NCBI GenBank assembly: GCA_032718475.1
Contig: JAUCBJ010001100.1
Span: 15,607 to 79,606, forward strand
Length of the DNA stretch: 64,000 nucleotides
Direction of reading: 5' to 3'
DNA from: Nemertoderma westbladi
Taxonomy: Eukaryota; Animalia; Xenacoelomorpha
The notes below the pieces were generated by a model that saw only the letters and a program-made list of their open reading frames with translations, had not been told where the DNA came from and ran no database searches. Shown in pieces: positions 1 to 64,000 of the stretch. The position numbers and the translations under genes are program-made. How positions within the stretch are numbered: the first letter of the stretch is position 1; each line of letters starts with the position of its first letter.

Positions 1-3000
1 TGCTCCACCATTCATTCACATTATAACTGCTCCACCATTCACTCACAACTGATCCACCATTCACTCACAGTATAACTGCTCCACCATTCACTCACAACTG
101 CTCCACCATTCACTCACAGTATAACTGCTCCACCATTCATTCACAGTATAACTGATCCACCATTCACTCACAGTATAACTGCTCCACCATTCATTCACAG
201 TATAACTGCTCCACCATTCACAGTATAACTGCTCCGCCATTCACAGTATAACTGCTCCACCATTCGCAGTATAACTGCTCCACCATTCACTCACAGTATA
301 ACTGATCCACCATTCACTCACAGTATAACTGCTCCACCATTCATTCACAGTATAACTGCTCCACCATTCATTCACAGTATAACTGCTCCACCATTCACAA
401 TATAACTGCTCCGCCATTCACTCGCAGTATAACTGCTCCACCATTCATTCACAGAATAACTGATCCACCATTCACTCACAGTATAACTGCTCCACCATTC
501 ATTCACAGTATAACTGCTCCACCATTCATTCACAGTATAACTGCTCCACCATTCACAATATAACTGCTCCACCATTCACTCGCAGTATAACTGCTCCACC
601 ATTCGCTCACAGTATAACTGCTCCACCATTCACTCACAGTATAACTGCTCCACCATTCGCAGTATAACTGCTCCACCATTCATAGTATAACTGATCCACC
701 ATTCACAGTATAACTGCTCTGCCATTCACAGTATAACTGCTCCGCCATTCGCAGTATAACTGCTCCACCATTTGCAGTATAACTGCTCCACCATTCATAG
801 TATAACTGATCCACCATTCACTCGCAGTATAACTGCTCCACCATTCACTCGCAGTATAACTGCTCCACCACTCACAATATACTGCTCCACTATTCACTCG
901 CAGTATAACTGCTCCACCATTCATTCACAGTATAACTGCTCCACCATTCACTCACAACTGCTCCACCATTCACTCACAGTATAACTGCTCCACCATTCAT
1001 TCACAGTATAACTGATCCACCATTCACAGTATAACTGTTCCACCATTCATTCACAGTATAACTGCTCCACCATTCACTCACAGTATAACTGCTCCACCAT
1101 TCATTCACAGTATAACTGCTCCACCATTCACTCACAACTGCTCCACCATTCACTCACAGTATAACTGCTCCACCATTCATTCACAGTATAACTGCTCCAC
1201 CATTCACAATATAACTGCTCCACCATTCACTCGCAGTATAACTGTTCCACCATTCACTCACAGTATAACTGCTCCACCATTCACTCGCAGTATAACTGCT
1301 CCACCATTCACTCACAGTATAACTGCTCCACCATTCGCAGTATAACTGCTCCACCATTCATAGTATAACTGATCCACCATTCACAGTATAACTGCTCTGC
1401 CATTCACAGTATAACTGCTCCGCCATTCGCAGTATAACTGCTCCACCATTCGCAGTATAACTGCTCCACCATTCACTCACAGTATAACTGCTCCACCATT
1501 CACTCACAGTATAACTGCTCCACCATTTACTCACAGTATAACTGCTCCACCATTCACTCACAGTATAACTGCTCCACCATTCACTCACAGTATAACTGCT
1601 CCACCATTCGCAGTATAACTGCTCCACCATTCACAGTATAACTGTTCCACCATTCATAGTATAACTCATCCACCACTCACAGTATAACTGCTCCGCCATT
1701 CGCAGTATATCTGCTCCGCCATTCGCAGTATAACTGCTCCACCATTCGCAGTATAACTGCTCCACCATTCACTCACAGTATAACTGCTCCACCATTCACT
1801 CACAGTATAACTGCTCCACCATTCACTCACAGTATAACTGCTCCACCATTCACTCGCAGTATAACTGCTCCACCATTCACTCGCAGTATAACTGCTCCAC
1901 CATTCGCAGTATAACTGCTCCACCATTCACAGTATAACTGCTCCACCATTCACAGTATAACTGCTCCACCATTCACTCACAGTATAACTGCTCCACCATT
2001 CACAGTATAACTGCTCCACCATTCACTCACAGTATAACTGCTCCACCATTCACTCACAGTATAACTGCTCCACCATTCACTCGCAGTATAACTGCTCCAC
2101 CATTCACTCACAGTATAACTGCTCCACCATTCACTCACAGTATAACTGCTCCGCCATTCACTCGCAGTATAACTGCTCCACCATTCACTCACAGTATAAC
2201 TGCTCCGCCATTCGCAGTATAACTGCTCCGCCATTCGCAGTATAACTGCTCCGCCATTCGCATTATAACTGCTCCACCATTCGCAGTATAACTGCTCTAC
2301 CATTCACTCACAGTATAACTGCTCCACCATTCACTCACAGTATAACTGCTCCACCATTCACTCGCAGTATAACTGCTCCACCATTCACTCGCAGTATAAC
2401 TGCTGCACCATTCGCAGTATAACTGCTCCACCATTCACTCCCAGTATAACTGCTCCACCATTCACTCACAGTATAACTGCTCCACTATTCACTCGCAGTA
2501 TAACTGCTCCACCATTCACTCGCAGTATAACTGCTCCACCATTCGCAGTATAACCGCTCCACCATTCACTCACAGTATAACTGCTCCACCATTCACTCAC
2601 AGTATAACTGCTCCACCATTCACTCACAGTATAACTGCTCCGCCATTCGCAGTATAACTGCTCCGCCATTCGCAGTATAACTGCTCCGCCATTCGCATTA
2701 TAACTGCTCCACCATTCGCAGTATAACTGCTCCACCATTCACTCACAGTATAACTGCTCCACCATTCACTCACAGTATAACTGCTCCACCATTCACTCAC
2801 AGTATAACTGCTCCACCATTCACAGTATAACTGCTCCACCATTCACTCACAGTATAACTGCTCCACCATTCACTCACAGTATAGCTGCTCCACCATTCAT
2901 TCACAGTATAACTGCTCCACCATTCGCTCACAGTATAACTGTTCCACCATTCACTCACAGTATAACTGCTCCACCATTCACAGTATAACTGCTCCACCAT

Positions 3001-6000
3001 TCACTCACAGTATAACTGCTCCACCATTCACTCACAGTATAGCTGCTCCACCATTCACTCACAGTATAACTGCTCCACCATTCACTCACAGTATAACTGC
3101 TCCACCATTCACTCACAGTATAACTGCTCCACCATTCACTCACAGTATAACTGCTCCACCATTCATAGTATAACTGCTCCACCATTCACAGTATAACTGC
3201 TCCACCATTCACTCACAGTATAACTGCTCCACCATTCACTCACAGTATAACTGCTCCACCATTCATAGTATAACTGCTCCACCATTCATTCACAGTATAA
3301 CTGCTCCACCATTCACAATATAACTGATCCACCATTCACTCGCAGTATAACTGCTCCACCATTCACTCACAGTATAACTGCTCCACCATTCACTCACAGT
3401 ATAACTGCTCCACCATTCACTCGCAGTATAACTGCTCCACCATTCACTCGCAGTATAACTGCTCCACCATTCGCAGTATAACTGCTCCACCATTCACTCA
3501 CAGTATAACTGCTCCACCATTCACTCACAGTATAACTGCTCCACCATTCACTCGCAGTATAACTGCTCCACCATTCGCAGTATAACTGCTCCACCATTCA
3601 CTCACAGTATAACTGCTCCACCATTCACTCACAGTATAACTGCTCCACCATTCACTCACAGTATAACTGCTCCGCCATTCGCAGTATAACTGCTCCGCCA
3701 TTCGCAGTATAACTGCTCCGCCATTCGCATTATAACTGCTCCACCATTCGCAGTATAACTGCTCCACCATTCACTCACAGTATAACTGCTCCACCATTCA
3801 CTCACAGTATAACTGCTCCACCATTCACAGTATAACTGCTCCACCATTCACTCACAGTATAACTGCTCCACCATTCACTCACAGTATAACTGCTCCACCA
3901 TTCATTCACAGTATTAACTGCTCCACCATTCGCTCACAGTATAACTGCTCCACCATTCACTCGCAGTATAACTGCTCCACCATTCACTCACAGTATAACT
4001 GCTCCACCATTCACTCACAGTATAACTGCTCCACCATTCACTCACAGTATAACTGCTCCACCATTCACTCACAGTATAACTGCTCCACCATTCATAGTAT
4101 AACTGCTCCACCATTCACTCGCAGTATAACTGCTCCACCATTCACTCACAGTATAACTGCTCCACCATTCATAGTATAACTGCTCCACCATTCACAGTAT
4201 AACTGCTCCACCATTCACTCACAGTATAACTGCTCCACCATTCACTCACAGTATAACTGCTCCACCATTCATAGTATAACTGCTCCACCATTCATTCACA
4301 GTATAACTGCTCCACCATTCACAATATAACTGCTCCACCATTCACTCGCAGTATAACTGCTCCACCATTCACTCACAGTATAACTGCTCCACCATTCACT
4401 CACAGTATAACTGCTCCACCATTCACTCACAATATAACTGCTCCACCATTCGCAGTATAACTGCTCCACCATTCATAGTATATCTCATCCACCATTCACA
4501 GTATAACTGCTCCGCCATTCGCAGTATAACTGCTCCGCCATTCGCAGTATAACTGCTCCGCCATTCGCAGTATAACTGCTCCGCCATTCGCAGTATAACT
4601 GCTCCACCATTCGCAGTATAACTGCTCCACCATTCACTCGCAGTATAACTGCTCCGCCATTCACAGTATAACTGCTCCACCACTCACAGTATAACTGCTC
4701 CGCCATTCACAGTATAACTGCTCCGCCATTCACAGTATAACTGCTCCACCATTCACAGTATAACTGCTCCACCACTCACAGTATAACTGCTCCGCCATTC
4801 ACAGTATAACTGCTCCACCATTCGCTGTATAACTGCTCCACCATTCACAGTATAACTGCTCCGCCATTCACTCACAGTATAACTGCTCCACCATTCACAG
4901 TATAACTGCTCCACCATTCATAGTATAACTGATCCACCATTCACAGTATAACTGCTCCGCCATTCGCTGTATAACTGCTCCACCATTCATAGTATATCTC
5001 ATCCACCATTCACAGTATAACTGCTCCGCCATTCGCTGTATAACTGCTCCACCATTCGCAGTATAACTGCTCCACCATTCACTCACAGTATAACTGCTCC
5101 GCCATTCACAGTATAACTGCTCCACCACTCACAGTATAACTGCTCCGCCATTCACAGTATAACTGCTCCGCCATTCACAGTATAACTGCTCCACCATTCA
5201 TAGTATAACTGATCCACCATTCACAGTATAACTGCTCCGCCATTCGCTGTATAACTGCTCCACCATTCATAGTATATCTCATCCACCATTCACAGTATAA
5301 CTGCTCCGCCATTCGCTGTATAACTGCTCCACCATTCGCAGTATAACTGCTCCACCATTCACTCACAGTATAACTGCTCCGCCATTCACAGTATAACTGC
5401 TCCACCACTCACAGTATAACTGCTCCGCCATTCACAGTATAACTGCTCCGCCATTCACAGTATAACTGCTCCGCCATTCACAGTATAACTGCTCCACCAT
5501 TCACAGTATAACTGCTCCGCCATTCATAGTATAACTGCTCCGCCATTCGCTGTATAACTGCTCCACCATTCGCAGTATAACTGCTCCACCATTCACTCAC
5601 AGTATAACTGCTCCGCCATTCACAGTATAACTGCTCCACCACTCACAGTATAACTGCTCCGCCATTCACAGTATAACTGCTCCGCCATTCACAGTATAAC
5701 TGCTCCGCCATTCACAGTATAACTGCTCCACCATCTCACAGTATAACTGCTCCGCCATTCACAGTATAACTGCTCCGCCATTCGCAGTATAACTGCTCCA
5801 CCATTCGCAGTATAACTGCTCCACCATTCACTCACAGTATAACTGCTCCGCCATTCACAGTATAACTGCTCCGCCATTCATAGTATAACTGCTCCACCAT
5901 TCACAGTATAACTGCTCCGCCATTCACAGTATAACTGCTCCACCATTCGCAGTATAACTGTTCCACCATTCACTCACAGTATAACTGCTCCGCCATTCAC

Positions 6001-9000
6001 AGTATAACTGCTCCACCACTCACAGTATAACTGCTCCGCCATTCACAGTATAACTGCTCCACCATTCACTCACAGTATAACTGCTCCGCCATTCACAGTA
6101 TAACTGCTCCACCATTCACAGTATAACTGCTCCGCCATTCACAGTATAACTGCTCCACCATTCACAGTATAACTGCTCCACCATTCACAGTATAACTGCT
6201 CCACCATTCCTCACAGTATAACTGCTCCGCCATTCACAGTATAACTGCTCCGCCATTCATAGTATAACTGCTCCACCATTCACAGTATAACTGCTCCGCC
6301 ATTCGCAGTATAACTGCTCCACCATTCGCAGTATAACTGCTCCGCCATTCACAGTATAACTGCTCCGCCATTCATAGTATAACTGCTCCACCATTCACAG
6401 TATAACTGCTCCGCCATTCGCAGTATAACTGCTCCACCATTCACAGTATAACTGCTCCGCCATTCGCAGTATAACTGCTCCGCCATTCACAGTATAACTG
6501 CTCCACCATTCACAGTATAACTGCTCCGCCATTCGCTGTATAACTGCTCCGCCATTCACAGTATAACTGCTCCACCATTCACTCACAGTATAACTGCTCC
6601 ACCATTCGCAGTATAACTGCTCCGCCATTCACAGTATAACTGCTCCACCATTCACAGTATAACTGCTCCGCCATTCGCTGTATAACTGCTCCTCCATTCA
6701 CAGTATAACTGCTCCACCATTCACTCGCAGTATAACTGCTCCACCATTCACAGTATAACTGCTCCACCATTCACTCACAGTATAACTGCTCCACCATTCG
6801 CAGTATAACTGCTCCACCATTCACTCACAGTATAACTGCTCCACCATTCACAGTATAACTGCTCCACCATTCACTCGCAGTATAACTGCTCCACCATTCA
6901 CAGTATAACTGCTCCACCATTCACTCACAGTATAACTGCTCCACCATTCGCAGTATAACTGCTCCACCATTCACTCACAGTATAACTGCTCCACCATTCG
7001 CAGTATAACTGCTCCACCATTCACTCACAGTATAACTGCTCCACCATTCACAGTATAACTGCTCCACCATTCACTCACAGTATAACTGCTCCACCATTCA
7101 CAGTATAACTGCTCCACCATTCACTCACAGTATAACTGCTCCACCATTCGCAGTATAACTGCTCCGCCATTCACAGTATAACTGCTCCACCATTCATAGT
7201 ATAACTGCTCCACCATTCACAGTATAACTGCTCCGCCATTCGCTGTATAACTGCTCCGCCATTCACTCACAGTATAACTGCTCCGCCATTCACAGTATAA
7301 CTGCTCCACCATTCACTCACAGTATAACTGCTCCGCCATTCACAGTATAACTGCTCCACCATTCACAGTATAACTGCTCCGCCATTCGCTGTATAACTGC
7401 TCCGCCATTCACAGTATAACTGGTCCACCATTCATAGTATAACTGCTCCACCATTCGCAGTATAACTGTTCCACCATTCACTCACAGTATAACTGCTCCG
7501 CCATTCACAGTATAACTGCTCCACCACTCACAGTGTAACTGCTCCACCATTCACAGTATAACTGCTCCGCCATTCACAGTATAACTGCTCCACCATTCAC
7601 AGTATAACTGCTCCACCATTCATAGTATAACTCATCCACCATTCACAGTATAACTGCTCCACCATTCACTCACAGTATAACTGCTCCGCCATTCACAGTA
7701 TAACTGCTCCACCACTCACAGTGTAACTGCTCCGCCATTCACAGTATAACTGCTCCACCATTCATAGTATAACTCATCCACCATTCACAGTATAACTGCT
7801 CCACCATTCACAGTATAACTGCTCCGCCATTCATAGTATAACTGCTCCACCATTCACAGTATAACTGCTCCACCATTCACAGTATAACTGCTCCGCCATT
7901 CATAGTATAACTGCTCCACCATTCGCAGTATAACTGCTCCGCCATTCTCCGCCATTCATAGTATAACTGATCCACCATTCACAGTATAACTGCTCCACCA
8001 TTCACAGTATAACTGCTCCGCCATTCGCTTGCTCCACCATTCACAGTATAACTGCTCCGCCATTCGCTGTATAACTGCTCCGCCATTCGCAGTATAACTG
8101 CTCCACCATTCGCAGTATAACTGCTCCGCCATTCACATTATAACTGCTCCACCATTCACTCACAACTGCTCCACCATTCACTCACAGTATAACTGGTCCA
8201 CCATTCATAGTATAACTGCTCCACCATTCGCAGTATAACTGTTCCGCCATTCACAGTATAACTGCTCCACCATTCACAGTATAACTGCTCCGCCATTCAC
8301 ATTATAACTGCTCCACCATTCACTCACAACTGCTCCACCATTCACTCACAGTATAACTGCTCCACCATTCATAGTATAACTGCTCCACCATTCGCAGTAT
8401 AACTGTTCCACCATTCACTCACAGTATAACTGCTCCGCCATTCACAGTATAACTGCTCCACCACTCACAGTGTAACTGCTCCGCCATTCACAGTATAACT
8501 GCTCCACCATTCACAGTATAACTGCTCCGCCATTCACATTATAACTGCTCCACCATTCACTCACAACTGCTCCACCATTCACTCACAGTATAACTGCTCC
8601 ACCATTCATAGTATAACTGCTCCACCATTCGCAGTATAACTGTTCCACCATTCACTCACAGTATAACTGCTCCGCCATTCACAGTATAACTGCTCCACCA
8701 CTCACAGTATAACTGCTCCACCATTCATAGTATATCTCATCCACCATTCACAGTATAACTGCTCCACCATTCACTCACAACTGCTCCACCATTCACTCAC
8801 AGTATAACTGCTCAACCATTCACAGTATAACTGTTCCACCATTCGCAGTATAACTGCTCCACCATTCATAGTATAACTGCTCCGCCATTCATAGTATAAC
8901 TGCTCCACCACTCACAGTATAACTGCTCCACCATTCATAGTATATCTCATCCACCATTCACAGTATAACTGCTCCACCATTCACTCACAACTGCTCCACC

Positions 9001-12000
9001 ATTCACTCACAGTATAACTGCTCAACCATTCACAGTATAACTGCTCCACCATTCATAGTATAACTGCTCCGCCATTCACAGTATAACTGCTCCACCATTC
9101 ACTCACAGTATAACTGCTCCACCATTCACTCACAGTATAACTGCTCCACCATTCACTCACAGTATAACTGCTCCACCATTCACTCACAGTATAACTGCTC
9201 CACCATTCGCAGTATAACTGCTCCACCATTCATTCACAGTATAACTGCTCCACCATTCACTCACAACTGCTCCACCATTCACTCACAGTATAACTGCTCA
9301 ACCATTCACAGTATAACTGTTCCACCATTCGCAGTATAACTGCTCCACCATTCATAGTATAACTGCTCCGCCATTCATAGTATAACTGCTCCACCACTCA
9401 CAGTATAACTGCTCCACCATTCATAGTATATCTCATCCACCATTCACAGTATAACTGCTCCACCATTCACTCACAACTGCTCCACCATTCACTCACAGTA
9501 TAACTGCTCAACCATTCACAGTATAACTGCTCCACCATTCATAGTATAACTGCTCCGCCATTCACAGTATAACTGCTCCACCATTCACTCACAGTATAAC
9601 TGCTCCACCATTCACTCACAGTATAACTGCTCCACCATTCACTCACAGTATAACTGCTCCACCATTCACTCACAGTATAACTGCTGCACCATTCGCAGTA
9701 TAACTGCTCCACCATTCATTCACAGTATAACTGCTCCACCACTCACAGTATAACTGTTCCACCATTCATTCACAGTATAACTGCTCAGCCATTCACAGTA
9801 TAACTGCTCAACCACTCACAGTATAACTGCTCCACCATTCACTCACAGTATAACTGCTCCACCATTCGCAGTATAACTGCTCCACCATTCATTCACAGTA
9901 TAACTGCTCCACCATTCACAGTATAACTGTTCCACCATTCACTCACAGTATAACTGTTCCACCATTCGCAGTATAACTGCTCCACCATTCATAGTATAAC
10001 TGCTCCGCCATTCATAGTATAACTGCTCCACCACTCACAGTATAACTGCTCCACCATTCATAGTATATCTCATCCACCATTCACAGTATAACTGCTCCAC
10101 CATTCACTCACAACTGCTCCACCATTCACTCACAGTATAACTGCTCCACCATTCATAGTATAACTGCTCCGCCATTCATAGTATAACTGCTCCACCATTC
10201 ACAGTATAACTGCTCCACCATTCACAGTATAACTGCTCCACCATTCACTCACAGTATAACTGCTCCACCATTCACTCACAGTATAACTGCTCCACCATTC
10301 GCAGTATAACTGCTCCACCATTCATTCACAGTATAACTGCTCCACCATTCACAGTATAACTGCTCCACCATTCATAGTATAACTGCTCCACCATTCATAG
10401 TATAACTGCTCCGCCATTCACAGTATAACTGCTCCACCATTCACAGTATAACTGCTCCGCCATTCACTCACAGTATAACTGCTCCACCATTCACTCACAG
10501 TATAACTGCTCCACCATTCATAGTATAACTGCTCCACCATTCACTCACAGTATAACTGCTCCACCATTCACTCACAGTATAACTGCTCCACCATTCACTC
10601 ACAGTATAACTGCTCCACCATTCACTCACAGTATAACTGCTCCACCATTCGCAGTATAACTGCTCCACCATTCACTCACAGTATAACTGCTCCACCATTC
10701 ACTCACAGTATAACTGCTCCACCATTCACTCACAGTATAACTGCTCCACCATTCGCAGTATAACTGCTCCACCATTCATTCACAGTATAACTGCTCCACC
10801 ATTCACAGTATAACTGCTCCACCATTCATAGTATAACTGCTCCACCATTCACAGTATAACTGCTCCGCCATTCGCAGTATAACTGCTCCACCATTCACTC
10901 ACAGTATAACTGCTCCGCCATTCACAGTATAACTGCTCCACCACTCACAGTATAACTGCTCCGCCATTCACAGTATAACTGCTCCACCATTCACAGTATA
11001 ACTGCTCCGCCATTCACAGTATAACTGCTCCACCATTCACAGTATAACTGCTCCACCATTCACTCACAGTATAACTGCTCCACCATTCACTCACAGTATA
11101 ACTGCTCCACCATTCACTCATAGTATAACTGCTCCACCATTCATAGTATAACTGCTCCGCCATTCACAGTATAACTGCTCCACCATTCACTCACAGTATA
11201 ACTGCTCCACCATTCATAGTATAACTGCTCCACCATTCACAGTATAACTGCTCCGCCATTCACTCACAGTATAACTGCTCCGCCATTCACAGTATAACTG
11301 CTCCACCACTCACAGTATAACTGCTCCGCCATTCACAGTATAACTGCTCCACCATTCACAGTATAACTGCTCCGCCATTCATAGTATTTCTGCTCCGCCA
11401 TTCACAGTATAACTGCTCCACCATTCACTCACAGTATAACTGCTCCACCATTCATAGTATAACTGCTCCACCATTCACAGTATAACTGCTCCACCATTCA
11501 CAGTATAACTGCTCCATCATTCGCAGTATAACTGCTCCGGCATTCGCAGTATAACTGCTCCGCCATTCACAGTATAACTGCTCCGCCATTCACAGTATAA
11601 CTGCTCCACCATTCACAGTATAACTGCTCCGCCATTCATAGTATAACTGCTCCGCCATTCATAGTTTAACTGCTCCACCATTCGCAGTATAACTGCTCCG
11701 CCATTCACAGTATAACTGCTCCGCCATTCACAGTATAACTGCTCCACCACTCACAGTATAACTGCTCCACCATTCATAGTATATCTCATCCACCATTCAC
11801 AGTATAACTGCTCCACCATTCACTCACAACTGCTCCACCATTCACTCACAGTATAACTGCTCCACCATTCACTCACAGTATAACTGCTCCGCCATTCACA
11901 GTATAACTGCTCCACCATTCACTCACAGTATAACTGCTCCACCATTCATAGTATAACTGCTCCGCCATTCGCAGTATAACTGCTCCGCCATTCACAGTAT

Positions 12001-15000
12001 AACTGCTCCGCCATTCACAGTATAACTGCTCCACCATTCACAGTATAACTGCTCCGCCATTCATAGTATAACTGCTCCACCATTCATAGTATAACTGCTC
12101 CGCCATTCGCAGTATAACTGCTCCGCCATTCACAGTATAACTGCTCCACCATTCACTCACAGTATAACTGCTCCACCATTCATAGTATAACTGCTCCACC
12201 ATTCATAGTATAACTGCTCCGCCATTCATAGTTTAACTGCTCCACCATTCACAGTATAACTGCTCCGCCATTCATAGTATAACTGCTCCACCATTCATAG
12301 TATAACTGCTCCGCCATTCGCAGTATAACTGCTCCACCATTCATAGTATAACTGCTCCACCATTCATAGTATAACTGCTCCGCCATTCATAGTTTAACTG
12401 CTCCACCATTCACAGTATAACTGCTCCGCCATTCATAGTATAACTGCTCCACCATTCATAGTATAACTGCTCCGCCATTCGCAGTATAACTGCTCCGCCA
12501 TTCACAGTATAACTGCTCCACCATTCACTCACAGTATAACTGCTCCGCCATTCACAGTATAACTGCTCCGCCATTCATAGTATAACTGCTCCACCATTCA
12601 CAGTATAACTGCTCCGCCATTCATAGTATAACTGCTCCGCCATTCATAGTTTAACTGCTCCACCATTCACTCACAGTATAACTGCTCCGCCATTCACAGT
12701 ATAACTGCTCCACCATTCACAGTATAACTGCTCCGCCATTCATAGTATAACTGCTCCGCCATTCATAGTTTAACTGCTCCACCATTCACTCACAGTATAA
12801 CTGCTCCACCATTCACTCACAGTATAACTGCTCCGCCATTCACTCGCAGTATAACTGCTCCACCATTCACTCACAGTATAACTGCTCCACCATTCACTCA
12901 CAGTATAACTGCTCCGCCATTCACTCGCAGTATAACTGCTCCACCATTCACTCACAGTATAACTGCTCCACCATTCACTCACAGTATAACTGCTCCGCCA
13001 TTCACAGTATAACTGCTCCACCATTCACTCACAGTATAACTGCTCCGCCATTCACTCGCAGTATAACTGCTCCACCATTCACTCACAGTATAACTGCTCC
13101 ACCATTCACTCACAGTATAACTGCTCCACCATTCACAGTATAACTGATCCACCATTCACTCACAGTATAACTGCTCCACCATTCACTCACAGTATAACTG
13201 CTCCGCCATTCATAGTATAACTGCTCCGCCATTCATAGTATAACTGCTCCGCCATTCGCAGTATAACTGCTCCACCATTCGCAGTATAACTGCTCCACCA
13301 TTCATAGTATAACTGCTCCACCATTCACTCACAGTATAACTGCTCCACCATTCACTCACAGTATAACTGCTCCACCATTCACTCACAGTATAACTGCTCC
13401 ACCATTCGCAGTATAACTGCTCCGCCATTCACAGTATAACTGCTCCACCATTCACAGTATAACTGCTCCGCCATTCGCTGTATAACTGCTCCGCAATTCA
13501 CAGTATAACTGGTCCACCATTCATAGTATAACTGCTCCACCATTCGCAGTATAACTGTTCCACCATTCACTCACAGTATAACTGCTCCACCATTCACTCA
13601 CAGTATAACTGCTCAACCATTCATAGTATAACTGCTCCACCATTCACAGTATAACTGATCCACCATTCACTCACAGTATAACTGCTCCACCATTCACAGT
13701 ATAACTGCTCCACCACTCACAGTGTAACTGCTCCGCCATTCATAGTATAACTGCTCCGCCATTCGCAGTATAACTGCTCCACCATTCGCAGTATAACTGC
13801 TCCACCATTCATAGTATAACTGCTCCACCATTCACTCACAGTATAACTGCTCCACCATTCACTCACAGTATAACTGCTCCACCATTCACTCACAGTATAA
13901 CTGCTCCACCATTCGCAGTATAACTGCTCCGCCATTCACAGTATAACTGCTCCACCATTCACAGTATAACTGCTCCGCCATTCGCTGTATAACTGCTCCG
14001 CCATTCATAGTATAACTGCTCCGCCATTCGCAGTATAACTGCTCCACCATTCACTCACAGTATAACTGCTCCGCCATTCGCAGTATAACTGCTCCACCAT
14101 TCGCAGTATAACTGCTCCGCCATTCACTCACAGTATAACTGCTCCACCATTCACTCACAGTATAACTGCTCCGCCATTCACAGTATAACTGATCCACCAT
14201 TCACAGTATAACTGCTCCGCCATTCGCTGTATAACTGCTCCGCCATTCACAGTATAACTGGTCCACCATTCATAGTATAACTGCTCCACCATTCGCAGTA
14301 TAACTGTTCCACCATTCACTCACAGTATAACTGCTCCGCCATTCACAGTATAACTGCTCCACCACTCACAGTGTAACTGCTCCGCCATTCACAGTATAAC
14401 TGCTCCACCATTCACAGTATAACTGCTCCACCATTCATAGTATAACTCATCCACCATTCACAGTATAACTGCTCCACCATTCACAGTATAACTGCTCCGC
14501 CATTCATAGTATAACTGCTCCACCATTCGCAGTATAACTGCTCCGCCATTCATAGTATAACTGATCCACCATTCACAGTATAACTGCTCCACCATTCACA
14601 GTATAACTGCTCCGCCATTCGCTGTATAACTGCTCCGCCATTCGCAGTATAACTGCTCCACCATTCGCAGTATAACTGCTCCGCCATTCACATTATAACT
14701 GCTCCACCATTCACTCACAACTGCTCCACCATTCACTCACAGTATAACTGGTCCACCATTCATAGTATAACTGCTCCACCATTCGCAGTATAACTGTTCC
14801 ACCATTCACTCACAGTATAACTGCTCCGCCATTCACAGTATAACTGCTCCACCACTCACAGTGTAACTGCTCCGCCATTCACAGTATAACTGCTCCACCA
14901 TTCACAGTATAACTGCTCCGCCATTCACATTATAACTGCTCCACCATTCACTCACAACTGCTCCACCATTCACTCACAGTATAACTGCTCCACCATTCAT

Positions 15001-18000
15001 AGTATAACTGCTCCACCATTCGCAGTATAACTGTTCCACCATTCACTCACAGTATAACTGCTCCGCCATTCACAGTATAACTGCTCCACCACTCACAGTA
15101 TAACTGCTCCACCATTCATAGTATATCTCATCCACCATTCACAGTATAACTGCTCCACCATTCACTCACAACTGCTCCACCATTCACTCACAGTATAACT
15201 GCTCCACCATTCATAGTATAACTGCTCCGCCATTCACAGTATAACTGCTCCACCATTCACTCACAGTATAACTGCTCCACCATTCACTCACAGTATAACT
15301 GCTCCGCCATTCACAGTATAACTGCTCCACCACTCACAGTATAACTGCTCCGCCATTCACAGTATAACTGCTCCACCATTCACAGTATAACTGCTCCGCC
15401 ATTCATAGTATAACTGCTCCGCCATTCACAGTATAACTGCTCCACCATTCACAGTATAACTGCTCCGCCATTCACTCACAGTATAACTGCTCCACCATTC
15501 ACTCACAGTATAACTGCTCCACCATTCACTCACAGTATAACTGCTCCGCCATTCACAGTATAACTGCTCCACCATTCACAGTATAACTGCTCCACCATTC
15601 ACAGTATAACTGCTCCATCATTCGCAGTATAACTGCTCCGCCATTCGCAGTATAACTGCTCCGCCATTCACAGTATAACTGCTCCGCCATTCACAGTATA
15701 ACTGCTCCACCATTCACAGTATAACTGCTCCGCCATTCATAGTATAACTGCTCCGCCATTCATAGTTTAACTGCTCCACCATTCGCAGTATAACTGCTCC
15801 GCCATTCACAGTATAACTGCTCCGCCATTCACAGTATAACTGCTCCACCACTCACAGTATAACTGCTCCACCATTCATAGTATATCTCATCCACCATTCA
15901 CAGTATAACTGCTCCACCATTCACTCACAACTGCTCCACCATTCACTCACAGTATAACTGCTCCACCATTCACTCACAGTATAACTGCTCCGCCATTCAC
16001 AGTATAACTGCTCCACCATTCACTCACAGTATAACTGCTCCACCATTCATAGTATAACTGCTCCGCCATTCGCAGTATAACTGCTCCGCCATTCACAGTA
16101 TAACTGCTCCGCCATTCACAGTATAACTGCTCCACCATTCACAGTATAACTGCTCCGCCATTCACAGTATAACTGCTCCACCATTCATAGTATAACTGCT
16201 CCACCATTCATAGTATATCTCATCCACCATTCACAGTATAACTGCTCCACCATTCACTCACAACTGCTCCACCATTCACTCACAGTATAACTGCTCCACC
16301 ATTCACTCACAGTATAACTGCTCCGCCATTCACAGTATAACTGCTCCACCATTCACTCACAGTATAACTGCTCCACCATTCATAGTATAACTGCTCCGCC
16401 ATTCGCAGTATAACTGCTCCGCCATTCACAGTATAACTGCTCCGCCATTCACAGTATAACTGCTCCACCATTCACAGTGTAACTGCTCCGCCATTCATAG
16501 TATAACTGCTCCACCATTCATAGTATAACTGCTCCGCCATTCGCAGTATAACTGCTCCGCCATTCACAGTATAACTGCTCCGCCATTCACAGTATAACTG
16601 CTCCACCATTCACAGTATAACTGCTCCGCCATTCATAGTATAACTGCTCCGCCATTCATAGTTTAACTGCTCCACCATTCACTCACAGTATAACTGCTCC
16701 ACCATTCACTCGCAGTATAACTGCTCCGCCATTCACAGTATAACTGCTCCGCCATTCACAGTATAACTGCTCCACCACTCACAGTATAACTGCTCCGCCA
16801 TTCACAGTATAACTGCTCCACCATTCACAGTATAACTGCTCCACCACTCACAGTATAACTGCTCCACCATTCATAGTATATCTCATCCACCATTCACAGT
16901 ATAACTGCTCCACCATTCACTCACAACTGCTCCACCATTCACTCACAGTATAACTGCTCCACCATTCACTCACAGTATAACTGCTCCGCCATTCACAGTA
17001 TAACTGCTCCACCATTCATTCACAGTATAACTGCTCCGCCATTCACAGTATAACTGCTCCACCATTCACTCACAGTATAACTGCTCCACCATTCATAGTA
17101 TAACTGCTCCACCATTCACAGTATAACTGCTCCGCCATTCACAGTATAACTGCTCCACCATTCATTCACAGTATAACTGCTCCGCCATTCACAGTATAAC
17201 TGCTCCACCATTCACTCACAGTATAACTGCTCCACCATTCGCAGTATAACTGTTCCACCATTCACTCACAGTATAACTGCTCCGCCATTCACAGTATAAC
17301 TGCTCCACCACTCACAGTATAACTGCTCCGCCATTCACAGTATAACTGCTCCACCATTCACAGTATAACTGCTCCACCACTCACAGTATAACTGCTCCGC
17401 CATTCACAGTATAACTGCTCCGCCATTCACAGTATAACTGCTCCACCACTCACAGTATAACTGCTCCACCATTCATAGTATATCTCATCCACCATTCACA
17501 GTATAACTGCTCCACCATTCACTCACAACTGCTCCACCATTCACTCACAGTATAACTGCTCCACCATTCATAGTATAACTGCTCCACCATTCGCAGTATA
17601 ACTGTTCCACCATTCACTCACAGTATAACTGCTCCGCCATTCACAGTATAACTGCTCCACCACTCACAGTATAACTGCTCCGCCATTCACAGTATAACTG
17701 CTCCACCATTCACTCACAGTATAACTGCTCCACCATTCACTCACAGTATAACTGCTCCGCCATTCATAGTATAACTGCTCCACCATTCATAGTATAACTG
17801 CTCCGCCATTCATAGTTTAACTGCTCCACCATTCGCAGTATAACTGCTCCGCCATTCGCAGTATAACTGCTCCACCATTCACTCACAGTATAACTGCTCC
17901 ACCATTCGCAGTATAACTGCTCAACCATTCACTCACAGTATAACTGCTCCACCATTCACTCACAGTATAACTGCTCCACCATTCACTCACAGTATAACTG

Positions 18001-21000
18001 CTCCACCATTCACAATATAACTGCTCCACCATTCACTCGCAGTATAACTGCTTCACCATTCGCAGTATAACTGCTCCACCATTCACTCACAGTATAACTG
18101 CTCCACCATTCACTCACAGTATAACTGCTCCACCATTCACAATATAACTGCTCCACCATTCACTCGCAGTATAACTGCTCCACCATTCATAGTATAACTG
18201 ATCCACCATTCACTCACAGTATAACTGCTTCACCTTTCACTCACAGTATAACTGCTCCACCATTCGCTGTATAACTGCTCCACCATTCATAGTATATCTC
18301 ATCCACCATTCACAGTATAACTGCTCCGCCATTCGCAGTATAACTGCTCCACCATTCGCAGTATAACTGCTCCACCATTCACTCACAGTATAACTGCTCC
18401 ACCATTCACTCACAGTATAACTGCTCCACCATTCACTCACAACTGCTCCACCATTCACTCACAGTATAACTGCTCCACCATTCACTCACAGTATAACTGC
18501 TCCACCATTCATTCACAGTATAACTGCTCCGCCATTCACAGTATAACTGTTCCACCATTCACTCACAGTATAACTGCTCCACCATTCACTCACAGTATAA
18601 CTGCTCCGCCATTCACTCACAGTATAACTGCTCCGCCATTCGCAGTATAACTGCTCCGCCATTCGCAGTATAACTGCTCCGCCATTCACTCACAGTATAA
18701 CTGCTCCATCATTCGCAGTATAACTGCTCCACCATTCACTCACAGTATAACTGCTCCGCCATTCACAGTATAACTGCTCCACCATTCACTCACAGTATAA
18801 CTGCTCCACCATTCACTCACAGTATAACTGCTCCACCATTCACAGTATAACTGCTCCACCACTCACAGTATAACTGCTCCGCCATTCACTCACAGTATAA
18901 CTGCTCCGCCATTCGCAGTATAACTGCTCCACCATTCATAGTATAACTGATCCACCATTCACTCACAGTATAACTGCTCCACCATTCACTCACAACTGCT
19001 CCACCATTCACTCACAGTATAACTGCTCCACCATTCACTCACAGTATAACTGCTCCACCATTCATTCACAGTATAACTGCTCCGCCATTCACAGTATAAC
19101 TGTTCCACCATTCACTCACAGTATAACTGCTCCACCATTCACTCACAGTATAACTGCTCCGCCATTCACTCACAGTATAACTGCTCCGCCATTCGCAGTA
19201 TAACTGCTCCGCCATTCGCAGTATAACTGCTCCGCCATTCGCAGTATAACTGCTCCGCCATTCGCAGTATAACTGCTCCACCATTCACTCACAGTATAAC
19301 TGCTCCGCCATTCACTCACAGTATAACTGCTCCGCCATTCACAGTATAACTGCTCCGCCATTCACAGTATAACTGTTCCACCATTCACTCGCAGTATAAC
19401 TGCTCCACCATTCACTCACAGTATAACTGCTCCGCCATTCACTCACAGTATAACTGCTCCGCCATTCGCAGTATAACTGATCCACCATTCACTCACAGTA
19501 TAACTGCTCCACCATTCACTCACAACTGCTCCACCATTCACTCACAGTATAACTGCTCCACCATTCACTCACAGTATAACTGCTCCGCCATTCACAGTAT
19601 AACTGTTCCACCATTCACTCGCAGTATAACTGCTCCACCATTCACTCACAGTATAACTGCTCCGCCATTCACTCACAGTATAACTGCTCCGCCATTCGCA
19701 GTATAACTGCTCCACCATTCATAGTATAACTGATCCACCATTCACTCACAGTATAACTGCTCCACCATTCACTCACAACTGCTCCACCATTCACTCACAG
19801 TATAACTGCTCCACCATTCACTCACAGTATAACTGCTCCACCATTCATTCACAGTATAACTGCTCCGCCATTCACAGTATAACTGTTCCACCATTCACTC
19901 ACAGTATAACTGCTCCACCATTCACTCACAGTATAACTGCTCCGCCATTCACTCACAGTATAACTGCTCCATCATTCGCAGTATAACTGCTCCACCATTC
20001 ACTCACAGTATAACTGCTCCGCCATTCACAGTATAACTGCTCCACCATTCACTCACAGTATAACTGCTCCACCATTCACTCACAGTATAACTGCTCCACC
20101 ATTCACAGTATAACTGCTCCACCACTCACAGTATAACTGCTCCGCCATTCACTCACAGTATAACTGCTCCGCCATTCGCAGTATAACTGCTCCGCCATTC
20201 ACAGTATAACTGCTCCGCCATTCGCAGTATAACTGCTCCGCCATTCACTCACAGTATAACTGCTCCGCCATTCACAGTATAACTGCTCCACCATTCACTC
20301 ACAGTATAACTGCTCCACCATTCACTCACAGTATAACTGCTCCACCATTCACTCACAGTATAACTGCTTCGCCATTCACAGTATAACTGCTCCACCATTC
20401 TCTCACAGTATAACTGCTCCACCATTCACAGTATAACTGCTCCACCATTCACAGTATAACTGCTCCACCATTCACAGTATAACTGCTCCGCCATTCACAG
20501 TATAACTGCTCCACCATTCACAGTATAACTGCTCCGCCATTCACAGTATAACTGCTCCACCATTCACAGTATAACTGCTCCGCCATTCACAGTATAACTG
20601 CTCCACCATTCGCAGTATAACTGCTCCGCCATTCATAGTATAACTGCTCCACCATTCATAGTATAACTGCTCCGCCATTCATAGTATAACTGCTCCACCA
20701 TTCACTCACAGTATAACTGCTCCACCATTCACTCACAGTATAACTGCTCCACCATTCACTCACAGTATAACTGCTCCACCATTCGCAGTATAACTGCTCC
20801 GCCATTCATAGTATAACTGATCCACCATTCATAGTATAACTGCTCCACCATTCACTCACAGTATAACTGCTCCACCATTCACTCACAGTATAACTGCTCC
20901 GCCATTCGCAGTATAACTGCTCCGCCATTCACTCGCAGTATAACTGCTCCACCATTCACAGTATAACTGCTCCACCATTCATAGTATAACTGCTCCACCA

Positions 21001-21390
21001 TTCACTCACAGTATAACTGCTCCACCATTCATAGTATAACTGCTCCGCCATTCGCAGTATAACTGCTCCACCATTCACTCACAGTATAACTGCTCCACCA
21101 TTTACTCACAGTATAACTGCTCCGCCATTCACTCACAGTATAACTGCTCCACCATTCACTCACAGTATAACTGCTCCACCATTCACAGTATAACTGCTCC
21201 ACCATTCACAGTATAACTGCTCCACCATTCACTCGCAGTATAACCGCTCCACCATTCACTCACAGTATAACTGCTCCACCATTCATAGTATAACTGATCC
21301 ACCATTCATAGTATAACTGCTCCGCCATTCACTCACAGTATAACTGATCCGCCATTCATAGTATAACTGCTCCGCCATTCACAGTATAAC
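1..21390. repeat. Satellite array of mixed 23-bp (CAGTATAACTGCTCCACCATTCA) and 27-bp (+CTCA) monomers, with a minor 22-bp variant; runs off the left edge
   Basis: Uninterrupted tandem repeat that ends abruptly at ...ACAGTATAAC (21390). The ORFs here are only translations of the repeat. Confidence 0.99.
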
Positions 21391-21729
21391 AACTTTTATT
21401 ATATCTCTATTCTCTATTAATTTTTATATTTTTATATTTTATATTTTATTTAAGTATATATATATATATTTTATATAATTTTTAATAAAACCAAATATCG
21501 AATATATTTATATATATTATAATGTTAATGTTAATGTTAAAGAAAACGGTAATATAATAATTTAAACTGATTTATTCTGGAAAAATTCAACAAACGAACT
21601 GAATAATTTCAATGATGTTGTTCAATCATTTAAACAAATGTTCACCTGTGGGTAGCCGGATGTCGGTAAACTCAAGAGTAACAAACTGTAACCAATCAGT
21701 ATCCATTCTAAGTTGATAGCATTCTAATG

Positions 21730-21965
21730 TATATCTTGGTGTTCTGGTTGCTTTGAATTCGCATCTCTCGGAGGACGTGGGTTCGATTCCCGCACTTTTC
21801 GTTTTGGCACGAATGCTTTAAAGGCACTATCCACCGTGTCCACAGAGTTTCCTCTGGGGGGGTAAAGTTCTGGGGGGACCGCACTGGAAATAAGTCGTCA
21901 GTTTTTGTGCGTAATCCCTGGCTTAACGGCCGAAGAAATCTTTACTTTTTTACTTTTTATTTACC
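21730..21965 (+). mobile_element. Probable tRNA-derived SINE
   Basis: A-box-like TGGTGTTCTGG (21737-21747), B-box GGTTCGATTCCC (~21780-21791), a GC-rich body with hairpin potential and a (TTTTAC)n-like tail. No cloverleaf. Confidence 0.6.
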
Positions 21966-24543
21966 CTTAGATTATTTTAATGTTTAATCACTATGATATT
22001 GGCATTATTTAAAACTTATTTATTTAAAGTCCACTATTTGAACAAGAGAATCCTAGGATTTCCTGAACCATGGACGGAGCCGAGCTCTGTTGCATCCCTA
22101 ACTGTACAATGATGACAACATGAAATTGAGATATTAAGTTGGGGGTTTTAATTAGAATTGGTTGGAATTAATTATATTAGCAAAATTATTGAATTTGAAG
22201 TACCTTCTTTCTTTGTATTTTAGTTGGCTAGTGTTAGCTTGCAACCCTACCGTTGCTATGCAGCTTACTATTAACCAATTCTAATTAATTATCTGCGACT
22301 GTCAATGAACTTGATTATGAGATCTGAGTACAGTTACCTGTTCGTAGCTACAGAATCTACTTTCCTTCTAACATAACATTTTTACATCAAATAGTGTTTT
22401 CTGATAATGTTTCGCCAAATAATGTTTTCGCCCACCCCATATTGCCCAACTGCTACTTTGCAGCAGTTTCAGACATTTGCAGGGATAATCATCCGCAGTT
22501 GTTCAGACCCAGACACAAGCCGACCCAGATCACGTCTGCGAGTGCACTGTACTTGAGCAGCCAGTAGAGTAGTGGATAGTTATTGACTGATCGCTATATC
22601 TGGCCGACAGTGTCCGACTTGCTATTAATTGTTGATGGGATTGCTGGGTAGAGTTAGAGTTGGGCAATAAGTTGCCATCCCATGATGATTGTAGAACACC
22701 CCATTGCCTATACGGGCATATGGCAACATTGTGCACCCTTTGTAACATTCCGGTATATAGATCGTGTGTCCTCACAGTAACAACCCAGCCACACCCCCAC
22801 CCACACAATGCAACTGATCAGCATATCCATCAGTTATTTTTTCAAATAACATTGGCGTAGCCGTAGCTTCATGAAACACATGTTACTCAATAATTTATGT
22901 GGGAATGCCATACTGTCGATAAAATGAAATTCATTGTAGGAAACTATCGCTTTATATAAAATAGCCGACAATAGAAACACCAAACCCCCAAAGATGTTTT
23001 TACGTTGAATAATCCCCATCTGTCATTGTTTTCTTATTGGTAACTTTTGTAAATAATAAATAAAACAAACTGTGACCCTGACTACACGGTCCGTATGTTG
23101 ACTGTACAATGATGACAAATTTAAATTGAGATATTAAGTTCGGGGTTTTAATTAGAATTGGTTGGAATTTATTATAGTACCAAAAATAATGAATTTGAAG
23201 TACCTTCTTTCTTTGTGTTTTCGTTGGGTAGTGTTAGCTTGCAACCCTACCGTTGCTATGCAACTTACTATTAACCAATTCTAATTAATTATCTGCGACT
23301 GTCAATGAACTTGATTATGAGATCTGAGTACAGTTCGTAGTTACAGCAACAAACTACTTTCCCTTGTTAAATTTGACATCTGATACCTCGTGTCGTATTT
23401 GCTCAGTTGTAATAACGCTGCATCTGTAAGAGTAAGGTATAGAGTTCGATCCCATCCACAGTCCTTGGTATTTTTGTACATCCCAAAGTATAAAAATAAT
23501 ATTATATTTCACACTGGTGAACAGATGATGATACCAATACATACTATATATTAGCTTGGTTTGCAAGCTTTGAATATACTTTACATGCACTACCATCTGA
23601 TGTTCACTTATTGCATTTTTTATTACTGATAGTCAATGTTGCGGACATTATTTAGCTTACTCATATATTCCCACTTCTTTAAAGAACAAGTCAAAACCAT
23701 ATCCAAACTAAACAATGGACTGAAATCCCAGTATTCATTAATATTCAAGAAACAACTGGACGCGGGCTCTACACAACTGTATAAATAAATATTACTATTA
23801 CTCTATAAATATTAACTCAACATCAATTTGCAATATTTATTGTTAACTATTATTGGTATTGGCATTGCATTGTTAATATAACGATAATGATTATTTTATT
23901 GAGAAATGACAATATAATTATAATATCTAATGATAAAAATATTCAAGAAACATAGTACAGTAGGTACATACATTTAGCAAACGAATGGGACCCCCCCCCC
24001 CCCCCCCCACCACTAGCAACGGAATAATATCAAATACGAAAATGTCCACCTATAGTGAATTTCTCTATTAGAATACGAAATGTCGCCCGGTGGGAGTAAA
24101 TTTTGAAAAGTGTTTTGTAATCCGTTTTTAATAGGAAAATTAAATTAAATATGCCAATTGTAAGGAATTATAATAATTTATAAAAATCATTAATATATTC
24201 TGAGCAGAATAATTCCAAAATCACAGATGTGTGGACAAATATTAGCCGGCTAATCTTTTTACAATGCTGTGTAATAATGGAGTGTGTGTGTAGGGGTGTT
24301 TTTGCTTGTATATATTTCTATATAACACAAATCTATTTCATTTTAATAGTAAAGGTTAATACTAAGGCTATAATAATCCGTATATTCATTGTCTGATAAG
24401 TTTCTTTCTTCACAATATTAAACGTTTCAACGCAATCTCTGGCGCCATCATCAATACGAAAAAAGATAAGCTACAACCAAATACAATTTAAAATATAACA
24501 AAATTATATATACTTAATGCAGTACAGTACAGTTACGGTACAC

Positions 24544-25061
24544 GTGGGGCGTCGCGCAGCACGCGAACTTGAGCAAGTTCGAAACAAGTTCGATTTGATC
24601 TGGAGTCAAAAGTTCGAGAGGTATTTGCCCGTAACTTTCAAAAATATTGGAACTTTTTCTCTAGTATGCCCATACAAAATTTGGTTGAAAATGGTTAAAA
24701 TCTTCAAAAGTTATTTACGAATGAATTTTTCATTACAGACGGACAGACAGACAGACGACAGACAGACAGACGGACATGAAATTTTGCCCTATTTACTAAT
24801 TATAATTGTGCGCTAAGGCTCGCCCTGACTGCGTGGCTCGCCCTGACTGCGTGGCTCGCCCTGACTGCGTGGCTCTCCCTGACTGCGTGGCTCGCCCTGA
24901 CTGCGTGGCTCGCCCTGACTGCGTGGCTCGCCCTGACTGCGTGGCTCGCCTTGACTGCGTGGCTCGCCTTGACTGCGTGGCTCGCCCTGACTGCGTGGCT
25001 CGCCCTGACTGCGTGGCTCGACCTGACTGCGTGGCTCGCCCTGACTGCGTGGCTCGCCCCA
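24544..25061 (+). mobile_element. Possible non-autonomous Helitron/Helentron-like fragment with a (GACA)n tract
   Basis: (GACA/GACG)n at ~24736-24776. An 8-bp inverted repeat, GTGGGGCG (24544) / CGCCCCAC (array end), brackets the segment. Family assignment is inferred. Confidence 0.35.
24817..25058. repeat. 18-bp GC-rich minisatellite (GGCTCGCCCTGACTGCGT), about 13 copies
   Basis: Direct tandem repeat that gives the periodic RATQSG/ARPDCV ORFs. Confidence 0.97.
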
Positions 25062-25619
25062 CATACAAGTTTCACTCAAATTTGAATTTCCCTCTCACTC
25101 TATTACCAAAAAAAGAGGACGTAAAAATAGCCAATAGGCACATACGGTACTAAAATAAATCCAATTCTATTTAACTCTTTTGCGTATATTTAATGTTTGT
25201 TTAATTTTTTTAATTAGTAGAGTTTCTTTCACGCAGTAATCAAAATCGGTCTTCCCATTGCACAAAACTTCAAAATTGCTTAAAATTATGACCGTAGTCC
25301 AGGTAGTAATTGAAGATAGAAGAGTGCGGGGAGGTGAATATTTACCAGAACTGTGTAGGAAACACCGGAATGCTCACCCACACGTGCGAACGGGTAGGTG
25401 GCGAATTGTTTTGCCGATATAAGTTGCATTACAGCTACTACAGGTATATTTGTAAACCAAACTAGAACGCATGTGTTGTGGGAGCAAATCCTTGTATTTG
25501 AAGAACGATACCAATCTCAATGATGGTTTAAATATAACACTTAAATTTAGATACGGAAATGCGAGTTTGAATACTTTAGTTAGGCGATGTTACGTTGGAA
25601 CCAAAATTGGTTCTGTTAA

Positions 25620-26680
25620 GGTCCTTGGACCATGGAGCCTATTTTGGCGCTGAGAAAGATAATATAAGAGTTATCAACAAAGAAAGACAGACGTCCGGAT
25701 CTTATCTTTGTTGACTTCTTTAAAGCCTTCGAAGCCTTCTGAAGCTCACTCTCCCAACCACGTATGTTCGTTCAGCATACTGGCAGCATATGGGATTCCT
25801 GAGGAAATTATTGCAGCTATCAGTACTGTACGAGGGTTTCACCACATTTGTTTCTACTGCTGATGGGGAAGTCTTATGGGGAGTCCTTCAGGGTGACACA
25901 CTTACACCATTCTTATAGGGAGTCTTAAGGGGTGATGGTAACACCCCCTACTGGCACAAGAAGTAGAGGAAATCCAAAACTGACAGATTCACTATGAGCC
26001 CAATGGCTCCTCTGCTCATTAGAGCAGGTTGCTTCTAGTGTTGGTCTTTTTGTTAACTCCAAGGAGACCAAAATTATGACCGTGAACTTTGACAGCCCTC
26101 AACCCTCAATAAATGTCTGATCGTAAGTGAATAATCTCCAGCGATGGCTTGCTTGAGCACGTGCATGTCTTATGCTATTTGGGATCATGGATCCGGAAGT
26201 CAGGTGATGATGACCTTCGGATTCGTAACGGAAAGGTTCGATTATTTATGGCAGTAGTAGTAACAGTACTCTTATAGGGGAGTTCATGCTGGGCTCTAAC
26301 TGCAGAGGATACCAAATCTCTGGATGGCACTTTCACAAGAATGCTGCGCCGGGTTCATTATGTCAAGTACAATAAACACATCTCCAACCAGACACTATAC
26401 AACATTGGAGGTGTTTCTTTAGTCTCCCCTAGCTTGGCAATTGAACGGAAGCGCCTCCGCTTTGCAGGACATTGCTTTCGCATTGAGGACCAGTCTGTGC
26501 ATAATCTTGTGCTTTGACTGCCTCGTGAAAAAAAAGGAAACTGACCTTGAAGATGCGGATGATCTAGCAAGTGTCATTGATGATGACGGTGCAATTTTGT
26601 CGACAAGCCGGCACAGCATTCTTACATATGTAATATATAATGGAGCTGCAATGCAGCATGCGGATAGTAGTACTAGTAAC
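25620..26680 (+). mobile_element. Degenerate RTE-type LINE fragment (RT C-terminal half to 3' tail)
   Basis: Colinear with 35830-37040, with many indels; encodes VDFFKAF and VLQGDTL remnants and ends in a TAG-repeat tail. Confidence 0.85.
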
Positions 26681-27824
26681 ATACATGAATCTTGACTGTA
26701 CAATGATGACAAATTTAAATTGAGATAATAAGTTGGGGGTTTTAATTAGAATTGGTTGGAATTAATTACCAAATATATTAGCAAATTATTGAATTTGAAG
26801 TACTTTCTTTCTTTGTATTTTAGTTGGCTAGTGTTAGCTTGCAACCCTACCGTTGCTATGTAACTTACTATTAACCAATTCTAATTAATTATCTGCGACT
26901 GTCAATGAACTTGATTATGAGATCTGAGTACAGTTCGTAGTTACAGCAACAAACTACTTTCCCTTGTTAAATTTGACATCTGATACCTCGTGTCGTATTT
27001 GCTCAGTTGTAATAACGCTGCATCTGTAAGAGTAAGGTATAGAGTTCGATCCCATCCACAGTCCTTGGTATTTTTGTACATCCCAAAGTATAAAATATTT
27101 CACACTGGTGAACAGATGATGATACCAATTAATACACACTATATTAGCTTGGTTTGCAAGCTTTGAATATACTTTACATGCACTACCATCTGATGTTCAC
27201 TTATTGCATTTTTTATTACTGATGTTACGGACATTATTTAGCTTACTCATATTCCTACTTCTTTAAATACTAAAGTCAAAACCAAACTAAACAACTAACT
27301 GAAAACCCAGTATGAATCCATATTCAAGTAATATACTGGTCCCCCCCCCCCCCCCCCCCCACAAGTAACTAAATAATGGCGAATACGAAAATGTGCACCG
27401 TTAAACAAAACATTAAACAATTAAATAATCATTATTACACACATAATTTAAAGAGAAAATATTAGAAAAAAAATTAGAAAACAAAATATCGAATGGTGGG
27501 AGTAAATTTTGAAAAGTGTGTTTTTTAACTGGTTTTTAATAGGAAAATTAAATCAAATATATGTCAATTGTAAGTGAAATTGATTAAAATGATTATTCTG
27601 AACAGAATAGTTCCAAAATCAGCACAAAACATCTACACTCACAGATGTATATGGACAAAAGCTGCTAATCATTTTCACATTGTTATACAATAATGGGGGT
27701 GTTTTTGTTTGTATATTTCTACAAATAATGTTTGTATATATAACAAACATATATTTTTTTTTATCTGTTATGAAATAAAATGTCATAATTAAATTAAGTT
27801 AAATTATTACAATACATTTACTAG

Positions 27825-27983
27825 GAACTGGATGAGAGTGGTGTCTCTAAGTTACAAGATATGGTAGACGATGTTAATGTTACTATCTGGGATCACCTTA
27901 ATAAAGATCTTGGTGCCTTTGATATGCGACTAATGACAATGGAAAGCCTTGTTAATGAAACATTGGACACTGTTGCTCTTATT
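27825..27983 (+). CDS. Internal exon of an unidentified host gene (ELDESGVSKLQDMVDD...TLDTVALI)
   Basis: ctAG acceptor, 53 open codons, GTAAGT donor; phase 0/0, compatible with the next exon. Confidence 0.75.
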
Positions 27984-28305
27984 GTAAGTACTGTATAGCG
28001 AGAAAGACAGGATGATACAGACACACGACCAAGAGTGTGCAAGCTGTAACGCTGATCGAGTCGAACTGTAATCTTATCAAGTGCTACACGACTCTACCTA
28101 AAGTTTAGAGTATGTCATTTTGTGTATTGCAATATATTTAGCTACCAGTACCGTGGAAAATGAAAGTAATTGGTAGGCGTCCGGTACCGGTGTACTGCTA
28201 TGCTGTGTTTATGATTAATAAGCCTACATCATGCTCTTCCAACGTTGTTTCATTATAATTATTTATATTTCCGAATTAGGGTTGTATTTTTATGTTTTTT
28301 TTTAG

Positions 28306-28417
28306 GTTAACCGCCATTCTACTCGCGTCGCCCCTACAACTCTAAGCTCAGCTGTAGGAACTAATACATCTGGTCTGGTACCCATACCGGATGACGTCAC
28401 TAATACACATACGACAG
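28306..28417 (+). CDS. Penultimate exon of the same gene (VNRHSTRVAPTTLSS...THTT)
   Basis: Polypyrimidine tttttAG acceptor, open frame, GTGAGT donor in phase 1. Confidence 0.78.
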
Positions 28418-28780
28418 GTGAGTCGTCGTATTTATGTAGGATGGTTTAAATTTAAAATAAACCTTATTGTCCATTTAAATCTCTCATTATTTCAGTTTTT
28501 ACTTTTTTCAAAGAGTTATTTACCATAAGCATAGCTAAGTCGACTATCTGACAGTCAATAAATTTTCCAAGTTTTAATGTTTCGCTACAGGCACATGGTG
28601 AAACCAGCTGTCTGATAGTCCGGAAATCATAAATAACTGTAGGTCGAGGCGACACGTTGACTGTCTGTAGTTGTGGTTGTGGCATTGTTTCCAGGACCCA
28701 CTAGCTAAGTTCTAACTAAGCCTTTCCGTTGATCGAACTACCCGGCCGGTACGTCCAATTTATAATCTATTATATTTCAG

Positions 28781-28968
28781 ATGAAGTGATGACTTTATCG
28801 GGTACCGCAGATTCAACATTGAGTAATTCGTCAGAGAATAATGTTGGGCCAACCGGAACGGATGGGCTGCCAATCCATGTTGATAATTCTACAGACTCTG
28901 AGTTATCGACAACAGAATCAACTACATCTGCTACATCTAGTAGTAGTTCGAGTACAACAGCGGAGTAA
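28781..28968 (+). CDS. Terminal exon with a Ser/Thr-rich (mucin-like) C-terminus
   Basis: tttcAG acceptor in phase 1 continues the frame as DEVMTLSGT...SSSTTAE*. AATAAA at ~28993 and ~29145. Confidence 0.78.
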
Positions 28969-31230
28969 CCGGGGACTGTTCCCTCTAACGATAATAAACA
29001 GTTCATTTATATTAGAATTCCCTATTTTATGTTTATTAATATTTCCTTATTAATTATTCAATTTTATTTTTCCTTTGAAATAACGTTTTTGTGCAATTTG
29101 TGCATTTAATCGTTAGTTTTATTCGCCTCAATTCTTATTATGCCAATAAATTATTTTAATATAAATTAGTTTTTTTTATTGTTGTAATGCACTGGAGAGG
29201 AAGACTGCTTTATTATCTTATTTAGTCTGTTTGGGAGCATTTCGCAGCATAAATAAAGTTTTACAGCCCGAAAATTTATATCTTATAATCTGTCTGTACA
29301 TATACTAATTCTTTCGTTTATTGTTTTGGTTTGATCCAGCCCTTATGTAACCTGGGTTATTAGTGAAAACCTCACATTCTTCACATTGGGGTTAACAGCA
29401 GTAAGTTTGGCATACTTCACATGGGCACAAAGCCGCGCCAAATCACGTCTTCTCGAGCACTCAGGGGTGGGTTATTGACTGGCCGACGTGCTATTGGTGA
29501 CGGGATTACATTATGTTTTTGGATTACATAACACCTCATTGCAGTGTGTGTGTGTTGGCAAATATACCAAAGGGCTAACTTTGCAAGCTCTTTTTCCGCT
29601 ATTGTGCTAACTTTTCCAAAGTGCTAACTCAAAGTGCTAACTCGTGGTCCTTGCAATCTGAAACTTTGTCAAAACGTTTTTTAGACCATTTCCCACAAGT
29701 TAGCATTTTACCACTTTTGCAGTCCAGTGTGTCATGTGTATGAAAAACTTGGCCCCCCTTAGCGGCATTATGGGAACTGGTACTTTTCAAACACACTTAA
29801 ACACTCAAGAGTATGGAATGGCCATAATGCTAACTTACAAACACACTTCTTACACTTACATTCCATTTGTACCAACTACCAAGTGCTAAATGATTATAAG
29901 ACCGCAAATACCCTAATACGCTAACTCGCTGAATGTTAATTGCGAATACCCCTCCGTTTCGCGAATAGCCAATTGTACACGTATAACCTAATAATAAAAG
30001 CGTTTTGCACAAACTGCGGGGGCGCTAAAGTCTTAACTTATTACTTTTAGATAGTCTTTGAAAGTACTCTATACAAAGTCCTAACCCGATAACTGTGTAT
30101 TGTCATGGAAACGTAATGGTTTCTTACCTGGACATCCATACAATGTATTTCCATTTATTGCACAGGCGACATATTATTATGTAGTGAGTGATTGCCGTGG
30201 AATGGAAATACCTAGATATATTGACAATCGTTATTTCAAAATTCATCCGGTCTAATTGTTGAGATACCCCAAATTGAGGTTCTAAATTTGTGAAAATATT
30301 AGTGAAACAATTTTATGGTTAAAGAGAAAACTCTATTTGTTTTTATGTAGAGTAATGCGTAATTTTATTCCACAAAGTTGCCTTTTCTTTTATAGCAGGT
30401 AAATTGCAATAATTAGTGCATTATAGGCGTACCTAAACGTGCGCTATTTTTATGAAAATTAACAACTTCTCGATGTGGTGATATCCTCGTAACGCAGCTA
30501 AGTAATAATCACTAACTTAGTAACAATAAACTTCTATAACAAATATTGATAGTATTTCCCATTACTGATAACCATTGATTGTAGGCGAAGTGTAAGTTTA
30601 GTTGATGTACCAACTGCAATTAATTGCATAAAAAGGATATGAATTTCATTAATATTCCTAAACATTACAATATTAACGCTAATCATTAAGCATTCAGAAC
30701 GCCCTTAAATTGACACAATTTAACAAAATGGCACCATTTTGTGAAAAGGGCACTGTCAACGTATATGAATGAATGACCCTTGTATATTTATGGAAACATC
30801 CCTCGCCACCCTCGCTCGGTACATAAATACTGCTTATGTGAAACCTTTCACACAATCATGTAAAATAGTTATAGTTTCACTTTTATCAATTTACAATATT
30901 TGCAGGAAATAATAATACAATTCAATCATTATTCGTGTAACATCAGTTATAAATCGGTAAAATATGAAAGTTCGTTTACATAACTCATTACGTCGGTTTT
31001 TCTGTCTTTTATCGTCTGCTATATTTTAATTTTTTTTACCTATTATCAATAATGTTTTTTACTTTCTCTCGTGTTATTTTAATTTTCGTTGGTTAGTCAA
31101 TCACACTTATATTCAATTTGTACTAAGTGCTAAATGATTGTAAGACCGAAAATATTGATTGCGAATACCCCTCAGTTTCGCAAATAACCAATTTCACATC
31201 GAACACAAAAATAAAACCGTTTGCATAAAC

Positions 31231-34200
31231 TCCGGGAGCGCTAAAGTCCTAACTTATACTTTCTTTTGAAAGTACTTTATACAAAGTCCTAACCCGATAA
31301 TTTTGTATTGTCATGGAAACCTAATGGTTTCTTACCTGGACATTGACAACTAGTCTAATGAAACATAGGCAAACCGAAATTTATTCCCAGACTGAAACGA
31401 ATAAGAATGGTGAAATGGAAAACTTACACATACGGTGTAGATAGACAATCGTTTATAGGATATTTCCTCGTTTCGTCTATTGTTGAGATATAATAAAATA
31501 CATAAAACACAAACTCAAACTGTGGCAAATTTAATTTGGGTTGTAAATTGGTGAAATTAGTTAGTGAAACAATAAATATAATATGCGTCAGATTAATAAT
31601 TAACAATTGTTAAAATTCAAAAAAATTAAAATTCACTATAATGATAGGCTGCTCAGAGTAACTTAAACCCACATAAATAATTCCCTTGAGTGAATTCTAT
31701 CCGCGTAGGAGAAATTAAATATAAAAATGTTAATTATGCGATCATTTTAGACATTTTGATCTTATGAAAAGATAATGAAAGGAGTCATAGTGAAATTATC
31801 ATATTAAAGCAACGTTTCAAAACCAATCCGGATAATTCTAAAGTGCCGGGGGAAAATAAATTAACACAGTCCAAGAATTGGAGCCGCACCTAATTAATAT
31901 ATCGTGGACACTGATAAAACACAAGATATACTGTATAATAATAATTTTGATGAAAAATATGAAGCATTAGTTGCATCATTAACTGAAATATGACTCATCT
32001 CATTGCACTTATTCAAATGAATAGCCTTCAATTATTATATAGGAGCTACAGCAATTATGATATTTTGTATCTCTTAGAATTTTCCCAGGAGTCTTTTTCC
32101 CAAGTTTTGTTTTGAATCCGTTACTGTAAAATGATGATCCATTACCAAATTTAATATAACATTCCCTTGCAATAAATAGACCTATATACTGATCTGAAAT
32201 TTTCAAAACCAAGTTTCATATCGTCACTACTGTAATCTTTGACAAGTTTTTCTGAAAAATGAAAAATCAGGTATCCCGAATGCCAACTAGCTAGGATCGG
32301 CATGCTGCATTGCAGCTGCATTTTTAAAAATGCTGTGCCGGCTTGTCGACAAAATTGCGCCGCCACAACTCCCTATCACCCATGCAGGGTTGTTTGAATT
32401 AAATCATTTGATTTAAATCATTGATTTAAATCATGATTTAAATCACATATAAAAATAAAAAAAAAATCAGATAGTTTTGATTTTTTTAAAATCATGAATT
32501 TTATCAACCATGCTTTAAGGCCAGGATAAACATTGCATTACTGATTATTAATATATGATTCAAATTACCTAAATATTTACATGAAAATACAGTATCATCT
32601 CGCATTTCCAATACCATACAGTATTCACAGGCCCATTAATTAAGTTGTACTTTAGAGTTCTATTCAGTTTGTTGTTTATTTAGTTTATATTCGAATTCAG
32701 ACTTTTCGGGATTTCCGGGATCGGGACCGGGATTATTCCTCTCGAGATCCCGTTTTACGGGATCGGTATTGCAATTTTGGATTAAATTCATCAAAGTTAA
32801 TAGTATATGAGGCAGGTTTTCAGTAACACTCACTTTATTTTACACTTCTGAAATATTAGTAAGATAAAGTTAAAGTCCGGGAGCGCTAAAGTCCTAACTT
32901 ATACTTTCTTTTGAAAGTACTTTATACAAAGTCCTAACCCGATAATTTTGTATTGTCATGGAAACCTAATGGTTTCTTACCTGGACATTGACAACTAGTC
33001 TAATGAAACATAGGCAAACCGAAATTTATTCCCAGACTGAAACGAATAAGAATGGTGAAATGGAAAACTTACACATAGATAGACAATCGTTATTTAGAAT
33101 ATTTCCTCGTTTCGTCTATTGTTGAGATATAATAAAATACATAAAACACAAACTCAAACTGTGGCAAATTTAATTTGGGTTGTAAATTGGTGAAATTAGT
33201 TAGTGAAACAATAAATATAATATGCGTCAGATTAATAATTAACAATTGTTAAAATTCCAAACCATTAAAATTCACTATAATGATAGGCTGCTCAGAGTAA
33301 CTTAAACCCACATAAATAATTCCCTTGAGTGAATTCTATCCGCGTAGGAGAAATTAAATATAAAAATGTTAATTATGCGATCATTTTAGAAATTTTGATC
33401 TTATGAAAAGATAATGAAAGGAGTCATAGTGAAATTATCATATTAAAGCAACGTTTCAAAACCAATCCGGATAATTCTAAAGTGCCGGGGGAAAATAAAT
33501 TAACACAGTCCAAGAATTGGAGCCGCACCTAACTAATATATCGTGGACACTGATAAAACACAAGATATACTGTATAATAATAATTTTGATGAAAAATATG
33601 AAGCATTAGTTGCATCATTAACTGAAATATGACTCATCTCATTGCACTGATTCAAATGAATAGCCTTGAATTATTATATAGGAGCTACGGCAATTTTGAT
33701 ATTTTGTATCTCTTAGAATTTTCCCAGGAGTCTTTTTCCCAAGTTTTGTTTTGAATCCGTTACTGTAAAATGATGATCCATTACCAAATTTAATATAACA
33801 TTCCCTTGCAATAAATAGACCTATAAACTGATCTGAAATTTTCAAAACCAAGTTTCATATCGTCACTACTGTAATCTTTGACAAGTTTTTCTGATAAATG
33901 AAAAATCAGGTATCCCGAATGCCAACTAGCTAGGATCGGCATGCTGCATTGCAGCTGCATTTTTAAAAATGCTGTGCCGGCTTGTCGACAAAATTGCGCC
34001 GCCACAACTCCCTATCACCCATGCAGGGTTGTTTGAATTAAATCATTTGATTTAAATCATTGATTTAAATCATGATTTAAATCACATATAAAAATAAAAA
34101 AAAATCAGATAGTTTTGATTTTTTTAAAATCATGAATTTTATCAATCATGCTTTAAGGCCAGGATAAACATTGCATTACTGATTATTAATAAATGATTCA

Positions 34201-34511
34201 AATTACCTAAATATTTACATGAAAATACAGTATCATCTCGCATTTCCAATACCATACAGTATTCACAGGCCCATTAATTAAGTTGTACTTTAGAGTTCTA
34301 TTCAGTTTGTTGTTTATTTAGTTTATATTCGAATTCAGACTTTTCGGGATTTCCGGGATCGGGACCGGGATTATTCCTCTCGAGATCCCGTTTTACGGGA
34401 TCGGTATTGCAATTTTGGATTAAATTCATCAAAGTTAATAGTATATGAGGCAGGTTTTCAGTAACACTCACTTTATTTTAAACTTTTCTGAAATATTAGT
34501 AAGATAAAGTT
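31231..34511. repeat. Recent tandem duplication of ~1.64 kb (31231-~32876 / 32877-~34511); an older related copy lies at ~29878-30330
   Basis: Near-identical units starting TCCGGGAGCGCTAAAG; duplicated ORF pairs 32009/33639 and 32151/33790. Confidence 0.95.
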
Positions 34512-35303
34512 ATATTAAAATTATCTTATAATTGATTACTGGATGGTTTACTGAAATAAAAATTAGATATAATCAAATCATTTCCGTTCTGCTGGAACTT
34601 TTTTTAGATGTTCAACAAATTTATTTAACCATTTAAACTTCGGGATCCCGTTTCAAAAAAGTCGGAATTGAGATTCGATATTTCGCTGGGATCCCGGTTT
34701 TTCGGTTTTTTTTAAACATTAGTGCATTGATGAAGCCAGAAGTCTTCCGATTGTTTAAATATAAAATCTGATTTAAATAAAAAAATCTGATTTAAATAAG
34801 AAAAAAGTGATTTAAATGGGTGACTACAAAACAAAGACCAAAGACCTAAATAATAAAGACCTGCATAATCTTTGAAACATGTGTTAACTTTCGTTTATTG
34901 TTTTGGTTCCCCCAACAAGCCTCTGTAACATGCTCCTTTACTAACCTGTTCCTTTAAATGCAATGTAACCTAACGCTCTTTGGCACCTGTACAAAACAAA
35001 GATATAAAGTCGCGTTACGTCCTAAAGGGGATTAGGTCCCATTGCCATATAGCGTTAGGTCCCATTGCCATTTACAGGAGCAGGTTAGTAAAGGAGCAGG
35101 TTACAGAGGCGTGTTTGGGGAACCAAAACAATAAACGAAAGTTAACACATGTGTTTCATACAGGTCTTTGTTATTTGGGTCTTTGCTTTTTAGTCACCCG
35201 ATTTAAATGAAAAAAAATCTGATTTAAATCAAATAAATCTGATTTAAATCAAAAAAATCTGATTTTTTTGATTAAAAAAAAATCATGATTTTTATCAACC
35301 CTG
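34024..35303. mobile_element. hAT-like non-autonomous DNA transposon
   Basis: TIRs CAGGGTTG...CAACCCTG, exact 8-bp TSD CACCCATG (34016-34023 and 35304-35311), and subterminal TGATTTAAAT arrays. Confidence 0.9.
34818..35199. mobile_element. Foldback MITE, Mutator-like by TSD length, nested in the hAT element
   Basis: Long inverted arms GGGTGACT...AGTCACCC; 9-bp TSD GATTTAAAT (34809-34817 and 35200-35208). Confidence 0.85.
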
Positions 35304-35829
35304 CACCCATGACATTTGCTAGATCATCCGCATCTTCAAGGCCAGTGTCCTTTAAGATGCGTCTCAAGAAAGTCATGGGCTGTCCACCATGCTTATTCAG
35401 TCCATGAGGCTGCCAAAGTATAAGTTTATGCACTGGCTGGTCCTCACGGTGAAAGCAATGTCCTGCAAAGCGGAGGCGATTTTGTTCTAGTGTCAAGCTT
35501 GGGGGAACCAATGAGACACCTCCAATGTTATATAGTGTCTGGTTGGAGATGTGTGCATTGTACTTGACACAATGTACCCGGCGTAGCATTCTTGTAAATG
35601 TGCCATCCAGAGATTTGGTGTCCTCAGCAGTTAGAGCCCAACATGGACTCTCATAGAGAGGTACTGGAACTACTGCTGCTCTAAATAATCGGACCTTAAG
35701 TTTCCGATTAATTCTCGGTGACTTCCAAATCCTGCAAAGCATATTCAAGGCTGCCCAATGCTTTCCCTTACGTATTCGACGGTCCTCATCTGACTTCCGG
35801 ATCCATGATCCCAGGTAACAGAAGTCGTC

Positions 35830-37039
35830 GATAATTGAAGAATATAAAAAAAGAACGACAGGCATCTGGCTGTTATCTTTGTTGACTTCTTCAAGGCCTT
35901 TGATTCAGTCTCTCGCTCACGTATGTTCAGCATACTTTCATTATATGGGATTCCTGATGAAATTATTGCAGCAATCAGATGAGTATACGATGGTTCGACA
36001 ACATTTGTGTCTACTGTTGACGGTGACACAGAACCATTTGAAGTGTTATGGGTCGTCCTCCAAGGAGACACACTTGCACCATTCTTGTTCATTATTGTGG
36101 TTGACTATGTTCTACGCATGTCCTTAGATCATCATAATGATGATGGGGTGATGATAACTCCACCTACTGGCTCCAGAAGTCGAGGAAATCCTGCCAAGTA
36201 CCTAACTAATCTAGACTTTGCTGATGACTTAGGAGTACTCTCAGAATCATTATAGGGAGCCAAACGGCTCCTCAGCTCATTAGAACATGCTGCTTCTAGT
36301 GTTGGTCTTTTTATTAACTCCAGAAAGACCAAAATTTTGACAGTTAACTTTGAAAGTCCTCAGCAAGTCTCTGATCGGATGAGCATAAGCTCAAAGGATG
36401 GTATGCTTGAGCATGTGGACGACTTCTGTTACCTGGGATCATGGATCCGGAAGTCAGGTGAGGACCTTCGAATACGTAAGGGAAAGGCATGGGCAGCCTT
36501 GAATAGGCTTTCCAGGATTTGCAAGTCACCTAGAATTAATCGGAAACTTAAGGTCCGATTATTTAGAGCAGCAGTAGTTCCAGTACTCCTCTATGGGAGT
36601 CCATGCTGGGCTCTAACTGCTGAGGACACCAAATCTCTGGATGGCACATTCACAAGAATGCTACGCCGGATTCATTGTGTCAAGTACAATGCACACATCT
36701 CCAACCAGACACTATATAACATTGGAGGTGTCTCATTGGTTCCCCCAAGCTTGACACTAGAACAAAATCGCCTCCGCTTTGCAGGACATTGCTTTCGCCG
36801 TGAGGATCAGCCAGTGCATAATCTTGTACTTTGGCAGCCTCATGGAGTGAATAAGCATGGTGGACAGCCCATGACTTTCTTGAGACGCATCTTAAAGGAC
36901 ACTGGCCTTGAAGATGCGGATGATCTAGCAAATGTCATGGGTGATAGGGAGTTGTGGCGGTGCAATTTTGTTGACAAGCCGGCACAGCATTCTTAAAAAT
37001 GCAGCTGCAATGCAGCATGCCGATCCTAGTAGTAGTAGT
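35830..37039 (+). pseudogene. 5'-truncated RTE-type LINE reverse transcriptase with stops and frameshifts
   Basis: Motifs FVDFFKAFDSV, VLQGDTLAPFLF, LDFADDL, FCYLGS and RLRFAGH; ends in a (TAG)n tail. Confidence 0.92.
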
Positions 37040-37265
37040 GTCGAACCATCGTATACTGATCTGTTTGCTGCAATAATTTCATCAGGAATCCCATATAATG
37101 AAAGTATGCTGAACATACGTGAGAGAGAGACTGAATCAAAGGCCTTGAAGAAGTCAACAAAGATAACAGCCAGATGCCTATCTTTCTTTTTTGATAACTC
37201 TTCAATTATCCTTCGGGTATCCTATGGGCTCCATGGTCCCACGAATGCCGAATTGGCCGAATGCC
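37040..37265 (-). mobile_element. Inverted upstream fragment of the same LINE family
   Basis: Reverse complement of 35830-36000 plus further upstream LINE sequence. Confidence 0.85.
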
Positions 37266-37354
37266 AAAATAAGGATCACGAGACGAATTACAGAAATGCT
37301 GAAATGTTTGATCCTGTTTAAACACTTAGTTAGTAGGCCTACAACATGAATAAA

Positions 37355-38955
37355 CCATGCAGTTAGGTAGGTGTATAATAATACTTTTCGGGTTTGCAAT
37401 TAGCACAACAATAATTTGACCATGCAGTTAGGTGTATAATAATACTGTTCGGGTTTGCAGTTAGCACAACATTAATTAGACCTTGCAGTTAGGTGTATAG
37501 TAATACTGTTCGGGTTTGCAGTTAGCACAACATTAATTAGACCTTGCAGTTAGGTGTATAATAATACTCTTCAGGTTTGCAGTTAGCACAACATTAATTT
37601 GACCATGCAGTTAGGTGTATAATAATATTGTTCGGGTTTGCAGTTAGCACAACATTAATTTGACCATGCAGTTAGGTGTATAATAATATTGTTCGGGTTT
37701 GCAGTTAGCACAACATTAATTTGACCATGCAGTTAGGTGTATAATAATATTGTTCGGGTTTGCAGTTAGCACAACATTAATTAGACCTTGCAGTTAGGTG
37801 TATAGTAATACTGTTCGGGTTTGCAGTTAGCACAACATTAATTTGACCATGCAGTCAGGTGTATAGTAATACTGTTCGGGTTTGCAATTAGCACAACATT
37901 AATTTAACCATGCAGTTAGGTGTATAATAATATTGTTCGGGTTTGCAGTTAGCACAACATTAATTAGACCTTGCAGTTAGGTGTATAGTAATACTGTTCG
38001 GGTTTGCAGTTAGCACAACATTAATTTGACCATGCAGTCAGGTGTATAGTAATACTGTTCGGGTTTGCAATTAGCACAACATTAATTTAACCATGCAGTT
38101 AGGTGTATAATAATATTGTTCGGGTTTGCAGTTAGCACAACATTAATTAGACCTTGCAGTTAGGTGTATAGTAATACTGTTCGGGTTTGCAGTTAGCACA
38201 ACATTAATTAGACCTTGCAGTTAGGTGTATAATAATACTCTTCAGGTTTGCAGTTAGCACAACATTAATTTGACCATGCAGTTAGGTGTATAATAATATT
38301 GTTCGGGTTTGCAGTTAGCACAACATTAATTAGACCTTGCAGTTAGGTGTATAGTAATACTGTTCGGGTTTGCAGTTAGCACAACATTAATTTGACCATG
38401 CAGTTAGGTGTATAGTAATACTCTTCAGGTTTGCAGTTAGCACAACATTAATAGACAATGCAGTTAGGTGTATAATAATATTGTTCGGGTTTGCAGTTAG
38501 CACAACATTAATTTGACCATGCAGTTAGGTGTATAATAATATTGTTCGGGTTTGCAGTTAGCACAACATTAATTAGACCTTGCAGTTAGGTGTATAGTAA
38601 TACTGTTCGGGTTTGCAGTTAGCACAACATTAATTTGACCATGCAGTTAGGTGTATAGTAATACTGTTCGGGTTTGCAGTTAGCACAACATTAATTTGAC
38701 CATGCAGTTAGGTGTATAATAATATTGTTCGGGTTTGCAGTTAGCACAACATTAATTAGACCTTGCAGTTAGGTGTATAGTAATACTGTTCGGGTTTGCA
38801 GTTAGCACAACATTAATTTGACCATGCAGTTAGGTGTATAGTAATACTGTTCGGGTTTGCAGTTAGCACAACATTAATTAGACCTTGCAGTTAGGTGTAT
38901 AGTAATACTGTTCAGGTTTGCAGTTAGCGCAACATTAATATACAATGCAGTTAGG
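37355..38955. repeat. 61-bp satellite, about 26 copies, with TGCAGTTAG twice per unit
   Basis: Direct tandem repeat CCATGCAGTTAGGTGTATAATAATACTGTTCGGGTTTGCAGTTAGCACAACATTAATT(A/T)GA. Confidence 0.98.
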
Positions 38956-39111
38956 GCTATGGTATATGTGTAGTCTTTACCACCCTTGTACTCTAGCGAC
39001 CTTCCAGAGAATTTGATAGTTAGGTGTATAGTTGATTTGCATGCGTCTGGAACAGTTAGCACTTTGGACGAAAAAGAGCACGTTAGCGTTTCGAGTGGTT
39101 TGCCGGTATAC

Positions 39112-39137
39112 GTGTGTGTGTGTGTGTGTGTTGGGGG

Positions 39138-39213
<76 letters not shown>

Positions 39214-39291
39214 GGGGGGGGGGTGTGTGTGTGTGTGTTGGGGGGTGTGTGTGTGTGTGTGGGGGGGGGGGGTGTGTGTGTGTGTGTGTGG
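39112..39291. repeat. Compound (GT)n / poly-G microsatellite
   Basis: Seen directly in the sequence. Confidence 0.97.
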
Positions 39292-40983
39292 CGACAACAT
39301 TGCGCACCCTGAGTAATATTCAGATATCAACACGCTAAACATAGATGGTTATCTATATGTAGGCCAGTTCTGCCGTGCAATTTAAAAAGACCGCAAGTCG
39401 CATTTTTCCAAAAATCACTTTTTCACTTTTTCTGGGTCTAAAAAATGCGCTCTATCTAATGGTATAATCGAGAAGACAGTATCTACTCTAGTTCTCGAGA
39501 TGTTCAATGTAAAAAGGCCGCAAGTCACAACATATATTCGGAAGAGACAGTAACAATACCTGCAATATCCTACTGTAAAGTTTGTGAATCAAATCATAAA
39601 TCCGACCTTCTCACCAAAACAGTAAACTCTAAGTAAGCGAATATATTGCAGTATCGATCTCTTATAACCGGTGAGGCAGAAAACAGTCTACGAGCAGACA
39701 AACTTCGATAAAACAAAATCCCGCGCAGCGAATCCTAAAATCAGGCTGACTCACTGACGGACTAAGAGGCTCGTATACTTTGCCGCGGTGTGATTTATAT
39801 GGTTGGGCGAAAGGGACGCTAGCTAGGTACAGAGGCAGAGATTTGGAGATGTCTAACTAGCGGGCAAAGCACAGTACGGACAAAGTTAATTTTATATATT
39901 TTGAGGTGTAAATAATTTCTAACGCGCGTGTGTTAATTCTGAACGGTCAAAGCAGTTTTGCTCCTTCACATATATAATTACTGGGTACGGTGTGCATTTT
40001 ACAAATATTCTAATTTTGTAACTTGTAGGTCCAATACTCACGAATGATAAGGTTCCTTCCCCTCTTGCGTATTTCCAGGACTCAAATTCAGGCATAAGGT
40101 TAATGCTACGCCCAGAATTCGGCAATTTTAATTTACCAGGCCCCTAATACTAAGAAGAAATGTGTTAGTTTACTACTGTAGGCGTACAGTTACAAATAGC
40201 TATCCTGGCGTCCTATCTAGAATTTTAGTCACCTAGGTAGGCTGGGTAACTTCCTATCAAGACGTTGGCGGGGACACGGTAGATGTTAGTATATCCCTAA
40301 TAGCCTCGATTTATTTGCGCCTAGTTGTAAACTGCCCTACCGCCTGAACGGTACAATCCTAACTCAGGTGAAACACAGCAACCCTCCTAGCCTACAAGTT
40401 CTAATGCAATGGACACCGTTGCACTACAAATAGTCACAGACGCACCTGTACTTAGCAAGAGTTAGGCGTACAGTTTGCTGCACCCTACCAATGTGTATGC
40501 TTTGTACCGGTGTGCCCACGTCCTATCTGCGTACTAGTATCTCTGCCTGCTCTCTCCCCCCCCGTAGGAATGTGAAGGTCTACTGTGGTTTTTTCCTGAA
40601 TCAAGACAGTACAGTCCCTAAGATGTAATTTTAGGCTTACAGCGTGTCACTACTTCTACCTTTTGATCTTTGGTCTTACGCTTAGGTAGCAAGGCGTCGA
40701 ACGCTGTCTAACCTTTCAGGCGATGGGCGAATAACTGAGGTGGTATTGCGGGTTGTCTCCTGTCTACATTCCCGTGATGTTCCCGTTCATTGCTGCGGCC
40801 CGATCTCTAGCCGGCCATCCTGTTCTTAAGTTTGTTCACCGTAGTGAATCATGGTAAAACAGATAGAAAAGGCTGGTAGCGGTATTTCTGAATTTATTGC
40901 AGATAATAATACAAATATAATCTGAAAACTAATGACAGAATAAACAAATATCAGATAACTCAGAGAGATAGATTATGGTATAT

Positions 40984-41152
40984 AACTAATGAACAAATCG
41001 CACCTTTATATAGCAAATTTGTGCTGCAATCAATCGAGAAAATTCTCGATTGTTCTATAGGTTCTAACATGTTTTTAAAGATAGCTATTGGTCCAGCTAA
41101 TATATAACTTGCACGACATTGGTTACAATCAAATAACTACAGTCTCATTGGT
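40984..41152 (-). promoter_or_regulatory. Pol II promoter in the LTR: three CCAAT boxes, TATATAAA and an Inr-like TTAGTT (5' LTR copy at ~57558-57726)
   Basis: TATA at 41005-41012 on the minus strand; CCAAT near 41090, 41120 and 41150; AATAAA at 40893-40898. Confidence 0.6.
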
Positions 41153-41219
41153 TAATCTAGGTACAAACAAATGCAATTTAATTTGTAGCGGTTAATTTAA
41201 ATGAGTTGAAATTCTGCAC

Positions 41220-41306
41220 AAAAAATAATTCGCACTTACTAGGATTCGAACTCAATACCTACTACATATATAATTTCCAACGCTCTACCAACTGAGCTAC
41301 TGAACC
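41220..41306 (-). ncRNA. tRNA-like Pol III cassette in LTR U3
   Basis: A-box/D-arm TAGCTCAGTTGGTAGAGC, B-box GTTCGAATCC and a T6 terminator. The acceptor and anticodon stems do not pair. Confidence 0.65.
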
Positions 41307-42394
41307 ACTTGAATAATAGGCGTACAAATAGAAATAGCAATACAAATGAGGACTCAATGCAATCTTTTACAAAGTTAATTCGAATAAAATAAAATTTTGA
41401 AAATCCACGGCATTTAGGGAATATAATTCTATACCGCTCCATGAAAACAGGATATTATCGTGCATAAAATATACGGTTTTCACCAATAATCAATCAAACT
41501 ATAGAATACTTAGGGCGTACTTACATATTTACAAATTAAATTTCAAACAATACTTCCTTTCTACATAATGATTCGATACAAAATAATTACAAATTCAAAC
41601 TTTACGTAGTTAAGGCTTTACTAAGTAAGTACAATATAAATCTAAATTAAATTCACCAATATAAATCTATTGCATCTCAATATTGCATAAATTCAAACAA
41701 TTACAAATACAAATAAATGAAATCATAAGAAAGGCTCGCGAGTCTTCCATCTACTATTGCATCTCAAATATTGCATAAATTCAAATAATTACAAATACTT
41801 TCGTGCCTAAATGTAGATTGCATAAGTTCGGAATAATTACAAATATGAGTCTTTCTAAGCACAAAACTTTCTAACTATAAAACTTTCTAAATACAAAATA
41901 TAACACTTTACAAATGAAACTATAAGAAAGGCCCACGAGTCTTCCATCTACTCTTACTTTCTATTTCACTGTAAATACAAATACTGCTTATAAGATATAA
42001 ATTGCATAATATTCGGAACAATATAAATTGCATAAGTTCGGAATAATATAAATTGCATAAGTTCGGAATAATATAAATTGCATAAGTTCGGAATAATCAC
42101 AAATATAAAATATAAATCTTGCAAAATATAAATTCTTACTAAATATAAGTCTTACTAAATATAGATATAAACTGCATAAGTTTAGAATAATATAAACTCC
42201 TTTGCATCTCAAATATGAAACATAAATCTTTCAAATATAAGTTCCTTCTAAATATAAACTTTCTAAATTTCATAAATTCGGAACAATACAAATTGCTTAA
42301 GTTCGGAATAAACACGAATATAAATATAAATTCAAATAAATCAGAAAATCATAAGAAAGGCTCACGAGTCTTCCATCCACCCTTGCCCTCCCTT

Positions 42395-44448
42395 TTATCG
42401 CTTAGTTGATCGAGCCCTGCCGCGTCCTCGAAAACTGCGCACAGGTGACTTTGCTCGCGATATGGGACTTGTGGGGCGAGTCTCTGGTTTCGTTTGGACG
42501 TTGAGAGACGGTGCGACTATTTCCTCGCAAATTCGTCTATTTGGCATCCCAAAACCTCGACCGATTCCTCGTGACCGATCAGTTGTCACTACAGTTGGTA
42601 GAACGTCTGGGAACGCGCGAGAAACGGACGATGCAGACCCAAGAGTAGCTTGCGCCCCCTTTTGATCAGCTGGTGTGTGTCCCGATCCTCCTATTGGTTC
42701 TCTAGGAAGCGATACCGTATCCCCGAGTTATTCGAATGGTCGGCTCGACTCCCTTGCGTTCTTCTATATTAATAGACTTCTTTAACTGTTGGCCCACTTT
42801 CTGGACCCGTATGATCCTACCCTGTCCGTCCTCCCGAGGGTGACGTGCAGACGGCGCAACCGGAGTGGCTGGTATATTTGTCGCCTCTAGGACCTCCTCT
42901 TCCTCGAATACGCTCGCTCGTATACGTTTATGGTAAAATGCGGCTCGGTACGCCCATGCGACGGTTAACCAAGCTCCTTTATTCCACTTTTCGGTTCGGA
43001 AACGATCGAATTCACCATACGTGATGGGATTAACGACTTTCTGAAAATTCCACGTGTTTTTGTTATCCGGGTGAATCTGTAGTAGATACTCGCGCACTAC
43101 TCGGAATCCACTGTCGTGGGGCAAAATATCGACTACCTCGATAAGTTCGTCATATTGGGGCATAGCGGAGATATATCCTTCCGACATCATCGTTTGGGGA
43201 TTTACCGCCCAAAATCCAAGATGCGCTCTCATCGGAAACCGTCTTCTTTGTGCCGATACATGTTCGTCGGCTAAATCTTCCCACTCATCAAATAATTTTC
43301 TCACGAGTTTTACAGATTCGTGTTCATAGGGTATGTCTCTTAGTTGGCATTCAGATGCTCGATGTCCCTTTATATTGCAATAAGTACATTGAGCCATAAA
43401 TCTCCAGCAAGTATAAAAGGTATGAGACCCTTGATCTCCACACCATCCACAGATTAGCTGAGTCGTAGTAATGTGCTTTCCACTGAACTTGGTCATATGA
43501 TGTCCAGCGACGCCACATTTACCACACATCGTATTGGCAGGGTACCACACTCGTTCATATATAAGATCTCCAATCGGTCGAGCGCTTCCTCCCACACTAT
43601 AATTGTAGTCATCTGGATCTATGGGTTGGTAGGTTTCTGAAGGTTGTATACAAACTATAGCATCTGTTGCTTCAAGTTGTCGAATCTCCGTCTGAGATTT
43701 CTTCGGGAGGTTCCTTTCTATCTCAAGAAGTTCCTCTAAAGGATCGTCAGTGATCGTAGTAGTTACTTCGAAATCATCACCAAGGTGACCGATAGGCGCG
43801 CGCGTCTGCCGTGATTCATCCGTAATCTCCACGATACGTTCTCCTTCATAGGGTAACAATGTAAACATAGATGGTCTTTCGATAAGAGATCCCGCATTGA
43901 TAATAAAGTTTATAAACTGAAAATGCTTCCTTGGTTTCTCTATCGTCCCCTCGAGTTCGTCTGTAAAGATGCATTCCATCAAATTCATCTCGTACCGCAG
44001 GCATAGGTTCGTGCGCCTTCAGGTATTGCATGGTATGATACAAACGACTAATTTCAGTATCGGGGTCTTCGCTAATATCTCCTGTATCACACAAAGCGTC
44101 GTACGGGTAAAGTTCATTGAAGGTTTTGCGCAAACTTTCGATTCTTTCATTTAATGCGTTTTGCCTCCTCTTTAATACATTCGAGTCATATTTCGTTCTC
44201 GCGAGTTTCGCTGTACTTTCTGATAATTCTTTTATACCAAATATAGTGTAATCCTTAGCTCCAAATCGTTCGAATGGCGCTGCTGCTTCCTCTTGGATAT
44301 CATATCCCCATCTCGGCTCTCCTTGTATCCCCTTCTCCATAATTAGATGTGTAGTTACATAATCATTACTACTAGAGGGAATACAACAGAGTTTGTAGTT
44401 AGTTGTGAGGAGACGTGAGAGTTTTCGTCTGCCCTTTTGGCTCGACAA
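42395..44448 (-). CDS. Extra ORF downstream of pol, split into 44448-43846, 43988-42702 and ~42727-42395; zinc-knuckle protein with an RG-rich basic tail
   Basis: Motifs CGKCGVAGH, CGWCGDQGSHTFYTC and CTYCNIKGHRASEC; same strand as pol. Joining the pieces into one protein is inferred. Confidence 0.7.
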
Positions 44449-45023
44449 CGCTCTAACCTCCTACCCATAGCCTAAGATCTAGGGTTTCTTTAATGACACG
44501 CTGCTTCTTATCTAAAATTTTTTGCCGAAATAAAAACGAATTTGGGCTAAACTGGCTGTGAGTCTAAAATACTCACTTTTTGATCCCAAACTATTATCAG
44601 AAAATAAGCAATCAAGAATTAGTAATAAATATAGGGAAGTCTATTTTGACGTAACTTATTGAAACAAGACCGTGTAAAATTTAATTAAAATTTTAAGAAA
44701 GGCTCGCAAGTCTTCCTCTCTTGTTTCTCTAATTTTAAGTTCCACCCGACTGTACCCTGAAATCTATTCACTGGAGAAAATTTTTTTTTTATTTTTTTTT
44801 TTTTTTAAATTTTTCAAATCCAAATGGATTGTCTAAAATTTCGAAAATGTCTCAATATTGTGAGTTCCAAGTAGAATTCCATTTCTTATACCTACAAATC
44901 CCGCTCCTATGTGACACATAAGGGTACTACTACCCTCAATGTTCACATATAAAGACAATGGAATTCTACCGCTGTCCTTACTACGGTGTACAGGTACGTG
45001 GAAATCTATTTGTAAACTCCTAA

Positions 45024-45905
45024 TTATTTACTAATATTTGTTGGAGATTTGTAGTCTCCAGACTCGTTACGAGTCTCTTCTAAAAGTACGAGACGTTGAG
45101 TCGGTCTGTCTACTGTACGACCGTCAATTGTCCGTACCGTCACAGTTCTTGTCACTCCATCCATAGATGGATGTGTGGCTAAAATTACACCTGTTATCCA
45201 GAAGCGTCTTTTTAGATTCACTTCTGCTAACAGCACGTGATCTCCCGGCTTTAATGCGCGGGTGTTATTGTACCATGTTGTTCTGGCAGAAATAGAGGGC
45301 AAATAATGGTTTTGCCATATTTCCCAGAATTTGTTAGCTAGTAGTTGCGTGATTTTCCACGCTTTTCTACCATAGCTATCGCTTTCTATTGGAATAGAAA
45401 TAGGCGTCAAAGTGGTCGGTGCCTGCATTAGCAGGTGTGCCGGTGTCAAAGCAAACTGAGATTGTTTGTCATCGGGTACTAATACTATTGGTCTAGTATT
45501 TAGTATTGCCTCGATTTCAACAAACAGTGTTGTCAATTGGTCGTCTGTCAATATGTGGTTTACTGGAATGACCTTTGCCATTGCCGTTTTGATAGATCTA
45601 ATCAATCTCTCCCAGACTCCGCCTCTCCATGGACTATCTGGAGGATTAAACTTCCAAACAATCTTGTGAGGTTGTAGTTCGTTCGAGATTTGATCATGAT
45701 CTAATTTCTTAAAGGCTCTAGCAATCTCATTTCGAGCACCAACAAAGTTTGTCCCTTGGTCTGAGTACAAGCACTTCACTAGTCCGCGTCTAGCGATAAA
45801 TCGCCGCAATGCTAGTATAAACGCGTTGGTGGAAAGATCCATCACACGTTCAATATGAACTGCCCTACTGGACATACATGTGAAAATCAGTCCCCAGTAG
45901 TATAC
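45024..45905 (-). CDS. pol: Integrase catalytic core and BEL-type C-terminal domain
   Basis: Motifs FTCMSSRAVHIE, YSDQGTNF, GGVWERLIRSIK, EAILNTRP, LTPAHLL and FWEIW..YL. Confidence 0.95.
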   Translation of the reverse strand, partial: VYYWGLIFTCMSSRAVHIERVMDLSTNAFILALRRFIARRGLVKCLYSDQGTNFVGARNEIARAFKKLDHDQISNELQPHKIVWKFNPPDSPWRGGVWERLIRSIKTAMAKVIPVNHILTDDQLTTLFVEIEAILNTRPIVLVPDDKQSQFALTPAHLLMQAPTTLTPISIPIESDSYGRKAWKITQLLANKFWEIWQNHYLPSISARTTWYNNTRALKPGDHVLLAEVNLKRRFWITGVILATHPSMDGVTRTVTVRTIDGRTVDRPTQRLVLLEETRNESGDYKSPTNISK

Positions 45906-46765
45906 GTCCACGTTTCGTATGTATGGGACCAAAGCAATCAATTCCAGTCTCTGTAAAAGGTGGTCTGAATGCTTGAAGTCGTGCTTGTGGAAGTTCACTC
46001 ATTTCTTGGGTACCTATTCTAGAATGTACCTTCTTACAAATAATACACGTACGTGTCACTGAACTTAACGCTTTACTGGGTCTAATTAATACAAATCTTG
46101 TACGTAAGTAGGAAAGACAGTGGTGTCTTCCAGCGTGTTTCAGATGTAAATGTGCGTCCAGTATCATTGCACGTTGTAGTTCGTGATGTTGTGGTATTAT
46201 TATAGGGTATCTAAAGTTTGTGTTAAAGTCAATGTTTTGAAGCCGAGATTTATGACAAATTAAGCCATTATAAATTATCGGACTCCAACTCAGTATTGGT
46301 GACGACTTGATTGGTTGACCTTGATTTATGGATGTGAATTCGCGCGCGAAATATCGCAGTTGGTAATGGCGAATTAATTTAATTTCACACCTGTCAATCT
46401 CAGCCAATGTAAGTCGACGTGTAAAGTCACGTTTGCCTTTAACGTATTGTACAAAACGTACAATCCACGCTAATTTTCGGCAAGCGTTCGTCCAAGAATC
46501 TGTTAGGTTTACAATACGGTCGACGTAAGTATTTGTGACGTCATCAGGTAAGTCAATGGAGATTTTGGAAGGTTTTGATTTACTAGAAGGGCCCACGGGT
46601 CCGCCGGTAAGTATTCCCTTGTTGACTGTTGATCCGTCCGGGTCTACAAGTAATTTGTCCTTCTTCGTCTTCTTACCATGGTTGTCAGTACTTTGTAAGT
46701 CGATCGTTAATGGTGGTTTGAACTCTATGGGGGTTTCGGTAAACTTATTTTTCTGCCGACATTAA
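45865..46765 (-). CDS. pol: Integrase N-terminal HHCC zinc-binding region, frameshifted on both sides
   Basis: Motifs HLHLKHAG...CIICK, MSELPQARL and PFTETGIDCFGP. Confidence 0.92.
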
Positions 46766-49700
46766 TCCCAGGTCTCACCATAGGTTGCAAGTTCGGTATG
46801 TCTCTTGAGCGCAAAGTAACACCTGTATTTACATTAGCGTAGGTACTACACACATCTGTAATACATGAGGTTTCACCGTGCTTATGGTTGCTCAAGTGTG
46901 TCAAAATTGGTAGTTTGTCAATACAAGGCCGCTCCAATAGAGAAACTGCGGCTTTACTATCTGTCAATATGTTACTAATGTTCGGTTGAACATTTTGTGA
47001 CATGTCTGGTAAAATATTTCGCGGAACATCCGGCGAAATATCTAGTGACGTGTCTGGCAAAACGTCTGGTTGACCGTCTAGTAACGTATCTGGCGATACG
47101 TCTGGTAACGTATCTGGTTGTTTGTCAATAGAAGGCCGCTCCAATAGAGAAACTGCGGCTTTACTATTTGTCAGTATGTCACTAGTGTCTGGTAGAACAT
47201 TTTGTGACATGTCTGGCAAAATGTCTGGTTGACCGTCTGGTAACGTATCTGGCGATACGTCTGGTAACGTATCTGGTTGTTTGTCAATAGAAGGCCGCTC
47301 CAATAGAGAAACTGCGGCTTTACTATTTGTCAGTATGTCACTAGTGTCTGGTAGAACATTTTGTGACATGTCTGGCAAAATGTCTGGTTGACCGTCTGGT
47401 AACGTATCTGGCGATACGTCTGGTAACGTATCTGGTTGTTTGTCAATAGAAGGCCGCTCCAATAGAGAAACTGCGGCTTTACTATTTGTCAGTATGTCAC
47501 TAGTGTCTGGTAGAACATTTTGTGACATGTCTGGCAAAATGTCTGGTTGACCGTCTGGTAACGTGTCTGTTTGACCGTCTGGCGATATGTCTGGTGTAGA
47601 AAGGCTCGCAAGTCTTCCTCTCTTGACCTTTGAAGTTATCGCTTTCCATTTCGCCTTCGGTTTTTTCTTGAGTTTAGCCGCCGTCGTCCTTTTCTTTGCC
47701 TTCCCCTTTTTTGGTTTCTTGATTTCGGCGTCCTTAGGGATGGTGTTAGACTTGTTGTCGTATAACGGTGGCCAATCTTGCGTCGATTTCTGCAAGAATT
47801 GGGGTCCGTGTTGCCAAAATTCTTTGTTCTCCGGTTTACAGAATTCCTCAGGCATCATTCCTTGCGACGCAATATCGGCTGGGTTTTGTGGTCCGGGACA
47901 ATGTCGCCAATCTTCTTTTATTGAAAGGTCTAGAATTTCTGCGCGACGGTTAGCTACGAATGTCTTGAATTCAAGTGTGTCGTTGTTTATGTAAAATAAA
48001 ACCAACGTCGCGTCAGTCCAATAAAATATCTGTAAACTTGACTGTAGTTCTGTCTGTATAAGGTTCACGATGGTGGTTGACAGGGTTGCGGCTTGTAGCT
48101 CAGCTCGTGGTGTCGTCATATACTTAGTAGGCATTGTTTTTGCCTTAGAAGTAATGAGCGAAACATCGAATTCTTCTGAGTCTACTTGTCTGCGCAAGTA
48201 GGCTGCCACACCAAAACCGTTGTCACTAGCGTCGGAAAAACAGTGTAATTCCAAGCTGTCAGGAAATGTTGTTTGTAATGGAAAGTAGACTCTGGGTATG
48301 GAATAATCCTCTAGTGAAGATAATTCTGCCTCCCAGGTCTTCCATAAGTCCACTTGGTCTGATGAGATCGGCTCGTCCCATGTTAGTCCATCCTTCCAAA
48401 TACTGCGCATATAAATGCGGGCTTGCAGTATTATTGGACTGATGAATCCTAATGGATCGAACAATCGGCTCAATTTTGACAAGCATGATCTCTTTGTCAG
48501 TGTGTTTTCTTGACTGTCCAGTCTCACCTTTACTCGAAAGTTGTCCGTGTTTGGGTCCCAAAAGAGCCCCAACACCTTGGTCGTCGGTAGTGGTTCGAAC
48601 TCTAGGTCTATGTCACCACCTCCACGCTCAGTCGTTCCGAATGAGTCTACTAATTCGGCACTGTTTGAGGCGAATTTGGTGAGGTTAAAACCTCCGCCCG
48701 CTAAGCAGTCCCGTAATTGATGTGCTACTGTTGTAGCACGTTCTACTGTGTCGCAACTCTGTAAACCGTCGTCGACGTAAAAGTCACGTTCCACAATCCT
48801 AATTATCTCAGGGTCATACAAATGTTTCTGATCCCTAGCAGCTTGTTTTAGGGCATACATTGTACAATTTGGGCTGTCTCTGGCACCGAAAACGCGAACT
48901 TGCATTTGGTAAGTCGCCGGTGGTAGACTTAAGTCTCCTTCCGGATACCAGAGGAACCTCAAACTGTCTCTGTCTTGCTCTAACGCTCTCACTTGGTGAA
49001 ACATGGCTTCAACGTCACAAGTAAAAGCTACTTGACGCTGACGGAAGCACATAATCACCCCCATAAGATAATTATTCATGTTTGGTCCATCCATCAACTC
49101 GCTATTGAGGGACATTCCCTCAAACAGAGCCGCACAGTCATTGACTACTCGTACTTTGTCTGGTTTGTCGGGGTGTCTCACATAGTGATGTGGCAAGTAG
49201 TATGTCTGGTTAGTCACTATCTCTGGGTTAGTCATTCGGATAGCGTATCCCTTGGTCAAATACGTCTCCATCTGAGTGTTGTACTGCAGATGGGCTTTCT
49301 CGTCCTTTAATAGACGTTGTCGTATTGAGTGTAGACGTCTTAAAGCTAGTGGATAGTTGTTTATGAGTTTAGGACTTTGGCTACGCCATAACATCCCTAC
49401 CTCATAATGTCCATCTTTTGTCTGGCGGATAGTATCTTCCATGATCTTCAAAGATTGTTTCTCCTGTTCCGACATACATGGTTCGTAGCTACCAGGTTCA
49501 GCTGTATCTTGTTCTAACCACCTGATAGTCTTCTCCGTTAATTCTTTGTCCAGTGCGGCTTGTTCCACTTGCTGATTTTTCAACGCTTCATCATCGATAT
49601 CGACGGGTATTGTTGAGGTTATTGGGGTAGGTAGACTCGCAAGCCTTCCGGCGTTATCATCTGTCGTCGATGGAATCTCTAGATGACTCGTCTTCTCCCC

Positions 49701-52350
49701 AAGTTCTAAACTCACCTGGTGGATCAGCTGCTCCTTGTGACTTATCATGCTAGTTACACGTCTGTCATGTTTTGTATGTAAGGTAGTATGGTCCACGTCG
49801 TGTGAAAAGGAATGAATTGAATTTGTAGTTAATAAACTACATGTACTTTGTACATCGTCTTCCTCGTCACTTATGTCCAGTGTGCGCACAGGCGCTCGAG
49901 TATACCACCCTATCGGCGTTCTACAGGCGTATGCGTTTCCCGCTACGACTGCCGATGGTCTGGTTTCCCACACTTGATGTAGGTTGAATTGGTCTGTCCC
50001 GATCAGCATTGCTACCGATCTATAATTGACAGGATATTCAGGTACACCAAGGTGTCTGAAATACTTACGGTCCTCCAAGGATTGGTCTGGGACAGGACCT
50101 AGTAGGTTACTAAAGTCTTTGGTGGCCGCAAAAGTCAAATCCTTGAAGGGTAACAAAGACCTCTCCTCTTCGCTGTGTTGCGATTTTGGAAGAAGAGTGT
50201 CTAAGTCCAACTTAACTCGTGTCACTGGTATTGCACGTTGTCCGTGCATACTACTCACGGTGTAACTGACGCGCTTACCTTGTCTGAGATCCGTCACTAC
50301 GTCAGCTATCTGTTCATCCACGTAGCTGTGAGATGAGGCTGAATCCAGGATAGCGTAGATTCTCTTGCTCCCCTTTGTGCCAGTAATCTTAATCGGAATT
50401 ACACTGAATCCCTTTAGTTGGTCAGTCGTCAGAAGCGCGATCGATGGTTGTTCGTCTCCATCAGAATATACGTCGTCGTCTTCTGACTCTTTGTCCGACG
50501 ATCCGGATTGTTCTGAGAAGCAATCCTTTATATGTGTCACAAAGGTTGGAGTCGTTTTCGATTCTCGATTTTTGTAGGCCGCTTTACATCTCGCTGCTGC
50601 TTCCGGGTGTTCCCTGGCGAAGCGTTTTGTCGGTGTGTGGCTGTCTGTGTGGAGCAGACCGTCGTGGTTGCGTCCACAGGATGGACAAGTGTCGGTATTT
50701 GGGCAATCCTTGCGAACGTGTCCGTGTCGCGTACACCGCCAACAAGAGTCCAATGGCCGTATCTGCAGCCGTCGTTCTTCCGAGTTTAACTCGCGAAACT
50801 GTCGACAACCTCTCAACTTGTGACCGATATACCGCTTGCCTATATGCTCGCAGTATTGGCAGCCGCTGAAGTCGGTACTGAGTTGCTGTCTAGTCTGCTT
50901 TGTCCCAATGGGCGCAGATACCCTACTACCGTCCGAGAATTGTCGTGATTCCGTCGGTGTGGCGTAAGTGGCCGTCTTAGTGGATGTTGTCTGGGGTTTT
51001 TGTCGGTTTGAGGATGGCAAGGTGATTCCTTCTGCCACGATGTGCTGGTCAGTGTAGTTGGATCGAGTTTCTACCACTGCCTCCCTGGATATCAAAAGGT
51101 ACACATCCTCCAGTTTTAAGAATCCACCCCGCTCTTCCCGCTGATATTCGATCTTCCTCCACTCCCGACGAAGTCGATGGTGGAGTCGTCCTATGATCTT
51201 TAATAGGACTGTAGGGGTATTCCCGTAGTCAAGTTGTCCAATGGATCTCAAAGTAGTGATAGCGTTCTTTATCTCGTCAGCCAGTTTTAATAAGTCGACG
51301 GGTTTAGTGATAGCCCCTCCCTTACAGAGTTCCTCTATCACTGACCTGGCCATGCTGACTGTACCTCCGTAGATTGAAGTTAAACGATCGTACGCTAGTT
51401 CGAAGGCGTCCGGTACACCAACGAAGGTCTCCGCCAAACGTTTAGGTTCTCCCGACAACGTTTGAAGCAGGTAATTAAACTTCTCCCGTGATGTAAAGGC
51501 GCACACGGCGATCTGAGATTCGATATAGTCTACGAAAGTGTGCCAGTGTTTTGAGCTACCGGAAAACTTCGGTGGTTGTTGTACCGGCAATCCTTGTCTG
51601 GCTGCGAATTTCGCTATCTCCTCGGCAACGTTCAGAGTTTCGCGTCCTTGGTTGGTAATCTGGTTGATATCCCTTCTTGGCGCTTTTCCCTGATACGAAG
51701 TATGTTTTGAAGGTACCGGTCTTTGTGGTTCCTTCGGGTGTCTATTATGTTCGAATTCGGAATTTCTCGAACTGTCGGTGTGAACTTCCTCCAAGCGTTC
51801 CTCGATCTGAGCCAACTTGATTACAACTGGTCGCAGGATGTCGGCGAACTGTTGTGTACTGATTGCGTCCGTTGGTTGTAACGCCTTCTGTGTTGGTGTA
51901 TTCTGTGGAGGATTGTCTACAAAGGAGTTGTCTGAACGCTCGCGTTTATATTCATCGGCCGCCCCTGTTCTAAATACCTCGCGTTTCGGGTAATCCGATT
52001 CGCTCGAAGTACTACTATCATCTGGATATGGTGGTCGACGTGTTCGCGTCCGTTGCGTCGTACGAATTCTAACGTTTCGTTTTGGAACATCGTCCGCTGA
52101 TCTCCGTTGTTCGGTAGGCTCACAAGTCTTCCTCGAAGTCGTAGATTGCGATGTAAATTGGTTGAACGGTCGCGTATCCACTGGTCTCCGTTGTTCGGTA
52201 GGCTCACAAGTCTTCCTCGAAGTCGTAGATTGCGATGTAAATTGGTTGAACGGTCGCGTATCCACTGGTCTCCGTTGTTCGGTAGGCTCACAAGTCTTCC
52301 TCGAAGTCGTAGATTGCGATGTAAACTGAACCGGTGGGCGAATGACAGCA
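46725..52350 (-). CDS. gag-pol: Gag (capsid region, three BEL-type Cys/His motifs), aspartic protease, RT and RNase H polyprotein
   Basis: Gag PKFSG...W..F with CQYC..H..C, CWRC....H....C and CPSC...H..LLH; protease AILDSAS; RT YYLPHH, DVEAMFHQV and FYVDD; RNase H LHCFSDAS, TPRAEL and NPADIASQG. The true start is uncertain. Confidence 0.97.
46915..47595 (-). repeat. In-frame 159-bp (53-aa) tandem repeat, about 4 copies, between RNase H and integrase
   Basis: Anchor GAAGGCCGCT at 47131, 47290 and 47449; built from 12-bp xPDx subrepeats. Confidence 0.95.
52100..52326 (-). repeat. In-frame 84-bp (28-aa) tandem repeat, about 2.7 copies, in gag
   Basis: FTSQSTTSRKTCEPTEQRR occurs three times. 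Confidence 0.95.
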
Positions 52351-53583
52351 TTTGAATCAACTGGCCTTGTCACTTGTGTCCTTCTGGGCTCCTCCCCGAA
52401 GGCGCACCCACGAGGCGGACACCTTTCCACCACCCCTGGGGCCAGTCCGACAGATGTTATTATCAGACCGGGCCGGAGGGTGGCCTGATGCTTCCCGGGT
52501 TCTGTTTTCGGTCCCCCGATCACACCAGCACAGCTCGTCGAACGTGTAGCCAGATGGGCGGCTACTGTCAACTTACTGTGGCCTGACTGTACATTGAGCC
52601 AACTCAAAGTATAACAAAGAGTCAACCGGCAGGTGGACCAGTCGATAGCGATCGAGCACCAAGGTCGCCCTTGGTCCTAACCGACGGTCTTGTCCCATGT
52701 GGGCTTGCGCTACCCAACATGGAATTTTGACACGTTTTCACCTGCCTCGCCGGCAATATTGAGGGGAAGTAAGTTCCACAAACAATATTGACTAGCTCGA
52801 AAGCTAGGAACAAGTAACCACTTACCCGTCCTGTACACGTGTACTCAACAGATGTTCACGAAATCAAGTACACTACGGTAAACACAAAATCTGACACATA
52901 CCATGCACACACAGAGGACATAATCGGGTAAAGACAAAATCGGGGTCAAAATCGGGAAAGACAAAATCAGAGGGGACAAATTGTATCGACTGAAACTCGA
53001 AAAGAGTCGAGAGTACCTTATTTTGCCGTCAGGGCAAAATAACTTTGTGTGCACAAAGTATGCTGGGGTGCAGTAAAGTATGGTCCTACTAATACCAGCG
53101 GCGTCTTGTCCAACTGGCAAGGGTTCCCATACCCACTCGCAGTGGCCACACATACAATCACGTGTACTCACATACTCACAGCAACAGAAAGCTCAAGACC
53201 CGACGGTTTTTCCAATGCCACCAAAGACCAATCAGCTGAACATGGAGACAATAACATATTATAGTATCAAAAAAACGGAACAGCTGACGGTCAATGGAAC
53301 CATCCAAGCCCCAAGCAAACTGCCACTGATCGCCCACATACAAAACATAGTTCACGCCACATGAACCACAAATCACGCCATGCCACCATCCCTACTGTGT
53401 ACAGGACTGGCAGTACGGCAACAGGCCGACTAGACGGTACCATGGCACCATGGCAATTCATGGTTCGTTAGACACGAGGGCCTTCAGTGACTCCCTAGCA
53501 CTATATGACAATTTAACGTGCCCCCAGACCCTCACGAGTCCGCCGCCGCCTGTTAGACCCACCCCTATAGAGACCTCACCTCT

Positions 53584-55277
53584 TTAGGTAGGTCGAAACG
53601 TCATTGGGTAAGCGTAGTGTGTAACGGGTTTAGGTGTCGACGGTGGACTCACCTGTTTAGTCGTCAGTAGTGCAGGTCCAGTCAACAAACTACTACGATC
53701 TGTAATCGGCGGGTTACTTACCTTGACTTTCGGAATAGGCGACGACGTTGCTCTTGGCGATGTAAACTTGTCCGGAATAACAAACCTGTGTTCCGTCGCA
53801 CCATGGATAGGAGAAATATTACTACTACCAGCAATCGAAACAGGTTCCTTTGTCGTAACCGGTGCAAACATAGGAGTTACTTTAGGAAATCTTTGACATA
53901 AGTCTTTAACTAATTGTCGTTCTCGTCCAGGTGCTCCTATCGAACCTTCCTTCATTCGTTCCTGAATTTGGCGGTGCCTTACCTCTATCTGGTCTAAATC
54001 ATGTCCGTCTCGAGATCTCATCGATCGATCGCGGGCTTGTAGATCCAGATCTTCCTTGGCGTTGGCTAATTCTCTCGCCTTCTTCTCTAGTTCGAAACGA
54101 AGTTTAACTTCTTTCTCGCGTTGTTCCGTTTGTTGTTGTTGCGCCTCGAACTCTGCTTGTCGTATAGCTGACTGAGCCTTTATTTGCCGTGTTTTCATTT
54201 CGGTTCTCGCTTCTGAAGCTAACCTTTGTCGCTCTAACTCGGCCGCTGCTGTTCATTGCGCTAACTCGGCCGCTGCCGCTTGTTGTGCAATGTCCAACTC
54301 TAACCTTTCCACTTCGGCTGCTTCCAACTCAGCTTGTTCTTGCAGATGAGAAATTCTCGCAACATTGGCGACGCGTAGTTTCTCTTCCTCTACAGCTGCT
54401 TGTAACGTCAATAACTGAGTTTGTTCCTCGATTTCTCGCTGTAGAGCTGCTGTTGTCGAGCAATTTCTGACGTAGCCATACTCACCTCGCCAATTTCGCT
54501 GCGAATACTCACCAGTGATTGATTCAGTGTTCCCGGTGCCAGTTCGATTTGTGCGAGCGAAGTTTCCCTCGTAGCCTCCGGCACGGTTTCCCAATCTCCG
54601 ACGTCCTCGCCGCACATGCGTAAGTGATCTGTCAGGTGTTTCAATTGTCCATCTAGCCTATACAGTTCCTGTTCTTCCTCGGGTTGTAATAATTCGTCCG
54701 AAACTGACTCACCTAACAACTGGTCCGCTTGTTCCTGTTGTACCTGCCTAATCGTCGACTTAAACTGAATCAGTTTCTCTCTAGCGATCATTAGTTTCTC
54801 GAGGATTCTAAGTTGAGTGTCCATATCCTGTCTCTGTCTAGCTAGATCTTGTAGACCAATTAGGTTATCTACGGACTTATATACTTTACTCTGTACTCTC
54901 ACCTGTAGAGTGTAGAACTCGAACCGAGACATCGGAGCGGTTAACTCGTCTAATATGCGTTGGCCTTCTCCAATACTCCTGGTTATATGCGCCATGTAAC
55001 CGCCGACGCTTCTAACCACACTCTCCTGGCTTCCTACTGAACTTACCATGTCCGTTTCCCTATATCTAGGTTGCGGAACAGTTAGAAAGTCCTCGGTCCT
55101 GCCGTCGCCTCGTACTACGGCATCCAGTACTCCCTTTGGATGTACTGGTGACGCACACGGTGTAGGTTCGGTAGGCTCGCGAGTCTTCCCCTGTTGTTCT
55201 TCCGCTGCTGACTTATCCGCGTCACATGAGTCATAGTCGGTAGGTGTATTCTTCGTATAGTCTTGTTTGTCACTCAT
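53584..55277 (-). pseudogene. gag: Coiled-coil Gag N-terminal region, broken by a frameshift (~54460) and an in-frame TGA (54253-54255)
   Basis: ATG at 55277; Q/E/R/A-rich helical sequence. ORFs 54615-54253 and 54198-53584 share a frame and are separated only by one stop codon. Confidence 0.75.
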
Positions 55278-55359
55278 TTCGGTAGTTGTAAGTCAAGTAA
55301 AGTGAGTGTCAAAGTATCAAACTTACCGTTTTTTATCTAAACGGTACTAATTACAGTCA

Positions 55360-55490
55360 TATAAAATTAGCCTACCGGCCGATTTTATAGCAGATGGATA
55401 AAATTAGCCTAAACGGCCAATTTTACAGCAAATAAATGTCACGGAATAAGTATATAATAAAATTAGCCTAGCGGCCAATTTTATAACAAA
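55360..55490 (-). promoter_or_regulatory. Three repeated stem-loops in the 5' leader (ATAAAATTAGCC-loop-GGCCRATTTTA)
   Basis: Imperfect palindromes at ~55361, ~55398 and ~55456. Confidence 0.55.
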
Positions 55491-56097
55491 TAAATCGGAA
55501 TTTTATAACAAATAAATCGGATAACGATATGCGTTATCAAAAGGTAAATAAAATACAATAATACGGACTAATTCAGCAATGAACAAAGAAATCATACGGA
55601 ATGCATAAATACTTGAGACAGTGGAACCCACAATAATTTTAACTAATACGGTAATGCCTAACTTATTTATGCAACTTTTCGAACTCACCCACTCCAATAA
55701 TTCTCCAGAAAAACAGATTCCCAGATACAAACCGGACGTGAACCTTTCCGTTTTCAGCGTTGCGGACGAAGCGCGATTTTCCCAACCAAAGTTGTTGAGT
55801 TATCTATCTCCCAAACTTGCTAAACACGGTCTTGCTCCCGTTACAGTCTAGAAATGAGTTCTGAATCCTGAAAAACAAAAGAGTTAGGTTTTACTTTACG
55901 AAAAATTTTGTACCGGTACAATATGGTATTTAAACCCTTTTAAACACCGGTATTCAATTCCAAAAAATATTTTACACGCGGTTCAAATCAAATTTTATTT
56001 CAAAAAATTAGCACTTAGCTAATCAAATATAAATTTTTACCTCAAAATACAAAATTTTTAAATAACTTTAGTCCTACCGAACCGTAGTTCAGTAAAA

Positions 56098-56108
56098 CAC
56101 ATTCCTAC
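56098..56108 (-). promoter_or_regulatory. Candidate self-priming primer binding site GTAGGAATGTG
   Basis: Abuts the 5' LTR and is the exact reverse complement of LTR 57138-57148. No TGG tRNA-type PBS is present. Confidence 0.65.
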
Positions 56109-57870
56109 TATTCGGAAGAGACAGTAACAATACCTGCAATATCCTACTGTAAAGTTTGTGAATCAAATCATAAATCCGACCTTCTCACCAAAACAGTAAA
56201 CTCTAAGTAAGCGAATATATTGCAGTATCGATCTCTTATAACCGGTGAGGCAGAAAACAGTCTACGAGCAGACAAACTTCGATAAAACAAAATCCCGCGC
56301 AGCGAATCCTAAAATCAGGCTGACTCACTGACGGACTAAGAGGCTCGTATACTTTGCCGCGGTGTGATTTATATGGTTGGGCGAAAGGGACGCTAGCTAG
56401 GTACAGAGGCAGAGATTTGGAGATGTCTAACTAGCGGGCAAAGCACAGTACGGACAAAGTTAATTTTATATATTTTGAGGTGTAAATAATTTCTAACGCG
56501 CGTGTGTTAATTCTGAACGGTCAAAGCAGTTTTGCTCCTTCACATATATAATTACTGGGTACGGTGTGCATTTTACAAATATTCTAATTTTGTAACTTGT
56601 AGGTCCAATACTCACGAATGATAAGGTTCCTTCCCCTCTTGCGTATTTCCAGGACTCAAATTCAGGCATAAGGTTAATGCTACGCCCAGAATTCGGCAAT
56701 TTTAATTTACCAGGCCCCTAATACTAAGAAGAAATGTGTTAGTTTACTACTGTAGGCGTACAGTTACAAATAGCTATCCTGGCGTCCTATCTAGAATTTT
56801 AGTCACCTAGGTAGGCTGGGTAACTTCCTATCAAGACGTTGGCGGGGACACGGTAGATGTTAGTATATCCCTAATAGCCTCGATTTATTTGCGCCTAGTT
56901 GTAAACTGCCCTACCGCCTGAACGGTACAATCCTAACTCAGGTGAAACACAGCAACCCTCCTAGCCTACAAGTTCTAATGCAATGGACACCGTTGCACTA
57001 CAAATAGTCACAGACGCACCTGTACTTAGCAAGAGTTAGGCGTACAGTTTGCTGCACCCTACCAATGTGTATGCTTTGTACCGGTGTGACCACGTCCTAT
57101 CTGCGTACTAGTATCTCTGCCTGCTCTCTCCCCCCCCGTAGGAATGTGAAGGTCTACTGTGGTTTTTTCCTGAATCAAGACAGTACAGTCCCTAAGATGT
57201 AATTTTAGGCTTACAGCGTGTCACTACTTCTACCTTTTGATCTTTGGTCTTACGCTTAGGTAGCAAGGCGTCGAACGCTGTCTAACCTTTCAGGCGATGG
57301 GCGAATAACTGAGGTGGTATTGCGGGTTGTCTCCTGTCTACATTCCCGTGATGTTCCCGTTCATTGCTGCGGCCCGATCTCTAGCCGGCCATCCTGTTCT
57401 TAAGTTTGTTCACCGTAGTGAATCATGGTAAAACAGATAGAAAAGGCTGGTAGCGGTATTTCTGAATTTATTGCAGATAATAATACAAATATAATCTGAA
57501 AACTAATGACAGAATAAACAAATATCAGATAACTCAGAGAGATAGATTATGGTATATAACTAATGAACAAATCGCACCTTTATATAGCAAATTTGTGCTG
57601 CAATCAATCGAGAAAATTCTCGATTGTTCTATAGGTTCTAACATGTTTTTAAAGATAGCTATTGGTCCAGCTAATATATAACTTGCACGACATTGGTTAC
57701 AATCAAATAACTACAGTCTCATTGGTTAATCTAGGTACAAACAAATGCAATTTAATCTGTAGCGGTTAATTTAAATGAGTTGAAATTCTGCACAAAAAAT
57801 AATTCGCACTTACTAGGATTCGAACTCACCTACTACATATATAATTTCCAACGCTCTACCAACTGAGCTA

Positions 57871-59860
57871 GGGCTGGGGCAAAACAGACTGTAAACAAGG
57901 GGGGAAAAGAATTACGCGGAAAAATGACCAGAGAGGGAGGAAAAACGCAGAGAGAAAGGAAAAACGCAATAATGTATTTTTCTACCATACATATTTTTAT
58001 TAGAATTATTATACTTTGTAAATATTGAAACATCAATATTAATATTATACAGTATGAGAACATGTAAAATACATATAGAGCATTGTACATTATACAGTAA
58101 CTTATACAAATTTAACTTATTCAACAAATAATATATTATCCTTTACGTCTAACTATCAACGTAGGCTATTCGACCCCTAAAGGTCTGTTTACACGTGGAA
58201 ACTTTTAGATCAACTTTCTCGGCAAACTAGCAACTTTTTTTGGAGCAACTTAATTTAATCGCTGGTTACACGTGGCAACTTTACCAGCAACTTGGCCGGC
58301 AACTTTTAGAGCAACTTGGCGAGTTTAACTGTAAAATAGTGGGTCATTTTATCTACTAGCTAGTTTTTGATAATTACATCTGATTATCCCGCTTTAATTC
58401 CCCAACGCAAATTCCTTCAAGTTGCCGTAAAAGTTGAGCAAATTTTACAGCATTTTTTTTCAGCAACTTACGTGTTTACACGGAGCAACTTGATCGGCAA
58501 CCTGGTTTGCTCTAAAAGTTGCCGAGAAAGTTGCTCTAAAAGTTGCCACGCGTAAACAGGCCTTAAGGCAAGGATATGCGCATTGCTCATCTCAAAGATA
58601 CATTAGTTTTCCAATAATTTCCAAACACTAATAATTATTTTTCAGGGCCAACGATATGGAACTCTGATTCCTTTGCTGACGTAAAACATAAAAAATCTAA
58701 AATATAGTACCCTTTTCGAAATAGGTCACCTTCTAAAATATTAAATTAAAGTACACTGTAAACAATCAATAAAACATAGATCTTACCAATTTTCCATAAC
58801 CTTTTCTATCCAATATTTTATGTATTTCCTATCTCGACTCATTTAGTTTAGTTTTATATACCTGGATCAGCATCGGAACTCCAGTGAAACAATTGATTGC
58901 GCTGGAGATTAACTTAGGATAATTAATTATTTCCCTATCAACAACAACAGTAACAATCTCACACCTCACAATTCACATAATAGTAATATCCCCCCCCCCT
59001 TTTTTTTTGCAAGCACTGCACACCTACCTACCTACCTACCTACACTACATACCTACCTGCCCGGCACTCCCAGACAATACATTGGGCTATAATACTAGCC
59101 ACACCATTGTCCAAAGTATTATTGTAACTTAACTTTTAATATTGCAATTATACAATATACTGTATATCTTACTCTATATGTGCAATGTGAGTATCGGATT
59201 ACCAAATAAACAATAAATTTTAAACAATTGTCTATTTTAGTCTAAAATTCGCAACTGTTCGGTGGTCCACCCACACGATCAACACCATGTAGTACAAAAA
59301 CCTAGGCCTACGACTACATGCTCTAAAACCCCCAAAAATGACCCCCCCCCCCCCCCCCCCTCCGCTAAATGGCAGGTCTCCTTTGCTAATTGCCGTATAC
59401 AAACACGGTACTCGTGGATGCCTGGGAACTCATGACACATTATTGAAAGTTTATTATTTACTCATAAGTCTAGAAAACTAGATAATACATTTGTAATATG
59501 ATAATTTATTTGTCAATATAACACGATTAACTGATACTCGTTTAATTAAACGTAAACCTTTGATGAAATTAAAAAATTCCTTCCAAATCCTTGCCTGTAA
59601 TCAATAATTAATTAAAAGTTTAGTTGTTTTGTTGGGTTAACTTAGCAGCCTATCCCAGTACATGATTTCCCATCTCCTCAACCAGGGGAACTACTATATA
59701 GTTTAAACTATGTAAGCTATTTATAACAGCCAATAGAAAGCCGGGTTTTTCCTACCATCCACCTAAGCAAGCTACTCCCTTCCTCACCTCCACGCTACTC
59801 GCGACCTTAGCTCTAGCCTACTCTCAACCTTAGATTTACCACAGTCCTTAGGTATTCTGC
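57871..59860. mobile_element. Non-coding, TIR-less 1990-bp element, unit 1, inserted in the tRNA A-box (Dada-like)
   Basis: Flanked by CTGAGCTA at 57863-57870 and 59861-59868. The empty site is visible at 41292-41299. Confidence 0.85.
58181..58563. mobile_element. PIF/Harbinger-type MITE (383 bp) nested in unit 1
   Basis: TIRs AGGTCTGTTTACACG / CGCGTAAACAGGCCT, TAA TSD, and internal GCAACTT repeats in inverted halves. Confidence 0.88.
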
Positions 59861-59868
59861 CTGAGCTA

Positions 59869-61857
59869 GGGCTGGGGCAAAACAGACTGTAAACAAGGGG
59901 GGAAAAGAATTACGCGGAAAAATGACCAGAGAGGGAGGAAAAACGCAGAGAGAAAGGAAAAACGCAATAATGTATTTTTCTACCATACATATTTTTATTA
60001 GAATTATTATACTTTGTAAATATTGAAACATCAATATTAATATTATACAGTATGAGAACATGTAAAATACATATAGAGCATTGTACATTATACAGTAACT
60101 TATACAAATTTAACTTATTCAACAAATAATATATTATCCTTTACGTCTAACTATCAACGTAGGCTATTCGACCCCTAAAGGTCTGTTTACACGTGGAAAC
60201 TTTTAGATCAACTTTCTCGGCAAACTAGCAACTTTTTTTGGAGCAACTTAATTTAATCGCTGGTTACACGTGGCAACTTTACCAGCAACTTGGCCGGCAA
60301 CTTTTAGAGCAACTTGGCGAGTTTAACTGTAAAATAGTGGGTCATTTTATCTACTAGCTAGTTTTTGATAATTACATCTGATTATCCCGCTTTAATTCCC
60401 CAACGCAAATTCCTTCAAGTTGCCGTAAAAGTTGAGCAAATTTTACAGCATTTTTTTTCAGCAACTTACGTGTTTACACGGAGCAACTTGATCGGCAACC
60501 TGGTTTGCTCTAAAAGTTGCCGAGAAAGTTGCTCTAAAAGTTGCCACGCGTAAACAGGCCTTAAGGCAAGGATATGCGCATTGCTCATCTCAAAGATACA
60601 TTAGTTTTCCAATAATTTCCAAACACTAATAATTATTTTTCAGGGCCAACGATATGGAACTCTGATTCCTTTGCTGACGTAAAACATAAAAAATCTAAAA
60701 TATAGTACCCTTTTCGAAATAGGTCACCTTCTAAAATATTAAATTAAAGTACACTGTAAACAATCAATAAAACATAGATCTTACCAATTTTCCATAACCT
60801 TTTCTATCCAATATTTTATGTATTTCCTATCTCGACTCATTTAGTTTAGTTTTATATACCTGGATCAGCATCGGAACTCCAGTGAAACAATTGATTGCGC
60901 TGGAGATTAACTTAGGATAATTAATTATTTCCCTATCAACAACAACAGTAACAATCTCACACCTCACAATTCACATAATAGTAATATCCCCCCCCCCTTT
61001 TTTTTTGCAAGCACTGCACACCTACCTACCTACCTACCTACACTACATACCTACCTGCCCGGCACTCCCAGACAATACATTGGGCTATAATACTAGCCAC
61101 ACCATTGTCCAAAGTATTATTGTAACTTAACTTTTAATATTGCAATTATACAATATACTGTATATCTTACTCTATATGTGCAATGTGAGTATCGGATTAC
61201 CAAATAAACAATAAATTTTAAACAATTGTCTATTTTAGTCTAAAATTCGCAACTGTTCGGTGGTCCACCCACACGATCAACACCATGTAGTACAAAAACC
61301 TAGGCCTACGACTACATGCTCTAAAACCCCCAAAAATGACCCCCCCCCCCCCCCCCCTCCGCTAAATGGCAGGTCTCCTTTGCTAATTGCCGTATACAAA
61401 CACGGTACTCGTGGATGCCTGGGAACTCATGACACATTATTGAAAGTTTATTATTTACTCATAAGTCTAGAAAACTAGATAATACATTTGTAATATGATA
61501 ATTTATTTGTCAATATAACACGATTAACTGATACTCGTTTAATTAAACGTAAACCTTTGATGAAATTAAAAAATTCCTTCCAAATCCTTGCCTGTAATCA
61601 ATAATTAATTAAAAGTTTAGTTGTTTTGTTGGGTTAACTTAGCAGCCTATCCCAGTACATGATTTCCCATCTCCTCAACCAGGGGAACTACTATATAGTT
61701 TAAACTATGTAAGCTATTTATAACAGCCAATAGAAAGCCGGGTTTTTCCTACCATCCACCTAAGCAAGCTACTCCCTTCCTCACCTCCACGCTACTCGCG
61801 ACCTTAGCTCTAGCCTACTCTCAACCTTAGATTTACCACAGTCCTTAGGTATTCTGC
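59869..61857. mobile_element. Same element, unit 2 (1989 bp)
   Basis: Appears identical to unit 1 except for a poly-C length; followed by CTGAGCTA at 61858-61865. Confidence 0.85.
60179..60561. mobile_element. PIF/Harbinger-type MITE nested in unit 2
   Basis: Same sequence and TAA TSD as 58181-58563. Confidence 0.88.
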
Positions 61858-64000
61858 CTGAGCTACTGAACCACTTGAATAATAGGCGTACAAATAGAAA
61901 TAGCAATACAAATGAGGACTCAATGCAATCTTTTACAAAGTTAATTCGAATAAAATAAAATTTTGAAAATCCACGGCATTTAGGGAATATAATTCTATAA
62001 CATATGTATAGTGTTACAAAGGAGAAAGACCGTGAGTGCAATACAAAAGACCGCAACAACTTACATTTATGGAAAAAACCGTAAGTCAACTAACTGTTTT
62101 TTGTCATCGCATAGATAATAAGAAAACGCACATACGGTTTTACTGAAATTTGTGTCTTTTGACTTGCGGTTTTTTATCATTGCATATATAATAAGAAAAC
62201 GAATATACGGTTTTACTGAAATTTGTGTCTTGACTTGCGGTTTTTTACTATTTGCAGAAAAGGCGCGAAATTCAAAATTGAAATTTCACCAAGTGACTTG
62301 CGGTGTTTTATCATCATATGGCTCTATGGCTACGGAACAAGCTGCCGACTAGTGAATAGACATTGCACTTACGCCCTCGCGTCAAAATATCAGATAATTG
62401 TTGTTTCTTTATTTCACCTAGAGCATAATTTAATGGGATTTCAAATATGAAAATGGCTTGGCGAGATCTGTTTGTATGTATTTTCATAAATTACCTGAAG
62501 AAGCCCTGATGGGAGAAACCTTGTAATAACTGTTGTTATTAATTCCATTAGTCAGCTGAGGTCAACCCGCCCTACCATAGCTAAGAGTAAGAACCCGTTC
62601 ATAAGTGCCTTAAGCGAGATCAAAATTTAAAAAAGTCACTGTTAAGTCCAGCCACAGGATGACCAATTAATAGTCAAAGAGACTAGATTTTATCGAACAT
62701 AAAAATGACATTGGATATGAAATCACGGACCACGAAAACCACCATAATGAAAATTATAGCTCTGTGGTGTACTTCCTTCATGCCACACGGACGCATTATT
62801 AACCAACCAGACCACATACGGGCAGTTTGGTGTGGCAATGTTTAAACTTTAAAGGCAATTTTCTCGGAATGAAAGTTTTTCACTTGAACCACTACTCCTC
62901 TTTAACCGTTTTTTGTAATTTTCGCTTCATATGACAGGTAATTTAATTAATTTCGTCAAATTTTTTTTATTTCATAATATTTCCCCGTTCCCAAGTTTTT
63001 TTGTTTATGCAACCACATTGAGTTTTTTACAAATTTAAAACCGCAGGTGGGGTTGCCCCAATTTGTTGCCCCAATTTGTGCATTAAATTTATACAATGCA
63101 AAAACACCGCAACTGACAGACTTGCGTGTTTTGTTATTGTGACCTTTGTTTTTGCATTGTATCGAATGTATTTACATGCAGGTTGTACAATGCAAAAAAC
63201 ACCTAAGTACAAAAAATAACCCTGAAGTCAAAATATTAATGGAAAGTGCAAAAAATAATCCCGTAGAAAAATTTCCCACCCCCAATTGCGACGGGTTATA
63301 AAAAAATATTAATTCACGGACATTTTAAACCAACAATCTGAAGGAAAACAGTAATTTGCGTTTTACTCGAAATTACTTTTTGTCACTTGCGGTCTTTTTA
63401 CATTGCACGGCAGTGCTGTCTATTGCTTAAATATTTTGAAAGCAATGTTTTTATGGCAGATACACATACAGTATTTGCTAATTTTGTTTAACTGTCCTGT
63501 TGCAATTGTTTTTATAAATGCTCCCAGTGTGTGCAAGGTGGAAACACAAATTCATAACCAGGTGCTCAGATTCGTAGCCAAGCTACAATTAATATTCCAG
63601 ATTTGACAAGTCCGAAAATAACTCGAATGGAACCTTAAACTCTCAACTGTATATTTGCAGTGAGAGATAATATTGTCTTTAAGTTGGTTATAGAGATAGA
63701 TTCATCAGACTCAGGAACACAATGATAGTCATAATATGGGAAAGTGAAATCACTGTTAAAGTTGTGTTTCAAGAGCGTTGACTGCGACATCATCAGTTAT
63801 GCCAATTACCAGGGGATTCATCTTTGTGTTTTGAGTTGAGGGAATTGAACTCTACCAAACCCAATGTCGGATTTCATTGTAGATTCTGATATCACATCTA
63901 TCTCCAACTCCCGCAATCCTGGAGACATTAAGAGAAACCATCGTAATTGTTCGCGCTTTCAGACCTTTGGCAGTTTAACCCACCAAATTAAGATGTCTTC

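Follow-up and report, generated by a model that had tools for sequence, protein, structure and literature searches.

The window, that is, the whole stretch of 64,000 nucleotides analysed here, contains a minus-strand retrotransposon that spans about 18.5 kb without a secondary insert and, as judged by its proteins, is a member of the BEL/Pao superfamily. Its main features are as follows.

56109–61999, minus strand: 5′ LTR with TA…TA ends, interrupted at 61857–57871, i.e. after LTR base 142
39535–41433, minus strand: 3′ LTR of 1,899 bp; identity to the 5′ LTR 99.7% (1,765 bases aligned)
62000–62004, minus strand: target-site duplication TATGT, 5′ side
39530–39534, minus strand: target-site duplication TATGT, 3′ side
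41434–41445, minus strand: short purine-rich tract preceding the 3′ LTR, at the PPT position
54408–55292, minus strand: first open frame past the leader, with no Pfam match and not continued into the next frame
53584–54252, minus strand: second open frame, coiled-coil-like, with no Pfam match
46725–52676, minus strand: 1,983-aa open frame with DUF1759 Gag, protease (DSAS), RT (YVDD) and the Pao RNase H region (Peptidase_A17)
45024–46761, minus strand: integrase region (Integrase_H2C2, DUF5641) divided between two further frames, out of frame with the polyprotein in this copy
57871–61857, no strand assigned: two tandem non-coding units of about 2 kb, a secondary insertion in the 5′ LTR at TAGCTCAG

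Two LTRs, a PPT and a target duplication are present, as in other BEL/Pao elements. The insertion is young because the LTRs are nearly identical (1,760 of 1,765 aligned positions match, and so do all 142 bases of the 5′ LTR piece cut off by the insert). The LTR termini of this recently inserted copy are TA…TA (61999, 56109, 41433 and 39535) and not TG…CA; a TA 3′ end is also found in two relatives described below, L004 and L015. The domains follow the order PR-RT-RH-IN, with Peptidase_A17 detected at E 1.7e-42 and the motifs DSAS, YVDD and FSDAS found. RT and RNase H retain intact motifs, and the frame breaks of this copy lie in the Gag-side and integrase regions. The closest proteins are 41–43% identical over RT-RNase H, none exceeds 43%, and PF05380 is present in every homologue listed. 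Among the proteins with a name, most are from fish or marine invertebrates (corals, ribbon worms, echinoderms and molluscs), in agreement with the host range of the Sinbad-like subgroup in excerpts of PMC8220671. The chromovirus RT and integrase of Ty3/gypsy, which define the Tf1/sushi group, were not found in the element, which has BEL/Pao domains.

The polyprotein contains in-frame tandem repeats, one of 159 bp x 3.3 after RNase H (47045–47569) and one of 84 bp x 2.8 in Gag (52093–52325). Downstream of the integrase, overlapping open frames of 204 and 438 aa (42702–44460, minus strand) have no Pfam match; the 438-aa frame contains Cys/His knuckle-like motifs and lies in the env position, yet it is not env-like. 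The tandem units of the secondary insert are 99.95% identical, are flanked on each side by the 8-mer TAGCTCAG (57863–61865), and have no terminal inverted repeats that we could see. Dada transposons, according to excerpts of PMC3706591, are without terminal inverted repeats, occur in tandem and generate TAGCTC(AG) duplications at tRNA A boxes; by this analogy, the insert is likely to be a non-autonomous Dada. The insertion site is the A box of a tRNA-like stretch in U3, in which an A box and a B box are followed by a T run (57870–57800 and 41299–41225, minus strand). This stretch, which belongs to a coding element, was not called by ARAGORN or Rfam; it resembles the Pol III promoters of Helenus LTRs described in excerpts of PMC10886601. 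As a candidate primer it was rejected, its 12-nt pairing (two G-U, −16.2 kcal/mol) being with the region 56096–56085 and not with the LTR edge. Near the insertion of the retrotransposon lie a 23-bp satellite array of 21 kb (13–21390), a 61-bp array (37368–38955), a 1.64-kb tandem duplication (31226–34512) and a 526-bp inverted repeat (35304–36943).

The sequence that follows the 5′ LTR and its complement within the LTR are the subject of the analysis below.

56098–56108, minus strand: PBS position, 11 nt GTAGGAATGTG, directly after the last 5′ LTR base (56109); no TGG
57138–57148, minus strand: predicted self-primer CACATTCCTAC in the 5′ LTR (LTR position 860–870), a perfect complement of the PBS
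40564–40574, minus strand: the same 11-mer in the 3′ LTR
57153–57159, minus strand: CAGTAGA, a 7-nt extension of the duplex with one G-U, pairing with 56096–56090
56090–56096, minus strand: TTTACTG, the partner of this extension
57124–57137, minus strand: G8AGAGAG run past the predicted cut site, of varying length among copies

The strings quoted in the initial annotation were all found where it had placed them (56108–56098, 57148–57138, 40574–40564, the 7-nt extension and the G8AGAGAG run), and its description of a PBS without TGG, with a perfect complement in the LTR and a primer end at the LTR edge, was confirmed. No TGG occurs after the 5′ LTR until 146 nt downstream, and an 18-nt PBS for a tRNA 3′ end, as given in the ICTV profile, is absent. 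Without a TGG near the LTR edge, a tRNA 3′ end cannot serve as the primer. Self-priming of the Tf1 type is recognized by an LTR complement of at least 10 nt lying 0–5 nt from the LTR end. Here, the complement is 11 nt long with an offset of 0; when paired, the 3′ end of the predicted primer would fall exactly at the LTR edge. With the 57148–57138 site, the 18-nt PBS region forms a duplex of −20.1 kcal/mol; the next best site in the LTR gives −14.3 kcal/mol. A longer, splice-built primer was sought in this LTR and not found, the unspliced 11-mer being the best candidate.

The initial annotation had put the probability of a chance match at about 5e-4. This is close to our strict estimates: 3.7e-4 complements of the 11-mer are expected in the LTR from base composition and 3.8e-4 under a dinucleotide model, and 14 of 14,645 internal positions (approximately 1e-3) reach an 11-nt match. 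It nevertheless lies at the favourable end of the range, because a permissive search with five offsets and splicing allowed gave matches of 11 nt at 6 of 300 random internal positions, and a looser version at 2 of 60, a level of 2–5%. Taken alone, the pairing in this single element is suggestive but not conclusive.

Information on transcription was drawn from contigs of seven sequencing runs, none recorded as RNA, and such contigs cannot show starts, ends or strand. The relevant features are the following.

55868–57286, minus strand: GT-AG intron, 1,419 nt long, seen as joint 55866/57286 (cut +1) in a single contig (depth 250) of run X4
57578–57587, minus strand: TATA box, predicted start near 57560
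57467–57472, minus strand: AATAAA upstream of the primer, the use of which would break the cis model
56884–56889, minus strand: AATAAA downstream of the primer, predicted to be functional for genomic RNA

The X4 contig joins 57287 to 55867, the acceptor of the intron is strong, and the intron (57286–55868) takes out both the primer and the PBS. The joint is absent from the X1, X3 and X5 contigs. X4 is probably RNA because, besides the splice joint, it has an excess of T>C places (80, against 7–27 in the other runs) and a far lower depth in the internal part of the intron. One X4 contig at 56253–56702 carries many T>C on the plus strand, as A-to-I editing of sense U5 RNA would give. Since the joint is present, some RNA starts upstream of 57287, in agreement with the TATA box at 57586. 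The primer is therefore probably internal to the transcript, approximately 410 nt from its start, unlike that of Tf1. A further hexamer downstream of the primer, ATTAAA, is found at 56706.

RNA folding gave a different indication. Only RNA beginning at 57160 or 57148 gives the duplex, with a probability of about 1. With starts between 57180 and 57562 it costs 4–19 kcal/mol; at 57300 or 57562 its probability is zero and imposing it takes 11–18 kcal/mol, although long-range predictions of this kind are unreliable. The splice joint thus favours an upstream start with an internally cut primer, whereas folding favours a start near the primer; on the predictions, a second start, or pairing between two RNA molecules, would also be plausible. 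Substitutions at a frequency of at least 1% number six in 111 bases around the primer site. Among the 18 LTR-side pairing positions there is one such variant, at 57146, which accounts for 41–46% of the depth in X1–X3; it turns a C-G pair into a U-G pair unless its PBS partner, 56100, changes too, and weakens the duplex from −21.8 to −19.9 kcal/mol. The variant is compatible with pairing, but this is weak evidence, since half of all transitions would be so as well. A subfamily with a compensating LTR site, hinted at by one loose PBS end in three X1 contigs, was looked for and not found among the loose ends listed.

Relatives were fetched with an alignment of 21 RT-RNase H proteins, which yielded 79 loci from metagenome contigs (the best 80 of 560 being kept) and 32 from genome contigs, 111 in total; a search of IMG/VR returned none. 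The 32 loci from genome contigs (L080–L111) are BEL/Pao elements in assemblies filed as bacterial or archaeal, a filing that is likely to reflect contamination of those assemblies by host animals. A repeat pair surrounds the RT in 48 of the 111 loci and is missing from 63; in 22 the 3′ LTR is cut, and 26 have a defined 3′ LTR end. Four of the latter (L079, L083, L091 and L108) were dropped by eye as not being LTR pairs, which left 22, and the LTR boundaries of several relatives were set by eye. tRNA calls numbered 2 across 21 loci scanned and were uninformative.

Among the 19 relatives without a TGG-type PBS, 16 have a perfect 10–15-nt complement of their own LTR that begins 0–4 nt after the LTR end, and each of these complements is matched by 0–1 of 300 random positions. 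The three relatives with a TGG-type PBS (31–33% identity) have no self-complement, reaching 5–6 nt only. The count of 16/19 was obtained with a relaxed acceptor rule; a stricter rule gives 14/19 and misses L089 and L096. The three misses are near misses by eye: L062 has 12 nt with one G-U, L088 has 11 nt with one mismatch, and L090 has 8 nt in an incomplete LTR. The 16 are partly non-independent, in that L018 and L109 have the same LTR, L082 and L084 are sisters, and L013 and L026 share a PBS. The match starts with GT in the window element and with GT or AGT in 14 of the 16. The distance from the primer to the LTR end is 1,029 nt in the window element versus 44–203 nt in these relatives.

The complement is contiguous in only four of the 16 (L004, L065, L068 and L071). 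In the remaining 12, it exists only across a GT-AG junction with a GTAAGT, GTAAGC, GTGAGT or GTACGT donor and a pyrimidine-rich acceptor. DNA inversion cannot explain these 12 because the match is confined to the junctions of consensus GT-AG introns. In L071, the 5′ LTR (1–326) has a splice acceptor at the primer, and the 3′ LTR (6690–7103) carries the primer without the intron; this represents either intron loss within one contig or a chimeric contig.

In a swap control, own PBS/LTR pairs reached at least 10 nt in 17 of 23 cases, and foreign pairs did so in 10 of 506 (mean 6.0), eight of these being look-alike families. Before a homologous donor, L082 reads CAC and L084, its sister with 89% RT identity, reads TAA; the corresponding PBS triplets are GTG and TTA, so that the sisters show compensatory changes at two PBS letters. 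The pairing thus turned out to be conserved with different letters among related families, a check that the initial annotation had proposed, as seen in 16 of 19 relatives, the swap control and the L082/L084 pair. A blind search of eight loci with an unknown LTR end gave seven matches in six loci and none in the other two. Two of the six positive loci are copies of families already counted. Five of the seven matches lie 0–4 nt after ACA (background 7%), and a sixth lies 5 nt after it. An AATAAA or ATTAAA hexamer is located downstream of the primer in all 14 LTRs examined; the product of chances for this placement is 6.5e-8 over 12 non-redundant LTRs, and L004 and L043 are without the hexamer. 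A downstream hexamer fits a cut in cis because strong-stop DNA must still overlap the 3′ end of the RNA. In a quick RT-RNase H tree (62 rows, L109 left out), 18 self-complementary rows and three tRNA-type rows were split by a branch with an SH-aLRT of 99; three tRNA-type rows cannot root the trait. The window element falls on the self-complementary side, on a long branch (1.59) that makes its placement unsure.

The 16 of 19 relatives and the absence of TGG support the self-priming reading, and from them we infer priming itself: the window element probably primes minus-strand synthesis with its own LTR-encoded 11-mer. The proposal of a self-priming BEL lineage in the initial annotation is also supported, but the trait is not peculiar to the window element; it marks a wide BEL/Pao branch in which the primer is mostly splice-built. 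How the primer is released is a separate question, and we tentatively propose internal cutting in cis, a mode to which we give somewhat less than an even chance. Pol II would start near 57560. The unspliced RNA would keep the primer and the PBS and serve as the genome, and the RNA spliced at 57286–55868, having lost both, would be used for translation only. The PBS/LTR duplex would then form and be cut between 57138 and the G-run, probably by the RT/RNase H of the element itself, by analogy with Tf1. Strong-stop DNA would copy 56109–57137 and jump to the 3′ end, a jump for which polyadenylation has to occur past the primer, for example at the 3′ LTR equivalents of AATAAA at 56889 or ATTAAA at 56706. 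During plus-strand synthesis the PBS would be rewritten from the primer, so that a perfect Watson-Crick match and covariation between the two would arise automatically. In most relatives, the primer would be formed by splicing an intron out of the LTR, while the window family would have a ready-made one; loss of the LTR intron in some lines may have produced such ready-made primers, for example, in the window element and in the 3′ LTR of L071.

Two other modes of self-priming have to be weighed against internal cutting in cis. If the element followed Tf1 strictly, the genomic RNA would begin with the 11-mer, from a second start at 57148 or slightly upstream, and transcription from the TATA box would yield spliced mRNA only. 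The folding results, in which the duplex is stable only for starts at 57160 or 57148, argue for this arrangement, and what we take to be an Inr-like TCACATT overlaps the primer site. Tf2 of fission yeast alternates between starts that include the self-primer and starts that omit it (excerpts of PMC5341516), and the primer of L043 begins 31 nt after a TATA box. However, no TATA-like box was found within 60 nt upstream of 57148, the splice joint indicates RNA that starts upstream of 57287, and the primer of L071 lies approximately 120 nt after its TATA box; we consider a strict Tf1 mode unlikely, if realistic. It is rather improbable that the primer acts in trans, being cut from the partner RNA of a packaged dimer while the template stays whole. 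The AATAAA at 57472, which follows the TATA box at the usual distance for an R region, could then define R; the summed contig depth of X4, approximately sevenfold higher above 57536 than at 57278–57449, points weakly in the same direction, although DNA runs also dip (57450–57535). That all 14 relatives examined have their hexamer on the downstream side of the primer fits cutting in cis instead.

Explanations other than self-priming appear much less probable. The pairing could be a long-range helix with a structural or regulatory role, as a switch for packaging, splicing or translation, with priming by a protein or another RNA. In long leaders, each strand of the helix is predicted to have other pairing options, and the primer and the PBS lie inside one intron, as such a role would allow; yet in all passing cases the helix consists of Watson-Crick pairs only and stops 0–4 nt from the LTR edge, and the tRNA-type elements do not have it, so that we regard this as very improbable. 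Marginally less credible still is priming by a host RNA fragment, such as a tRNA cut in the anticodon loop, the LTR 11-mer being a chance or captured copy. Anticodon-loop primers are known in other LTR elements (excerpts of PMC10886601 and PMC6317226), BEL elements use tRNA-Arg (PMC8742986), and the last 7 nt of the primer would fit a generic anticodon-loop shape reading CCU (Arg). ARAGORN and Rfam found no tRNA in the 64-kb window. The many different PBSs of the relatives are each matched by their own LTR, often at a splice junction, and no host RNA is needed. Least probable of all is a chance match restricted to the window element. The permissive chance level of 2–5% and an LTR five times the typical length of the relatives' would make it easier to obtain; against it, the site is the best in the LTR by 6 kcal/mol, the offset is 0, the GT start is common to the relatives, and the element belongs to a branch with 16 of 19 positive. 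The points that count against self-priming in the window element itself are its long branch, the 1,029-nt primer distance, the upstream AATAAA at 57472 and the folding cost.

Self-priming with internal cutting can be extended to a broader proposal, for and against which we see the case as evenly balanced: a wide animal branch of BEL/Pao may have dropped tRNA priming and cut a primer from the middle of the RNA, with splicing by the host as the switch. Most members would build the primer at an exon-exon junction of the LTR, and the window family would keep the primer and the PBS in one 1.4-kb intron, such that a replicable genome, once spliced, would be left as an mRNA only. With a primer that is internal or built by splicing, the initiation of reverse transcription would be coupled directly to RNA processing. 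The proposal raises questions about the cutting enzyme, the stop of plus-strand copying after 11–15 nt, and the keeping or loss of LTR introns. It also offers a simple annotation rule for BEL elements with 'no PBS', and self-primed elements may be freed from control by host tRNA fragments.

BEL/Pao elements have been described as tRNA-primed; for self-priming, the known cases are gypsy elements of the Tf1/sushi type, with a single copia lineage put forward as a further candidate. If our reading is true, the self-primed BEL branch would represent a further origin of the trait, in animals. Cer7 of C. elegans, a BEL/Pao element, is said to encode its own primer-like sequence, which is reportedly a tRNA-like internal repeat and not an LTR 11-mer. 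Within the open-access papers that our literature search covered, no published self-priming in BEL/Pao was found. The terms primer, PBS and tRNA are absent from the main BEL/Pao survey (PMC3118150), as are PBS and tRNA from the Sinbad paper (PMC554778), and excerpts of PMC8220671, PMC4600332, PMC5443660, PMC5341516, PMC6934838, PMC10886601, PMC4558846 and PMC3286476 contain no mention of BEL/Pao self-priming.

Compared with the Belpaoviridae of the ICTV, the window element has the same Gag-PR-RT-RH-IN order, Peptidase_A17, DUF1759, DUF5641, YVDD and 5-bp duplication. In the ICTV profile (PMC8742986), the PBS is 18 nt long and fits tRNA-Arg or tRNA-Gly, the LTRs measure 0.2–1.2 kb and the genomes 4.2–10 kb, whereas the window element has no tRNA PBS, 1.9-kb LTRs with TA…TA ends and a length of about 18.5 kb. 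The missing tRNA PBS is a departure from the ICTV description but not from the family as defined by its proteins.

Reports of self-priming concern the Tf1/sushi and Tcn1 groups, and for TAR copia it is a prediction (excerpts of PMC6317226). The TAR lineage of Ty1/copia (Houba, Osr-1) resembles the window element in being predicted to self-prime outside the Tf1 group by the same rule, at least 10 nt and 0–5 nt after the LTR; these are, however, plant elements, and the excerpts of PMC6317226 mention no splice-built primer for them. Close parallels are also Tf1, Tf2 and Tj1 and the Tf1/sushi and Tcn1 groups of Ty3/gypsy, which have a self-complement of approximately 11 nt in the LTR RNA and a PBS without TGG (excerpts of PMC7175516, PMC4600332 and PMC5341516). 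RNase H cuts the Tf1 RNA between bases 11 and 12 (excerpts of PMC7175516). In Tf1, a member of another superfamily, the primer is the first 11 bases, whereas that of the window element probably lies approximately 410 nt inside the transcript and 1 kb from the PBS. Also unlike Tf1, the primer of the window element is located inside an intron, and the primer of most of its BEL relatives appears to be built by splicing.
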